Of a DNA stretch of 64,000 nucleotides, positions 1 through 64,000 are shown piece after piece. Source of the stretch: a virus (taxonomy: Duplodnaviria > Caudoviricetes); IMG/VR virus record IMGVR_UViG_3300036958_000333, positions 1 through 64,000 of that record. The stretch is one strand, 5' to 3'. The notes beneath the pieces are model-generated. The model worked only from the letters and a program-made list of their open reading frames with translations. It was not told the origin of the DNA and searched no databases. How positions within the stretch are numbered: position 1 is the stretch's first letter; each line of letters starts with the position of its first letter. Position numbers and translations under genes: made by a program.

Positions 1-965
1 GGTATTATTGTTACAAATAATGGATTGCTTTCTACTAGTATTTTTTGTATATACAATGGTAATTTTTGGAAATAATTTGTTTTAAGTTTTTGTTCTGGAA
101 CTTTATTATGTCTAATTTTTAATAATTCTGGATTATTAGTTATACAATAAAATACAACTTCTTTTTCTGGTTTTTTTATATAAAATATAGAATTTATGTT
201 TTGTTTAACTGCCTCTAATTGAATTTGTAAAGAAGGACTTTCAATATATCGTATTGAATATCCATTTGATATAACTGCAGTCATTTTTAATTTTTCAGAT
301 GGTTTTTCAATAAATTGTATTGAAAAACAGTTTTGTTTAACTGCTTCTAATTGTACTTTTTCGGACGGATTTTTAATATTATTTATTGATAAACCATTTT
401 CTTTGACTGCTTGTAGTTGTAATTTCTCATCAGGGTTTTCAATATGAAATAACGAAAAACCATTTTGTTTAACTGCATATAATTTCATTTGTTCAGTAGG
501 GTTTTTTATATATTGTATTGCATATCCTGATGATTTAATAGCAGCCATTTTTACTTTTAGAGAAGGATTAGATAAAAATTTTATTGATTCTCCATCTCTT
601 TTAACAGCCTCTAATTGTACTTGTTCTGAAGGATTATCAATATATTTTATTGAATAACCTTCGTTTTTAACTGCTTCTAATTTTACTTGTTCAGAAGGAT
701 TTTTAATACATTCTATTGAATAACCATATCGTTTAACTGCCTCTAACTGAATTTGTTCAGAAGGAATTATTCCTTTTTCAACAATAAGTTTAAGTAACCA
801 TGGATATATTCTAACAAATTCAAATTGTACTTTTTCAGAAGGATTAGTGATATATTTTATATTATTCCAATTTTCTATTATTTTATGTATTTGTTCTTTT
901 TCTGATAAATTATCAAAAGATATATTTTTCTTTGTTTCATTTATATAATTAACAAACTTTTTCAT
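1..965 (-). CDS. DUF4116-like 22-aa repeat protein, runs off the window edge (not in ORF track)
   Basis: ATG at 965-963 overlaps the upstream stop (TAATG). Translates MKKFVNYINETKKNISFDNLSEKEQIHKIIENW..., followed by EAVKxNGxSIxYIxNPSE repeats. Confidence 0.85.
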   Translation of the reverse strand, partial: MKKFVNYINETKKNISFDNLSEKEQIHKIIENWNNIKYITNPSEKVQFEFVRIYPWLLKLIVEKGIIPSEQIQLEAVKRYGYSIECIKNPSEQVKLEAVKNEGYSIKYIDNPSEQVQLEAVKRDGESIKFLSNPSLKVKMAAIKSSGYAIQYIKNPTEQMKLYAVKQNGFSLFHIENPDEKLQLQAVKENGLSINNIKNPSEKVQLEAVKQNCFSIQFIEKPSEKLKMTAVISNGYSIRYIESPSLQIQLEAVKQNINSIFYIKKPEKEVVFYCITNNPELLKIRHNKVPEQKLKTNYFQKLPLYIQKILVESNPLFVTII

Positions 966-1338
966 TAAAAAACTCCCATATTTGTTAATCTAAATAAATA
1001 ATCCTTTAAACTTGGATGTAAATTAGGTATTATTGTTACAAATAATGGATTGCTTTCTACTAGTATTTTTTGTATATACAATGGTAATTTTTGGAAATAA
1101 TTTGTTTTAAGTTTTTGTTCTGGAACTTTATTATGTCTAATTTTTAATAATTCTGGATTATTAGTTATACAATAAAATACAACTTCTTTTTCTGGTTTTT
1201 TTATATAAAATATAGAATTTATGTTTTGTTTAACTGCCTCTAATTGAATTTGTAAAGAAGGACTTTCAATATATCGTATTGAATATCCATTTGATATAAC
1301 TGCAGTCATTTTTAATTTTTCAGATGGTTTTTCAATAA
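1..1338. repeat. Direct repeat: 1-313 matches 1026-1338
   Basis: Compared by eye with no mismatch seen until 314/1339. Covers the 3' ends of two adjacent paralogs. Confidence 0.9.
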
Positions 1339-2068
1339 TTTTTATAGCATCTCCAAAATATTTAACAGCTTCTAATTTAACTCGTTCTGATGGATTTTTA
1401 ATATCGTTTATTACTAATCCATTTTGTCTAACAGCTTCTAATTGAACTTGTAAAGAAGGGTTTTTAATATATTGAATTGATTTTCCATATTTTTTAACCG
1501 CTTCTAATTGAACCTGTTCAGAAGGATTAGTTATAAGACGTAATGCAAAACCATTTTGTTTAACGGCTTCTAATTGTATTTGTAAAGAAGGATTTCTAAT
1601 ATATTCTATTGATAAACCATTTTCTTTGACCGCTATCATTTTTAATTCTTCAGAAGGATTATTTATAAATTGTATCGCTCGACCATCTGATTTAACCGCT
1701 TCTAATTTCACTTCTTCAGAAGGATTATCTATAAATTGTATAGAATTTCCTCTTGATTTAACAGCAGCTAATTTTACGTTTTCAGAAATGTTTATTACTA
1801 TTTCAACAAGATCTTTTAATATCCAACCAGAATCTTTAACTGCTTCTAATTGAACTTGTTCCGAAGGGATTATTCCTTTTTCGAGAATAGCTCTAATAGC
1901 CCATCCATGTTCTTTAGCAAATTCTAACTGTACTTTTTCAGAAGGATTAGAAATATATTTCATGTTCCACCATTTTTCTTTTACTTTACGTATTTGTTCT
2001 TTTTCTGATAAACCATCAAGAGATATATGTTTATCTGATTCATTTATATAATTAACAAACTTTTTCAT
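965..2068 (-). CDS. DUF4116-like 22-aa repeat protein
   Basis: Tandem LEAVKxNGxxIxxIxNPSExxx repeats, N-term MKKFVNYINE, C-term IIPNLHPSLK...NMGVF. Confidence 0.85.
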   Translation of the reverse strand: MKKFVNYINESDKHISLDGLSEKEQIRKVKEKWWNMKYISNPSEKVQLEFAKEHGWAIRAILEKGIIPSEQVQLEAVKDSGWILKDLVEIVINISENVKLAAVKSRGNSIQFIDNPSEEVKLEAVKSDGRAIQFINNPSEELKMIAVKENGLSIEYIRNPSLQIQLEAVKQNGFALRLITNPSEQVQLEAVKKYGKSIQYIKNPSLQVQLEAVRQNGLVINDIKNPSERVKLEAVKYFGDAIKIIEKPSEKLKMTAVISNGYSIRYIESPSLQIQLEAVKQNINSIFYIKKPEKEVVFYCITNNPELLKIRHNKVPEQKLKTNYFQKLPLYIQKILVESNPLFVTIIPNLHPSLKDYLFRLTNMGVF

Positions 2069-3363
2069 TAAAATATTCCTCTATTCTTTAAGTTATATAA
2101 TGAATTCTTTAAATTAGAATTCAAATTAGGTATTATTGTTGCAAATAACGGATTACTTTCTATTAACATTTTTTGTATATCGAATGGTAAATTTTGAAAA
2201 TAATTACCTTTAAGTTTTTGATAAGGAAATTGTTTTTGTATAATTTTTAATAATTCTGGATTATTAGTTATACAATAAAATGCTGTTTCATTCTCTGGTT
2301 TTTTTATATAAAATATAGAATTTATATTTTGTTTAACGGCTTCTAATTGAATTTGTAAAGATGGTTTTTCAATATATTGTATTGCAAGACCACAAATTCT
2401 AACAGCAACCAGTTGTATTTTTTCAGATGGATTTTCAATTCCATCTAACGCCCAATATAATTGTTTAACAGCCTCAATCTGTACTTGTTCAGATGGATTT
2501 TTAATAAAACTTATTGACCAACCGTGTTGTTTAACAGCCTTTAGTTTCATTTGTTCTGTTGGATTAGATATATATTGTATTGAACGTCCATTATTTTTAA
2601 TGGCCTCTAATTTTACTTTATCAGAAGGGTTTTTAATATATTTTATTGAATACCCATCTCTCCTAACTGCTTCTAATTTCATTTTTTCAGAAGGATTATT
2701 TATATATTGTATATTATAACCAAATCGTCTAATTGCTTCTAATTTCATTTGTTCGGTAAGATTATTTATATATTTTATTGAAGTAGAATCTTTTTTAATT
2801 GCTTCTAATTTCATTTGTTCAGTAGGATTTTCAATAAATTGTATTGAATAAGCGTGTTTTTTAATAGATTCTAGTTTTAATTGATCTGATGGATTTTTAA
2901 TAAATTGTATTGAAAAACCATTTTGATTAACTGCTTCTAGTTTTATTTGTTCTGATGGATTTTTAATAAATTGTATTGAAAATCCATTTTGCCTAACCGC
3001 TTCTAATTTCATTTGTTCAGTGGGATTAGATATATATTGTATTGAATTTCCATTTTGCCTAACCGCTTCTAATTTCATTTGTTCAGTGGGATTAGATATA
3101 TATTGTATTGATAAACCATTTCGTCTAATCGCTTCTAATTGAACCTGTTCAGATGGTATTATTCCTTTTTCAACAATAAGTTTAAAAAACCATGGATATA
3201 TTCTAACAAATTCAAATTGTACTTTTTCAGAAGGGTTTGTAATATATTTCATATTATACCAATTTTCTATTATTTTATGTATTTGTTCTTTTTCTGATAA
3301 ATGATCATATGATATATTGTCGTATTTATTTGATTCATTTATGTAATTAATAAATTTTTTCAT
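2068..3363 (-). CDS. DUF4116-like 22-aa repeat protein
   Basis: Same architecture with more repeats, including a near-exact 66-bp tandem unit at about 2985-3116. Confidence 0.85.
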   Translation of the reverse strand: MKKFINYINESNKYDNISYDHLSEKEQIHKIIENWYNMKYITNPSEKVQFEFVRIYPWFFKLIVEKGIIPSEQVQLEAIRRNGLSIQYISNPTEQMKLEAVRQNGNSIQYISNPTEQMKLEAVRQNGFSIQFIKNPSEQIKLEAVNQNGFSIQFIKNPSDQLKLESIKKHAYSIQFIENPTEQMKLEAIKKDSTSIKYINNLTEQMKLEAIRRFGYNIQYINNPSEKMKLEAVRRDGYSIKYIKNPSDKVKLEAIKNNGRSIQYISNPTEQMKLKAVKQHGWSISFIKNPSEQVQIEAVKQLYWALDGIENPSEKIQLVAVRICGLAIQYIEKPSLQIQLEAVKQNINSIFYIKKPENETAFYCITNNPELLKIIQKQFPYQKLKGNYFQNLPFDIQKMLIESNPLFATIIPNLNSNLKNSLYNLKNRGIF

Positions 3364-4406
3364 TAAATCAATCCTCTATTTTTAATATTAGTTAATCTAG
3401 TTTTTAAATCAGGATGTAAATTTGGTATTATTGTTTCAAATAATGGGTTACTTTTTATTAACATTTCTTGAATTTCAAATGATAAATCTTGAAAGTAATT
3501 TATTGGAAGTTTTCGATTTCGACCCTTTTTATTTTTAACTTTTAATAAATATGGATCATTAGTTATGCAATAAAATGAAACTTCTGGTTCTGGTTTTTTT
3601 ATATAAAATATATTTAATATATCTTGTTTAACAGATTCTAATTGAGATGATAAAACTGGATTTCTAATATATCTTATCAAATTACCATCAATTTTAATAA
3701 TAAATAATTGTACTTTTTCGGTAGGTTTTTTAATATATTGTATCGACCAACGATTTTGTTTAATTGATTCTAATTGTATTTGTTCTGATGGATTTTTAAT
3801 GTGTTCTATTGCAAAACCGTTTTGTTTAACTGCTTTTAATTTCATTTGTTCTGTTGGATTTTTAATGTGTTCTATTGCAAAACCGTCTTGTTTAATAGCA
3901 ATTAACTTCATTTCTTCAGAAGGATTAGGAATATATTGTATTGAACTTCCTTTTTGTTTAACTGCTTCTAATTTCATTTGTTCTGTTGGATTAGATATAT
4001 ATTGTATTGAAAAACCATTGCTTTTAACAGCTTTTAGTTTCATTTGTTCTGTTGGATTAGGAATATATTGTATTGAATTTCCATTTTGTTTAATTGCTTC
4101 TAATTTTACTTTTTCAGAAGGAATTATTCCTTTATCAATAATGTCTTTTATTGATAAACCATGTCTTTTAACCGCTTCTAATTGAACTTGTTCTGAAATA
4201 TTTATTTTTTTTTCAATAATAAGTTTAAACGCCCATGGATGATATTTGATAAATTCTAATTGTACTTTTTTAGAAGGATTAGTAATATACCTCATGTTTA
4301 TATAATGTTGCATTATTTTATATATTTGTTCTTTTTCTGGCAAATGATCATATGATATATTACTATGTTCATTTAACTCATTTATGTAATTAATAAACTT
4401 TTTCAT
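3363..4406 (-). CDS. DUF4116-like 22-aa repeat protein
   Basis: Same architecture, TAATG-coupled to the next gene. Confidence 0.85.
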   Translation of the reverse strand: MKKFINYINELNEHSNISYDHLPEKEQIYKIMQHYINMRYITNPSKKVQLEFIKYHPWAFKLIIEKKINISEQVQLEAVKRHGLSIKDIIDKGIIPSEKVKLEAIKQNGNSIQYIPNPTEQMKLKAVKSNGFSIQYISNPTEQMKLEAVKQKGSSIQYIPNPSEEMKLIAIKQDGFAIEHIKNPTEQMKLKAVKQNGFAIEHIKNPSEQIQLESIKQNRWSIQYIKKPTEKVQLFIIKIDGNLIRYIRNPVLSSQLESVKQDILNIFYIKKPEPEVSFYCITNDPYLLKVKNKKGRNRKLPINYFQDLSFEIQEMLIKSNPLFETIIPNLHPDLKTRLTNIKNRGLI

Positions 4407-4470
4407 TTATCTTATTTTCTTTAATTAAAAAAATTACTAATATTATATATTAATCTAATCTATTTTATTT

Positions 4471-5100
4471 ATGAAAATGAAACTAGAAAAAAGATTATTG
4501 TGTAGAAACCTAAGAAATCAAGGATATACGATTTCTAAAATAAATCAAATTACTGGATTTTCCAAAGGATCTATTTCTAATTGGTGTAGCGATATTGATG
4601 TAAATAATGGAAATAATGGAAAAATTTTGAGAAAAAAATATAAAGAAAAAAGAATTAGATATCAAAATCAATGTATTAAAAAAATGACTGAAACTGATTA
4701 TATTGCTGGATGTATGCTCTATTGGGCAGAAGGAAAAAAGTCTAAAAATAAAATTTGTTTTGTTAATTCTGATATTCATATGATAAAATTATTTATTTCT
4801 TTTTTAATAAAATATTTTAATATAAACATCGAAAAATTAACAATATCTATAAATTGTCATACAACTAATGGAATAAGTCTTGAAGAAATAGAAAACTATT
4901 GGATAACTAATCTTGGATTAAAAAGAAATAATATTAGAAAAGGAACAACAAATAATTATCCAATAAGTTCTAAAAGATTAAAAATAAATAAACTTCCATA
5001 TGGAACATGTAGCTTATCATATAATGATGTAAAAGTAGTTCAAGAAATATATGGTGCAATACAAAAATATGGAAATTTTATAAATGATGAATGGTCATAA
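4471..5100 (+). CDS. HTH plus LAGLIDADG-like putative homing endonuclease, tRNA-adjacent
   Basis: N-term HTH (LRNQGYTISKINQITGFSKGSISNW), then AGCMLYWAEG...FVNSDIHMIKLFISFL. Ends 4 bp from a tRNA 3' end. Confidence 0.6.
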   Translation: MKMKLEKRLLCRNLRNQGYTISKINQITGFSKGSISNWCSDIDVNNGNNGKILRKKYKEKRIRYQNQCIKKMTETDYIAGCMLYWAEGKKSKNKICFVNSDIHMIKLFISFLIKYFNINIEKLTISINCHTTNGISLEEIENYWITNLGLKRNNIRKGTTNNYPISSKRLKINKLPYGTCSLSYNDVKVVQEIYGAIQKYGNFINDEWS

Positions 5101-5104
5101 AAAA

Positions 5105-5179
5105 TGGTGCACCTGGCTAGAATCGAACTAGCACTCAAGGCCTTATAAGGACCCTGCTTTACCATTAAGCTACAGGTGC
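5105..5179 (-). tRNA. trnI: tRNA-Ile, anticodon UAU
   Basis: GCACCTG/CAGGTGC acceptor stem, encoded CCA, anticodon loop CT-TAT-AA, T-arm GCTAG-TTCGATT-CTAGC. Confidence 0.9.
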
Positions 5180-5194
5180 ATATTCATTTTATAA

Positions 5195-5680
5195 TTATAT
5201 ATTTAAATAACGCTTAAAAATAAATTCTAGTTTTATTTGTTCAGAAGGATTAGTTATATATTGTATTGCAGAATCATCTTCTTTAATGGCTTCTAGTTTT
5301 ATTTCTTCAGAAGGATTAATTATATATTGTATTGCATGCCCATTATTTTTAACGGCTTCTAGTTTTATTTGTTCAGAAGGATTAGTTATATATTGTATCG
5401 CATAACCATTATTTTTAACAGCTTCTAGTTTTATTTGTTCAGAAGGATTAATTATATATTGTATTGCATTCCCGTTTTGTTTAACTGCTTCTAATTGTAC
5501 TTGTTCAGAAGGGATTATTCCTTTTTCAATAATAAGATTAATATTAAGTGGATATTTTTTAACGAATTCTAATTGTACTTTTTCAGAAGGGTTTGTAATA
5601 TATTTCATATTATACCATCGTTCTTTTATTTTACATATTTGTTCTTCTTCCAATAATTGATTTAATGGAATATGTTTCAT
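5195..5680 (-). pseudogene. Truncated DUF4116-like repeat gene
   Basis: Repeats stop abruptly. It lacks both the C-terminal cap and the MKKF N-terminus of its paralogs. Confidence 0.65.
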
Positions 5681-5826
5681 ATAACTATCCTTTATTTTTT
5701 TATTATTGAACTATCATTTAGCTCATATTTATTTTATAATTATATAATAATTATATTTTAAATACCGCTTAAAATTCGTTTGTTTTTTTATCAAACAGTA
5801 TTATATAAGGAAATTTTTTATCTTAT

Positions 5827-6339
5827 TTGTTAAGAAAATATCGTTCTCCTATTGAAACAAATGCTCTTATTCATCAATTAATATATACTTATAAAAGATT
5901 ACAAAAAGAAAATTATTCTAACTTAGAAAATATTAGTTTATTTGAACTTATTGATAAAACGACTAGTAAAGATATGTTAAATTTTGTTCTTAGGACTTCT
6001 GAAAAATTACAAAAGTATTATATACATAGATTAAATAAAGAGGGCATACCGATTAGAAAAATAGGAAAGTCTAGTTTGGGTAAACTTAGATGGCCAAAAA
6101 ATTATAGAGATAAAAACTATATCAGATTATATATATTTGATAAAGAAACAAAAAATAAAATAGATAGTTTAATGAAATATCCTCAAAAAGAATTAGAAAA
6201 ATCATTAAAATTTATAATAAAAACACAAGAAGATTTTATTAAACTTTCCGAAGCCAATCCATCTAAATATGAAAAACCTAATGATTTTTTAAATAAAATA
6301 TCTACAAAATTTAATTTTTATAAAAAAAAGAATAAATAA
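5827..6339 (+). pseudogene. C-terminal half of HExxH-family protein
   Basis: TTG start, begins at RSPIETNALIHQL, matches the second half of 6375-7397, has no HEFTH. Confidence 0.7.
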
Positions 6340-6374
6340 TATTTTTTGTTTTTATAATAAATATATTAGGAATT

Positions 6375-7397
6375 ATGAAAACTTTTAAGCAATATTATTT
6401 AAATGAAGCATATTATCAATTTTCAGATGAAGATTTAATTAAAATTACCAATTATATTTATAATAGATTTAAAAAAATGATTATAGAAGAAAAATATAGT
6501 GATAATTTTAATTCTTTATGGGAATATAATAAAAATGAAAAAAAACCTAAATTAATAGAAATCAAAGATGATTTTGATGAAATAAATGTCGATAAAAAAA
6601 TTCCAATTAGATTTTTTTTAATAATTAATTTTTTAAATTATATTGATGTATATGGCAAAGCTACTGGAAATAAGTCTATTGTGATTTATTTAAATATTTT
6701 ATCATTAGATCATTTTATAAAAAATGATGAAAAAGTTAAATTTAAAATTAAAGATTTTTTAATTCATGAATTTACTCATATATTTGATAATTTAAATTAT
6801 GGATATTATTCATGGTTAAATAAATTTATTAAATTAAAGTATAAATTAGATAAATTAGATGTTTATGAAGATGAAGAAAATTTTTCTACATATAGGTTAA
6901 AACAATATCGTACTGATGAAGAAACAAACGCCATGATTCACCAGTTAATATATGGTTATAAACAATTACAAAAAGAAAATTATCCTAACTTAGAAAATAT
7001 TAGTTTGTTTGAACTTATTAATAAAATAAGAAACCCACTTATATTAAATTTTGTTCTTTCGTCTTCTCTAAAATTACAAAAGTATTATATACGTAGATTA
7101 AATAAAGAAGGAATACCAATTAGAAGAATTGGAACTCCTCCTAGATTAGGAAAAATTAATTGGGTAAAAACCAGACAAGAAGAAAATTTTATTAGATCAT
7201 ATATATTTGATAAAGAAACAAAAAATAAAATAGATAGTTTAATGAAATATCCTAAAGAAAAATTAGAAATGTCATTAAGATCTATAATAAAAACAAAAGA
7301 AGATTTACAAAAACTTAAGAAGCTTATAGATGCTATTCCGTCAAAATATGGAAAACTTAATGATTTTTATAATAAAATATCTAAAAATTTTTATTAA
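6375..7397 (+). CDS. HExxH zincin-like protein with MKTFKQYYLNE leader
   Basis: LIHEFTHIFD plus downstream EETNA (possible third ligand). Confidence 0.7.
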   Translation: MKTFKQYYLNEAYYQFSDEDLIKITNYIYNRFKKMIIEEKYSDNFNSLWEYNKNEKKPKLIEIKDDFDEINVDKKIPIRFFLIINFLNYIDVYGKATGNKSIVIYLNILSLDHFIKNDEKVKFKIKDFLIHEFTHIFDNLNYGYYSWLNKFIKLKYKLDKLDVYEDEENFSTYRLKQYRTDEETNAMIHQLIYGYKQLQKENYPNLENISLFELINKIRNPLILNFVLSSSLKLQKYYIRRLNKEGIPIRRIGTPPRLGKINWVKTRQEENFIRSYIFDKETKNKIDSLMKYPKEKLEMSLRSIIKTKEDLQKLKKLIDAIPSKYGKLNDFYNKISKNFY

Positions 7398-7510
7398 ATA
7401 ATTAACAAAACTTTTAAACATAAAAATAAATTTATATAATTATATTTTGTATAAAAATATATAAATATAATAAATATAAATATAAATTAATTATAATAAA
7501 GGAATTAAAA

Positions 7511-8446
7511 GTGAAAACTTTTAAACAATATTATTTAAACGAAGCATATTATCAAATGATAGACGAAGATCTAGATAAAATCGTTAATTATATTTATGAT
7601 AAATACAAAAAAATGATTATAGAAAATAAAGATGAAAATATTTTTGATACTGAATGGAAATATGAAAATGATAAAATTAATACGACTGATTCTCCAAAAT
7701 ACAATAAACCTAGGCTTGTAAAAATTTATCCAGAAAAAATTTATTATGGTAAAAATAATATTCTTTTTTTATTATATTTAGATGACAAAGACAACATAAA
7801 TATTAATATATTTAGATTAGATAAAAACGCTAGAAATTTTTATATAAATGGAAGTGGTGGAAATGGTCAAATTTCAATTGAATTATTTGTTATTTCACAT
7901 GATTATTTTATAAAACATGAAAAAGAAATAAAAGTTTCAATTGAAGATGTTTTAGTTCATGAATTTACACATGCTTTTGATTTTGTTTCACTATACGATT
8001 ATTTTAATTCTAAAGAAGTTAAAAAATTAGTAAGTAAAGATAAAGATTCATATAATTCTTTTCTTTTAAAACTGTATCGTTCTACTATTGAAACAAATGC
8101 TCTTATTCATCAATTAATATATGCTTATAAAAGATTACAAAAAGAAAATTATCCTAATCTAAAAAATATTAGTTTATTTGAACTTGCTGATAAAACAATA
8201 AATTCAAAAATAATTAATTTTGTTATAGTATCTTCTCCAAGATTGCAAAAATATTATATACATAGACTAAATAGAGAAGGTATACCAATTAGTAAAATTG
8301 GAACTTCTAAATATTCATTTAAAGAACTCAAAGATATTTATGATAAATTTAAGAATGATATTCCTAGTATAGATCGTCAATTTAAAATTATAAAAAGAAC
8401 ATTAAATAAACTAAAATATAGAGATAATAAAAATATTATGATTTAA
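7511..8446 (+). CDS. HExxH zincin-like protein, paralog
   Basis: GTG start, MKTFKQYYLNE leader, LVHEFTHAFD, IETNA. Confidence 0.7.
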   Translation: MKTFKQYYLNEAYYQMIDEDLDKIVNYIYDKYKKMIIENKDENIFDTEWKYENDKINTTDSPKYNKPRLVKIYPEKIYYGKNNILFLLYLDDKDNININIFRLDKNARNFYINGSGGNGQISIELFVISHDYFIKHEKEIKVSIEDVLVHEFTHAFDFVSLYDYFNSKEVKKLVSKDKDSYNSFLLKLYRSTIETNALIHQLIYAYKRLQKENYPNLKNISLFELADKTINSKIINFVIVSSPRLQKYYIHRLNREGIPISKIGTSKYSFKELKDIYDKFKNDIPSIDRQFKIIKRTLNKLKYRDNKNIMI

Positions 8447-8642
8447 ACAATATTATTTAAATGAAACTTATCATCAAATATTAGATGAAGATTTAGATAT
8501 AATTGTTGATTATATTTATAATAGATTTTCATATTTAGTTAAAAACAATAAAGAAAAAGATTTTTTTTATTCTTTATGGGAATATAATGTTAACGAAAAG
8601 AAAGCCAAATTAATACAAATAGATAATAATAACTTTATTTAA
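8438..8642 (+). pseudogene. N-terminal remnant of a fourth HExxH paralog
   Basis: ATG-A-TTT-AAA-CAA (out of frame), then FKQYYLNETYHQILDEDLDIIVDYIYNRF...SLWEYN, stop at 8640-8642. Confidence 0.75.
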
Positions 8643-8763
8643 TTTACTCTTTTAGATCTCCATTTCCACATTTTTCTTATGAAGATATAAAAAAACTAAT
8701 CGAAATCATTAAAACTTTAGAAAATATCAATAAAGAATATTTAATTAAATTAGAAAATTAATA

Positions 8764-9291
8764 TTATGATATTTTTTTTTCTAATTCTTCTAATTTTAAA
8801 TTTAATCTTTTTATTTCATTAATGATTTCTTCTCTTTCTATATTAAATTTAGATTCTTTTAATGAAAGATTAATATAATCTAATCTTTTAATTTTATTAA
8901 TAAATTCTTTATCTATATTCTCATCGTCTAATATTTCTTCCTTTTCCGGTATATTTATTGTTATTGGAGTTATATATTCTTTTGATTCTATTTTAATGGT
9001 TATCAACAAATTTGGATCAAAAACGTTTTCTGGGAACTCAAAATCTGAATTAAACCACGGGTTTTTATATCTTCTTGTATATTCTACAAGAAAAGGGTTG
9101 TTTATTTTCCATTCTCTATTTTCTTCATTTAAAGTTAATATATAGCGTTCTTTTTTATTATCAATATAGTTAGCAAAATATCTTTGTATTTTTAATATTT
9201 TATTTTCTTGTAAATGATATAATCCATACTGTATTTTTTTTGTCTTATATCCTTCAAAAATTTTCATTGATTTTTTAAATATTTTCATCAT
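8764..9291 (-). CDS. Hypothetical protein
   Basis: 175-aa ORF in a co-oriented run. Confidence 0.65.
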   Translation of the reverse strand: MMKIFKKSMKIFEGYKTKKIQYGLYHLQENKILKIQRYFANYIDNKKERYILTLNEENREWKINNPFLVEYTRRYKNPWFNSDFEFPENVFDPNLLITIKIESKEYITPITINIPEKEEILDDENIDKEFINKIKRLDYINLSLKESKFNIEREEIINEIKRLNLKLEELEKKIS

Positions 9292-9598
9292 CCTTCTCCA
9301 ATTCTTTTTTTGCTATTTCATCCCAATTATACGGAAAATTTTCCTCTATATTGTATGCGTAATTAACACATTCTTCATTATTATCGTCAAATTCTATATT
9401 GACAGATATATAATCTCCAAAGTCGTGTGGATTTGATTTTATTTTAAACTTACATCCAAATGGTGGTTCTCCAAACTGTCTTTTTAACTGTCCTATCAAT
9501 GCCTTAGCTTCTTTTCTTGATTTTTGATAATAATTTTCACACCCAACCTGAGTACATTCTTCGTCTAACGGAACCGGATCGAAAACCAAATAATCCAT
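9275..9598 (-). CDS. Phage-type hypothetical protein
   Basis: PVPLDEECTQVG...NPHDFGDY motifs, AGGAG RBS. Confidence 0.7.
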   Translation of the reverse strand: MDYLVFDPVPLDEECTQVGCENYYQKSRKEAKALIGQLKRQFGEPPFGCKFKIKSNPHDFGDYISVNIEFDDNNEECVNYAYNIEENFPYNWDEIAKKELEKDDENI

Positions 9599-9691
9599 AA
9601 TATTTCTCCTTTTTATTTATATTTTCCTTGAATATAAAACATAATTAAAATTATAAATACTGCAATTATATTAATGACTAACGAACAATTA

Positions 9692-10129
9692 TTATAATAA
9701 ATTTTCATCTGCGAAGGAATAATATTTTTCATCTCCAATTATTATATGATCTAACAATTTAACATTAAATATTTCAGATGCTTCTTTTAATGTCTCTATA
9801 TTTTCAGTATCATTTATACTAGGGTTTACATCTCCAGAAGGATGATTATGTGCTGTTATAATTTTATTTGAATTTGATTCTATTACAGCTTTTAATATAT
9901 CTCTTGGTTCTGAAAAAACACAATCGGATGTTCCAATAGAAACAGGATAAATACAATTTATATGATTTTTATTATCTAAACATAATACTAGATATATCTC
10001 TTTATCAGAATCTTGAATAAGATCTTTTATCAATTCAAATGCTTCTTTAGAAGAAGAAACTGTTCTTTTATAATACTTATGATCCTTGTCTTTTACCATT
10101 TTTATCGAAACTATTGGTATCTTATACAT
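9692..10129 (-). CDS. radC: RadC-like JAB/MPN domain protein
   Basis: E...AHNHPSGDVNPSIND...LLDHIIIG. Confidence 0.9.
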   Translation of the reverse strand: MYKIPIVSIKMVKDKDHKYYKRTVSSSKEAFELIKDLIQDSDKEIYLVLCLDNKNHINCIYPVSIGTSDCVFSEPRDILKAVIESNSNKIITAHNHPSGDVNPSINDTENIETLKEASEIFNVKLLDHIIIGDEKYYSFADENLL

Positions 10130-10148
10130 TTCTTTTTCTTTTTCTATA

Positions 10149-10340
10149 TTAATCTAATAATAATTTTATCTTATTAATCAAATCGCTTATTTTTAATGAT
10201 AATTCATAATCTTCATGACCATGATCAGATAGCCAATCTCTATTTGATAATTCTCGATTAGCTTGAGCAGTATTAGCTTCTCGAGCTGCTATTAAATTTC
10301 TTAATTCTAAAAACATAAGATCTTTCTTTGATTCGTTCAT
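10149..10340 (-). CDS. Hypothetical protein
   Basis: 63-aa ORF overlapping the upstream stop. Confidence 0.55.
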   Translation of the reverse strand: MNESKKDLMFLELRNLIAAREANTAQANRELSNRDWLSDHGHEDYELSLKISDLINKIKLLLD

Positions 10341-10870
10341 ATTAATATATTCTCTTTTTTATTTTGAAAATTTGTTTCTTCTTCAATATTATAAATCTCA
10401 TTATTAATAGATATTTGTTTTATTTTATTAAGTTCATAATTTCTAACTATTATTGGTTTATCTGTTCCTTGATTAAAAGTTATATTTTTATATAAATGTT
10501 TTTCTGCCTCAGATTCATTAATAATATTTCCATTTAGGAAATATGTTGGAGTATTTGTTTTTTCTACTTTTATTTGAATATAATATTTTTCATTTCCATC
10601 TTTTGTGTGTTTTATAAATGGGGTTCCAGGAATATGTTCTCCCCATTTTCTCTCTTTTGAAACAAAAGTAAAATTCTTGTTTTCTCTTTTTAATTGTAAA
10701 TTAACTGAATTTTGATAATTGAAGTTTATTACTCCATTAACCGTTGATTCTTTAACTAAATCAACATTATCCTTTGTTTTAGGTTTAGTTAATGTTTTAA
10801 TAGTTATAATTTGAGCTCTTTTTTTCGAAGAGATTATTTCTATTAATTTTTTTAAAGTTATGTTTAACAT
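10337..10870 (-). CDS. Phage-type hypothetical protein
   Basis: 177 aa (NYQNSVN...RKWGEHI), preceded by the TAAGCG motif. Confidence 0.7.
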   Translation of the reverse strand: MLNITLKKLIEIISSKKRAQIITIKTLTKPKTKDNVDLVKESTVNGVINFNYQNSVNLQLKRENKNFTFVSKERKWGEHIPGTPFIKHTKDGNEKYYIQIKVEKTNTPTYFLNGNIINESEAEKHLYKNITFNQGTDKPIIVRNYELNKIKQISINNEIYNIEEETNFQNKKENILI

Positions 10871-10916
10871 ATTTTAATAATAAACATGTTTTTATTTGCG
10901 CTTAATGTTCGTAATT

Positions 10917-11268
10917 TTAAAATAACCCGACATTATGTAGATTTTTCATAGATTTATCTTATTTATCTTCTTCTAATATTCTAGGATCTACGTTATTAAT
11001 AAAATTAACATATGAAGGATTTTTCATGTCTATTATTATCTTTTTTTGAATATCATAAGTCTGATTTATATAAATTATTTACAAATAAAGTCTTAAATTT
11101 TGTTCTTCTATCAGACAAATATTTTCTTTCATCATCTTCGGGCGAATATGTATCCACAACAGATGTTTTTTCAGAATGTTTAAAATCCATTTTTATCAAA
11201 ATTTTTGATATTTCTTTTGAATCATTAATATTCTTATTTTCCTCAACATACATTTCAAATGTTTTCAT
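10917..11268 (-). pseudogene. Disrupted member of the leader plus C-terminal-tag family
   Basis: MKTFEMYVEE start. After a 1-nt shift near 11070 it reads QTYDIQKKIIIDMKNPSYVNFINNVDPRILEEDK*DKSMKNLHNVGLF. The internal TAA comes from a 9-bp duplication AAGATAAAT. Confidence 0.75.
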
Positions 11269-11333
11269 TGTAATTACATTTAAATATATATATATATTTT
11301 ATATATATTTAAAACTTATCTTTATTTTCAATG

Positions 11334-11909
11334 TTAAATATCTGGTTTTCCATTTTTTCTAAACATAATATTATTTAAATTAATTGTTTCTATAATAACT
11401 TCTTTACTTGTATAATATTCATATAATTCTTCTAAAGACTTATACAGTTCATTTGCCATTTTTCTTGCAAGATTAATAATTTCATTTTCTATATTAATTT
11501 CTTTAATTATAATATCATAATTTTTAATAAATAACATATCTTCAACAAATATCGTTTTGCTATTCTCATAATGACCATGTTTTCTAATAGTACAGTATGA
11601 TTCTTCTTTGATTGAATTTTTTGTTTCTACTGAAAGATTTTCCCATTTATTTTGATTAACTAGCCATTTTTTCACATTTACATTTGAAGTAAATGAAGCT
11701 CCATTTCCTTGAAACCAAAAACCAGAATAATATATATTAATATTCTCATATCCATCTTTATTTAATTTTTCTTTATATTCTTCAATAACTTCCTTTTCCC
11801 AATCTAAAACATCCACGTTAATATTATGTAATTCTTTTATTGATATTTCCTTAGATTCTTTATTTAATTCATTAAATTCATAAACCAAATAAGATCTAGT
11901 CTCTGACAT
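11334..11909 (-). CDS. Phage-type hypothetical protein
   Basis: VYEFNEL...YSGFWFQGNGASF motifs. Confidence 0.7.
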   Translation of the reverse strand: MSETRSYLVYEFNELNKESKEISIKELHNINVDVLDWEKEVIEEYKEKLNKDGYENINIYYSGFWFQGNGASFTSNVNVKKWLVNQNKWENLSVETKNSIKEESYCTIRKHGHYENSKTIFVEDMLFIKNYDIIIKEINIENEIINLARKMANELYKSLEELYEYYTSKEVIIETINLNNIMFRKNGKPDI

Positions 11910-11929
11910 ATAAAAATTCCTTTCTAAAA

Positions 11930-12796
11930 TTACAATAATCCAACATTTATTAAATTATCTGCAAAACGATATTTCTCTAATAATGAAGAATCTTTAATTT
12001 TATATTTTTTTATATTATAAGCATTGATTTCTAACAACTTATTAACAATATCATATGAAAGATATTGTCCTATTTCTATTTTATAATTACTTATTATAAA
12101 ATTGATAATTTTTAGATCTAATCCTAATTCTTTTTGAAGAAGAAAATGCAATATTATTGATCTAATTTTTTTTTCTTCATATTTATCAATTATTTTAAAA
12201 GTTGCTATATATTCATAAAAAAAATAATATAATAATAATTTATCTAAACCTTTTAATTTACAAATCAAATAATTGTTTTCGTCTAATGCTCTTTTTATCA
12301 TTAATCTTGTTGGGTTTGGAATGATTTCAAAATCAAAATAATGTTTCCCCCATATATCGTTTAATATAAACTCTTCTACTCTTGGTGTTATATTAAATAA
12401 TATTTTTAGATTTCTTATATTTCTTTTTATTGATCTAATTATTAAATCATCATCTAAGTCAAAATTAAATTGAGGAAACATTTTAAATAATTTTTTGCAT
12501 GGATTTTTAATATAAAATATAGAATTAGGATATTTTGCAACACATTGAATCTGTATTTCTTCCATCGGATTGTCTATTAAATAAATATCAATAGAATAAT
12601 CTTTAATGATTAATTTTTGACAATCAATATCGAGATCCATATATTTATATAAATCTCTAACAGTTTCCATTTTAGAAGACAAAAACATTAATTTAATTGA
12701 TTCATCTAAATTTGGTATAATTGGAATTACTTCTTCGAAATTATAAAATATTTCTTTTTGTTCTTCGTATGTAAGATCTCGAGCTTTTATTTTCAT
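11930..12796 (-). CDS. Degenerate repeat-family helical protein
   Basis: IDNPMEEIQIQCV / SIFYIKNP repeats, C-term NLINVGLL. Confidence 0.7.
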   Translation of the reverse strand: MKIKARDLTYEEQKEIFYNFEEVIPIIPNLDESIKLMFLSSKMETVRDLYKYMDLDIDCQKLIIKDYSIDIYLIDNPMEEIQIQCVAKYPNSIFYIKNPCKKLFKMFPQFNFDLDDDLIIRSIKRNIRNLKILFNITPRVEEFILNDIWGKHYFDFEIIPNPTRLMIKRALDENNYLICKLKGLDKLLLYYFFYEYIATFKIIDKYEEKKIRSIILHFLLQKELGLDLKIINFIISNYKIEIGQYLSYDIVNKLLEINAYNIKKYKIKDSSLLEKYRFADNLINVGLL

Positions 12797-12867
12797 ATTT
12801 ATAACCTATATTAAATTAATATAATTAATTAAACAATATTAATTTAACACGCTTATAATTCAGTTTT

Positions 12868-13659
12868 TTATATAAATCCAAGTGATTTATAAATATCTTC
12901 ATTAAAATAATTTATGATTTCGCGTAAATAACTTTTGTTCATTTCTAAAACAATTTTATTAAGATCATCAATAGAAATATCTAAATTTGGTTGACATATA
13001 AGATCTATAATAGAATCAACATTACTATGATTAATACCCATTTTCTCTTCAATATATAATCGAACATATAAATCTAATATTTTTTTACTTAATTTAATAT
13101 CCCATCTATTAACTGTGGTTGAATATTTTTTTACATAAAACAATTGCATCTTTTCAGTAGGTTTTTTTATATATTGTTCATAAATATTCCAATTATCAAT
13201 TATATAATTTTCAATATCTTCTGGTATATATCCTAAAAACAAAATATCTTTAAGACAAGTGATTTGTTTAAAATCTTCTAATGACATGTTTTCCAAAGGA
13301 TCAAGATTATAATATGGAACCATTTCTATTACTTCTTCACACGGATTGTTTATATAAAATATGTTTTCATTATCATATTCAACGACAAAAATTTGTATTT
13401 CTTTTGTTAAGTTATCAATATATTTAAAATTATTTAAATTACATTTCATAGCAAGTTTTTTAATCTTTTCAGAAGGATTATCAATCCATTTCAAACAATT
13501 TTCTATTTTACACAATGATTTACTATTATAATATGTTCTTTTACATAAAAAATCTATAGATGATTTATACAAATTTGGTATTAATGAAATAAATCTATAA
13601 TCAATATTCAATAATATTCTTTGTTCTTTTAAAGTTAAATTTCTTGTTTTTATTTTCAT
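12868..13659 (-). CDS. Degenerate repeat-family helical protein, paralog of 11930-12796
   Basis: MKIKxRxLT start, IDNPSEK repeat, C-term SLGFI. Confidence 0.7.
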   Translation of the reverse strand: MKIKTRNLTLKEQRILLNIDYRFISLIPNLYKSSIDFLCKRTYYNSKSLCKIENCLKWIDNPSEKIKKLAMKCNLNNFKYIDNLTKEIQIFVVEYDNENIFYINNPCEEVIEMVPYYNLDPLENMSLEDFKQITCLKDILFLGYIPEDIENYIIDNWNIYEQYIKKPTEKMQLFYVKKYSTTVNRWDIKLSKKILDLYVRLYIEEKMGINHSNVDSIIDLICQPNLDISIDDLNKIVLEMNKSYLREIINYFNEDIYKSLGFI

Positions 13660-13740
13660 ATTAATAACTTATACTATTAAATTAATATAATTAATTAAAC
13701 AATATTAATTTAATACGCTTATAGTTCAAGTTAGATATTT

Positions 13741-14199
13741 TTAAATGATTCCAATATCTGAAAGTCTTTTTATTGAATCTACTAAACTTGGATGTAAATT
13801 TGGTATTATTGCAGAAAATAAAGGATTATGTTCTATTAATTTTTTTTGTATTTTTAAGGACAATGTCATAAAATAATCAAATGGTAATTTTTCCTCAATA
13901 TATCTTTTCTGTCTTCTTTTTAATAATGATGGATCAAATATTATTGCAATTAAAGCTATTATATCGTCTGGTTTTTCTATATATATAATAGACCATGGAT
14001 TTTGAACAATTGCCTTTCTTTGAATCTCAAAAGAAGGTTTTTCAATAAATTCTATTGTAAGTCCATTTAATTCTACCGCGGCAAGTTTTACATTTTCAGA
14101 AACTTTATCTCCACCGTTTTTTTCATAATATAATAATTTCCATATATTATATGGATTCTTTTTTATCAAACTTAGTTGTTTTTCTTCTATATCTGTCAT
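13741..14199 (-). CDS. Minimal repeat plus C-cap protein
   Basis: Two repeats then IIPNLHPSL...DIGII. Confidence 0.75.
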   Translation of the reverse strand: MTDIEEKQLSLIKKNPYNIWKLLYYEKNGGDKVSENVKLAAVELNGLTIEFIEKPSFEIQRKAIVQNPWSIIYIEKPDDIIALIAIIFDPSLLKRRQKRYIEEKLPFDYFMTLSLKIQKKLIEHNPLFSAIIPNLHPSLVDSIKRLSDIGII

Positions 14200-14232
14200 A
14201 TTTTCTATATATAAAATTAATTATAATTTTAA

Positions 14233-14529
14233 TTAACTCTTATTTTTATTTATAATCTCCAATAAATTAACCATTTTTTCTGAAGGTTTTTTTACAAATC
14301 TAATAAAATCAATATTATTAAAAATAAGAGTAGATAATTCTAACATGTTTAATCTTTTTATCAAAAAACTAATTACTATTTTTAAATAATATTTTTTTAT
14401 CTTATTTTGAGTTTTATCAAAATCTGAAATTAAATTTTTTATTTTTATAATTTTTTTTTAGCTCGTCCAACCATAATTTTTCACCATATTTGTCTTCAAG
14501 ATTTTTATATGTTTTATATACCATTTCAT
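14233..14529 (-). pseudogene. Small gene interrupted at an A9 tract
   Basis: TAAGCG motif and AAGGA RBS upstream. Stop/frameshift at 14451-14460, then about 74 open codons containing FIRFVKKPSEKM. Confidence 0.45.
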
Positions 14530-14604
14530 TTTTCCTTTACTTATTTTATTTAATTGTCGCTTATACTTCGTATTTAATTTTAAATATTAGCAAATTATAA
14601 TAAT

Positions 14605-15060
14605 TTAAAGAATTACATCTAATATTTTTTTTATATCATTATTTAATAATCTTTTATCAATGTTTGGAATTAAAACAGAAAACAATATATCATAATTCAC
14701 TAATTTTTTTTGAATTTCAAAAGATAAATTTAAAAAATAATTATCTGAAAGTTTTTCTTCTAGATATCTTCGTCGTTTTCTCTTTAATAAAGAAGGATCT
14801 AAAATTATTGATTTTACAACAATTTCATCATAAGGCTTTTTTATATATACAATAGACCATGGATTTTGATTAATTGCAATTTCTTGTAATTCATAAGAAG
14901 GATTTTCAATAAATTCTATTGTGTTTCCATTTTTCTTTATAGCAGCAATTTTTACTTTTTCAGTAACTAAGCATCCTCCTGTTCTTTGGTTAGATAAAAG
15001 TTTCCATAACTTATATGGATTTTTATTTACTAATTCTAATTGTTCTTCTTCTGTATTCAT
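14605..15060 (-). CDS. Minimal repeat plus C-cap protein, paralog of 13741-14199
   Basis: KNPYxxWKLL...QNPWSIxYI...DPSLLKR shared. Confidence 0.75.
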   Translation of the reverse strand: MNTEEEQLELVNKNPYKLWKLLSNQRTGGCLVTEKVKIAAIKKNGNTIEFIENPSYELQEIAINQNPWSIVYIKKPYDEIVVKSIILDPSLLKRKRRRYLEEKLSDNYFLNLSFEIQKKLVNYDILFSVLIPNIDKRLLNNDIKKILDVIL

Positions 15061-15096
15061 ATTTTATTTATATATATAAACAATTAGAATATAAAT

Positions 15097-15516
15097 TTAT
15101 AAATTAATATTTACAAAAGACCATTTATAAGTATCTTTTATTAATTCTTCTAAGTTATATGAGTATTTTACATAAGTGTTATATCCTTTATCTAAAAATA
15201 AAATTTTAGACGCAAAATATTTATCATCTTGTTTATAAATCATATATTCATTACTGAAAACTTTGTTTTCATAAGGAAATACTATTATAGATACTGTTAT
15301 TATACCTGTTTTTTTATTACAAAGATCAAACATATTTTTAACTGTAAATGATTTTTTAATAGATTTTTCATTCATAAAAACAATTTTTCCATCTTGAGGA
15401 ACATATCCATCATAATATTCTATAAACTCCCTATTATCAATGTTGTTTTCTTTGTGATATTTATTAATACATCTTTTAATTATATTAATATCTTTTTTTG
15501 TTAATATTTTATACAT
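15097..15516 (-). CDS. Hypothetical protein
   Basis: 139-aa ORF with AAGGA RBS. Confidence 0.6.
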   Translation of the reverse strand: MYKILTKKDINIIKRCINKYHKENNIDNREFIEYYDGYVPQDGKIVFMNEKSIKKSFTVKNMFDLCNKKTGIITVSIIVFPYENKVFSNEYMIYKQDDKYFASKILFLDKGYNTYVKYSYNLEELIKDTYKWSFVNINL

Positions 15517-15518
15517 CT

Positions 15519-15665
15519 TTATTCCTTTTTATAATTATCTTTTTTAACAAACCAATATCCAGCAATATCTTTTTCTTTATTTTTTTCGGGAATTTTAATA
15601 TCGTCTCTAATTTTAACAAATTCCCAATCAAATTCTCGTTCACTTTTTTTAACTTTAATTTCCAT
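15519..15665 (-). CDS. Small hypothetical protein, 48 aa (not in ORF track)
   Basis: MEIKVKKSEREFDWEFVKIRDD...KKE fills the gap between co-oriented genes. Confidence 0.45.
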   Translation of the reverse strand: MEIKVKKSEREFDWEFVKIRDDIKIPEKNKEKDIAGYWFVKKDNYKKE

Positions 15666-15694
15666 TGATTTATTAAATAATAATTAGTTATTGA

Positions 15695-15904
15695 TTAAAA
15701 AACAACATATCTTAATACATAAATATAATCTTTTCTAAATTCTATCATATAATATTTTTTATATTTTTTCTTAATTATTCCATCATATACATGTATTATG
15801 TTTTTTAAAAATATTGGATTACATGATAAATCCATTTCTTCCCATTTTTTTAACGCAATAGTATCAGAATTATATTTGTTTTTAAATCTATGATACGTTA
15901 ACAT
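15695..15904 (-). CDS. Hypothetical protein
   Basis: 69-aa ORF in run. Confidence 0.5.
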   Translation of the reverse strand: MLTYHRFKNKYNSDTIALKKWEEMDLSCNPIFLKNIIHVYDGIIKKKYKKYYMIEFRKDYIYVLRYVVF

Positions 15905-15921
15905 ATAAATCTTTCTAAAAT

Positions 15922-16287
15922 TTATTTATAATATAAGTTTAATTCATTATCTATAATTTCTTTATCTATAATTCCGTTTCTATCAAAATATTTTAGTTCG
16001 CATTTTTTTGAAGAATATATTTTGTTTTTATATTTTATCTTGTGTTCTTCTTCAATTTTCATTTCTGCAAATTTTATACTCTCAAACCCGAACCCTGAAT
16101 CCAATGATCCATCTTTAATTCCTTCAGATATTTTTTTATAAATATCTTTTTTTGATTTTTGTTTGTTAATATCTTTAGATTCATAAAAATATAAATCATT
16201 TGATCCCCAAGGATATCCTATAACATTTCCTCTTGCAGAATATGTTTTTCCTAAACTAACAACTTCATTTTCTTTCATTTTAATCAC
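15922..16287 (-). CDS. Phage-type hypothetical protein
   Basis: GYPWG...DGSLDSGFGFESI. Confidence 0.65.
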   Translation of the reverse strand: MIKMKENEVVSLGKTYSARGNVIGYPWGSNDLYFYESKDINKQKSKKDIYKKISEGIKDGSLDSGFGFESIKFAEMKIEEEHKIKYKNKIYSSKKCELKYFDRNGIIDKEIIDNELNLYYK

Positions 16288-16373
16288 CTCGTTATATTCA
16301 ATTTTATAATTAAATATGTTGTTAAAATATTATGCGCATAATTTTCGTGTTAATTAATAATACTACGAAGTTA

Positions 16374-16718
16374 TTAATTAAAAAGAATCTCTATTGGATG
16401 AGGATAACATTTAATAGTCATATTTATTACTTCTGGAAACATTTTTTTATATTCTGAATTGAATGCATCTAATGCTATTTTTGGACTACGGGCATAAATT
16501 TCGCGATCTGATATAAGTTCATTTTTATTATTAAAAAAACAACAAACATATTTATCCCAAGTAGATGTTATATTTTTAAATTCTTCATTTATTTCATTAT
16601 AATATTTTATTTCTTCAGTCCATCCGTTTTTTAAAATTCCTTTTATAATATCTTCATTGGTTAAAAATTCTTCTTCATCATAAATCTCATTGTTAGATGT
16701 TGTTTCGTTTTCTTCCAT
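16374..16718 (-). CDS. GW/WDKY/PHP family paralog 1
   Basis: Shares GWxEEI, WDKY, KNELI, YPHP with 17379-17678 and 17682-18029. Confidence 0.75.
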   Translation of the reverse strand: MEENETTSNNEIYDEEEFLTNEDIIKGILKNGWTEEIKYYNEINEEFKNITSTWDKYVCCFFNNKNELISDREIYARSPKIALDAFNSEYKKMFPEVINMTIKCYPHPIEILFN

Positions 16719-16778
16719 TTTTTATATCTTCTTTTATATTACTTAAATAATTTTTATATTAATTGGTAGATTGGTTTT

Positions 16779-17126
16779 TTAACATTCCTCTAGTCTTTTG
16801 ATTAATGCTTCATCTACAGATTTTTTAATTTCTGGATTTGAATAATATTCTTTTGAGTTTTCTATAACATTGTTAATAACTTTTATTCAATGTTTTTCAA
16901 GATTTTTAATTTTCAATAAACGATTAAGATTATCAATTGTTATATTTTTAAGTAATTGTCCAATAGAAAAATTTAAAAAAGGAGATGAGAATATAAATAC
17001 ATTATTAAAATCAAGATATACAGTTTTTCCTCTCTCAAGACTTGGATAAATTGTATTATATAATTTTTTACCATTATTAACATCAATACAACGTTCTCCA
17101 ATTAAATTTTTTACTTTTATATACAT
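16779..17126 (-). pseudogene. STAS-like DUF4325 protein with in-frame TGA at 16887-16889
   Basis: GKKLY...LDFNNV..FSSPFLNFSIGQL. The frame continues 35 codons past TGA (IKVINNVIENSKEYYSNPEIKKSVDEAL). Confidence 0.7.
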
Positions 17127-17130
17127 TTAT

Positions 17131-17388
17131 TTATTTCCAAATATTCATATAAACTTTTTCTCGTTTTTTGTTTATTTCTAACTCAGATGTAGGAACACGA
17201 GAATCTTTAAAAGAAATTGTTGCTATTTCTTTATAATTATTATAAAGAACAATATCTTCTTTTTCTATCATTTTCCAAAAAAAATCAAAAAGAGCTTTAG
17301 GAAAAATTTCTTTTAAAGATTCTAAACTTATGTTTTTTGAATTACCATCGCAATCACGAAAAGAAATCATTTTATCTCCTAATTCCAA
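17131..17388 (-). CDS. Hypothetical protein
   Basis: ORF in run; the true start may be the downstream ATG. Confidence 0.55.
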   Translation of the reverse strand: MELGDKMISFRDCDGNSKNISLESLKEIFPKALFDFFWKMIEKEDIVLYNNYKEIATISFKDSRVPTSELEINKKREKVYMNIWK

Positions 17389-17678
17389 AAAATTTTATAT
17401 GGATGAGGATAAAGTATTATATTATACTTTATCGCTTTATAAAATAATACATCATATCTTATTCTAAATACATCTAACGCCTTTTTTAAACTATTAGAAT
17501 AAATCGTGTATTTTGCTATAAGTTCATTTTTATCTCTATAAAAACAACAAATATATTTATCCCAATTATATATTATGTTTTCAAATTCTTTTGTTTTTTT
17601 ATTTATTTCTATATAGTCTATTTCATCTACCCATCCTCGTTTTAATATTTTTTCAATAATTTCATGTTTTTTTTTCAC
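17379..17678 (-). CDS. GW/WDKY/PHP family paralog 2
   Basis: Motifs shared with paralogs. Confidence 0.75.
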   Translation of the reverse strand: MKKKHEIIEKILKRGWVDEIDYIEINKKTKEFENIIYNWDKYICCFYRDKNELIAKYTIYSNSLKKALDVFRIRYDVLFYKAIKYNIILYPHPYKIFWN

Positions 17679-17681
17679 TTA

Positions 17682-18029
17682 TTAACTCCAAAAAATTTCA
17701 TAAGGACGAGGATGAAGTTCTATTAACCATTTTGTTGATTCCGAAAATAATTTAGAATATTTAATTTCGGTTGTAAACGCATTCCATGCCGTTTTTGGAT
17801 CTTGAGCATAAATCTCATATTTTTCTATAAGTTCGTTTTTACTACCATAAAAATAAGCAATATATTTGTCCCAAGTAGACACTATATTAGAAAACCTTTC
17901 TGTTTCCTGGTCCGTTTCTCCAAAATAGTCTATTTCTTCGGACCATCCTTTTTTTAAAACTTCTTCAATAATATCGCTATTAGTTACTTCAATAATTTTA
18001 TTGTTAGGTATTGTTTTTTTCTTTTTCAT
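17682..18029 (-). CDS. GW/WDKY/PHP family paralog 3
   Basis: Motifs shared with paralogs. Confidence 0.75.
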   Translation of the reverse strand: MKKKKTIPNNKIIEVTNSDIIEEVLKKGWSEEIDYFGETDQETERFSNIVSTWDKYIAYFYGSKNELIEKYEIYAQDPKTAWNAFTTEIKYSKLFSESTKWLIELHPRPYEIFWS

Positions 18030-18115
18030 TTTTTTAATCCTTTCTTTTACTTAGTTTTATAATTAAATATATTGTTGAAATATTATTCGCATAATTTTCG
18101 TGTTAATTAATAATA

Positions 18116-18331
18116 TTACGAACATATTATATTTTTGGAATTAAGTATTTTTTTAATTTTTTGTGATTTTGAATGTAAACAAAAATCTTCTTGTGTTAAT
18201 ATAACTTGATTTGAATCTATATGAAATCTTGTATTGTCATAATTTGGATTGTCAATATAATCTTTAGATATGTCAATCAAATCAGCGTCTACTAATTCTT
18301 CTTTATCATAAGTAACAAGATATGCTTTCAT
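18116..18331 (-). CDS. Hypothetical protein
   Basis: 71-aa ORF in run. Confidence 0.55.
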   Translation of the reverse strand: MKAYLVTYDKEELVDADLIDISKDYIDNPNYDNTRFHIDSNQVILTQEDFCLHSKSQKIKKILNSKNIICS

Positions 18332-18333
18332 TT

Positions 18334-18588
18334 TTATTTCCTTTTTTTATTATTATTTTTTTGTTTTTCATGAGATATTTCAGATACTGTTTCACAACAA
18401 CAATCTTTCATTCCACAAAGTTCTTTTTTTATTTTTTTTAATAATTTTTTATATTTAACGTTTCCAGATAAAGACATAACTTTAATTTCTTCATAAATAA
18501 ATTCAGGATCATATTCAGACATCCATTCTGGCAAAGATATTATCATGTTAGTATTATGAAAATTATTTACTAATTTAATTTTTTTCAT
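18334..18588 (-). CDS. Small hypothetical protein with LCGMKDCCC motif
   Basis: NNFHNT start and Cys cluster. Confidence 0.6.
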   Translation of the reverse strand: MKKIKLVNNFHNTNMIISLPEWMSEYDPEFIYEEIKVMSLSGNVKYKKLLKKIKKELCGMKDCCCETVSEISHEKQKNNNKKRK

Positions 18589-18601
18589 TATAATTTTCCT
18601 T

Positions 18602-19090
18602 TTATTGTTTATCTTGAAAACTTTTAATTATTTCTTTTATAACAAAATCTATAATGTTTTTATTTTCCAACATTTTTAATCTAGTAATTTCCCGAGTATT
18701 AATAATATTACTAATTAATAAAATGATTTTCTCTTTAACATTTCTTAACTCTGTTAAAGAAAATTTAATATAAACACTGTTAGAATAGATTTCATTATTT
18801 TTATTAACATAATCATTATCGCTCATTTCTCTTGCTTTTATTTCATCAAATGAAACTCCATAAAACTCTTTGTCTATTAATTCCATTGATTTTTTTTGTG
18901 AATTATCAGAAAAGTTTTTTAAAATTTTACAAAACACAGCTTCTGTTAAAATTTTTGAATAATCAGTGAATTTTAAAAAAATTAAAACAGAGTTAGGCGA
19001 TGCATATCCGTCAATATAAAATATATAATTTCCAATTTCTATTTTTTTAAGATCAATATCCCTTGTTTTTCTAAGACCAGTATTTTTCAT
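18602..19090 (-). CDS. Hypothetical protein
   Basis: 162 aa with GAGG/AGGTG RBS. Confidence 0.65.
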   Translation of the reverse strand: MKNTGLRKTRDIDLKKIEIGNYIFYIDGYASPNSVLIFLKFTDYSKILTEAVFCKILKNFSDNSQKKSMELIDKEFYGVSFDEIKAREMSDNDYVNKNNEIYSNSVYIKFSLTELRNVKEKIILLISNIINTREITRLKMLENKNIIDFVIKEIIKSFQDKQ

Positions 19091-19162
19091 TCACCTAACC
19101 TCTCATTGTTTATGTTTATATTAAAAATATATTAATTTTTTCATATACGAATATAAAAACCA

Positions 19163-19378
19163 TTATAATTTTATATTATTACAAAGAAAAGAAGTTAAAT
19201 ATACTAAAACACCAAAAATGGCATAAATAATTAAAATTTCTACATAAATTGTGATATAATCTATAATAATATCATTTGATCTTAATCTATCATTAATTTT
19301 TTTTACTAAAAAACCAACAATAGATCTTTTGTTTTTTAAATGTTTTTTTCTTTTTATTTTATTCATAATAAATACCAC
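19163..19378 (-). CDS. Small membrane protein
   Basis: Basic N-terminus, hydrophobic C-terminal helix. Confidence 0.45.
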   Translation of the reverse strand: MVFIMNKIKRKKHLKNKRSIVGFLVKKINDRLRSNDIIIDYITIYVEILIIYAIFGVLVYLTSFLCNNIKL

Positions 19379-19508
19379 ATCATAATATAAAATATGAATT
19401 TAAATAAAACTATCATTAAAATATTTTGATTTAAATAATTTGATTTTTTATACAACCACATCTTTATTATAATACAAACAATTAAATAAAATATAAAACA
19501 AAAATATT

Positions 19509-19886
19509 TCATTTTAACATATCGTCAAATAACAAAGGTTTCAATCCATATGTTTTTATTTTATTTTTTTCGTCATAATATTGAAACTCTATATCAAAAC
19601 AAGATATTTTATTTTCATTATAAAAATTAATTTTTGCTCCATATTCGTTTTGTAAATCACGCAACTTATTAAAGAAAATATTGGCAGATTTTTCAACTTC
19701 TTGAAAATTTTTGTATATTATATTATTTGTTTGTGTTTTATTTTCTTTAAGAGGATTATAATAATTATATTCAATTATATCTTCAACTTTAATAATATTA
19801 GATTTTAATTTTAGTATATTTTCTTCCATTTCAGATATCTTTTTTTCTAATTCATTAATCCTGATATTTAAAATATTATCATTCAT
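19509..19886 (-). CDS. Hypothetical protein
   Basis: 125 aa, coiled-coil-like N-terminus. Confidence 0.6.
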   Translation of the reverse strand: MNDNILNIRINELEKKISEMEENILKLKSNIIKVEDIIEYNYYNPLKENKTQTNNIIYKNFQEVEKSANIFFNKLRDLQNEYGAKINFYNENKISCFDIEFQYYDEKNKIKTYGLKPLLFDDMLK

Positions 19887-20053
19887 TTTTATTTCCTTAA
19901 TAATCTTTAATATTTTCTATACATAATTTTAATTCATAAAATTCTAATTTTGAAATGTTTAATTTTTTTTCCAGAAGAAAATTTTATTTCAATATCATTA
20001 TTAATTTCTATTTGTGCCGGTTTTATAATATAATCATTTTCCATAACTTTTCC

Positions 20054-20563
20054 TTATTTTTTTATATTAATTCTTTTTTCTATTTCGTCTCTTGTCGCTT
20101 TACTTATTTGCATTTTTTTTCCATTTTTTATATACCATTTTCTAACTTCACTGTATTTATCCTCTTTTAAAGGAAAATTTCCTTGTGCTTTACCAGCTCC
20201 AATCCAATCACAAATCATTTCAGTTAAATAAGGTTCCTCTATAGGAATAATTTTTATACCATTTTTATCTAAAGGAAATACCCAATATTGCCAATGATGT
20301 TTATTTCTTTTTTGATGTAAAAACCATGCTTTTTCAAATTTTTTATCACCAGTATTTGCTGGATCATAATAACCAGTACTATCTCGTGATTTTTTTATAT
20401 TTCCATAAAAATAATTTGCATAAGGAATAAATTCGCTTGGAAGAAATTTACTTAGATCATGAACTAATCCTCTATAATATAATCCTTCTTTAAAACACTC
20501 TATCATAACATAAAATTTATGAATTATTATATATTTAAAATAATAAATATATTTTTTCATCAT
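20054..20563 (-). CDS. DUF5662-like HD-related protein
   Basis: H...HDLSKF...HQKRNKHHWQYW...EMICDWIGA. Confidence 0.8.
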   Translation of the reverse strand: MMKKYIYYFKYIIIHKFYVMIECFKEGLYYRGLVHDLSKFLPSEFIPYANYFYGNIKKSRDSTGYYDPANTGDKKFEKAWFLHQKRNKHHWQYWVFPLDKNGIKIIPIEEPYLTEMICDWIGAGKAQGNFPLKEDKYSEVRKWYIKNGKKMQISKATRDEIEKRINIKK

Positions 20564-20576
20564 TTTCTATACTTTT

Positions 20577-20870
20577 TTAATATTTGTTATCTTTATCTTT
20601 TTTTATTATTTCTGTTAAAGGTAATACCACTTTAAAAAAAATAGAAATTATTACGATAAAAAAAACAATAATTATAGATCCAATTGGCCAAAATACTATA
20701 AAATAAAGTTTTTCATATTCGTTTTTTGATATTTCTGAAAAAAATTCAGATTTATCTTTAAAATATGATAAAACCATATATCCAATTATACAATTTAAAA
20801 TATATAATATAAAAAATATAATAAAACCTTTACTTAAAAAAAAACCATAATTACCTGCTTCTAATATCAC
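20577..20870 (-). CDS. Two-TM membrane protein
   Basis: Two hydrophobic segments, FWP motif, AGGAG upstream. Confidence 0.6.
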   Translation of the reverse strand: MILEAGNYGFFLSKGFIIFFILYILNCIIGYMVLSYFKDKSEFFSEISKNEYEKLYFIVFWPIGSIIIVFFIVIISIFFKVVLPLTEIIKKDKDNKY

Positions 20871-20894
20871 CTTAAAAAACTCCTTTGATTATTA

Positions 20895-20971
20895 TGGCGC
20901 GGATGGAAAGATTCGAACTTTCATTCTTCTGATTAGAAGTCAGATGCTTGGTCCAATCAAGCTACATCCGC
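20895..20971 (-). tRNA. trnR: tRNA-Arg, anticodon UCU
   Basis: GCGGATG/CATCCGC stem, TCTGA-CTTCTAA-TCAGA arm, TTCGAAT loop, CCA. Confidence 0.93.
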
Positions 20972-21670
20972 GTTATTATTTATGGTGCCGTCGATGGGAG
21001 TCGAACCCATACGGTCATAAGACCGACGGATTTTAAGTCCGTTGCGTAAGCCATTCCGCCACGACGGCATTGTTTTTTCATTGTCTTTTATTATTTTATA
21101 TATTTTTTTATAATTAGATCCTTTTCCAGATAATCCATTATCTATTAATATTCTTCTTATTGATTTTTTTGTTTTTAATTCTTCTATTATTTTTTTATCT
21201 GAAACTTTTTTTAAACCTGTTTGTTTATTTCTTCCTCTGAAATTATTAGTTTGAGAATGACAATTTGGGCAAAGAAGTCTTAAATTTTTAATATTATTAT
21301 CATTACTTATTCCATTTATATGATCTAATTCTAAAACAATTGGCTTATTGTTCCACAATTTTATTCCACACATTTCGCATTTATTTTCTTTAATATTTTT
21401 TTGTAATAATATTTTTTTTATGTAATAATTATTATGTTTTGAGTTTTTACAAAATATTTTACTTAATTTATTAAATATTTTTCCTTTATTCCAATTTCTA
21501 TATTTTATTAAGTGATCATATTTAAACATTCCTTTTTTATGTAATTTTTTTAAGCTATCTGAATTCTTTTTTCTATTTACTGGGCAAGACGAATGATGAT
21601 TAGAACATATCCAGGATCCGTCTTTTAATTGTTTTATTGCTTTATTTTTACAACCATATTTGCAAATCAT
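20957..21670 (-). CDS. HNH endonuclease; ORF reads through tRNA-Leu
   Basis: CEMC...LELDHINGISNDN...LRLLCPNCHSQT. Confidence 0.88.
   Translation of the reverse strand: MICKYGCKNKAIKQLKDGSWICSNHHSSCPVNRKKNSDSLKKLHKKGMFKYDHLIKYRNWNKGKIFNKLSKIFCKNSKHNNYYIKKILLQKNIKENKCEMCGIKLWNNKPIVLELDHINGISNDNNIKNLRLLCPNCHSQTNNFRGRNKQTGLKKVSDKKIIEELKTKKSIRRILIDNGLSGKGSNYKKIYKIIKDNEKTMPSWRNGLRNGLKIRRSYDRMGSTPIDGTINNNADVA
20983..21068 (-). tRNA. trnL: tRNA-Leu, anticodon UAA
   Basis: GCCGTCG/CGACGGC stem, ACGGA-CTTAAAA-TCCGT arm, long variable arm, CCA. Confidence 0.93.
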
Positions 21671-21703
21671 AATATTTATAAAATAATAATAATAATTGTT
21701 CGC

Positions 21704-22051
21704 TTAATTTTCTTGTTTCAAAAACAAGTCGCCGATATTTGTTTTTACATCGTCTTTTTTACCTGTAAATTCATAATTTTTATTTATTTTTTTAAATATA
21801 TCAACTTTATAAATATAATAAACTCCTTTACTTCTATCTAATATTATTCTCACCATTTTTTCCATACTGTCTAATATTAAAGGAATTCTTCCGTCATTTA
21901 TTAATTTTTCTATTTCATCTTCTGTCATAAAATCTAAACAATCTTCGATTTCAAACTCTTTAATGAATTCAAATAATTTTTTAATAGCAAATTCAATATC
22001 TGTTTTACCGCTCCATAATTCTTGTTGAGTAGATTCTAGTTCTTGTATCAT
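21704..22051 (-). CDS. Hypothetical protein
   Basis: 115 aa, GGAGG RBS. Confidence 0.65.
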   Translation of the reverse strand: MIQELESTQQELWSGKTDIEFAIKKLFEFIKEFEIEDCLDFMTEDEIEKLINDGRIPLILDSMEKMVRIILDRSKGVYYIYKVDIFKKINKNYEFTGKKDDVKTNIGDLFLKQEN

Positions 22052-22052
22052 A

Positions 22053-22682
22053 TTATTCCTCCAAATTATTATTGATTGGTAAGTCTACCTTTATTAAACT
22101 ATCCATATTTACACATATAAATTTACAGTTATTATATTGAATTGTTACACCAAGATGATAATGGGAAAATATCCATAATGATGGTTGAAATTTTTCATAT
22201 ATTAATTCCAAACACCTACTTGTATGAATGAAATTATTATATATTATAGGTACAATTTTTTTTAAAATAAATAAAGGACAAGAGTGTGAAACAATGGCTT
22301 TTATTTTTGTTTTATTTCCTTTATTTAAAATATCATATAATTGATTTTCACTTATCGTTTCTTCATAAAAAAAATCATATCCTGGAGTTCTTGATCCTTT
22401 GTCTATAGAATCTGCTCCACCTATAAATAATGTTTCTTTAGAAATATATCCTCTTGGAATATAATACAATCCATTTTTAATTTTTTGTATTTTTTTAGAA
22501 TTATGTTGTAATGATGGGTGATGATCGTGATTTCCATCTATAAAATATCTTGGTTTATTATCTTTAAATTCAAATTTATTATAATTAAACAAGCAAAGAT
22601 CTCCAAGCTGTATAGAATTTGGAGACATTAACACTTTAGAATTAATATTACAATGTATATCACCTATTAATCTTGTAATCAT
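22053..22682 (-). CDS. Calcineurin-like metallophosphoesterase
   Basis: GDIH, LGD, GNHD, SH, HYH motifs. Confidence 0.85.
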   Translation of the reverse strand: MITRLIGDIHCNINSKVLMSPNSIQLGDLCLFNYNKFEFKDNKPRYFIDGNHDHHPSLQHNSKKIQKIKNGLYYIPRGYISKETLFIGGADSIDKGSRTPGYDFFYEETISENQLYDILNKGNKTKIKAIVSHSCPLFILKKIVPIIYNNFIHTSRCLELIYEKFQPSLWIFSHYHLGVTIQYNNCKFICVNMDSLIKVDLPINNNLEE

Positions 22683-22701
22683 TTTTAATATCTTTTATTG
22701 T

Positions 22702-23160
22702 TTATTTAAACCAAAATCCAAATATTGATCCTATAATAGCAAAAGCTAATTGTTTTTGTGTATCTGATGATTTTTCATTTTTTAATATCATAAAAGAAAG
22801 TGTTAATAAAGTAATAGATATAATTACTCCCATTATTTTTTTTACTGCAAAATCTACGACTTCCATTAAATACGATATGTCTTTTGATTTATTATCATTT
22901 TGTTTAATATCTTCTTGAACCATAAAATTAATTTTTTGAGGAAATTCTTCTTGTTTTTCTAATAATGGTTTTGTTTCTTTTATTCTAGGAATTTCTATCA
23001 CTGGTTTAAAAGGTTCAACTATTGGAGCTTGTGCTTGAGTTTCAGTAATAGAAATTTCTGTATTAGATTTTTTGTTAATTAAAATCTTATTTGAAATCTT
23101 AAATAAAAATACAGACAAAATAATAAGAAAAACAATTATCCATTTCTTTTTATTTTCCAT
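22702..23160 (-). CDS. Membrane protein
   Basis: N-terminal TM, two C-terminal TMs ending IGSIFGFWFK. Confidence 0.65.
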   Translation of the reverse strand: MENKKKWIIVFLIILSVFLFKISNKILINKKSNTEISITETQAQAPIVEPFKPVIEIPRIKETKPLLEKQEEFPQKINFMVQEDIKQNDNKSKDISYLMEVVDFAVKKIMGVIISITLLTLSFMILKNEKSSDTQKQLAFAIIGSIFGFWFK

Positions 23161-23211
23161 AATATAAATCTTAATAAGATATTTATTTATATATTATATA
23201 TAAGAAACAAA

Positions 23212-23580
23212 TTATAGTTTTATACATTTAATTTTTCCATCCCAATCAGAAAAATATATTTTTTTTATTCTTTTAATAGTTGCATATCTTATACATGCAT
23301 TACATGGTTTAGCACAGCTTAAATTTCCATTAGATAAAACTCTTACTACAAGTATTTCACTACCACACAAAATATCTGCCGGAATATCTTTCATAACAGC
23401 TATTTCTGCATGTCTAGAAGGATTTTTATGATATTTTTTATAAAAAGATATAAATTTAGTATTATTAGGTCTACATCTTAATATAGAATTACCTTTAAAT
23501 AAAACTGCTCCTAATTTATATTTATATTCAGATAAATATGCTGTTTCTATGGCTCTATCTATTATTTTTCTAGTAGTCAT
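23212..23580 (-). CDS. Cytidine/dCMP deaminase-fold zinc protein
   Basis: HAE...AKPCNAC. Confidence 0.85.
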   Translation of the reverse strand: MTTRKIIDRAIETAYLSEYKYKLGAVLFKGNSILRCRPNNTKFISFYKKYHKNPSRHAEIAVMKDIPADILCGSEILVVRVLSNGNLSCAKPCNACIRYATIKRIKKIYFSDWDGKIKCIKL

Positions 23581-23661
23581 TTTTATTACAGTTTATTTAT
23601 AATTAATTTAATATTATTTATAAATTATAACCGCTTAAATATCAGGATTCAATATTGAGAG

Positions 23662-24024
23662 CTATTTAAATTCAAATCGTCTTAATCTTTTTATATAATT
23701 TTTTAATATTATATATTGACATGGTTCTACTATAACAAGTTTGTTATCTAACATTTTCGCACTTATTTTTTTATCATTTATAATTTTATTATAAATTTCC
23801 ATTAAATGATCGTTGTTTTTTACTTTAAAAAAAATTATTTTTGGATCAAAAAACCAAAATTTATTTTCACATCTAATTTTTTCCTTATCTAAAATATAAT
23901 TTAAAGATAAAGAACACAATTCTTTTATAATATAATAAAATAAATCTTTTATATTTATTTGAGATTTATAATTTACAAAAACAACTTGAATAATATCATT
24001 GTCTTTATTTTTGTTTTTTAACAT
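23662..24024 (-). CDS. Possible degenerate Pth2 (peptidyl-tRNA hydrolase II) fold protein
   Basis: QVVFVN...W...KIIFFKVKNNDHLMEIY...EP...IKRLRRF follows the Pth2 pattern without its catalytic residues. Confidence 0.35.
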   Translation of the reverse strand: MLKNKNKDNDIIQVVFVNYKSQINIKDLFYYIIKELCSLSLNYILDKEKIRCENKFWFFDPKIIFFKVKNNDHLMEIYNKIINDKKISAKMLDNKLVIVEPCQYIILKNYIKRLRRFEFK

Positions 24025-24037
24025 ATGTTGTATTATT

Positions 24038-24304
24038 TTAATTTTTTTCTATGTTATTTAATTTTTCCATAAACTGTCTATTTATACTGTCTTGTTTTAA
24101 TTTTTCGTTTTTCATTTTAGACATTTGACTTGCTACTATATGTCCAGCTATAAAATGTCCAGGACTTGTAATTATAGCTGACATAAATATTATTAAACCA
24201 ATAAATCCAGCGATAAATTTAAGAAAAGAAGATCCATCAATCATTTTTTGAGGAACAAATATAATAAAAGATAATATTAATATAACAAATAATATTCTTA
24301 ACAT
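24038..24304 (-). CDS. Small membrane protein, paralog of 25789-26037
   Basis: FVP...FIAxxxGLI...GxFIAG shared. Confidence 0.65.
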   Translation of the reverse strand: MLRILFVILILSFIIFVPQKMIDGSSFLKFIAGFIGLIIFMSAIITSPGHFIAGHIVASQMSKMKNEKLKQDSINRQFMEKLNNIEKN

Positions 24305-24507
24305 ATTGATTTTCCTTTTAATACTTTTAATATTTCATTTGCTCCGCTAATATAACCATGTTGAATTGCTAATGATATTAAAGATATTTCTTTATCATTT
24401 AAATCTATGTTTTTATAATTATTTTTTAAATAATTTTCTATTATTTCTTTAATTTTATCATTCTTAATATTGGTATTTTTAAAAGAAAAATCTTTTGTTT
24501 TTCTCAT
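24298..24507 (-). CDS. Hypothetical protein
   Basis: 69 aa, AAGGA RBS. Confidence 0.55.
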   Translation of the reverse strand: MRKTKDFSFKNTNIKNDKIKEIIENYLKNNYKNIDLNDKEISLISLAIQHGYISGANEILKVLKGKSIC

Positions 24508-24524
24508 ATTTTTTCCTTAAAAAA

Positions 24525-24977
24525 TTAATATTTATAATATCCATTTATCCATATAAGAACTCTTTTATATCTAATCCTAACAATTCCCCAAGAGTCAATA
24601 TATTCTTCTGGTCGTGTTTCATAAGTCCAATATCCACTTACCCATATTGGAGTTTTACTATATGGATATATATGATATTTATAATATGGATAATAATAAG
24701 GATAATAGCTAGGAATTGGTTTATGATAATGATAATGATATCTATTATCGCGTATTGCTTTTGGTTTTATTTCTACTATTTTTGATTCTGTTTTTCTTTG
24801 AACATATCTGTTTTGTTGAAAAGAATTTTGTTTTTGAGGAAATGTTCTATTTCCAAATACTCTCTGAGTAGATCTTGTTGTTTGATAACTTCTAGAAGAA
24901 CTGTACCGATTTTGTACACCAAAACATAAAGATGTACAAAATACTAACATAATTATAATTAATTTCTTCATATTCAT
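24525..24977 (-). CDS. Secreted Tyr/Pro-rich protein with WxxGYW repeats
   Basis: Signal peptide, WVSGYW and WINGYY, GGAGG RBS. Confidence 0.65.
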   Translation of the reverse strand: MNMKKLIIIMLVFCTSLCFGVQNRYSSSRSYQTTRSTQRVFGNRTFPQKQNSFQQNRYVQRKTESKIVEIKPKAIRDNRYHYHYHKPIPSYYPYYYPYYKYHIYPYSKTPIWVSGYWTYETRPEEYIDSWGIVRIRYKRVLIWINGYYKY

Positions 24978-25048
24978 TACCTCCTATAATAATATATATA
25001 TTATAATAGAAAAAACTATACCATATAATTTATTTAGTTTATAATTTT

Positions 25049-25285
25049 TTATTCATCTTCTATCTTATATGGAAATAATATTGAAACCATTTTTACTAAA
25101 GATTCAAAAGTACAGTTTTCTGCTATTTTTATTAATTCTTCTTTTATTTTATTATTTGATAATAATGACAATTCTTTAAAATATATTAAACAATTAAATA
25201 TTTCATCTTCTCTTAGCTGTTTAATTCTCCATATTACAAAAAACCTTATTTGTTTAATGTTTAATATATCTAACTCGTCTTTCAT
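25049..25285 (-). CDS. Hypothetical protein
   Basis: 78-aa ORF in run. Confidence 0.5.
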   Translation of the reverse strand: MKDELDILNIKQIRFFVIWRIKQLREDEIFNCLIYFKELSLLSNNKIKEELIKIAENCTFESLVKMVSILFPYKIEDE

Positions 25286-25305
25286 TTGAACCGAAACCGA
25301 AACAT

Positions 25306-25743
25306 TTATTTACCATTTAATACTGATCCTATTTCTTTTATTTTATCATCATTAATTTCTTCTACGTTTAACTTTACTGTTTTATTATTATTTTCTATTT
25401 CTATATCCCATGTAGACCCATCGCAAAATATATTATAATTATATGATATCCATTTCATTTGTATATCTCCTGGAATTATTTCTATATCAAATAATTTTCG
25501 TTCTTGACAATAATTATTGATTATAAAAAATTGCATATTAATTGCTGGATTTTTAGCGAAATTTACCATAAATCTTTCTTTATAATAAGAACTATTTTTA
25601 ACAATTTTCCATACATCTTTAATTTTATTTAAAATATTACTTGGGTTTCCATCAAAATGATGATATAGATAAGGACCAAATTTTTCTTTTTCTTCTGGAA
25701 TTGTTGAAATCTTAAAAAACCTAATTGTTGCCCTGGTAGACAT
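25306..25743 (-). CDS. Phage-type protein of MSTR...YxHxDGxP kind
   Basis: MSTRATI...YHHFDGNPS. Confidence 0.7.
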   Translation of the reverse strand: MSTRATIRFFKISTIPEEKEKFGPYLYHHFDGNPSNILNKIKDVWKIVKNSSYYKERFMVNFAKNPAINMQFFIINNYCQERKLFDIEIIPGDIQMKWISYNYNIFCDGSTWDIEIENNNKTVKLNVEEINDDKIKEIGSVLNGK

Positions 25744-25788
25744 TTGAATTTTCCTTTCTTATTATATCTTTTAAACTCTAGAAATATA

Positions 25789-26037
25789 TTATTTTAAGTT
25801 TTCTAATTTTTCTACAATTTTTTTGTTTATATCATTTATTTTCGTTAATAACACTCCTGCTATAAAATATCCTCCTGTTCCCTGAACAATAATCGCTAAT
25901 ATACTTAATATAATCCATATAAGTCCAACAATAGAAGCAATAAATCCAATTATTTTATAATTATGAACCCACTCCCATGGAACAAAGAAAAACATTATAG
26001 TAAAAACAATAAACCATACTAAAATAAATGTTCTCAT
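25789..26037 (-). CDS. Small membrane protein
   Basis: Hydrophobic, paralog of 24038-24304. Confidence 0.65.
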   Translation of the reverse strand: MRTFILVWFIVFTIMFFFVPWEWVHNYKIIGFIASIVGLIWIILSILAIIVQGTGGYFIAGVLLTKINDINKKIVEKLENLK

Positions 26038-26126
26038 AACATTAATCCTTTTATAATTTATTTTATATTTTCATATTTCATACTATAATTACTATGATTT
26101 ATATTTGTCGCTTCATTTTTTAAAAT

Positions 26127-26172
26127 AAAAAAAACAGTTGATTTTAAATTTAAAATTTAAAATCAACTGTTT
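26127..26172 (-). terminator. Perfect 20-bp inverted repeat plus T-tract, probable intrinsic terminator
   Basis: AAACAGTTGATTTTAAATTT (26132-26151) and AAATTTAAAATCAACTGTTT (26153-26172), T-run on the minus strand. Confidence 0.7.
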
Positions 26173-26199
26173 AATTTGTTTAATTAAAACTATGAAAAA

Positions 26200-26295
26200 C
26201 TACTTAGAACATGATTTTTTTCCACAACCAGAAGACTTTGTCTTTGGTTTCAATGCCGGGCGGGGTTTTGCAGGTTTCTTTTTCTTATCGGCCAT
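26200..26295 (-). CDS. 31-aa Lys/Pro-rich basic peptide (not in ORF track)
   Basis: AAGGAGATAGGAGTT-ATG, MADKKKKPAKPRPALKPKTKSSGCGKKSCSK, terminator downstream. Confidence 0.75.
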   Translation of the reverse strand: MADKKKKPAKPRPALKPKTKSSGCGKKSCSK

Positions 26296-26476
26296 AACTC
26301 CTATCTCCTTTCATTTAAATAAAGTTTGAATAATTCAAACAATAAAATATAGTATATAAAAATATATTTTTTTAAATTTAATTTTTATTTGAAAGATTTC
26401 CTAAATGGTAATATAAATATATGATATAAAACTTTAATGCAATTATTTATATTACCATAATGACATTCTAAACAAT

Positions 26477-27979
26477 TTAAAATTCAGAAAAACGATCTAT
26501 TATTTCGTCTTTTAATTCTTGAGCGCATCTTTGTTTTAATATTTTCTTTTCGTTATCATTACAAAAAGAACTTGGTCCAATTTCATTATTTACAGCATCT
26601 ATATAAGCAGAAAATTTTCCTTCTTCTGTAAAATATAACCATTTAGGAACTTTATATAAATCTAATATTTCTTTATTCTTTTTAGCTATTTCGGTATCTA
26701 TGGAAATAGGAAAATAATTTTTTGATAAATATATACATAAATCATTGAAAAACGTTTTATATTCTTTATAAGAAGAATATTTTTTTGCTCTTCCTGTATT
26801 TTTATATCCAAGCAGTGTTACTGAAAAATCTTGTCTTGATAATTTAATTTTATCAAATATATAATTAAGTTCTTTTTTATTTTTAAATGATACTCCAGGT
26901 ATCATATGAAATGAAATTTTTGAATCTAAATATCTTTTTAAATCATAATCGGTATTTTTATTTTTAATAATATTATCAATTTTATCTATTAACATATCTG
27001 TCTCATCTATACAACTCACAGAAAAAGCCATTTTACCACAAAGTTTTAAATATTTTTTTAATTCTTTTTTATTATTAAGTATATTATAATTTTTTGTTGA
27101 AAAGTTTGGAATTATTCCATGATTTCTACATTCTTCTAAAATATATAAAAAATTAGGATGTTTTGTTGGATCACCACCACCAATAGCTACTTCAAATACT
27201 TTCAAACTTGACAGGGCTTTAATAATTTCAATTATATAATCTTCATCCGCATGTTTTCCAGATTTTTTAGAATCCATATAACAATATGGACAATTCGATT
27301 CACAATAATCTGTTATTTTCATATCAACAAGCTCTGGAGCAAAAGCTTTATCTGGAATTTTTTTATTATCATAAAAAGAAAATCTAATTTTCGTACCATC
27401 TTTTCTATCAAATAATGACCAATAATCGTATTTTTCATCTTTTCTACAAGTATAATCAGTATAAAATTTTAGACCTTCAAGGTTTTCAAATAATTTTCCT
27501 TTTTTATATAAAATATTTTCTTCATATTTAGATGTATTATCGTTTCCACCTAATATAATGACGTCTTTTCTTATTATAAATTTTTTAAAATCTTCAAAAA
27601 ATTCATCATCTATCATTGATTTACTGTAATAGTTCTTTGGAAAATAAATAACACTACTATGATCTACATAACCACTATCTATTTTAAGAGATTTTACATT
27701 TAATCCATACATTTTTTTTAATAAATTCGATTCACATTCGGTCATTTTATTTTCAAAATCTAAAAATTCATAAATATAACTAATAGATTTTTTTAAAAGT
27801 AAAGCTAAATATGATTCTTTTGATTTTTTAGATATCAATACAAAATCTTGCCATCCAAATTCTTTATCACTTGGACAGATATCTTTAGTTTCTTCTATTA
27901 ATTTTGGATCAACAACAATAATAGAATGAGAAGAACTACTATTAGTAGCAAAACCCACTCTAATATTATAAATTTTCAT
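26477..27979 (-). CDS. Radical SAM protein fused to an N-terminal RxGFxTNSSS domain
   Basis: CESNCPYC, AIGGGDPT, N-term IRVGFATNSSSSHS. Confidence 0.85.
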   Translation of the reverse strand: MKIYNIRVGFATNSSSSHSIIVVDPKLIEETKDICPSDKEFGWQDFVLISKKSKESYLALLLKKSISYIYEFLDFENKMTECESNLLKKMYGLNVKSLKIDSGYVDHSSVIYFPKNYYSKSMIDDEFFEDFKKFIIRKDVIILGGNDNTSKYEENILYKKGKLFENLEGLKFYTDYTCRKDEKYDYWSLFDRKDGTKIRFSFYDNKKIPDKAFAPELVDMKITDYCESNCPYCYMDSKKSGKHADEDYIIEIIKALSSLKVFEVAIGGGDPTKHPNFLYILEECRNHGIIPNFSTKNYNILNNKKELKKYLKLCGKMAFSVSCIDETDMLIDKIDNIIKNKNTDYDLKRYLDSKISFHMIPGVSFKNKKELNYIFDKIKLSRQDFSVTLLGYKNTGRAKKYSSYKEYKTFFNDLCIYLSKNYFPISIDTEIAKKNKEILDLYKVPKWLYFTEEGKFSAYIDAVNNEIGPSSFCNDNEKKILKQRCAQELKDEIIDRFSEF

Positions 27980-28051
27980 TTTAATAACTTTCTTTATAAT
28001 TTAAATGATTTATTATTTACTTATATTATAATAATCGCTTAATCGCTTAAT

Positions 28052-28504
28052 TTATATTTTTTCAAATAATTCTACGAATATATCAACTTCTTTAAATGAT
28101 TCTTCTATTAGGTTTTTAACAATTTTCCAATCCAAACCACCTAATCCGCAACCAAGAGGAGGTATTGCTATTAATTTTATTTATAACTTATTAATTTCAT
28201 TTATTAAAGACTTTAATACAACTTCTATATCTTTTAACAAAGATATATCTTTCCAATGTCTTTTTGTTGGAAAATTTATAATATATTTTGGATTAGATTT
28301 ATTGCTTGTTTTAAAAACAAACATTTTACCAATATTCATTTTATTACAATTACATTCATTTAAATATGCAAAAAAATTATCTGGATAATTAATTTTAAAT
28401 TGAAGAGCCAATCCTTTTCCCATTATTCCAACACAATTAACAGTATTAACTATTGCCTCAGATTTAGATTCAAAAATATCACCTTTTTTGATTTCTATTA
28501 CCAT
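28052..28504 (-). pseudogene. DarG/TARG1-type macro domain with in-frame TAA at 28181-28183
   Basis: GDIF..NTVNCVGIMGKGLALQFK..NFPTKRHW. After TAA the frame continues IKLIAIPPLGCGLGGLDW. Confidence 0.85.
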
Positions 28505-28521
28505 ATTATTATAATTACTTT

Positions 28522-28583
28522 AAAAAGGTGGAATATCATATTTATTTTTTTAACCCATTCTAAATAAATTATGATATTCCACC
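28522..28583 (-). terminator. Hairpin with 14-bp arms plus T-tract
   Basis: GGTGGAATATCATA (28527-28540) pairs with TATGATATTCCACC (28570-28583), T5 follows on the minus strand. Confidence 0.6.
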
Positions 28584-28604
28584 ATGGAAGATTTTTCACC
28601 TCAT

Positions 28605-28808
28605 CTACTTTTTAAAAAACAAACTAGTTAAAATATTTCCATTTCTTGAAAGAATATTTCCTGCGATATCTCTTGTCTCATTGGAAAATGGATCGTAATA
28701 TCCAAGACTATTTCCAGCAACATCTTGAGCTTTATATCTACGTTCGCTATAGTCTATTCTTCCAATGATATTACCAGAAACATCTCGAATTTCGTTTCTA
28801 GTTTTCAT
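28605..28808 (-). CDS. Small beta-hairpin repeat protein
   Basis: Three DxxGNxxG/S repeats. Confidence 0.65.
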   Translation of the reverse strand: MKTRNEIRDVSGNIIGRIDYSERRYKAQDVAGNSLGYYDPFSNETRDIAGNILSRNGNILTSLFFKK

Positions 28809-28896
28809 GATTTTTCTTACTAAAAAATAATTAATTAAATTTAATTAATAATTATTTGTATTATTATATTCGCTTATATTTCGTATTATTACGTTT

Positions 28897-29748
28897 TTAC
28901 AAATTCGAATATTTTGTTTTATTAATAAAATCTGGATTTACGTTTGGTATTAATGCAGCCAACTCAGGATGCGTTTTAATTATTTTTTCTTGTATTTCTA
29001 ATGATAAATTCTGGAAATAATCATCAGGAAGTTTATATTTACCTAAAAACGCAAAACCTTTTCTAGCTATTGGGTTTTCTTTTATTTTCAATAAACTAGG
29101 ATTATTTGTAATACAATAATGAACAATTTCTGGATCTGGATTTTCTATATAAAATATAGCTTCTAAATTTTGTTTAACAGCTTCATTTTGTAATGATATA
29201 GAAGGATCTTTTATATAAGTTATTGCCCAGTATTCTTTTTTAATAAAATGATGCCAAAATTTTTCTTTCTTTAAAACATCAGGAAGAAAATTATAACAAT
29301 ATGAATTATCTTCTTTGACTCTAATTATAAGATCAAATAAAAATTCTTGAAGTTCATTTTCTATTTCTTTATTAAATGGTTTGCTATTTACAATATCTCG
29401 CAAAATACCGGTTGGACAAAAATTATAAACAGCATTATCAAAAACATCTTCGTTAGAAAAGAAATATTCTTTTATTAAATTTAAAACAAATTTAAAGTTG
29501 TTATCATTATTAGTATCGAAATTTCCAATTAATATTGAAAAACATATCATAAATTTTGATGGCGATAACGTTTTATAAAATTCATTAAAGAATTTTAAAA
29601 TAAAATTTTTAGATGGGTTTTTTATTGATTCAATAAAATCAATGCTCAAATATTTATTAATATCCGATTTTATTAAATCAATTGTTTCGTCATCTTTGTC
29701 CTGCGTATATTTGAATTCGCTTAACAACGTTTTGTTTTTGTCTTCCAT
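28897..29748 (-). CDS. Helical protein with C-terminal repeats and cap
   Basis: EAVKQNLEAIFYIENP...YCITNNP...YFQNLSLEIQ...IPN. Confidence 0.75.
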   Translation of the reverse strand: MEDKNKTLLSEFKYTQDKDDETIDLIKSDINKYLSIDFIESIKNPSKNFILKFFNEFYKTLSPSKFMICFSILIGNFDTNNDNNFKFVLNLIKEYFFSNEDVFDNAVYNFCPTGILRDIVNSKPFNKEIENELQEFLFDLIIRVKEDNSYCYNFLPDVLKKEKFWHHFIKKEYWAITYIKDPSISLQNEAVKQNLEAIFYIENPDPEIVHYCITNNPSLLKIKENPIARKGFAFLGKYKLPDDYFQNLSLEIQEKIIKTHPELAALIPNVNPDFINKTKYSNL

Positions 29749-29898
29749 GTTTTTTTACTCCTAAAAAATAATTTATTTAATTAAATTTAATTTATAATTG
29801 TTTATATTATTATATTCGCTTATATTTCGTGTTATTATATTTTTTATGAATTATTATTTTTTTAAGCGAATTATAAAATAAAATTAAAAAATAATTAA

Positions 29899-30495
29899 TT
29901 GTATTTTAAAAAATTTAGAGGAAAAATGTCTAATTATTATAGAAATATATTAATACAAAAAAACGGTTTCGTTTGTATTAATAAAAGTTCTTTTGATTTT
30001 GATGATAAAAACTTTGAAAAATATTTAACATATAACTGTCTTATGGATAAAGATGTTACTCTTAGAGATATAATGATTTCTGTGGATAAATATAAAAATT
30101 TAAAAAATTTTATTAATAATTATTCTTTAGGAAATATTAATATAGATGATTTTCATTCATATTTATATTATAAAAAAGAATCTATAAATAAAAAAAATAA
30201 AATAGATAAATTGGTTGTTTCATGGAGATTCTGTATAGAAAAAAAATCTTTTGATTTTTATATAGATTTTTTTGGAATAGAAAATGGCAAAAAATGTGGA
30301 ATTGGATTTATATTTAAAGATATATTAGATATCCCTGTTGAAATAGAAAATGAAGGTTTATTTATTAATTATAAAAAAAATATAAAACTAAATTATAATA
30401 TTAATCTTTTAGAATTCTTAAATTCTATTTATTTCGAAATAAGTTTTTATGGTCCACCAAAAAATTTAAATAAAATATCAAATAAAAAAAATTAA
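29899..30495 (+). CDS. Hypothetical protein (start probably ATG 29926)
   Basis: Ends FEISFYGPP. Confidence 0.65.
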   Translation: MYFKKFRGKMSNYYRNILIQKNGFVCINKSSFDFDDKNFEKYLTYNCLMDKDVTLRDIMISVDKYKNLKNFINNYSLGNINIDDFHSYLYYKKESINKKNKIDKLVVSWRFCIEKKSFDFYIDFFGIENGKKCGIGFIFKDILDIPVEIENEGLFINYKKNIKLNYNINLLEFLNSIYFEISFYGPPKNLNKISNKKN

Positions 30496-30580
30496 AAAAT
30501 AAGATAATAAAAATTTTACTATATTATATTGAAAATGTATTTTTTCTGTTAACAAAAAATGGAGGAATTTATTATAAATA

Positions 30581-30766
30581 ATGGAAATTCTTAAAGAATT
30601 TATTGGAAGAAATGTTAAAATTTATTTAGAAAATTTTGAATTTTTCGGAAAATTAGATAAAATTGATAATATGTTTCTGTGTATTATAAATACTAATGGT
30701 AGTCGTAGTATTATTTCAATATTAGAAATAATATTTATTGAATGTAATGATACTAGAGGTTTATAA
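30581..30766 (+). CDS. Small Sm-like fold protein (tentative)
   Basis: FIGRNVKIYL...GKLDKID, GGAGG upstream. Confidence 0.4.
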   Translation: MEILKEFIGRNVKIYLENFEFFGKLDKIDNMFLCIINTNGSRSIISILEIIFIECNDTRGL

Positions 30767-30834
30767 ATATTTTTTAAAAATATCATTAATAAAAAAATTA
30801 AGCGAATAAAAAATTATAATTAACTGTTATATTA

Positions 30835-31203
30835 ATGAATGCGCAAGATATTATATCTGAATTTAAAGAAATAGATAATAAACAAAAATATCAAAAATTA
30901 ATAGATTATGGTAAAAAATTAGATATTTTATCAGAAGATGAAAAAAGAGAAGAATTTTTGATAAGATCTTGTCAATCAAAAACATGGCTGGTTCCAGTAA
31001 TAAATGACAATCTTTCTTTTAAAGCATATAGTGAATCATTTATAGTTAGAGGAGTTTTGTTTATAATAATAAATATTTTTAATTCTAATAAAATAAATGA
31101 ATTTGAAGATCTTGGTATTTATGATATATTGTCAGATAACAGAATATTGGGAATTAAAGAAATATTAGATAAAATAAAATATTATATGAAAGAAAATAAG
31201 TAA
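30835..31203 (+). CDS. sufE: SufE-family sulfur-acceptor protein
   Basis: KYQKLIDYGKKL...IRSCQSKTWL...SESFIVRG...LSDNRILG. Confidence 0.85.
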   Translation: MNAQDIISEFKEIDNKQKYQKLIDYGKKLDILSEDEKREEFLIRSCQSKTWLVPVINDNLSFKAYSESFIVRGVLFIIINIFNSNKINEFEDLGIYDILSDNRILGIKEILDKIKYYMKENK

Positions 31204-31204
31204 A

Positions 31205-31561
31205 ATGAAAAACCAAGAACTTTCTAAATTATGCCCAAAGTCTTTTTATAATAAAGTATTATCTAATAAAAACAAAAAATTTCCGATTATATTAGAAATT
31301 GACATAGGAGAAATTGATTTCGTATTTAAAAAAGATAATGTTTTAATGTTAGATAAACAAAAGTACAAGTCTTCAAAAAAAGAGTTTATTAAAAAATCTG
31401 AATCTATTATTAAAAATGTTAAAACAAAATTAGAAGAAATGGGAATTAATAATATAGATTACATAGAAGAAATTGGTCAAATATATATAGATGCTGATTA
31501 TAATCAAATAATAAATATCAATAAAATAAAAGACATTAAGTATATAACAGAATTAATATAA
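31205..31561 (+). CDS. Hypothetical protein
   Basis: 118-aa ORF in run. Confidence 0.6.
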   Translation: MKNQELSKLCPKSFYNKVLSNKNKKFPIILEIDIGEIDFVFKKDNVLMLDKQKYKSSKKEFIKKSESIIKNVKTKLEEMGINNIDYIEEIGQIYIDADYNQIININKIKDIKYITELI

Positions 31562-31577
31562 AAATGGAGGAAAAATT

Positions 31578-31847
31578 ATGATCATTACCAACAATGGAAA
31601 AGAGTATTTTGTAGATTTTATTTACGAACACCCGAAAAGAAAACGAAGCAAAACATGGTGTTTTATAAAAAACAAATCAGATAAAAATGTTGTAGCTCAA
31701 GCATGTTCTATTGTAGATAGTAGAGATAATTTTGTAAAAAAAATTGGAAGGAAAACTGCTTTTACTAAAGCTCTAAAAATATTTGAAAATAATAGAAATA
31801 ATAGAAAAAATATTTGGAATCAATATCTAAATAAATGTAAAGTATAA
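31578..31847 (+). CDS. Phage-type hypothetical protein
   Basis: DNFVKKIGRKTAF..A motif, GGAGG RBS. Confidence 0.65.
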   Translation: MIITNNGKEYFVDFIYEHPKRKRSKTWCFIKNKSDKNVVAQACSIVDSRDNFVKKIGRKTAFTKALKIFENNRNNRKNIWNQYLNKCKV

Positions 31848-31862
31848 TGTTGGAAAAACAAC

Positions 31863-32333
31863 ATGATTATAGAAGAAGAAAATGTTGTATATAAAATATT
31901 CCATTTAGGAAAAAAAGCATATACATTTCGTTATAATAACGATGATGATATAGTACTATTTGGTACTAGTAAATGGAATTATAAAAATAATAAATGTGAA
32001 ATATGTATATATTATACTATAGTTAATAAATTAGACATAATGGAAATACATGATTTTATGAATAATCCAAATACTAGAATATTGGGAATATATCACAGTA
32101 GATCAAAAATATTTTTAAATGGAAAATTCTCAGATTTTGATTCTCAAAGATACTTAAAATCAAGATATAGACATATAATAAGAGACGCTAATAGAAAAAG
32201 AAACCATGGTTTAGAAGTTAAGAGAATATTAGATGAATATCATAGGAATTATTTAAGTGATTTAAACGTTAATGAAAACAAAACTCTTTCTATAGACGAA
32301 ATATTTAATCAAAGAAAAAACATGGTAATATGA
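31863..32333 (+). CDS. Hypothetical protein
   Basis: 156-aa ORF. Confidence 0.6.
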   Translation: MIIEEENVVYKIFHLGKKAYTFRYNNDDDIVLFGTSKWNYKNNKCEICIYYTIVNKLDIMEIHDFMNNPNTRILGIYHSRSKIFLNGKFSDFDSQRYLKSRYRHIIRDANRKRNHGLEVKRILDEYHRNYLSDLNVNENKTLSIDEIFNQRKNMVI

Positions 32334-32599
32334 ATAAATCAATTAAAAGATGTGCCAGAAGATATAAAAATGAAATAATAAAAAGAAAAATTTACTGGTT
32401 GATTTATAAAAATTGGTATATAAATCAATCAATAAATGAAAAAAAAATCACTGGAAAATTATTACATACAAGAAAATCATGTAATTGTAATATGTGTAAA
32501 AATCCTAGAAAAAGCAAGTTAACAAAAGGAAAAGAAAAATATACTATTCAAGAATTAAAATTTATTGAGGGTTTTAATAAATATGGAAAATATTATTGA
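32330..32599 (+). CDS. Small basic protein with CxCxxCxNPR motif
   Basis: SCNCNMCKNPRK. Confidence 0.65.
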   Translation: MNKSIKRCARRYKNEIIKRKIYWLIYKNWYINQSINEKKITGKLLHTRKSCNCNMCKNPRKSKLTKGKEKYTIQELKFIEGFNKYGKYY

Positions 32600-32846
32600 T
32601 AATTTAGACGAACTTATTGAAAATACAAATAAAAATGGATTGGCTTCTTTAATAAAAATTATAAAGGAAAATGACATTGACGAAGCAAGGATCAAAAATT
32701 TATTTATTTGTATTTTAACAAAATTAACAACCCATAATTACAAATATGATATAGAAAGTTTAACTAAAAATGCAATAAAATTAGTATCCCCTGGATTAAA
32801 AAAAGAAGTTGATTTTAATCTTAAAAATTTATATAAAAAGAAATAA
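32565..32846 (+). CDS. Hypothetical protein (start probably ATG 32583)
   Basis: ORF in run. Confidence 0.55.
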   Translation: MRVLINMENIIDNLDELIENTNKNGLASLIKIIKENDIDEARIKNLFICILTKLTTHNYKYDIESLTKNAIKLVSPGLKKEVDFNLKNLYKKK

Positions 32847-32849
32847 TAT

Positions 32850-33074
32850 ATGCCAATATATATTTATAAATGTAACAAATGTGATAAATTAATTGAAACG
32901 ATTCAATCAATTGAATCAAATCCATATAAATTTCATAATGAAATAGAAAATACTAAGTGTAATGGAAATATTGAAAGAATTATATTTCCTCCATCTTTAG
33001 TGTTTAAAGGAACCGGTTTCTATGAAACAGATTATAAAAACAAATCTGAAAATCAAAAAGATAATAAAAAATAA
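32850..33074 (+). CDS. FmdB-family zinc ribbon protein
   Basis: MPIYIYKCNKC...FKGTGFYETDY. Confidence 0.85.
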   Translation: MPIYIYKCNKCDKLIETIQSIESNPYKFHNEIENTKCNGNIERIIFPPSLVFKGTGFYETDYKNKSENQKDNKK

Positions 33075-33122
33075 TTAATAAATATCATATATATATTCGA
33101 CTAATTATTTAGGAGAATAGTT

Positions 33123-33962
33123 ATGCCAATATATAAAAATACTTCTTTTTCACATTTGTTTCTACCGAGAGAAGATGGAAAAGTTCCAGATATATCTTTA
33201 CATCCAAATGATACATTTAATGGATCAGAAGCTTTTTATAAAAGATATGTGGGAAATCCTCATTATTTAATTACAAGACAAGTTGATGGATATAACGCAC
33301 CATGTAGCTTGATCGCTGGTCCAAATTTAAAATCTGACGTAGAAGGATTTATAAAAAGAGATGGAATAATAGCTTCCGATGAAGATGAAAAAAATAATAC
33401 ACAAGTTACATCTGGAACATCATATTCGGCTTTTGGAAAAATAACACTAGATGATGGAACTGGAACACTGTATAGTTTTGATTTTTCTATAACTGGCGAC
33501 GGAGATCATGGTGGAGTAAATGAATCTGTTTTTAATGTATCTGGATCTACACCTGCCGGATCGGCTATTACACCTTTAAAAGATAATTCTAGAATAGATT
33601 GTATAAATGGCTATATAAGTTTTAGACTATCTGGCGCTGGTTCTTTACATCATTCCGTAGAAGTAGTTTATGAAAAATCTGACGTTGGACATCAAGCAGT
33701 AGCGTTTTTAAATCAATTGTTAGATACTTCTAAATTATCATATAGTTATACATATGTAAGCGCCGCATCAGATGTTGGTAGTGAATATTATGTTGCTGGA
33801 TCTGCAAATCAAATAAAAACAGAAAAGATATTTGCAACAGGATCTAAAGTCGGAGATAGAGCTAAAAAGATAACATATTATTACAAAGATTCTGATAACC
33901 CTACAAAATATAGTCATAAGAAAGAAGAATTAGATTTTGTAGAATCTTCAGATCTAGGGTAA
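33123..33962 (+). CDS. Gly/Ser-rich protein, probably virion-associated
   Basis: AGGAG RBS, beta-rich G/S/T composition unlike the K/N/I-rich orphans. Confidence 0.55.
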   Translation: MPIYKNTSFSHLFLPREDGKVPDISLHPNDTFNGSEAFYKRYVGNPHYLITRQVDGYNAPCSLIAGPNLKSDVEGFIKRDGIIASDEDEKNNTQVTSGTSYSAFGKITLDDGTGTLYSFDFSITGDGDHGGVNESVFNVSGSTPAGSAITPLKDNSRIDCINGYISFRLSGAGSLHHSVEVVYEKSDVGHQAVAFLNQLLDTSKLSYSYTYVSAASDVGSEYYVAGSANQIKTEKIFATGSKVGDRAKKITYYYKDSDNPTKYSHKKEELDFVESSDLG

Positions 33963-34367
33963 AATAACTGTTTTAAACCAATAATTTACTATATTATTAA
34001 TTGTATTTTTTAATTCTTTTTCAGTATATGGTTTTATTATATAAGAACTTGCTCCAAGTTTATAACTCTTTTCAATATCTTCTTTTGAACCAGAATTAGT
34101 AAATATAATAATTGGAAATGTTGTTTTAAAATTTTTTCTTATTTCTTTTAATGTTTTTAGACCATCTTTCTTTGGCATTTTTATATCTAATAATATAAAA
34201 ACAGATTTTTTTATATTATCTATTAAATATTCTATTAATTCTTTTCCATTTGCTAAATGATGAATTTTTATATTATGTTCTTCTAATAATATATTTTTAA
34301 TTATTTCTACTTCATCAAAATCATCATCTACAACTAAAAAAATATATTTTATATTATTGTTATTCAT
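33954..34367 (-). CDS. Single-domain response regulator (REC)
   Basis: VDDD, LLDIKMP, FTNS, YIIKP. Confidence 0.92.
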   Translation of the reverse strand: MNNNNIKYIFLVVDDDFDEVEIIKNILLEEHNIKIHHLANGKELIEYLIDNIKKSVFILLDIKMPKKDGLKTLKEIRKNFKTTFPIIIFTNSGSKEDIEKSYKLGASSYIIKPYTEKELKNTINNIVNYWFKTVILP

Positions 34368-34379
34368 TTGTTTTATATA

Positions 34380-35837
34380 TTAGTTATAAGATAAAAATTT
34401 ATATTGTTTTATTGGAATTAATATATTTACTGTTGTTCCTTTATTTATTTTACTAAATATATTGATTTTTCCATTATGAAATTCTACTATTTTTTTACAC
34501 ATAAATAAACCTATTCCATTTCCTTGATATAAGCCGTCATGACACTTTTGAAACATTGAAAAAACTTTGTTTCTGAACCTTCCGTCAAAACCTATACCGT
34601 TATCTTTTATTGAAATTTTTACATAATCATCAAGCTTTTTATTTATAGTTATGTTTATTATTAAGTTTTCATTGTCTTTTTTAAATTTCATAGAATTATC
34701 TAAAATATTAACAAACAATTGTTCCAATATATTCTTATCACATTCTATATCAAAATCAATATTATTCTTTATAACTATCTTTGAATTTGTTTCATTTATT
34801 TTTAATGATAATAAATTAATCGAAGAATTTATTATATCATTAATATTATGATATTTAAAATCTATTAAATCTATTGACATTTTACATAATTTTGATATTC
34901 CTTTTATTAAATTTCGTATCTTATCTGCTGAATTTTTTATTAAACCAATGTTTTTTCTAGTTTTTTCATTTATTTCACTACTTTCTGAAATTATTTTATC
35001 AGAAAAAAATAATATTTTTCTCAATGGTTCTTTTAAATCATGAGATATAAAATTAGCAAAACTATATAATTCTTGATTTGATTTTTTTAATTCTTCATAA
35101 TAAACTTTCATTTGTTCATGAAATATTTTTTTTGATGTTATATCTCTTGCTATAGCTATAAACTTATTATGATCATTTGTTTTAAATATATTAAAATTAA
35201 TCCATCTATACGAACCATCAGTGTGTTTTATTCTTGCATCAAATTTTATACTTTTATAAATATTTAATTTATTAAATTCTTCTTCTATTATTTTTTTATC
35301 TAGTTGATGAGATAAGTTTAATATATTCTTATTAATTAAATTTTCTTTAAAAAACCCAAGGATTATTTTTGAACTTCCTGTTGTTTGTTCTATTATTTTT
35401 TCTTTATTAATTCTAAATACCATAAATGTTGGATTATTAAAAATTATTTCTTTTTCTTCATTACTAAATTTAAATGGAGATATATCGGTCAATATTCCAA
35501 AAATTAATGCAACTTTTCTATTATTATCGAATATTGGAGCAACTAGAACAATTGTTCGTATATTTTCTTTATCTTTTGAAAGAAAAACTTTTTCTGAAAC
35601 ATATACGTCTTCTTCTTCATTTTTTATTTTATTTAATCTAATATAAAGATCATCCCAACTACTTTTTGATAAAATATCTTTTAAATGTTTTTTTTTAAGC
35701 TCAGAACTACTATATCTCAATAATTTACAAAAATTTTTATTAAATTTTATTATTTTCCAATTAATATCAATTATTATCATTGATGATGGAAAAGTATTCC
35801 AAAAATTACATACATCAAAATTTATCTTACTAGTCAT
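34380..35837 (-). CDS. PAS-PAS sensor histidine kinase
   Basis: SHDLKEPLRKI (H box), NILDNSMKF (N), DNGIGF (G1), GNGIGL (G2), two PAS/PAC repeats, no TM. Confidence 0.92.
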   Translation of the reverse strand: MTSKINFDVCNFWNTFPSSMIIIDINWKIIKFNKNFCKLLRYSSSELKKKHLKDILSKSSWDDLYIRLNKIKNEEEDVYVSEKVFLSKDKENIRTIVLVAPIFDNNRKVALIFGILTDISPFKFSNEEKEIIFNNPTFMVFRINKEKIIEQTTGSSKIILGFFKENLINKNILNLSHQLDKKIIEEEFNKLNIYKSIKFDARIKHTDGSYRWINFNIFKTNDHNKFIAIARDITSKKIFHEQMKVYYEELKKSNQELYSFANFISHDLKEPLRKILFFSDKIISESSEINEKTRKNIGLIKNSADKIRNLIKGISKLCKMSIDLIDFKYHNINDIINSSINLLSLKINETNSKIVIKNNIDFDIECDKNILEQLFVNILDNSMKFKKDNENLIINITINKKLDDYVKISIKDNGIGFDGRFRNKVFSMFQKCHDGLYQGNGIGLFMCKKIVEFHNGKINIFSKINKGTTVNILIPIKQYKFLSYN

Positions 35838-36304
35838 TTTATACTTAATAAATTAATTACATTTTTAATAACAACATCTGGTAAAACAAAAACCTTTTCA
35901 TCATAACTCTCATAATCCCATATTAAATATTGATTTTTCCTTAAAAACTTTCTATCTAATAATAAATTTATATTTTCAGGATAACCAAATATATCTGGAT
36001 CTGATTTTCCCCATAAAACTATTCCATACTTCTTTATAAAATGGCAAAAATGAGGGAAAAAATTATCTACAGAAATCCAACAATCACACTCCATAACCTT
36101 TGACTTTAATTCATCAAAAGATTTACCCATAAAATATTCATCTACATTATCAAGTAATTGTTCTCCATTTATTCCAACTTGTATAATATGAAACTCCATT
36201 TGTTTCAATTTTTCTATAACTTGGTCCCAATAAGGATAATCTTTTGCATTCCTTTTATTGTCTTTTAATTTTTTTGAAAACGGCGAAATAATAATTTTTT
36301 TCAT
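35834..36304 (-). CDS. GT9-like glycosyltransferase C-terminal lobe
   Basis: AKDYPYW..IIQVG..ISVDNFFPH..IVLWGKSDP..FGY. Confidence 0.7.
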   Translation of the reverse strand: MKKIIISPFSKKLKDNKRNAKDYPYWDQVIEKLKQMEFHIIQVGINGEQLLDNVDEYFMGKSFDELKSKVMECDCWISVDNFFPHFCHFIKKYGIVLWGKSDPDIFGYPENINLLLDRKFLRKNQYLIWDYESYDEKVFVLPDVVIKNVINLLSIK

Positions 36305-36306
36305 AT

Positions 36307-39300
36307 TTAATACTCAAAATTTATAAAAAAATCTTTATAAGACTCCACTAAATTTTTCTTTACCTTACTATATTCCATATATCTATATATATTATATTTT
36401 TCAGTATTATTTGTTAAATATAAAGCTTCATCTATATTTATATAATTTATACCAGAAAATTTATAAACATCTTCGTAAAATGATGATACTATAACATCTG
36501 GATGTTCTTTTATTATATCTTTATAAGCATGAATAAATGCAAAATTATCACCAAGTCCCCCTGTTACTAATATCAACTTTGTTTTCCCTGGATATTTATT
36601 CCAAACCTTCATCTTCATATTAAAAACATTTTCATCATGATCCCATAAACTTTTATCACGATAACTCCTTATTCCTCCGCCACTTTCCCTAAAATGCCAT
36701 GTAATTATAGAACTATCTACTATTAATTTCCAACCGCTTCTTTTCATTTCATATGTAAATATAGTTTCCTCTCTATGACCAACTGGAGATAATTTTAAGC
36801 AATATCCGTGTTTTGATGCTTCTTTTCTATATAAAAAAGTACTATATAAATGATCTACTTCGTGTTTTCCTTCGTGTTTAACCCATTGACAATTAGGAAA
36901 AATAGATAAATCATTTATATTATTGTATGTAAAATTTTCTGGAATTCTTATATTTTGTAATGGATCTAATACCAATCCGGCAACTGCCCCAACATCATCT
37001 TTCATTTCTAATAATAATTTTTCTAAAACATTACTTTCAGCTAAATTGTCATCATCTAATCTCCATATATATTTATGTTTAGATATTTCTATTGATTTTT
37101 GATGATTTAAAACTTGACCTTTCTTTTCTCCAAATATAACACGCCACTCTATTCCATTTAAATCAAGATATTTAAATATATTTTCATATAAAGGGTTTTT
37201 TCTTAAATCTTCTTGGTCGCCATCATCAAATATTATTAGTTCTTTAGGTTTAACAGTTTGGTTTGCAATAGAAGTTATTGCTAGTGGTAAAGTCGTATTA
37301 TATCTATTTTTAGTTGAAATCATAGCAGTTACATCTGCATTATTAGTTATTAATTGTATGTTTTTTATGTCATCTTTTCTTTCAAATTTAAAAACTTTAT
37401 TATTATTATAAATAGTTTCCTCTTCTCCTTTTTCGTTTTTTTGTTTTGTATAAAAACTAACATTCCATATTTCTTTGTATCCTAAACTCATTATATAATC
37501 ATATAAATAATTTATTTCATATTTTGTTATTGGAGTTCCATGAATTTCTATAAATATTTTTTTAAATCTTTTTATCATTTTTTCATCACAAGACATTAAT
37601 ATCGGAAATTCAAATCCTTCACAATCAATTTTCAATATAATATCATTGTCATTTCTAAAATAAATGTTTAATATATCTTCTAGTGTAATTGTATAAGATA
37701 ATTTTTTTTCATTATTTATATTATTTATATCAACATTATCTTCTGAAACCATTGTGTTTTTTTCAATTTCTTCTAAATATACTATATTTTTACTTTTATC
37801 TGTAACTGCTACATTTATAGGTATTATGTTATTATATTTTTTTGTATTTTGTAAAAATAATTTGAAAGATTCAATATTAGGTTCTATTGAAACTATTTTA
37901 TTTGAACCATATTCTGCACATAATATAGAAAAAATACCATTATATGCACCTATGTCAAGAACATTTTTTTCAAAAACATCTTCTTTATTTAAAGAATATA
38001 AATTATTTTTAAATTCATCAAACACATAAGAATCTTGTGCTTTTAATTTTTCTATAAAACTTAAATCTAAGTTTAAATTATTAAAAACACCTAAATCATC
38101 TTTTTCTGTCATATTTACAATCCCTTTATCTCCATGTGTTCCAAGAATCTTTTTAACATATTTTGATTTTGTATTTTTAGAACATTCTTTTATAAATTGA
38201 TAATCATGATCAACAAAATTAGATTTTATATCATGTTCCCATTTATATGAAAATTTCTTCGCTAAGCTAGAATCAACCATAAAATTTAAACTATCTATAT
38301 CACCAAAAACAAACTCTCCTTCATTATGAGAAGAAGAAGGTATAATCTTTCCAAGCTCTACGTGTTCTATTTGACAATATGATATTTTATAATCTTTTTC
38401 GTTTATTATTTGAGATAACAACTCCCCAACATAGTTTTCATTAACAGTATTATCATCATCAACAAAACAAACAAATCCATTTTCTGGTATGATTTCTAAT
38501 ATTTTTTGCCTACATTTGCTTCCAAAAGCTCCTTCGTGTTTATCCAAATAATGATATTGAAATTCTATATCTGATTTTTTATTAAACTCATCAATTATAT
38601 GTTTTACCTTTTCATCATATCCATCTGCGCAAATATAAGATATTATATTTCTATATTTTTGTTTATTAATACTGTCTAGTGTTTTTCTTAATTTTAAATA
38701 TCTTTTATATGTTGGAGTTATTATATAAACTTTTTTACCATGTTTTTTAAATAATATTTGTAAATTTCTTTCTGTAATTTTATCCCAATCTTTTAAATCA
38801 AAAACTGTTCCTTCGGCTTTGTGATATATTGGGAAATCTCTACAATTAATATCATCTAATGGAACCTGGATTAATTTATATCCCTTATTTTCTGCTCTTA
38901 TACAAAAATCCATATCCTCGGCAAAACCTGGATTAAATATTTCATCAAGTAATCCTATTTCATCAAATATGTTTTTTTCAATCATGACGCAAAAAAATAA
39001 TAAAAATTTCCTGTTTATAATAGGACATCTTGATGCTAAAGGACCGGTTACTCCAACTTTGTCATTTTCTAAAAATGGTTTTTTGAGTATATTTATCCAT
39101 TGATTTTTTTCTTGATTCCTTAATATAGTATCATTATTAAGTAATATAATATAATTTCCATTAGATTGTTTTATTCCTTCATTTGTTGCTTTTGTATAAC
39201 CTAAAGGATCATCATACCATAACACTTTTATATTTTTTATTTTTTGATTATCGAGATATTCTTTGGTTCTATCTTTACATCCATTAGCAACTATAACTAT

Positions 39301-39405
39301 TTCAGTATCATTTAAATCAGTATATTCTATTATACTATTTAAACATGGAATAAGATTATCTTCTAAATGATTATAAGTAGGGATTATAATAGAATTCTTT
39401 ATCAA
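36307..39405 (-). CDS. Multidomain GT2-GT2-FkbM methyltransferase-GT2-GT9(N lobe) protein
   Basis: SIIIPTYN..LLNND..EDMD; ITPTY..FVDDD; LDIGAYNG..KIDCEG; RLDDD; terminal GGLGD. Confidence 0.85.
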   Translation of the reverse strand: MIKNSIIIPTYNHLEDNLIPCLNSIIEYTDLNDTEIVIVANGCKDRTKEYLDNQKIKNIKVLWYDDPLGYTKATNEGIKQSNGNYIILLNNDTILRNQEKNQWINILKKPFLENDKVGVTGPLASRCPIINRKFLLFFCVMIEKNIFDEIGLLDEIFNPGFAEDMDFCIRAENKGYKLIQVPLDDINCRDFPIYHKAEGTVFDLKDWDKITERNLQILFKKHGKKVYIITPTYKRYLKLRKTLDSINKQKYRNIISYICADGYDEKVKHIIDEFNKKSDIEFQYHYLDKHEGAFGSKCRQKILEIIPENGFVCFVDDDNTVNENYVGELLSQIINEKDYKISYCQIEHVELGKIIPSSSHNEGEFVFGDIDSLNFMVDSSLAKKFSYKWEHDIKSNFVDHDYQFIKECSKNTKSKYVKKILGTHGDKGIVNMTEKDDLGVFNNLNLDLSFIEKLKAQDSYVFDEFKNNLYSLNKEDVFEKNVLDIGAYNGIFSILCAEYGSNKIVSIEPNIESFKLFLQNTKKYNNIIPINVAVTDKSKNIVYLEEIEKNTMVSEDNVDINNINNEKKLSYTITLEDILNIYFRNDNDIILKIDCEGFEFPILMSCDEKMIKRFKKIFIEIHGTPITKYEINYLYDYIMSLGYKEIWNVSFYTKQKNEKGEEETIYNNNKVFKFERKDDIKNIQLITNNADVTAMISTKNRYNTTLPLAITSIANQTVKPKELIIFDDGDQEDLRKNPLYENIFKYLDLNGIEWRVIFGEKKGQVLNHQKSIEISKHKYIWRLDDDNLAESNVLEKLLLEMKDDVGAVAGLVLDPLQNIRIPENFTYNNINDLSIFPNCQWVKHEGKHEVDHLYSTFLYRKEASKHGYCLKLSPVGHREETIFTYEMKRSGWKLIVDSSIITWHFRESGGGIRSYRDKSLWDHDENVFNMKMKVWNKYPGKTKLILVTGGLGDNFAFIHAYKDIIKEHPDVIVSSFYEDVYKFSGINYINIDEALYLTNNTEKYNIYRYMEYSKVKKNLVESYKDFFINFEY

Positions 39406-39446
39406 ATTTAATTTTCCTTTTTATTATATAAAAAAGAAAATTATTA

Positions 39447-41978
39447 TCAAAAATTTCCAAATATTTCATTTTCATCATTTATAGAAATTAACCCATTTGA
39501 TAAGACATAATTTCCACATTTTGTTTTTAAATCATAAGTTTTGCATTCGATATCTATTTTATCATATTTTAGATAGTTATTTAAAAATTTATGATTATCT
39601 GTGCAGATAAAATCATTGTACATTCTACCAGATAATGGATATAATGTTTCCTTACAGTATATATTAATTACTTCTGTTAGAATTTCTTTTCCATCTTTAA
39701 TACCAAAAACAGAATCACCGACTTTAAGATCTTTTATTTTAATTAGATTTCCAGGAAATTTTATTAACGTATTCCCGTCTAGACATTTATTATGTACAAG
39801 AAATCCATTTGCATAAAATGTTTCTGATGGACTTACTTTACTTAAATTATAAGTTTGAACATCACCTAAAACCTTTATCCATCCAATAATTTGTAAATAA
39901 CCATCAACTGTTTTTACATGATTTCCTAACTCTAATTTTTTTATTTCTAATTTTTCATTTCTATAATTTTGTGGATTTATGCTAGCCCATCCGTTATTTG
40001 TCATTATTGGATGTTCATCAGTTACTTTTAAAACTAAATCATTTTCAAATACAATATAGTAATAATGATCTCTAATAGGACTTTCTAAACTTTTAACCGT
40101 TCCGCCAATTACTTTATCTCCAATTATAATATCTTCTATATTTTTACACTCATTGTTTTCCATTAATATTTTTGTTCCAGCCAGAAAACAACATTCATAA
40201 TTTGTAAGAAGTCCATTTGAAAAATATAATTGATGAGCGGTTCCATAAAAATCTTCAAGATATAGATATTGTGAGATTCCAATATTTCCACTAACATCTT
40301 TATATCCAATTTCTGGCTGAATGTATCCGTTTATATATGGAGATGTGAATAAGCCCCAAAATAGTCCCCAGTCTTCCCCAACTCCTGGTTCACTTTCATA
40401 ACCATAAAAAGATGCATCATGTGAATTAATACATATATAAATGTTTCCATTTTTATAATTATAAACAATATCATTGATATAATAATATTCGCCAACGTCC
40501 CAGTCATATCTCCAATTAAAACCTAAACCAGAATATCCTGAATAACCGGATATACCAGAATAGCCGGATTTTCCAGAATAACCTGAAGTTCCTAAATATC
40601 CTGATTTTCCTGAATAACCAGATATACCTGAATATCCTATAAATGAAGATTGTGTTTCCCAAAAAGCCTCTCCAGAAACACCACACGATAATACATATCC
40701 AGAATTTGCTCCATTTGTTATAATTATTTTTTCGGTTCTTGTTGTTCCAAAAACATCACAAGTATATTCTGGATATCTATCTTCTCCAATACCAAAATAT
40801 CCTTCTCCTGTAATATATGCAACAGTTCTTTTGTCGATTTCAATATCACCAGTATAACCAGAATATCCAGACCCACAAGATAATAAAAATTTAAGAGTGG
40901 TTGGACAATTTACGTTTTCTCTACTTGTTCCATACCAATCTTGTTCAGCAGTACATTTTATATCAGCAGCATCTATTAATTTCCCACTGCTATAACTTCC
41001 TCTATATGTAACTGTTCCCAAATCTGTTCCGCTTGTTACTGGCAACATACTTTGATTGTTTCCAAATGTTTTTCCTAAAATAAAAACAGGAAACATTCCC
41101 ACATAACCTGAATTTCCAATTCCACTTTCTGTTCCATGTTGATATATTTGAATACTAGCATATTTAGTTGGATCATTTTGAGAAATAAAAATAGAAGGAT
41201 CTCCACCGCCATACTTATAACCACTTGTTCCTATAATTAATGTATCACTAATATTATTTAAATAAGTTACACCACTTGCTGGTATTCTATTGAAATATTG
41301 TATTCCAGCACCAGAATATCCAGATTTTCCGGAATAACCAAAATATCCTGAAATACCAGAATAACCAGAATATCCAGATATATTTTCTAAAAATAAATCC
41401 CAATAATCATAGTACGATCCTCCAATACCTGGTTCTGATCCAATATTTGATATATGATCTTCAATACAAATATATAAATTATTATTATGACTAATTATAT
41501 CATCAACATAATAATTTATTGATTCTTCCCACAAACTTTTCCATATTAATTTTTTACCAGAATACCCAGAATATCCAGATATACCAGAATAACCTGAATA
41601 TCCAGAAATACCAATTTCACCAGAATAACCAGATATACCAGAATAACCTGAATATCCGGATTCATTTTCATTAGACGATGAACATGTTGTCCATAATATT
41701 CCATTACATGCAAATATTTGTGATAATCCTGATTTGATAGTTGAAATTATATCTTCATTATCGTTTTTTATAATTAAAGAATAAGAAGAAGATGTATTTA
41801 TTATTGTATATTTTAATCCATTACAAGATTCTTCATTTGGTAATATAACATATTTGTCAGAATCTTTAGGTTCTAAAAATAATATTTGCTTATCTGATTC
41901 TAAAATTATTGTTTTATCATCGTTTAATTCTTCGGTAGAAGATTCTTCAAATATATTATTGTATTTTATATAAACCAT
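39447..41978 (-). CDS. GYS-repeat fibre-like protein (long type) with tandem C-terminal Hint domains
   Basis: (GYS)n tracts, two CBM5/12-like modules, CFLAGT..TDEH..LVHN-K-CLDGNT..TDNH..ISIN. Confidence 0.85.
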   Translation of the reverse strand: MVYIKYNNIFEESSTEELNDDKTIILESDKQILFLEPKDSDKYVILPNEESCNGLKYTIINTSSSYSLIIKNDNEDIISTIKSGLSQIFACNGILWTTCSSSNENESGYSGYSGISGYSGEIGISGYSGYSGISGYSGYSGKKLIWKSLWEESINYYVDDIISHNNNLYICIEDHISNIGSEPGIGGSYYDYWDLFLENISGYSGYSGISGYFGYSGKSGYSGAGIQYFNRIPASGVTYLNNISDTLIIGTSGYKYGGGDPSIFISQNDPTKYASIQIYQHGTESGIGNSGYVGMFPVFILGKTFGNNQSMLPVTSGTDLGTVTYRGSYSSGKLIDAADIKCTAEQDWYGTSRENVNCPTTLKFLLSCGSGYSGYTGDIEIDKRTVAYITGEGYFGIGEDRYPEYTCDVFGTTRTEKIIITNGANSGYVLSCGVSGEAFWETQSSFIGYSGISGYSGKSGYLGTSGYSGKSGYSGISGYSGYSGLGFNWRYDWDVGEYYYINDIVYNYKNGNIYICINSHDASFYGYESEPGVGEDWGLFWGLFTSPYINGYIQPEIGYKDVSGNIGISQYLYLEDFYGTAHQLYFSNGLLTNYECCFLAGTKILMENNECKNIEDIIIGDKVIGGTVKSLESPIRDHYYYIVFENDLVLKVTDEHPIMTNNGWASINPQNYRNEKLEIKKLELGNHVKTVDGYLQIIGWIKVLGDVQTYNLSKVSPSETFYANGFLVHNKCLDGNTLIKFPGNLIKIKDLKVGDSVFGIKDGKEILTEVINIYCKETLYPLSGRMYNDFICTDNHKFLNNYLKYDKIDIECKTYDLKTKCGNYVLSNGLISINDENEIFGNF

Positions 41979-41986
41979 AAGACACC

Positions 41987-44494
41987 TTAAAAATTTCCAA
42001 ATATTTCATTTTCGTCATTTATAGAAATCAATCCATTAAATAACATATAATTCCCACATTTTGTTTTTAAATCATACATTTCTTGTATAATATTTATTTT
42101 ATCATATTTTAAATTATTATTTAAAAATTTATGATTGTCTGTACAAACAAAATCATTATACATTCTACCAGACAATGGATTTAATGTTTCCTTACAATAT
42201 ATATTAATTACTTCTGTTAAAATTTCTTTTCCATTTTTAATACCAAAAACAGAATCACCAACCTTAAGATCTTTTATTTTAACTGAACTTCCTGGAACTT
42301 TTATTAATGTATTTCCATCTAAACATTTATTATGCACAAGAAATCCATTTGCATAAAATGTTTCTGACGGACTTACTTTGCTTAAATTATATGTCTGTAT
42401 ATCACCTAAAACCTTTATCCACCCAATAATTTGCAAATAACCATCAGTTGTTTTCACATAGTTTCCTAATTCTAATTTATTTACTTCTAATTTTTTATCT
42501 TTATAATTTTGTGGATTTATGCTAGCCCAACCATCACTTGTCATTATTGGATGTTCGTCAGTAATTTTTAATACTAAATCATTTTCAAATACAACATAAT
42601 AATAATGATCTCTAATTGGATTTTCTAAACTTTCAACAATTCCACCAATTACTTTATCTCCAACAATTATATCTTCTATATTTTTACATTCATTGTTTTC
42701 CATTAAGATTTTTGTTCCAGCTAAAAAACAACAAGTTGTAGAATAAGCTTTAAAAATGCCATTTGAAAATTTTAAAGTATAAGTTCTATCAAAGCCTCTA
42801 TATGTTATATCTTGTGTTTTTCCAATATTCCCATTAACATCTTTATATCCGCTTTCTGGTTGTATATATCCACCTGTACCCTTAGCTAAAGGACGCCAGT
42901 AATCTTTATTAGTAGGTAATATATATTGAATCGATGATTTAGAAATACAAACATAAGTATTTCCAATATAATATACTACATCTCCAGCTCTATAAATAAA
43001 ACTAGCAACAAATGACCCTCTCCATATTAATTCATTACCACTATAACCGCTTGTTCCAATGCCTGAATAACCTGATTTTCCTGAATATCCTGAATAACCA
43101 GATTTTCCTGAATAACCAGATTTTCCGGAATATCCTGAAGTTCCTGGAAAAGAGTATAATGATTTCCAAGAAGCTTCTCCAGAAACACCACAAGATAATA
43201 CATATCCAGAATTTGCTCCGTTTGTTATGATTATTTTTTCGGTTCTTGTTGTGCCAAAAACATCACATGTATATTCTGGATATTTATCTTTTCCAATACC
43301 AAAATATCCTTCACCTGTAATATATGCTATAGATCTTTTATCATTTTCAATATTTCCAGTATAACCAGAATATCCTGATCCGCAAGTTAACATAAATTTT
43401 ATATGAGACGGAGAATTTATTTTTTCTCCATTAACATTCCAATTTTGAGTAGTTGTACATTTTATATCAGCAGCATCTATTAATTTACCGTTACTATAAC
43501 TTCCTCTATATGAAACAGATCCCAAAGTAGTACCGCTTGTTACTGGTAATAAACTTTGATTATTTCCAAATGTTTTTCCTAGAACAAGAGATGAATATCG
43601 TCCTTTATATCCAGATGTTCCAATTCCACTTTCTGTTCCATGTTGATATACTTGAAAACTAGCATATTCTAATGGATTATTTTGAGAAATAAGAATAGAA
43701 ATATCTCCACCACCATATTTATAACCACTTGTTCCTATAATTAATGTGTCATTGATATTACTCATATATGTTGTTCCGCTTTCTGGTATTCTATCAAAAT
43801 ACTGTATTCCAACTCCAGTATATCCAGATTTTCCTGAATAACCAGAATATCCTGAATATCCTAAAATACCAGAATATCCAGAATATCCAGAATAGTTTTC
43901 TAAAAATATATTCCAATAGTTTTCATATTCTTCACCAACTCCTGGTTCTGAAATATCACTTGAAATATGATCTAAAACACAAACATATAGATTATTATTA
44001 TTACTAACTGTATAGTTAACAAAATAATACGCTGAATTTTTATGCCATGAACCAACCCATATTAATTTTTTACCAGAATACCCAGAATATCCAGATATAC
44101 CAGAATAACCTGAATATCCAGAAATACCAATTTCACCAGAATAACCAGATATACCAGAATAACCTGAATATCCAGATTCACTTTCATTAGATGACGAACA
44201 TGTTGTCCACAATATTCCATTACAGACAAATATTTGCGATAATCTGGCTTTGATAGTTGAAATTATATCTTCATTATCATTTTTTACAATTAAAGAATAA
44301 GAAGAAGATATATTTATTATTGTATATTTCAATCCATTACAATATTCTTCGTTTGGTAATATAACACTTTTATCAGAATCTTTAGGTTCTAAAAACAATA
44401 TTTGTTTATCTGATTCTAAAATTATTGTTTTATCATCGTTTAATTCTTCAGTAGAAGATTCTTCAAATATATTATTGTATTTTATATAAGCCAT
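41987..44494 (-). CDS. GYS-repeat fibre-like protein (long type) with tandem Hint domains
   Basis: Paralog of 39447-41978. Confidence 0.85.
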   Translation of the reverse strand: MAYIKYNNIFEESSTEELNDDKTIILESDKQILFLEPKDSDKSVILPNEEYCNGLKYTIINISSSYSLIVKNDNEDIISTIKARLSQIFVCNGILWTTCSSSNESESGYSGYSGISGYSGEIGISGYSGYSGISGYSGYSGKKLIWVGSWHKNSAYYFVNYTVSNNNNLYVCVLDHISSDISEPGVGEEYENYWNIFLENYSGYSGYSGILGYSGYSGYSGKSGYTGVGIQYFDRIPESGTTYMSNINDTLIIGTSGYKYGGGDISILISQNNPLEYASFQVYQHGTESGIGTSGYKGRYSSLVLGKTFGNNQSLLPVTSGTTLGSVSYRGSYSNGKLIDAADIKCTTTQNWNVNGEKINSPSHIKFMLTCGSGYSGYTGNIENDKRSIAYITGEGYFGIGKDKYPEYTCDVFGTTRTEKIIITNGANSGYVLSCGVSGEASWKSLYSFPGTSGYSGKSGYSGKSGYSGYSGKSGYSGIGTSGYSGNELIWRGSFVASFIYRAGDVVYYIGNTYVCISKSSIQYILPTNKDYWRPLAKGTGGYIQPESGYKDVNGNIGKTQDITYRGFDRTYTLKFSNGIFKAYSTTCCFLAGTKILMENNECKNIEDIIVGDKVIGGIVESLENPIRDHYYYVVFENDLVLKITDEHPIMTSDGWASINPQNYKDKKLEVNKLELGNYVKTTDGYLQIIGWIKVLGDIQTYNLSKVSPSETFYANGFLVHNKCLDGNTLIKVPGSSVKIKDLKVGDSVFGIKNGKEILTEVINIYCKETLNPLSGRMYNDFVCTDNHKFLNNNLKYDKINIIQEMYDLKTKCGNYMLFNGLISINDENEIFGNF

Positions 44495-45729
44495 TAAAAA
44501 TTTCCAAATATTTCATTTTCGTCATTTATAGAAATTAATCCATTAGATAATATATAACTACCACATTTTGTTTTTAGATCATAAGTTTTACAATCAATAT
44601 TTATTTTATCATAATTCAAATTATTATTTAAGAACTTATGATTTTCTGTACAAGCAAAACCATCATATATTCTACCAGGCAATGGATTTAATGTTTCTTT
44701 ACAATATATATTAATCACTTCGGTAATAATTTCTTTTCCATCTTTAATTCCAAATACAGAATCACCAATTTTAATATCTTTTATACATATTGGATTTGCG
44801 GCAGTTTCTATTAATGTATTTCCTTCTAAACATTTATTATGAACTAGAAATCCATTAGCATAAAACGTTTCTGACGGACTTACTTTGCTTAAATTATATG
44901 TTTGTATATCACCTAAAACTTTTATCCATCCAATTATTTGTAGATAACCATCAACTGTTTTTACATGATTTCCTAATTCTAATTTCTTTACTTCTAACTT
45001 TTTACTTTTATATTTTTGTGGGTTTATGCTAGCCCAACCATTGTTTGTCATTATTGGATGTTCATCAGTCATTTTTAAAACTAAATCATTTTCAAATACA
45101 ATATAATAATAATGATCTCTAATTGGATTCTCAAGACTTTCAACTATTCCACCAATTATTTTATCTCCAATTATTATATCTTCTATATTTTTACATTCAT
45201 TGTTTTCCATTAATATTTTTGTTCCAGCAAGAAAACAACATTCTAGCAAATATTGATAATATGTCAAAATTCCATCTTTGAAACCAATTTGATGTAAAGG
45301 TTGTCCAATATCGTCATAAATTGTCATATTATATATTAGTGTTACGCCAGAAGTTCCGTCAGATGATTTATATCCGCCTGTTGGTTTCAAATAACCATCA
45401 ACATATGGAGCAGATGTTCCACTATATCCTGAAATACCAGAATATCCAGAATAACCAGATTTACCAGAATATCCACTATCGCCAGAAATACATTGTAAAA
45501 ATAATTCCCAATAATCATTTTCTCCACCTGATTCTGATCCACCTTCTGTTTCATGAGCAATAATACAGATATAAATTTTACCATTGTATGATACTAAATC
45601 ATTTACTTCATAACTTCCTTCACCATTAAAATAAGGTCCTTTCCAATTCCATGTTATATCTTTGCCAGAATAACCTGAATATCCAGATACAGATTTTCCT
45701 ATAGAATTAAAATTTATTAACGATCCCAT
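44494..45729 (-). CDS. GYS-repeat fibre-like protein (short type) with tandem Hint domains
   Basis: INFNSIGKS start, one CBM-like module, same Hint cassette. Confidence 0.85.
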   Translation of the reverse strand: MGSLINFNSIGKSVSGYSGYSGKDITWNWKGPYFNGEGSYEVNDLVSYNGKIYICIIAHETEGGSESGGENDYWELFLQCISGDSGYSGKSGYSGYSGISGYSGTSAPYVDGYLKPTGGYKSSDGTSGVTLIYNMTIYDDIGQPLHQIGFKDGILTYYQYLLECCFLAGTKILMENNECKNIEDIIIGDKIIGGIVESLENPIRDHYYYIVFENDLVLKMTDEHPIMTNNGWASINPQKYKSKKLEVKKLELGNHVKTVDGYLQIIGWIKVLGDIQTYNLSKVSPSETFYANGFLVHNKCLEGNTLIETAANPICIKDIKIGDSVFGIKDGKEIITEVINIYCKETLNPLPGRIYDGFACTENHKFLNNNLNYDKINIDCKTYDLKTKCGSYILSNGLISINDENEIFGNF

Positions 45730-45753
45730 TTTTAACCTTTATTTCACTACATC

Positions 45754-47448
45754 TTAAAAATTTCTAAATATTTCGTTTTCATCATTTATAGAAATTAACT
45801 CATTAGACAATATATAATTTCCACATTTCGTTTTTAAATCATAAGTATCACATTCAATGTCTATTTTATCATATTTTAAATTATTATTTACAAAAATATG
45901 ATTATCTGTACAAATAAAATTTCTATACATTCTACCAGGTAGTGAATATAATGACTCTTTTTTATAAATATTAATAACTTTTGTAACAACTTCTTTTCCA
46001 TCTTTAATTCCAAATACAGAATCACCGACTTTAATATCTTTTATTTTAATTGGATCTCCAGGAACTTTTATCAATGTATTTCCATCTAAGCATTTGTTAT
46101 GAACTAGAAACCCATTGGCATAAAATGTTTCTGATGGACTTACTTTACTTAAATTATAAGTTTGAACATCACCTAAAACCTTTATCCACCCAATAATTTG
46201 TAAATAACCATCAGTTGTTTTTACATAATTTCCCAATTCTAATTTTTTTACTTCTAATTTTTTACTTTTATATTTTTGTGGGTTTATACTAGACCACCCA
46301 TCTCTTGTCATTATTGGATGTTCATCAGTCATTTTTAAAACTAAATCATTTTCAAATACAATATAATAATAATGATCTCTAATTGGATTTTCTAAACTTT
46401 CAACAATTCCACCAATTACTTTATCTCCAATTATTACATCTTCTATATTTTTACATTCATTGTTTTCCATTAATATTTTTGTTCCAGCAAGAAAACAACA
46501 TTCGGAACCATAATATATCAATAATCCATCAATAAAATTAAACATATGTCTAACGCTATATTCAGGATCAAATATACTTATAACATCAAGTGGCGATACT
46601 CCAGAGTTTCCTGTAGTTGCTTTATATCCACTAAATGGTTGTAAATAACCATCAACATATGGAGCAGATGTTCCGCTGTATCCTGAAATACCACTATAAC
46701 CAGATATACCAGAATACCCACTTGTACCAGCTGCTCCAGAATAACCAGAAATACCAGAATAACCAGAAATACCAGAATAACCACTTGTACCAGCTGCTCC
46801 AGAATAACCAGAAATACCAGAATAACCACTTGTTCCAACAATTCCAGAATAACCAGAAATACCTGAATGACCTGTTTCTCCAGAATATCCAGAAATTCCA
46901 GAATAACCACTTGTACCAGCTGCTCCAGAATAACCAGAAATACCAGAATAACCAGATATATTAGATTCTCCTGAATAACCTGATATTCCACTATAACCAG
47001 ATTCTCCTGAATAACCTGATACTCCACTATAACCAGATTCTCCGGATACGCCAGTTTCTCCTGGTAAACCATCTTTTCCAGAATATCCAGACATTCCAGA
47101 ATAACCAGATTCACCAGAATAACCAGATATGTTTTCTAGAAACAAATCCCAAAATATATATTCTCCGCTACCACCAGGTTCTGTAATATCTGAACCATGA
47201 TCTTCAATACAAATATATAAATTATTATTATGACTAACTATATCATCAATCAAATACATTCCATAACTTGTATTCCAAGATCCTCTCCATTCTAATTTTT
47301 TACCTGAATAACCTGATATTCCACTATAACCAGATTCTCCGGATACGCCAGTTTCTCCTGGTAAACCATCTTTTCCAGAATATCCAGAATATCCTGATTC
47401 AGATTTTCCTATAGAATTAAAATTTATTGCAGATCCAGTTAATACCAT
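45754..47448 (-). CDS. GYS-repeat fibre-like protein (short type, expanded repeat) with tandem Hint domains
   Basis: About 150-aa GxS tract, same Hint cassette. Confidence 0.85.
   Translation of the reverse strand: MVLTGSAINFNSIGKSESGYSGYSGKDGLPGETGVSGESGYSGISGYSGKKLEWRGSWNTSYGMYLIDDIVSHNNNLYICIEDHGSDITEPGGSGEYIFWDLFLENISGYSGESGYSGMSGYSGKDGLPGETGVSGESGYSGVSGYSGESGYSGISGYSGESNISGYSGISGYSGAAGTSGYSGISGYSGETGHSGISGYSGIVGTSGYSGISGYSGAAGTSGYSGISGYSGISGYSGAAGTSGYSGISGYSGISGYSGTSAPYVDGYLQPFSGYKATTGNSGVSPLDVISIFDPEYSVRHMFNFIDGLLIYYGSECCFLAGTKILMENNECKNIEDVIIGDKVIGGIVESLENPIRDHYYYIVFENDLVLKMTDEHPIMTRDGWSSINPQKYKSKKLEVKKLELGNYVKTTDGYLQIIGWIKVLGDVQTYNLSKVSPSETFYANGFLVHNKCLDGNTLIKVPGDPIKIKDIKVGDSVFGIKDGKEVVTKVINIYKKESLYSLPGRMYRNFICTDNHIFVNNNLKYDKIDIECDTYDLKTKCGNYILSNELISINDENEIFRNF
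46675..47130 (-). repeat. 9-bp-period low-complexity tract coding G-x-S triplets
   Basis: Iterated CCAGAATAA/CCAGAAATA units. GYSGKDGLPGETGVSGESGYSG is also duplicated near 47320-47390. Confidence 0.85.
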
Positions 47449-47456
47449 TTCTTACC

Positions 47457-48599
47457 TCACGTAATATTATTATATATAACAATCCATTCTAACTTATAGT
47501 TATTAGAATCTATACTACTAGAAAAAAATACATCAAATCCATTATTTGATTTATTTCTTATTATATATGTATATTGAGATGGATATAAATCAATAGAATT
47601 GCTTAAATTTATATTTATTGAATAATTAGTATCTAAAAAAGAAAAATCAAAATCTACATGAACAAATGAATCACCAATATTAATATCTTTTATTCCATTC
47701 TGAAAACTTTTTAAATAAATAACATGTCCTCTATAATTATGAAAAAACCCAGAAGAACTTGATGTAGAAAAAAATAAAGGCTTAGATACATGATATTCCT
47801 CAGTAGGCTCTGTTAATGTTAATTTTCCATCTTCTTCATCACTAAGATAATAAATTTTTCCACTTGTTAAATCTGATAATCCTGAAATATACCCTTCTGT
47901 TAATAAAATAAATTCATTTTCATTTTTTATCTCTATAACAACTCCAATCACTTCTGAATTTTCTATAGAATCAGCTTTAGATTTTACATAAGAAGTTCCG
48001 TTATGTCTTAAAACATCTAAAACTTCAAATTCATGATCTTCCTGTGTTATTTTTAATAATGTTCCATTAGTATTGGCAGTTTCAGGTATTAAATATCCTC
48101 TAAAATTAAAGAACATACCTGAATTTGAAGAATCAGCTATTAATAATGGCTTAGAAACACGACCTATTTCAGTTGGTTCTATTTCAGTTAACATTCCAGC
48201 ATCAGTATCACTTAAATAGTATACTGTTCCTGGAACTAATGAATATAAAGTTATATCTTGAATTCTTCCTTGTAATAGTAAATAAAAATTATCTTCATCT
48301 ATTACTTTTGTTATTATTCCAATTGCTTCTGAATTATCTTCTGTATCGGCTTTAGCCAATACATATCCATCTACTATATCATATCTTACTATATAACCAA
48401 CCTGTCCAACAGTAAACCCATGACCTGGTTGATATATTTTAAATTTTTCTACAGATCCACCACCGGTTTCTTCAATTTTATCTAAAAATTTTTGAAAATC
48501 AATAAATTGAAGTCCAGTTCCTCTTTTTGCTTTTTGAACTACAATGTAGTCTGGAGGATAATCACAATAATATTCATTTGGCCATTTTCTAATTACCAT
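47457..48599 (-). CDS. Probable virion protein with two tandem beta domains
   Basis: Internal duplication HxFxV..YVxxKAD..NSExIG..YYLSD..GxLT..EPT..VSKPL..GxFxNxRG. Confidence 0.7.
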   Translation of the reverse strand: MVIRKWPNEYYCDYPPDYIVVQKAKRGTGLQFIDFQKFLDKIEETGGGSVEKFKIYQPGHGFTVGQVGYIVRYDIVDGYVLAKADTEDNSEAIGIITKVIDEDNFYLLLQGRIQDITLYSLVPGTVYYLSDTDAGMLTEIEPTEIGRVSKPLLIADSSNSGMFFNFRGYLIPETANTNGTLLKITQEDHEFEVLDVLRHNGTSYVKSKADSIENSEVIGVVIEIKNENEFILLTEGYISGLSDLTSGKIYYLSDEEDGKLTLTEPTEEYHVSKPLFFSTSSSSGFFHNYRGHVIYLKSFQNGIKDINIGDSFVHVDFDFSFLDTNYSININLSNSIDLYPSQYTYIIRNKSNNGFDVFFSSSIDSNNYKLEWIVIYNNIT

Positions 48600-48668
48600 A
48601 CACTTTATTTATGAAAAAGAGGGAAAATATGTGTAAAAATAATCAACTAAAATATATATATTTATTTT

Positions 48669-49016
48669 ATGAAAAACAATCATTTTCAATGTCATAATGT
48701 AGAACATTCTGTTTATAATGGATATTGTGAAGTTATAAATGGACATTCTCATCCAATATTGTGTGTAATAACTATAGATTTTGAAGAATTAAGATATTGG
48801 GTTACAATAGAAATATTTGATATAAATTTAGAAGGAGAAGAGCATTGCCATTCTTGTTTTGTAGAAATATCTAAAATGAAATATTTTATAGAAAAAGAGT
48901 TTATAAATATAGAAACAGAAGAAGATGATACTGGCCATGTACATAAAATTTATATTGATTTAAAAGAAAAACAGGTTCAAACAAATAATCCTATTACAAT
49001 TTTAAACCAAAGGTAA
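48669..49016 (+). CDS. His/Cys-rich putative metal-binding protein
   Basis: GHSH, EHCH, GHVH motifs. Confidence 0.55.
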   Translation: MKNNHFQCHNVEHSVYNGYCEVINGHSHPILCVITIDFEELRYWVTIEIFDINLEGEEHCHSCFVEISKMKYFIEKEFINIETEEDDTGHVHKIYIDLKEKQVQTNNPITILNQR

Positions 49017-49505
49017 TTTTACATAAACTTCAATGAGGTTTTCTATTATTAGTTTGTCTAGTTTAGTTTCATTTATTTTTTTATCTGTCGATTCAATTAT
49101 ATTTTTTATTGCTGAAATTAACAAAGGGTTAAATTCAAATTCTCCAACATTCTCATTAGAATCAATCATTTCAGTTATTTCTTTTACAAGTTCATTATTA
49201 GATTCTCTAATTTCAATTGAAAAATTTTTGTTTATTTCAGTTAATTGATTTTTTTCTTCTTCTGTTAATTTATCAATATCTTTTTGTTTAATTATTAATT
49301 CTTGGTTTTCTTTAATATATTTTTCTTTTATATTTGTATTATTTAGATTTATTTTTTCAAATATATCTATTAATTTATTAAATTTTTCATTATTAATCAT
49401 TTCATAATATAATTTTGTTAATGCGGCTTTATATCCTATTATTTCCTGAACTTCTGCCAATTTTGCTAAAGCAAACATTTCTCTTAATTTTAAACTTATT
49501 TTCAT
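49002..49505 (-). CDS. Helical hypothetical protein
   Basis: 167 aa, GGAG RBS. Confidence 0.6.
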   Translation of the reverse strand: MKISLKLREMFALAKLAEVQEIIGYKAALTKLYYEMINNEKFNKLIDIFEKINLNNTNIKEKYIKENQELIIKQKDIDKLTEEEKNQLTEINKNFSIEIRESNNELVKEITEMIDSNENVGEFEFNPLLISAIKNIIESTDKKINETKLDKLIIENLIEVYVKLPLV

Positions 49506-49536
49506 AATTTATTCTCCATATACATAAATATATTTA

Positions 49537-50133
49537 ATGAATAAGACAAAACCAAAACTATCTTTAAATTATATAGTAGGAATTAAAGTTCCTGATTATA
49601 TTAAAGATGAAATAAATTGTTTTATAAAAAATAAATTAAATAATTTTTATAATATATTTGATTGGATTAATATTTATCAGTATCATTTAACATTTGCATA
49701 TCTTGGAAGAATTTCAGAAGATCAAAGAAAAAAATTAATTACAGTATCAGATAAAATACAAATAACTCCATTTTCAGTGAGCGTAAGAGGATTAGGATTT
49801 TATCCTCCTGGTAAAAATCCTAGATATTTAAGATTAGGAATAGACGATGGAAGAGAAAAACTAAGTAGTTTTGCTAAATTTATGAGAAACGAAATAGCTG
49901 AAAAATCAGGAATATTACCAAAAGATGAATTTTATCCTAATATAACAATAGCTAAAATAAAACAATTTAAACATAATGTAAAAGATATATTAAAATTTAT
50001 TAATGAAAATTGGGATTATCCGTTTGGACAATTTAAAATAAATGAATTTCATTTATATAGAATAACTCCTCATGGATATAAAGAAAATCACAAAGTAATA
50101 TTGAAAAAATCAAAATATTTTATTTGGAATTAA
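49537..50133 (+). CDS. 2H phosphoesterase (ThpR/LigT-like), second HxT changed to NIT
   Basis: YHLTFAYLG..GLGFYP..FYPNITIAK. Confidence 0.85.
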   Translation: MNKTKPKLSLNYIVGIKVPDYIKDEINCFIKNKLNNFYNIFDWINIYQYHLTFAYLGRISEDQRKKLITVSDKIQITPFSVSVRGLGFYPPGKNPRYLRLGIDDGREKLSSFAKFMRNEIAEKSGILPKDEFYPNITIAKIKQFKHNVKDILKFINENWDYPFGQFKINEFHLYRITPHGYKENHKVILKKSKYFIWN

Positions 50134-50176
50134 TTTTCGCGTTAAATTTTTTAACAAATTCTTATTTATTATATAA

Positions 50177-50677
50177 GTGAATATACAAAATAAAATAATT
50201 ATAATACAAATAGAAGATGTTATAAGAAAAACTTATAATACCTGGAAAGACTTTTCTGAATTAGAAGAAAATAAAAATATAGATAAATACAAACTTTTTC
50301 AATCAAATGAATGGATATATTATAAGAATTTTATAGTTCCTTTTGAAAACGTAGAACTTAAAATAAACAAATGGTATGATGAAAATAATAAAATAATAAT
50401 TTTAAGCGAATCTGGAAATGAATGTGAATGGTTTAAAAATCATTATATTCCATATGACCTTATATGTAATTGTTTTACATTATATACAATGATAACAAAT
50501 TATGTAATAGGAAATGAAAGCGTATTTGTTATAACAAATAAAATTCAATATTGTATTGATTTTTCAAAACTTAATGTTGTTTATAAGATTTTTTGTTTTA
50601 GAAATAAGTTTGAAATAGAATATCCTATTTCTGAAAAAATAAATCACGTGAATGATTGGATAGAAATAAAAATATAA
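50177..50677 (+). CDS. Hypothetical protein
   Basis: 166-aa ORF. Confidence 0.55.
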   Translation: MNIQNKIIIIQIEDVIRKTYNTWKDFSELEENKNIDKYKLFQSNEWIYYKNFIVPFENVELKINKWYDENNKIIILSESGNECEWFKNHYIPYDLICNCFTLYTMITNYVIGNESVFVITNKIQYCIDFSKLNVVYKIFCFRNKFEIEYPISEKINHVNDWIEIKI

Positions 50678-50689
50678 TTTTTAGTCAAC

Positions 50690-51145
50690 ATGCCAATACA
50701 AATAGCAAATAAAATAAAAGCATACAAAAAAGAAATATCTAATTTTGTAAGTTTTATAAATTCAAATAATGATATTCCAGATAAAATATTTTTAAATACT
50801 TTTAATACTCCTTTTGTTTTTGATAGTAATAATAAACCATCTTTCGGTTTATTTTATAAAGATGAAAATGAAAATTTAAGAATAGCTGTAGCCATTAAGA
50901 TAAAAGATTTGGAAAAATTTAAATATAAAGATATTACTTTTAGTCGTCAAGATTGTCTTTATATTATATTAGAAACCATAGCTCATGAGTTTTTACATTA
51001 TATACAATATAAAAATAACAAAAAATTTTATGAAAAAGGATTAGACAATAAAGCATTAAATATGATTAAAAAATATATAGAAACAAATAAATCTATTATA
51101 AGTCTAAAGTATATTAATTCTTCTTTTATGGAAATAAATTTATGA
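50690..51145 (+). CDS. HExxH metallopeptidase-like protein
   Basis: ETIAHEFLHYIQY...E. Confidence 0.65.
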   Translation: MPIQIANKIKAYKKEISNFVSFINSNNDIPDKIFLNTFNTPFVFDSNNKPSFGLFYKDENENLRIAVAIKIKDLEKFKYKDITFSRQDCLYIILETIAHEFLHYIQYKNNKKFYEKGLDNKALNMIKKYIETNKSIISLKYINSSFMEINL

Positions 51146-51447
51146 TTAAAAAAAAAGTAGATAAAATTGAATTAATTAAATTAAATATTTGGAGTCAAAC
51201 TGTTGAATTTTCTTATATTTCTGAAAATATAAAAAGAAAATGGAAAGAAAAAATATGGGTTCATGCTTCTAACAAAAAAGAAACTATAAAATTAATAAAT
51301 AAATTTATAGATAGTAAATTAAATGAATTCAAATATTTAGAATTAAATGTAAAACTATATAAAGATTTAAAAAATAGTAAAAAAATATCTAATAGCTTAT
51401 TTCCAAAAGTTTATGGACAAATAATTTATATAGATGATAAAAATTAA
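51142..51447 (+). CDS. Hypothetical protein
   Basis: ATGA-coupled to the upstream gene. Confidence 0.55.
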   Translation: MIKKKVDKIELIKLNIWSQTVEFSYISENIKRKWKEKIWVHASNKKETIKLINKFIDSKLNEFKYLELNVKLYKDLKNSKKISNSLFPKVYGQIIYIDDKN

Positions 51448-51479
51448 ACAAAAAGTTAATATATAAATAAGGTGATAAA

Positions 51480-51995
51480 ATGTTAATTTATATTCTCGAT
51501 GATTCGCTATTAGATTCCAATGTATTAAAAGATATAATAGAAAATGGCGATATAGAAAAGAAATTTACAATTAACATAGAAAATAATCCAACTATTGGAA
51601 AGAAATTTATATTAAACAATTATAACAATATAGATTTATTGTTTTTAGATATTCAAATGCCTAAAATAAATGGTATTGATATATTAAGAAACATGATAGA
51701 AAATAATATATCAATACCTACAATAATATATTCTGATTTTATAAATCAATATAAATCTGATATTAATCAATTTAATATATTAAAATCATTAAAAAAAGAA
51801 AATATATTATCAGATAATGAAAATAATCAAAAAATAATAGCCGAAATATTTGTTCAATTAAATTTTTATAAATCATGTATGTTATTAAATAAAACATTAT
51901 CAGATTTTATAAAAAAAAGAAAAAAATACAACGGAGATCTTTATAATATATTAAATGATTTAAAAAAGAATATTGCTAATGGGTATAAAGTTTGA
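51480..51995 (+). CDS. Response regulator receiver domain protein
   Basis: ILDD..LLFLDIQMPKINGIDIL..IYS. Confidence 0.85.
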   Translation: MLIYILDDSLLDSNVLKDIIENGDIEKKFTINIENNPTIGKKFILNNYNNIDLLFLDIQMPKINGIDILRNMIENNISIPTIIYSDFINQYKSDINQFNILKSLKKENILSDNENNQKIIAEIFVQLNFYKSCMLLNKTLSDFIKKRKKYNGDLYNILNDLKKNIANGYKV

Positions 51996-52278
51996 AAAAT
52001 TTTATCTTGTTGATTTTCGTGGAAAAAACGGAAATATAATATTAAGATTTATTCATATTGAAAATGGTAAAAAAATAAAATGTAATACTCATGAAATAAT
52101 AGGAATATTGCAATCTTCTGAAATTCAAATACAAACAAAATTTTCTACAGAAAAAACATTAACAATTATCAAAGATAGTAGAAATTTAAGAAATATAAAT
52201 ATTGGTGATCCAATAAATATATATTATATTCCGGTTTCTATTTCTGAAAATTCAAAATTTTATTATTTAAATTATTAA
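51973..52278 (+). CDS. Hypothetical protein
   Basis: 101-aa ORF. Confidence 0.55.
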   Translation: MLMGIKFEKFYLVDFRGKNGNIILRFIHIENGKKIKCNTHEIIGILQSSEIQIQTKFSTEKTLTIIKDSRNLRNINIGDPINIYYIPVSISENSKFYYLNY

Positions 52279-52299
52279 TTCAATACATATATATTAAGT

Positions 52300-53358
52300 A
52301 TGTATATTGAAGAATTTAAAACATTTCCTACTAGAACAATAGAAGAAAGATTTAGAGTAGATAAACTAGATTTTGTTGCTAATAATTTTTTTAAATATTT
52401 AGAGGCAACTTATTTAGAAATAGAAGAGTTAGATAAAGAAAAATATTACTGCAAAGATGTTAATTATAATTACGACAATAATGTAACATGGAGATCTAAA
52501 AACGATGATCCAAGTTTTTTAAATAATTTAGAATACATGGAAGATGATTACTTTTTATATATATCAAACAAACAAGATTTCAATTATGGAATATATAAAA
52601 TTAATCGTGTTATTTTTAGAAATGAAGAATTAGAAAAAGAAGAAAAGGAAAAAGGATATAAAAACAAATTCGATATCATAGTAGATACAAGTGGACTATA
52701 TGGAGCCATATCTTATAGAGAAAAAGAAGATATATTTGAAGCTCAAATAATAAAAGGAGAATATAAAAAATTAAGGGATGTTCATTTTATTGATTTGTCA
52801 AATAATAATATATCATATGAATATTACGAACCTTATTTTATAATAGCAGATGTCTCAGATTATGCTGATTATAAATATAATTCTATAACAAATATTGATA
52901 ATGGAATAATAAAATCATCAATCTATAAATTAAGCCCATATCGTTTTGTTTGTAAAGATATAATAAAAGAAAGAAATCAACACAATAAAGATATATTAGT
53001 AATATATTCTAGTAAAGGAGATATTGTTTTAAATGAAGGTATTCATAAGATACACACTTCGTCGGTATATAAATTAGATGGATCTGATTATTGTGATTTG
53101 TGGTTAACTGAACCGTTAAATTATGATGAAGAAAAAACAAACATTATTGCTTCTATAATTGACTTTAGACAAGGAAACTTAATATCTAATCCAAAGAAAT
53201 TACAAGGACGAGGATCAATAAGCATACAATTAGATACAGAATCAGATAAAGTTTATTATAAAATAATCATTAATACAATTCCAACATTCATAAATTGGTC
53301 TTATTATATAATAAACTATCTTTTAACTGGAGTTTATGATAAACTTCCATGGAACTAG
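52300..53358 (+). CDS. Hypothetical, possibly virion protein
   Basis: Shares GxYxIxxV..FxIxxDxxGxYG segment with 54514-55650. Confidence 0.6.
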   Translation: MYIEEFKTFPTRTIEERFRVDKLDFVANNFFKYLEATYLEIEELDKEKYYCKDVNYNYDNNVTWRSKNDDPSFLNNLEYMEDDYFLYISNKQDFNYGIYKINRVIFRNEELEKEEKEKGYKNKFDIIVDTSGLYGAISYREKEDIFEAQIIKGEYKKLRDVHFIDLSNNNISYEYYEPYFIIADVSDYADYKYNSITNIDNGIIKSSIYKLSPYRFVCKDIIKERNQHNKDILVIYSSKGDIVLNEGIHKIHTSSVYKLDGSDYCDLWLTEPLNYDEEKTNIIASIIDFRQGNLISNPKKLQGRGSISIQLDTESDKVYYKIIINTIPTFINWSYYIINYLLTGVYDKLPWN

Positions 53359-53367
53359 GAATTTAAA

Positions 53368-54087
53368 ATGACTATAATTTATAATACTCCATATCAAAAA
53401 ATATTTATAAAAAAACAAAATTTAAATAATTTTTTGTTAAAAATATTAGATCTATTAACATACAAAAAAATAAATTTACCAAAAAATTTAAAAATAAACA
53501 AATTTCATGAAGATAACTATAAAAAAGAAATAAAAGATATAAAAAATATAGATATAATAGAAGATTTAGATAATGAAACCAAAAATCATTATAAATATAT
53601 AAAAAAGTGTTATGAAGATACAAACATAGGAAAAAAACATATTAAAATTTATAAAATTGATAGAGCATTATTTGAAACTAATTGGGAAGAAGATAAATGG
53701 AATGAACATATTGATCTTAAAGGATTAATAGGTATAAAATTTCAAAACTCCGATATTGGATTAAGTCTAATGAATTTATTTAATTTAAGATTTTTAATTG
53801 GATTTAAAATTCAAGATTTATTTGAATTATTTAAAATTATGGAATTTAATGAAAAAATTAGTTCTACGCCAAATAAACCAAATTATATATTTTTATTTAC
53901 AAATATAGATTTATGGCCATATCAAAAAACATGGAGATTAACTATAAGTAGAGGAAATATAGATTCTATAGAATATAATATATTAGCACAAGATCTTATT
54001 TCTGATTATTTTCAAAATACTGGATCTATTTTTGTTCCTAAAATAGATTATATTAAATTTAATGAACAAAAAAATGGAAAAAATTAA
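53368..54087 (+). CDS. Hypothetical protein
   Basis: 239 aa, AGGA RBS. Confidence 0.65.
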   Translation: MTIIYNTPYQKIFIKKQNLNNFLLKILDLLTYKKINLPKNLKINKFHEDNYKKEIKDIKNIDIIEDLDNETKNHYKYIKKCYEDTNIGKKHIKIYKIDRALFETNWEEDKWNEHIDLKGLIGIKFQNSDIGLSLMNLFNLRFLIGFKIQDLFELFKIMEFNEKISSTPNKPNYIFLFTNIDLWPYQKTWRLTISRGNIDSIEYNILAQDLISDYFQNTGSIFVPKIDYIKFNEQKNGKN

Positions 54088-54098
54088 TAGGAAAAATT

Positions 54099-54521
54099 AT
54101 GATTAGTTTTTTATCTGGAATACATTTTTATAAGTCTCAATATCCAAAATCTACTGGATTAATAAAAACTAGTAATAATAGAGATTGGATTGACTGTTCT
54201 ATTAATAGTATTGGAATACAAAATGCTTCTTTGTTTTGTATTGGTATTCCAAATAGAAAAATAGAAGATTTCTATGAATATTTTACAAACAATAATATAA
54301 TTTGGTATAAACTATATTTTAATAATGCTGGAAAAATATTTAAAATATTAAAAGTTAATTCTTTTAATTTAAAATCTTCTGATATATTAAATTATAATAA
54401 ACTATATCCTTTATATGAATATAAATTATCTTCATATGTAAGAGACGTAAATTATACGGAAGATGGTGAATATAGTACTTATATTGATTTTAAAATTAAT
54501 TACGGAAATAATTATGAATAA
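54099..54521 (+). CDS. Hypothetical protein
   Basis: 140 aa, AGGA RBS. Confidence 0.65.
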   Translation: MISFLSGIHFYKSQYPKSTGLIKTSNNRDWIDCSINSIGIQNASLFCIGIPNRKIEDFYEYFTNNNIIWYKLYFNNAGKIFKILKVNSFNLKSSDILNYNKLYPLYEYKLSSYVRDVNYTEDGEYSTYIDFKINYGNNYE

Positions 54522-55650
54522 ATATCCTATTTCTTTCAAGAATATTTATGAAGGAGTTGTTTGTTCTCAAGATTCTAGAATATCTGTATTTTGGACCGGG
54601 CCATTAGGAGCTCCAGCAGGAACAAAAGATTCTCAATGGTTAATAGAACCTGGAGAAATAAAATTATATAATAATTCATCTGAGCCATATAAAAATATGC
54701 AAAATATTACTTTTATTTGTGAATTTGATTCTGAAACAAATCTTGCCCCTGGGCCAGGTGGATATAATGCAAAACAATCTCCAGGATCTGATCCAAGACC
54801 ATTGTTATTAAAAGAATCTACTGAAATAGTTCCTTCTGATAAGTATATAAGTTATCAACAAAGATCGGATTTTACAGATGGAGAAGTTTTATCTGGTACA
54901 GGAGATGGAACAATATTTTTAACATCAGCTAAATTAGAGATTTGGATACCATTTTGTAATTATCCTCAAGATGAAGAATCAGAACTTGTAGATGAATATA
55001 TTATACCACCAGAAAGAGATGATCCTAATTTTTCTAATTGGGTCGGTGGATCTAATCGCGACGAAGGATTTGTTGATAAATACTATAAAAATCAAATATT
55101 ACATATAAAAACGTCTGGAAATAATCAAGGATATTATATTATTAAAAGTGTTTCATGGAATGGATCAGAATTTGAAATTACAATAGATCCTACTGGAGAA
55201 TATGGAGGATTGTATAAAGAAAATGGATTGTCTGGAAACATATTAGCAAATATGCCAGGATCAAAAAGATTTGAGATAGAATATATAGATGGAATATATT
55301 ATTGTGACGGTTGGGTTGATACTTTAGGAGAAAATACTGATAGACCTGGGTATTATTATTATACAAAACCTAATAATATAACCCAACAAGCCGTAGATAT
55401 TCAAACAGAATTACAAGAAAATGCAAGTTCGTATACGTGTGAGATAATTATAAACCCAGTAGGATCAAATCTTAAAGAATATATACCACTACATATTTTT
55501 CAAATTGTTCCATATTGGCTAATTGAAAGTAAAATTGATTCTAATGATATTATACCGGCATGGAAATTTACATTAAAAAGTATAGTAAGAGAAATAGATA
55601 AATTAAGTTCAAGAATTAAAAATTATTGGGAAAATCTTGATGGATCATAA
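54514..55650 (+). CDS. Acidic Gly/Pro-rich probable virion protein
   Basis: Start moved to ATG 54514; composition resembles structural proteins. Confidence 0.6.
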   Translation: MNKYPISFKNIYEGVVCSQDSRISVFWTGPLGAPAGTKDSQWLIEPGEIKLYNNSSEPYKNMQNITFICEFDSETNLAPGPGGYNAKQSPGSDPRPLLLKESTEIVPSDKYISYQQRSDFTDGEVLSGTGDGTIFLTSAKLEIWIPFCNYPQDEESELVDEYIIPPERDDPNFSNWVGGSNRDEGFVDKYYKNQILHIKTSGNNQGYYIIKSVSWNGSEFEITIDPTGEYGGLYKENGLSGNILANMPGSKRFEIEYIDGIYYCDGWVDTLGENTDRPGYYYYTKPNNITQQAVDIQTELQENASSYTCEIIINPVGSNLKEYIPLHIFQIVPYWLIESKIDSNDIIPAWKFTLKSIVREIDKLSSRIKNYWENLDGS

Positions 55651-57442
55651 TTTTATAAATTTAGAAGAAAATAAAAATAAAATATTATGTTCTTCTGGAT
55701 CTAATTATTTTGTTGTAAAATCTGATGGATCTGTTAATAGATGTTTCAGTGATTTAACTTATCTTGGTGATATGTTAGAATATCCTAGTTTTGTTAAAAA
55801 AAAAGCAACAGAATGTGTTGTTGGATATAAATGCGACGCTTCATGTGATCAAATGTTTTGTACTCAATGGAATAATCCAAGAAAAAGAGATTTCTATGAA
55901 AATAATCCTGTTTGTATAAAATGGAAAGATAATGATCCAAATAATTTAAATTTAAATGGATCTTTTTTTGTAATTTATTTAACAGATAAGTGTAATTTTA
56001 ATTGTCCATATTGTTGTAATTATTATCCAGACGGTATAAAAGAACGGCCAATAAATTATAATGAAAGAACAACGAGCGATTGGATTAAGTTTTTTGATAT
56101 ATTAAAAAATAATTTAAATATTGTTCAATTAAATTTTAATGGAGGAGAACCATTATTAAGAGATGATATAGATATTATATTATTTAATGCTTTAAAAAAT
56201 AATTTTGATTGCTCTTTAGTAACAAATTTTTCTGTATTTAAAAGTTTAGAAAAAATATTAAATAAAGATATTAATAATAAAGAAAATTTACAATTTTCTA
56301 TAACATTGCATCCAATAAATACTATATACAATTTTAATAAAATATTAAAATATATATTATTATTTAAAGAATGTGGATATAAAATAAGGATATCTTTATT
56401 AGGTTGGAAAGAAAACTTAAAATACCATGAAAGATATAAAATAATATTTAATGAAATAGGAATAGATTATTGGTTAAAGTGGTGTGGTGGATATTCGTAT
56501 GATCAAAATACTATTGATTATTTGATAAAAGAAGGTGCCGGAAAATCAACGGCAAAATATTTATATGAAAACAATTTATTAGATAACAATACTAGTAATT
56601 ATAAATGTACTGCTGGAATAGATTATTTTATAATAGATAATGAAGGAATGGCTTATAAATGTTATGGAGTATATCATAATAAAAAAAATATATTATTTAA
56701 TTTAAATAATTATAAAAACTTTAATTTTAATAATTTAAATTCAAATTGTAATAAAATGAATTGTTTTAAAGATTGTGAAGGATATAAAGTAGAAGTATGG
56801 AATAATAAAAATATAAAAATATGGAATAACATTTATTGGAGACCTAGATTAGATTCAATCAAAGATATAAGTTTAGACAATATATTTTTTCAAATAGATA
56901 TGGTATTAGGATGTTTTAATAATTGTCCTTATTGTTTTATCGAAAACAAGAATTGTAGAAATAAAAAAGATATAAAATTTATTGATACAGAAAAATTATT
57001 AAATTTAATAAAACATATTTCAAATATAAAAAAAGGATATAAATTTATTAATATATCTGGATCAGGAGAACAATTAATACATAATGATTTTGTAAAAATA
57101 TGTAATACTTTTACAGAATATGGTTTTAATATTGAATTAATAACTTCTGGACTTTTATATAGTAAAAAATTATTTTTATTAAAAAATAAAGAAAAAATAA
57201 ATATTATAATAAGTTTTCATCCATCTAGTAAAAACTGGAATTATAATAAAATGAATACATTATTATATAATCTAAAAAATGAAAAATTTAGATCATTAAA
57301 TTCTACTTTCGTAAAATATGAAGGAAATATGAGTTTTTATAACGAAATAAAAAACTTAACAAAAAAATACAAAATGTTTATGCACGAAATAGAACATAGA
57401 AAAAAAATCGAATTTATAAAACAACAAAATAATAATTTATAA
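55637..57442 (+). CDS. Double radical SAM protein: [aux Fe-S]-[rSAM]-[aux Fe-S]-[rSAM]
   Basis: CNFNCPYC..GGEP and CFNNCPYC..GSGE, each preceded by CxxG...xG.V/A..C...C..C...C. Confidence 0.85.
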   Translation: MMDHNFINLEENKNKILCSSGSNYFVVKSDGSVNRCFSDLTYLGDMLEYPSFVKKKATECVVGYKCDASCDQMFCTQWNNPRKRDFYENNPVCIKWKDNDPNNLNLNGSFFVIYLTDKCNFNCPYCCNYYPDGIKERPINYNERTTSDWIKFFDILKNNLNIVQLNFNGGEPLLRDDIDIILFNALKNNFDCSLVTNFSVFKSLEKILNKDINNKENLQFSITLHPINTIYNFNKILKYILLFKECGYKIRISLLGWKENLKYHERYKIIFNEIGIDYWLKWCGGYSYDQNTIDYLIKEGAGKSTAKYLYENNLLDNNTSNYKCTAGIDYFIIDNEGMAYKCYGVYHNKKNILFNLNNYKNFNFNNLNSNCNKMNCFKDCEGYKVEVWNNKNIKIWNNIYWRPRLDSIKDISLDNIFFQIDMVLGCFNNCPYCFIENKNCRNKKDIKFIDTEKLLNLIKHISNIKKGYKFINISGSGEQLIHNDFVKICNTFTEYGFNIELITSGLLYSKKLFLLKNKEKINIIISFHPSSKNWNYNKMNTLLYNLKNEKFRSLNSTFVKYEGNMSFYNEIKNLTKKYKMFMHEIEHRKKIEFIKQQNNNL

Positions 57443-58327
57443 TTTTTTTATTACATTATAATTTAATTTTATTAAATTAATTGATTTTGAGGAACAAAAA
57501 GTTTCTATTAGGTTTAAATATTTTTTGTTTTCATCATGATCAACAAAATTAATATGATTTATAACTATTTTATTTTTTAATAATGTTTCTATATTTTTTA
57601 TAAAATTATCATGATCAAATAATGGACTCGTTGGATGATAACTAATATTAAAACTAATAAAAGCTAATAAATTCTCGTTATTTAATTTTATTTTATTAAA
57701 ATTATCTGCAAATTTATCTAAATCAACGTTAATAAGAGAAGAAACTATTGTTGTATAAAAATGTAATTCAATGATTTGATTAAAAAATTCATAAAAATTC
57801 GGATGATAAAGAGGCTCCCCCATTCCGCATACTACAGCATGTTTCTCTCCTTTTTTATGATAATTAATAAATTTTAAAAAATTAATACATTTTTCTATAT
57901 TCATAAATTCAATTTTATGTCTATTATTTACAGTATTGTCACAATAAATACAATTATTTATACAACCATTTACAATATCTAATATAACACTATAATGACT
58001 TCTATTTAAATCTTTAAATTCGTTAACGTATCTACATGGATAACAAAACGATGAATTTGAAACCCTTTTTCCGTTTATCCATTGCTGAGTGTTCAACCCG
58101 TCACATTGAGGATTACATGTTCTACAATTGCAAATTGGATTTATATTTAATAAATTTTCATTTAATTCATGATTTATATCAAATATTTTAAGATCATCAT
58201 TATAACTAAAATTATGAGCATTACATTTAAAAACATCTCCATTATATCTTATATAAACATAATCTATTCCTCCAGTACATATTATCTCATCTATATCATA
58301 TAATTTTTTAAACATAAATTTCCTCAT
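57437..58327 (-). CDS. Radical SAM protein with N-terminal auxiliary Fe-S domain
   Basis: CTGG..NGDVFKC..CNCRTCNPQCD, then CINNCIYC..GMGEP. Confidence 0.85.
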   Translation of the reverse strand: MRKFMFKKLYDIDEIICTGGIDYVYIRYNGDVFKCNAHNFSYNDDLKIFDINHELNENLLNINPICNCRTCNPQCDGLNTQQWINGKRVSNSSFCYPCRYVNEFKDLNRSHYSVILDIVNGCINNCIYCDNTVNNRHKIEFMNIEKCINFLKFINYHKKGEKHAVVCGMGEPLYHPNFYEFFNQIIELHFYTTIVSSLINVDLDKFADNFNKIKLNNENLLAFISFNISYHPTSPLFDHDNFIKNIETLLKNKIVINHINFVDHDENKKYLNLIETFCSSKSINLIKLNYNVIKKL

Positions 58328-58390
58328 TTTGTAAATGTAACTATCTTGAAATTTTCCATAATAAAAATATATATAAAAAATATAATATGT

Positions 58391-59293
58391 TTATTTATTA
58401 AAATTATTCAAATATTCAATTGCTTTATGTTTTAGTACATCTTTGCAAAGACAATGATATATTCTTGATTTATGAAAATTATCATTAAAATAATTCAAAC
58501 ATTCTATAAACATAGAAGATTCACTAAACATTATAATATAATTATTTTCAAGAAAGCTTTTATTTATAAGATCGAGCCATTCTGTTGTTTTTATATTATT
58601 TTTATGTAGAAATTTTGAAAAAAATAATGAAATAGTTACTTCTTCGGCCCAATAATATTTAAAAAGATCAATACCAGGACGCTCATGCAAGATTTTAAAA
58701 ACAAAGTCGCTGACTTTATTTTTATTAATTAAAAAGTAATTTAAAATTTCGGTTTTATTTATATCTTTTTTATTTTTAATAAAAATAGTACAAGAATTTA
58801 TCCAAAAAAAATCAATATTATCATATTTTTCAATATTTAAATATCCACTGGGTGAAAACCAATTAAAAACTTTTATTTTATTATAAAAATCATTAAACAT
58901 ATTATAAATTGATGTTATATTATCATTTAACATACAATCCGTATCTACATATAATATACTATCACACCCATAATCATAATAAAATATTGTTTTAATTTTA
59001 TCAATCCATACTCTATAAAACTTTTTCATTTTAACTTGTTTTTCTGTAAAAAGAAAATCATCTCGTAATTTAATATTAAAATTTTTTAATAATTCAAATA
59101 AAACTTTAAATTCTTTATCTTTATAATATCCTCCACTAGTTTTTTCACAAAAAATTCTGTAATCTTCAGTTCCAAGATTAATAATAATATCATTTTGTAA
59201 ATTATGTTTCATTGCACAAACGCAAAAATATATTAATGTATACAAATCCTTTTTTAAATTATTTGTAAATGTAACTATCTTAAAATTTTCCAT
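58391..59293 (-). CDS. Putative GT-A (DxD) sugar transferase
   Basis: WIDKI..ILYVDTDC..INS..EE..YH pattern. Confidence 0.55.
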   Translation of the reverse strand: MENFKIVTFTNNLKKDLYTLIYFCVCAMKHNLQNDIIINLGTEDYRIFCEKTSGGYYKDKEFKVLFELLKNFNIKLRDDFLFTEKQVKMKKFYRVWIDKIKTIFYYDYGCDSILYVDTDCMLNDNITSIYNMFNDFYNKIKVFNWFSPSGYLNIEKYDNIDFFWINSCTIFIKNKKDINKTEILNYFLINKNKVSDFVFKILHERPGIDLFKYYWAEEVTISLFFSKFLHKNNIKTTEWLDLINKSFLENNYIIMFSESSMFIECLNYFNDNFHKSRIYHCLCKDVLKHKAIEYLNNFNK

Positions 59294-60177
59294 TATTGAT
59301 CTATTAATTTTGGATAATTATCTTTGAATTTAGTTATGGTTTCATTTATTTTATCAATATATTCAAATTTTTCTAGTATTTTATAAATTATATTGTTTAA
59401 AGAAAAATCAGGATTAACAATATCATTTCTTGCTATTTGACTATTAAATTTACGATCAATATCATTATAAGGTTCTCTTCTAAAACTTTTTAACATATGT
59501 AAATTCATTTTTAATATATCATAAGAAGATTTAATGTTATTTTCTTTGATTTGAATATATTGTTTTAATTCGTCTTTATCCAATTTAAATTCTTCATTAT
59601 CAAAAAAATAATTATACATTTTTAATTCTATTTCATGTCTATTTATTTCATCTAGATCTAAAGATATTTTTCTTGCCCATGAAATGGCCTGATCTAAACA
59701 AGATTTATAATAAGAATGAATTCCGCTAGAAGAATCTTTTGTATTTTTACGTGGTTTTTTAATCCATTTATCTTTTAAAACATCATAAATTCCATTAAAA
59801 ATTTCTTCTGAAGATGTTTTATTTGATATGTAAAAATTTATTTTGTGATCTGTTCCGCTTAATAAATTACCATTAGGAAGTAATTTTCTTATTCTTTCTA
59901 TTCTATCTTTATTTAAAGAAATTTCAATATTAATATCAATATCAGATTGATCATTATACTGATATCCGGCCATAGAACCAACCAGTTTTATAGCATCTGG
60001 TTTTTTATCTATTTTTAAATTTTTCATCCACTCATAAAATATACTTAATATTTTTTCTTTTACAAATGGTTTTAATAATTTATCTTCTTTTCTCCATATA
60101 TCATTACATAAATTATCTCTAACTGGGTCTAAAATAGATTCTTTTAAATAAGAACCATATGTTTTTAATTCAGACAT
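59293..60177 (-). CDS. Pol-beta-superfamily nucleotidyltransferase-like protein
   Basis: LVGSMAGYQYNDQSDIDINI...GIYDVLKDKWIKKP. Confidence 0.75.
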   Translation of the reverse strand: MSELKTYGSYLKESILDPVRDNLCNDIWRKEDKLLKPFVKEKILSIFYEWMKNLKIDKKPDAIKLVGSMAGYQYNDQSDIDINIEISLNKDRIERIRKLLPNGNLLSGTDHKINFYISNKTSSEEIFNGIYDVLKDKWIKKPRKNTKDSSSGIHSYYKSCLDQAISWARKISLDLDEINRHEIELKMYNYFFDNEEFKLDKDELKQYIQIKENNIKSSYDILKMNLHMLKSFRREPYNDIDRKFNSQIARNDIVNPDFSLNNIIYKILEKFEYIDKINETITKFKDNYPKLIDQ

Positions 60178-60371
60178 GATAATTTAATCCTTTCATGTAT
60201 TTTTGGTATAGCGGAAACAATTATGTTTTCACCTTTATATAATATTGAAATATTTGTTTTTTCATTTTCTTTTAATATTCTTAAAAATTGAATAAAATTA
60301 TCCCTTAAATCATAAGGAACGTAATACTCCTTATAAACAAATTTATTTATATATTTATTAAACTTTTTCAT
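60165..60371 (-). CDS. Small protein with MKKFNKYIN leader
   Basis: TAATG junction like those in the 1-4.4 kb array. Confidence 0.55.
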   Translation of the reverse strand: MKKFNKYINKFVYKEYYVPYDLRDNFIQFLRILKENEKTNISILYKGENIIVSAIPKIHERIKLSCLN

Positions 60372-61843
60372 TAAAATAAACCTATATCTCTAATATTAGT
60401 TAGTTCAGTTTTTAAACTAGGATGTAAATTTGGTATTAATAATGTAAACATTATCTTATATTCTACTAACATTTTCTGAACTTCCAATGACAAATCTTGA
60501 AAATAATTATATGAAATTTTTTGATGACTATGTATTTTACCTTTTATTTTTAATAATTCTGGTTCGCATTTTATACAATAAAATACAACACCTAGATCAG
60601 GATTACTTATAAAAAATATATTATTAATATTCTGTTTCACTGCTTCATATTGTACGTTTTCAGTTGGATTATTAACATATAATATACACGAACCTTTTTG
60701 TTTAACGTCAGCTAATTGTAATTTTTCAGATGGATTAGGGATATAATATATACAAAATGGTTCTTTCATAACACTTTTCATATATATTTCTTCATATTGT
60801 TCATTATCTTTAAATAAATTATTAATAATATATTGTAAATTTCTTGAATCTTTTTTAATAGCATCAAGCTGTAATTCTTTTGAAGCTTTAGATATATAAT
60901 ATATAAAAGAAGATCTTGTTTTATAACCTTTTAACATAATATCGTTATATATTTTCATTATGTCTTTATCTTTATAAGCATATTTTTTAATATACCAATG
61001 AAAAGTAAATATATCGTTGCTAATATTAATGCTAAGATATATTTTTGTTAGTAATGAAATATTTTTATGATTTTTATTTATATGATTTTTTATTAAATTT
61101 AAAATATAAAGAAATTTTTCTTTATTATTATTGTATTTCATAAAGATAGTAATAAAATATACAAAAACATTTTCAAATAAATTTTTATCTTCATTTGAAA
61201 ACAAATTGTAAAATTTAGAAATGAAACGTTCAGTTATATTATTAAATTTAATTGTACTAATAAATTTAACATTTAGATATTCTTCTGGATTAGATTTAAT
61301 TAAGTCTAAAAATTTATCTTCAAATTCTCTATTTCCGGTATCAGTAATTAAATTATTAATAATAAAATCATGATCATATTTGATATTAACACCATTTCTA
61401 TATTCACTATTAATTTTATCTATAATTTTATCTGGAAAATAAAATTTTTTGTTATAACCTTTTTTTGCATTAAAATCAATTGTTTTTAAGCCTTGATAAT
61501 TTATTTTAATTAAAAAAGTAGAACTATATTTAAAGTTTTTTCCTAGCGTTATATTATAATCTAATATTAATTTATTATCAGAAATTCTATAAACCTTTAC
61601 GTTTAGATCTCCACTATATTTATTTTTTGAAAAAATTACTCCTATTTTTTTTGTTTTAAAATCTTTAAAATAATTATATTCTATTTTATATTTTTCGTTT
61701 ACATTATCATTTAATTTAATTTTACTTGTTTTTGATATACGAGATATAAAATTAATTAATTCATCTCTTCCCAAAATAAAACTATCAGATACTGTTAATT
61801 GATAAGTACCAGTATTACTTTTTTCTAAACCTTCTAATAACAT
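60371..61843 (-). CDS. Large protein with C-terminal DUF4116-like repeats and cap
   Basis: NPSEKLQLADVKQKG repeats, IPNLHPSLK...DIGLF. Confidence 0.8.
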   Translation of the reverse strand: MLLEGLEKSNTGTYQLTVSDSFILGRDELINFISRISKTSKIKLNDNVNEKYKIEYNYFKDFKTKKIGVIFSKNKYSGDLNVKVYRISDNKLILDYNITLGKNFKYSSTFLIKINYQGLKTIDFNAKKGYNKKFYFPDKIIDKINSEYRNGVNIKYDHDFIINNLITDTGNREFEDKFLDLIKSNPEEYLNVKFISTIKFNNITERFISKFYNLFSNEDKNLFENVFVYFITIFMKYNNNKEKFLYILNLIKNHINKNHKNISLLTKIYLSINISNDIFTFHWYIKKYAYKDKDIMKIYNDIMLKGYKTRSSFIYYISKASKELQLDAIKKDSRNLQYIINNLFKDNEQYEEIYMKSVMKEPFCIYYIPNPSEKLQLADVKQKGSCILYVNNPTENVQYEAVKQNINNIFFISNPDLGVVFYCIKCEPELLKIKGKIHSHQKISYNYFQDLSLEVQKMLVEYKIMFTLLIPNLHPSLKTELTNIRDIGLF

Positions 61844-61983
61844 ATATTCAGTAAATCTCTTTATTATATTATATTTGCCTCACATTTGTTATATTTATAT
61901 ATATAAAACAAAAAAAAATAAAGTAATAACTATATTATAATTATATAAATTATATAAATTATAAATTATTTATGGAGTAAAAA

Positions 61984-62331
61984 ATGGAAGAATATAAAAA
62001 TAAAGAAGTCAAAGCTAGAATAGTAGATATAAACACTCTTGTCCCATTAAGTATTATTATGGAAGTAGAAGAAAATGATAACAATAAAATAATTTCTGGA
62101 TTATTTTTTCTTGATCAAATTAACAAAGAAATATTTGATATTAATGGTCCAGTAGAAAAAAATATGAAAGAAGCAATACTAGAATGGATAAGAATAAAAA
62201 CACAAGAAGTTAAAAAACAAATGATGAGTCAATTATCATATGCAACACCAGAACAATTAGCTGCAATGGGAATAGATATAAATGATATGAATTTAAATGA
62301 TAATTCTAAGAAAATAATTCTTCCACATTAA
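61984..62331 (+). CDS. Hypothetical protein
   Basis: GGAG RBS, ends KIILPH. Confidence 0.65.
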   Translation: MEEYKNKEVKARIVDINTLVPLSIIMEVEENDNNKIISGLFFLDQINKEIFDINGPVEKNMKEAILEWIRIKTQEVKKQMMSQLSYATPEQLAAMGIDINDMNLNDNSKKIILPH

Positions 62332-62343
62332 TAAATATATAAT

Positions 62344-62697
62344 ATGCCATTAAATATTCCAATAATAATAGATTCTGAAAGTGATTCATATAGCAGTATA
62401 TTACAACAACTTGTATATATAACCAATGAAAATGAATCAATATTTTATATAAGAAACCTAAATAATATAAAAATAACTACTAAAATAGATAGAATACTAA
62501 TTACAATAGCTATATTAAAAAGAGGAGGATATATAAAAGATATATCATCTAATTATTCTGAATCGGATAGTGAAAACACTTATAGTTCTGTATTTCATTA
62601 TTATCTTGACAAAAAGTTTAATATAAGAAATAATGAAGTATTTAATGCAGATTGGAATAGAAGCCAAAGCGGTCATTGGAGCTATATAATAAAATGA
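62344..62697 (+). CDS. Hypothetical protein
   Basis: 117 aa. Confidence 0.55.
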   Translation: MPLNIPIIIDSESDSYSSILQQLVYITNENESIFYIRNLNNIKITTKIDRILITIAILKRGGYIKDISSNYSESDSENTYSSVFHYYLDKKFNIRNNEVFNADWNRSQSGHWSYIIK

Positions 62698-63128
62698 CAA
62701 ACGTATTTGTTGTTATATCGGCAGCTATACCAAAAGAAGAAAAACTCAATAGTCTTGCTATAAAAGTATCTTCTGTATGTACCAGATCATCTAAAGCCGA
62801 AGAAATAGCTAAAATAATAAAAACAACACACCCATCAGAAGAAATGGTATATGGAATAAATTGTAAAATAATAACATCTGTAATAGATGTTCCAATAACT
62901 GGAGATTTAGATAAAGATCAAGAATTAGTATATGTAATAATAACAGCTGCAATACCAACAAAGATTGGAAGCCATCCAATACAATTAAATGTTCATTCTG
63001 TCCATACTTCTCAAAACAGCGTAGAGCAAACTTTTAAAAAAATTCAATCAAAAGATTCTATTATAGTTAATGGAATAAACTGTGGACAACATGCATCAAT
63101 TATACCAATAAAATTAAATAAATCATGA
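62694..63128 (+). CDS. Protein made of two roughly 70-aa repeats
   Basis: VxVxIxAAIP..VxSVxT..GINC..SxI occurs twice; ATGA-coupled start at 62694. Confidence 0.65.
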   Translation: MTNVFVVISAAIPKEEKLNSLAIKVSSVCTRSSKAEEIAKIIKTTHPSEEMVYGINCKIITSVIDVPITGDLDKDQELVYVIITAAIPTKIGSHPIQLNVHSVHTSQNSVEQTFKKIQSKDSIIVNGINCGQHASIIPIKLNKS

Positions 63129-63787
63129 GTGAAAAAGTTTCTATAATTATAGTTCATCATGACGAACCAGAATATTTAAACATACTTTTGCAATCTATAA
63201 AAGTATGTTCTATAGAAAATGATTATATAATTAATGTAATAGACAATAATTCGAAAGAACAAAAATCTATAAACTTTATAAATAATTTAAAATCAAGAAA
63301 AGATATTAATATAATAGAAAATGATTCAGAAATTAGTTTTAGAGAATGTTTATATAAAGGAATAGAAGAATCAGAAGAATCTGATTATTTTGTTTTTTCT
63401 CATTCTGATAATGTAATATTAAACAAACAATGGTTAGATTATATGATAGGATTATTTATAGATAATAAAAAAATTGGAGCAATATGTGACAGTAAATTAA
63501 TAGAGTTTACGGGTCCAAATTCTCAAACTAATAAAGGACCAAATTATAATTTTTTAATGACTCCAACCGAAATATTTAATGCTGTTGGAAAATTTAAATA
63601 TAATAAATGCAATAATATAGGATTGTTTTTAGGATATCATTTTCAGCTTCAGGTTGTTGGTTTAGAAACAATAGGAGTATATAATGTTATTAATCACTAT
63701 AGTTTAGGTTCAATTTCTCAAGAACAAAAAATAGAAGATATAAAATTATTTAATCAACAATTTGTAGACCATGTTTCTGAAAAATGA
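63125..63787 (+). CDS. GT2-family glycosyltransferase-like protein
   Basis: VSIIIVH..VIDNNS..FVFSHSD..WLD. Confidence 0.75.
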   Translation: MSEKVSIIIVHHDEPEYLNILLQSIKVCSIENDYIINVIDNNSKEQKSINFINNLKSRKDINIIENDSEISFRECLYKGIEESEESDYFVFSHSDNVILNKQWLDYMIGLFIDNKKIGAICDSKLIEFTGPNSQTNKGPNYNFLMTPTEIFNAVGKFKYNKCNNIGLFLGYHFQLQVVGLETIGVYNVINHYSLGSISQEQKIEDIKLFNQQFVDHVSEK

Positions 63788-64000
63788 AAAAAATATTATT
63801 ATTTATATATTTTATATTTGTATCTGAAACAAAACTTAAATATTGTTTTAAATGCCCATATTTTTCTTTAAATAAAGAATATAAATTTAAAAAATCATTT
63901 AAATATTTTAGATTAAAATATCTAAAATATTTATATTATAAATATTTTAATATATTAAAAGAAGGATATTGCGAAATTACAATAATAAATCCAGTATTTA

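Follow-up and report, generated by a model that had tools for sequence, protein, structure and literature searches.

Four phage fibre paralogs end in a tandem of two Hint domains: a candidate self-removing processing module

Four fibre genes and their C-terminal cassette

Four neighbouring phage genes for fibre-like proteins end in two successive Hint domains, and the question arises what these domains act upon. The original prediction had claimed that neither a toxin nor a real extein lies downstream, and the translations bear this out: the second Hint (Hint-2) is followed by 9 residues and then by the stop codon. The cassette must therefore act on the fibre itself or be a removable module.

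The genes lie in a stretch of 64,000 nucleotides (IMG/VR record IMGVR_UViG_3300036958_000333, positions 1 to 64,000), which is called the window here. Positions 39447-47448 hold four co-oriented minus-strand genes that encode collagen-like proteins with carbohydrate-binding modules, and the neighbours on both sides are co-oriented with them:

36307..39405, minus strand: downstream neighbour, 1032 aa, with GT2 glycosyltransferase domains and an FkbM-type methyltransferase
39447..41978, minus strand: fibre paralog 1, 843 aa; Collagen E 4e-9, CBM_5_12 E 1.6e-6
41987..44494, minus strand: fibre paralog 2, 835 aa; architecture as in paralog 1
44494..45729, minus strand: fibre paralog 3, 411 aa
45754..47448, minus strand: fibre paralog 4, 564 aa; Pfam Collagen E 8e-27
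47457..48599, minus strand: upstream neighbour, 380 aa, with an internal duplication; no named family

Paralog 1 starts with a conserved N-terminal region of about 100 aa, followed by collagen-like GYS runs, CBM_5_12-like modules and a central domain without known type; its C-terminal part comprises a variable tip and then the double-Hint cassette. The N-terminal 104 aa of paralog 2 match it at 92% identity. Paralog 3 possesses a short collagen-like run, a single CBM_5_12-like module, a tip and the cassette, and its stop codon shares one base with the start codon of paralog 2, while the longest collagen-like region among the four is found in paralog 4. The upstream neighbour is separated from paralog 4 by 8 bases and is probably part of the same transcription unit as the fibre paralogs. 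The product of the downstream neighbour is, we infer, possibly a fibre-glycosylating enzyme.

The C-terminal 247 aa of the four paralogs align without a gap at 84-85% identity, which confirms the predicted cassette without indels. Every predicted part is present in the four translations, in the order Cys(-1), a 134-aa Hint (Hint-1), one Lys, the 103-aa Hint-2 and the tail DENEIF(G/R)NF. All four paralogs display the motifs CFLAGT...TDEH...TYNL...FYANGFLVHN in Hint-1 and CL(D/E)GNT...T(D/E)NH...YDL...LISIN in Hint-2. Arithmetic from the stop codons agrees with the predicted ends of the Cys1 codons (40190, 42730, 45237 and 46497):

39789..40190, minus strand: paralog 1 Hint-1, 134 aa, from Cys1 to VHN; +1 Lys codon 39786-39788
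39450..39785, minus strand: paralog 1 Hint-2 and tail; Hint-2 103 aa, 39477-39785; 9-aa DENEIFGNF, 39450-39476
42329..42730, minus strand: paralog 2 Hint-1; +1 Lys codon 42326-42328
41990..42325, minus strand: paralog 2 Hint-2 and tail; Hint-2 at 42017-42325
44836..45237, minus strand: paralog 3 Hint-1; +1 Lys codon 44833-44835
44497..44832, minus strand: paralog 3 Hint-2 and tail; Hint-2 at 44524-44832, the sequence used for the Hint-2 model
46096..46497, minus strand: paralog 4 Hint-1; +1 Lys codon 46093-46095
45757..46092, minus strand: paralog 4 Hint-2 and tail; Hint-2 at 45784-46092; tail DENEIFRNF

The likeness between the copies is not due to chance, because tblastn among them returns E values of 1e-143 or lower; the same searches found no fifth cassette copy within the window. 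The copies have diverged synonymously (dS 0.3-0.7) and show low dN/dS values among the four paralogs (0.09-0.19 in Hint-1, 0.15-0.45 in Hint-2), and hence the cassette has been maintained over a long term in all four copies, where it is under purifying selection. In contrast, the paralogs vary most in the segment directly before Cys1, where identities are 53%, 33% and 29%, compared with about 85% across the cassette. Strains differ from one another in the CBM modules and have identical cassettes. This pattern fits a constant processing module that is attached to variable binding parts.

Fold of the two cassette halves

Foldseek, hhalign and a family profile search agree with the prediction that both halves are Hint domains, and as judged from these profiles and models both are Hint folds. 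AF2 models were built on an alignment of 12 sequences. The model of the whole cassette, in which the relative placing of the two domains is uncertain (pTM 0.54, pLDDT below 50 at the junction), matched solely Hint, intein or BIL structures in Foldseek: best was BUBL BIL2 (6y75/6tmm, E 8e-8), and the gp41-1 intein and the Clostridium thermocellum BIL 2lwy (E 5e-6) were also retrieved. Hint-2 modelled alone (pLDDT 86) likewise matched solely Hint/intein folds, with 2lwy and 6tmm as the best at E 3e-5, and hhalign aligned the N-terminal half of Hint-2 to the Hint-1 family with a probability of 96.8% (E 2.8e-10). In hmmsearch the Hint-1 family profile recovered BIL2 (E 4e-22), 2lwy (E 3e-18) and the Hint region of 8w20_A (E 3e-16). 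Against Pfam, the four window proteins score 26-30 bits for Hom_end_hint (cut-off 32.1) and 27-28.3 bits for Hint_2 (cut-off 28.4), and cassette homologs exceed the cut-offs: 41-49 bits for PF01079 (cut-off 29.7) and, in homolog P0009, 40.3 bits for Hint_2 at the start of Hint-2 (cut-off 28.4) and 34.5 bits for PT-HINT (cut-off 27.7).

In the alignment of 12 double cassettes, 34 of 252 columns are invariant. They include the catalytic positions T62, H65, H138-N139-K140-C141, N204-H205 and Y224-D225, and Cys1 and the block-B TxxH of both Hints are invariant or nearly so.

The AXH domain of Ataxin-1 is a further match of the Hint-1 family profile (E 2e-10), and homolog P0023 scores 51 bits for Pfam AXH. 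Non-cleaving Hint-derived domains exist, and the cassette occupies the C-terminus, which in phage fibres is usually the distal, receptor-facing end. These observations would suit an explanation in which both Hints stay on the mature fibre as a distal knob that keeps its catalytic-looking residues for folding and serves as a structural or binding domain, or as a conditional switch. We consider this quite improbable. The invariant columns include the nucleophile, the block-B Thr/His and the block-G His-Asn, a pattern expected for catalysis and not for a scaffold; moreover, receptor-binding tips usually differ from paralog to paralog and from strain to strain, whereas the cassette is the most constant part in both comparisons.

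Hint-1 and its subfamily

Hint-1 is placed by its sequence in a very large, uncharacterised subfamily that resembles A-type BIL domains, and its nearest solved relatives are the Tetrahymena BUBL BIL2 and the C. thermocellum BIL. The likeness to A-type BIL domains had been predicted and is upheld: Hint-1 has a terminal His-Asn without a Cys, Ser or Thr at +1, and all copies read ...LVHN followed by K.

This Lys had been taken for a special one-residue insert, but it is the conserved +1 residue throughout the subfamily, with or without a second Hint behind it: 164 of 218 domains possess K and 17 possess R, i.e. K or R in 181. About 18 of the 66 IMG/VR ORFs examined end in VHNK-stop, among them two recognisable podovirus tail or virion protein types. 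As the Hint stands at the extreme C-terminus of these proteins, only the upstream protein is available for release. Many other members continue after HNK with a long Gly-, Pro- or Cys-rich stretch or with large domains, and the Hint-1 type also forms head-to-tail arrays of up to seven copies.

The invariant Cys at -1 holds among the four paralogs. In homologs, however, the position varies freely, an outcome that the original prediction had itself named as counting against it: other double-cassette proteins have C, E, T or S, and among 198 domains of the wider Hint-1 family S (88), C (32), G (24) and T (16) are found.

A single search retrieved 2505 representative clusters of the Hint-1 type at an E value of 1e-3 or better. 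It is present in uncultured phages, where it ends many virion proteins, and in small-celled or predatory lineages, the homologs being secreted or fibrous proteins of phages, DPANN archaea, Patescibacteria, Myxococcota and Bacteroidota; in tblastn it is almost absent from cultured phage genomes. Literature searches yielded no experimental study of this subfamily.

Hint-2 and the double-Hint pairing

The idea that Hint-2 cleaves after its terminal Asn had to be abandoned. The corresponding column holds N, C, F, G or S in homologs or is absent, the penultimate His is absent, and homologs P0028 and P0036 stop after block F without the last strands. The unconserved Asn and the strands missing in these two homologs indicate that Hint-2 is a short, N-terminal-only Hint, which has kept Cys1, TxNH and the block-F Tyr-Asp.

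Tandem Hints joined by HN-K-C, which the original prediction had proposed to look for in phage metagenomes, were found. The double-cassette sequences derive from phage and cellular contigs, and 13 of 14 keep the HN-K-C junction, the exception being HNAKC. The claim that no described system has this layout stands in the narrow sense of the Hint-1/Hint-2 pair and fails in the wider one, given that C-terminal Hints are common on phage and surface proteins. The pairing is rare, and the Hint-1 type itself is very common but unstudied.

A phage UvsW intein fragment is similar to the N-terminal half of Hint-2 (31% identity), as might be expected if the cassette were a selfish, intein-like mobile element that has spread among the paralogs without benefit to the phage. 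Such an origin would surprise us greatly. The cassette has neither a homing endonuclease nor a C-extein to restore, its position is terminal and not within a conserved site, and the dS and dN/dS values given above speak for long-term maintenance in four copies. Furthermore, distant cellular lineages and another phage-like contig encode unrelated proteins, secreted or fibrous, that terminate in the same two-Hint unit.

Possible function of the cassette

Motifs and models considered together, the cassette is on balance probably a self-removing C-terminal processing module that exposes the hypervariable fibre tip. The domain identities, the catalytic motifs with their conservation, and the occurrence of the cassette are observed; from these we infer, as follows, that cleavage takes place, in what order, what the +1 Lys does and why a second Hint is present. 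The four genes would give rise to trimeric collagen-like fibres of an AT-rich jumbo phage of about 273 kb, with carbohydrate-binding modules along the shaft, and each fibre would be made as a precursor with a two-Hint autoprocessing module at its C-terminus. After folding or assembly, Hint-1 would form a thioester at the bond between Cys(-1) and Cys1, and Asn134 would cyclise. The cassette would leave, and the hypervariable tip of about 50 aa just upstream would become the free distal end. The cassette may accordingly act as a self-removing pro-domain or assembly cap, the job of the S74 chaperone in other phage fibres. The +1 Lys may be the thioester-resolving amine or an active-site residue, and Hint-2 may remove itself from the fibre-Lys product or make a second, independent cut. 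BIL domains without a +1 nucleophile yield mainly N- and C-cleaved products (PMC7664689; PMC7765530).

Simple cleavage nevertheless meets a difficulty. If Hint-1 cut at both ends, it would free a Hint-2 with just a Lys in front, and the strictly conserved Cys1 and TxNH of Hint-2 would be purposeless; simple cleavage consequently fails to explain the conserved HN-K-C junction. It also leaves the conserved single Lys of the HNK-stop proteins unexplained.

A coupled two-step reaction would account better for the conservation of HN-K-C and of the N-terminal catalytic residues of Hint-2 in distant homologs. In such a thioester relay the +1 Lys amine would take over the C-terminal acyl group of the fibre through a peptide or isopeptide bond, Hint-1 would leave by Asn cyclisation, and Hint-2 would turn the Lys-Cys bond into a new thioester, which an external amine or hydroxyl captures. 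The outcome would be chains cross-linked within the fibre trimer, or a fibre covalently attached to a virion protein or host-surface molecule. We regard this conjugation as unlikely, although several findings point towards it. That the +1 Lys (K in 164 of 218 domains, R in 17) persists even in proteins that stop right after it suggests a chemical function. BUBL BIL2, which among solved structures stands nearest to Hint-1, is reported to conjugate its N-terminal cargo to substrates and to form an isopeptide between a Lys epsilon-amine and the C-terminus (PMC8616854). On the other hand, BIL domains are reported to yield mainly cleavage products (PMC7664689), and no acceptor is evident. The -1 residue, the would-be acyl donor, varies freely, and the long sequences or large domains behind HNK in many members show that the Lys does not have to serve as a terminal acceptor. 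Arg, which takes the +1 position in 17 of 218 domains, accepts acyl groups poorly.

Were the double Hint, against our expectation, a two-step acyl relay by which the fibre is covalently cross-linked within its trimer, or fixed to another virion protein or to an amine or hydroxyl of the host surface, it would amount to protein ligation on a virus particle without an enzyme. The very large VHNK Hint family of phages, DPANN archaea and Patescibacteria would then, by extension, perform BUBL-like, lysine-directed conjugation, and lysine-directed ligation would be a useful tool for protein engineering. With 247 aa and four natural variants, the phage cassette is a compact test case for whether such Hints only cut or also ligate, and either answer would clarify the maturation of phage fibres and microbial surface proteins that together form a large class.

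Comparison with known systems

With the peptidase S74 chaperone the cassette would share the proposed role alone, that of a C-terminal assembly module that cuts itself off. Its fold and chemistry are unrelated, and this identity was rejected as Pfam and PHROGs gave no S74 match and the fold is Hint. A canonical intein was rejected likewise: the +1 residue is Lys, and Hint-1 is followed by just Hint-2 and 9 residues before the stop.

B-type BIL and Hedgehog-type Hints (Hint_2, PF13403; Hint, PF01079) activate only the N-terminal junction. Hint-2 resembles them in its Cys1 and TxxH without a conserved terminal His-Asn, but with about 103 aa it is much reduced in length (two homologs end right after block F), it is preceded by HN-K (HNAKC in one sequence) and, unlike Hedgehog, it lacks a sterol-recognition or other adduct-recruiting region.

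PT-HINT domains precede a toxin domain, which they are thought to release. They too are related Hints, situated close to the C-terminus of secreted proteins that are long and filamentous (e.g. 8w20_A; the Streptomyces umbrella toxin paper cites structure 8W20). In contrast, no toxin or other cargo follows the phage cassette, and a polymorphic toxin was rejected: there is no domain after Hint-2, and the downstream genes are the next paralog or the glycosyltransferase.

A-type BIL domains, reportedly described by Amitai in 2003 and Dassa in 2004, resemble Hint-1 in Cys1, the block-B TxxH and the terminal His-Asn without a +1 Cys, Ser or Thr, in the absence of a homing endonuclease, and in their location in a variable surface protein, the phage fibre having a hypervariable segment next to the domain. 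Hint-1 differs by its strongly conserved +1 Lys (VHNK), by the frequent occurrence of its type at the extreme C-terminus or in head-to-tail arrays, and by the second Hint of a different type that directly follows it in the phage.

By structure and profile, the best match of Hint-1 is BIL2 of Tetrahymena thermophila BUBL1 (6y75, 6tmm), a polyubiquitin-like locus with BIL2 between two ubiquitin-like domains. The phage cargo, however, is a collagen-like fibre and the downstream partner a Hint with 9 residues; a BUBL-type locus was rejected, because Hint-1 is flanked not by ubiquitin-like domains but by a collagen-like fibre tip on one side and a second Hint on the other.

Four fibre genes with a constant C-terminus

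The cassette studied here comprises the final 247 residues of four collagen-like fibre proteins and consists of a Cys, a Hint domain of 134 aa (Hint-1), a Lys, a second Hint domain of 103 aa (Hint-2) and the tail DENEIF(G/R)NF; we call the first residue of a Hint Cys1, the residue before it -1, and the residue after the His-Asn of Hint-1 +1. The four genes are separated by gaps of 0-24 bases:

39447-41978, minus strand, fibre paralog of 843 aa
41987-44494, minus strand, fibre paralog of 835 aa
44494-45729, minus strand, fibre paralog of 411 aa
45754-47448, minus strand, fibre paralog of 564 aa

Reading the proteins and aligning their final 247 residues confirmed all coordinates and motifs of the original prediction, and tblastn detected these four copies and no fifth one in the window. 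The cassettes are 84-85% identical and free of indels. All four proteins contain collagen-like Gly-X-Y runs, chiefly GYS (Pfam Collagen, best E 8e-27), with CBM_5_12-like carbohydrate-binding modules scattered among them, and it is through the collagen-like regions that they resemble PHROG tail-fibre families.

The likeness of the cassettes does not stem from recent duplication or gene conversion, because their pairwise synonymous divergence amounts to 0.3-0.7, and dN/dS ratios between cassette pairs (0.09-0.19 for Hint-1, 0.15-0.45 for Hint-2) reveal purifying selection on both halves. The approximately 60 residues upstream of Cys1 are far more divergent; compared with the 411-aa paralog, the other three share 53%, 33% and 29% identity there. 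In public data, strains that are nearly identical possess cassettes identical to those of the window and differ solely in the CBM region: in P0005, a variant of the 843-aa protein (39447-41978), three clustered substitutions in the CBM_5_12-like modules turn EDHIS into VDYLS, and in P0168, a variant of the 411-aa protein (44494-45729), a CBM-plus-collagen unit is duplicated, resulting in 487 aa. Such differences in the shaft modules fit receptor-binding variation.

Genomic setting

The fibre proteins are encoded on a contig of 272,848 nt, and on this ground we treat the virus as a jumbo phage and set aside a giant-virus origin, which had been raised by the G+C content of about 21% in the window, the DUF4116 repeats and the collagen-like genes. 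The window also holds three tRNA genes, as well as numerous small ORFs that match no known family. Its other features are:

3-4406 and 60371-61843, minus strand, five paralogous DUF4116-repeat proteins, four of them forming a tandem array at the window's left end
5105-5179, minus strand, tRNA-Ile, anticodon TAT (reads AUA)
20895-21068, tRNA-Arg(TCT) and tRNA-Leu(TAA)
26477-27979, minus strand, large radical SAM protein, 500 aa
34380-35837, minus strand, PAS-PAS histidine kinase (HisKA and HATPase_c), part of the co-oriented block that holds the fibre genes
36307-39405, minus strand, protein of 1032 aa combining GT2 glycosyltransferase domains with an FkbM-type methyltransferase, co-oriented with the four fibre genes and next to them on the downstream side
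47457-48599, minus strand, protein of 380 aa of no named family, immediately upstream of the fibre genes
55637-57442, plus strand, large radical SAM protein, 601 aa, with two radical-SAM-like stretches

All three tRNAs read A-ending codons, which suits a genome of 21% GC. No response regulator was seen adjoining the histidine kinase. By analogy, the GT2/FkbM protein might glycosylate the Ser/Tyr-rich collagen-like fibres with methylated sugars; the Bacillus protein BclA is a collagen-like protein glycosylated in this manner. The 380-aa protein contains an internally duplicated unit of about 130 aa, ...AIG(I/V)(I/V)...Y(Y)LSD...G.LT..EPTE...VSKPL...

Both halves of the cassette are Hint domains

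The Pfam Hint models score slightly under their cut-offs on the four phage proteins. A profile built from 50 Hint-1 relatives and run against solved structures matched Tetrahymena BUBL BIL2 (E 4e-22), the bacterial intein-like domain 2lwy of C. thermocellum (E 3e-18) and the Hint region of chain 8w20_A (E 3e-16), from a structure that the Streptomyces umbrella toxin paper cites; ordinary mini-inteins rank after these three. Structure models were built on 12-sequence alignments. Foldseek, queried with an AF2 model of the entire cassette (pLDDT 77), recovered the structures found by the profile, BIL2 at E 8e-8. Hint-2 modelled alone (pLDDT 86) matched Hint folds only, best 2lwy and BIL2 (E 3e-5), and its N-terminal half aligned with the Hint-1 family at an hhalign probability of 96.8% (E 2.8e-10), so that the second domain indeed has a Hint fold, as originally proposed. 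The prediction of a three-copy complex of the cassette scored 0.28, under the tool's mark of 0.42, and weighs neither for nor against the role of a trimerising chaperone.

Hint-1 belongs to a large family, usually with a basic residue at +1

An exhaustive search with the cassette retrieved 2505 representative proteins at E <=1e-3, the majority of which match Hint-1 alone, and many hold 2-7 copies. Among the best 150 of these 2505, position +1 is occupied by Lys in 164 of 218 domains and by Arg in 17, regardless of what comes next (another Hint, a large domain, a linker rich in Gly, Pro or Cys, or a stop); several of these proteins terminate precisely in ...VHNK. The idea that the single Lys is a one-residue extein special to the cassette therefore has to be abandoned: Lys at +1 is the family's own residue. 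The -1 Cys, described as invariant, is one common variant in the same 150 proteins: of 198 domains, 88 have Ser at this position, 32 Cys, 24 Gly and 16 Thr.

In species-representative genomes this VHNK Hint family occurs in DPANN archaea, Patescibacteria, Bdellovibrionota, Bacteroidota, Myxococcota, Planctomycetota and others. From IMG/VR, where a single cassette sequence gave no relatives and an alignment as query did, we obtained 124 viral loci encoding the Hint-1 type. VHNK directly followed by a stop ends about 18 of the 66 IMG/VR ORFs examined, among them two types that can be recognised as podovirus tail or virion proteins, and other virion proteins of 2200-2900 aa carry two to four Hints joined HN(K/R)-C and followed by a C-terminal domain of about 600 aa. 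In seven uncultured-phage virion proteins of this length (L007, L010, L016, L027, L035, L039 and L066), one to four VHN(K/R) Hints sit between an N-terminal part of about 1400 aa and the conserved domain of about 600 aa, which starts (K/R)..DPLAQ(S/T)F; these look like polyproteins split or spliced by Hints.

In two tblastn searches of cultured phage records the family hardly appeared: the cassette found only T4-like UvsW helicase genes, and a typical IMG/VR VHNK Hint gave one partial match. A UvsW match that apparently spanned the junction of Hint-1 and Hint-2 was really the N-half of an intein that aligns with Hint-2, the extension beyond it being spurious. The cellular proteins L108 (from the cultured strain Mucilaginibacter angelicae), P0006, P0010 and P0016 carry 4-7 head-to-tail VHNK Hints, 0-5 residues apart, and in some of them a Pro-rich or collagen-like tail comes after the array; the Mucilaginibacter protein is a cultivable system for testing the purpose of such arrays.

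The paired cassette recurs as a unit

The pair of Hint-1 and a short Hint-2 is far rarer than Hint-1 alone, yet long fibrous or secreted proteins repeatedly end in it. Besides the four paralogs, our set of 14 double-cassette sequences includes ten homologs: P0009, 51% identical and on a 265-kb contig bearing cellular genes; P0017, on a 17-kb phage-like contig with an SU10-type adaptor; P0019, in surroundings that look cellular; P0155 and L126, from Myxococcota MAGs; and P0015, P0023, P0028, P0035 and P0036. The junction reads HN-K-C in 13 of the 14, the exception being P0015 with HNAKC. Throughout the set, Hint-2 retains Cys1, T-x-N-H and the Tyr-Asp of block F. In the column of the terminal Asn of the phage Hint-2 the residue is N, C, F, G or S, two homologs terminate directly after block F, and the tail DExx(I/V)F is confined to the nearest relatives. 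All Hint-2-type sequences with a score below 1e-20 follow a Hint-1. In word-index searches the Hint-2 sequence alone found the phage's own protein only, and its alignment added solely P0155 and P0156.

Possible function of the cassette

On balance we lean towards a putative self-removing C-terminal module. This reading is favoured because many phage structural proteins terminate in the Hint-1 type, because the cassette is constant, and because a hypervariable segment lies directly upstream of it. The cassette would cut itself off the fibre, exposing this variable segment as the distal tip, and would thus play the part of an S74 intramolecular chaperone with a different fold. According to reviews, BIL domains without a +1 nucleophile yield chiefly N- and C-terminal cleavage products (PMC7664689, PMC7765530). 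The conservation pattern and the distribution fit poorly with a cassette retained as a non-cleaving tip domain, which we regard as improbable, and with a selfish element, which appears very improbable indeed.

Plain self-removal leaves unexplained why the lone Lys behind His-Asn persists even where the protein ends with it, and why the N-terminal catalytic residues of Hint-2 are complete and the K-C junction invariant. Together these features hint at a coupled reaction. In one version of it the Lys amine would resolve the Hint-1 thioester, and Hint-2 would go on to cleave or re-activate the Lys-Cys bond. BUBL BIL2, the nearest characterised relative, reportedly forms a Lys-epsilon isopeptide with its cargo (PMC8616854). 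Even with these points in its favour, we consider the relay or cross-linking originally proposed rather unlikely.

Comparison with known systems

Literature searches yielded no description of the paired cassette, the VHNK motif or Hint arrays, and nothing specific on tandem or C-terminal Hints of phage fibres. The finding is of interest because the chemistry is open to direct test and the family is very large (at least 2505 representatives). Neither Hint is a canonical intein, and neither is a PT-HINT toxin module, an S74 chaperone or a BUBL locus, since a defining feature of each of these is lacking. Judged by sequence, Hint-1 qualifies as an A-type BIL domain; Hint-2 qualifies as an N-only Hint (B-type or Hedgehog-like).
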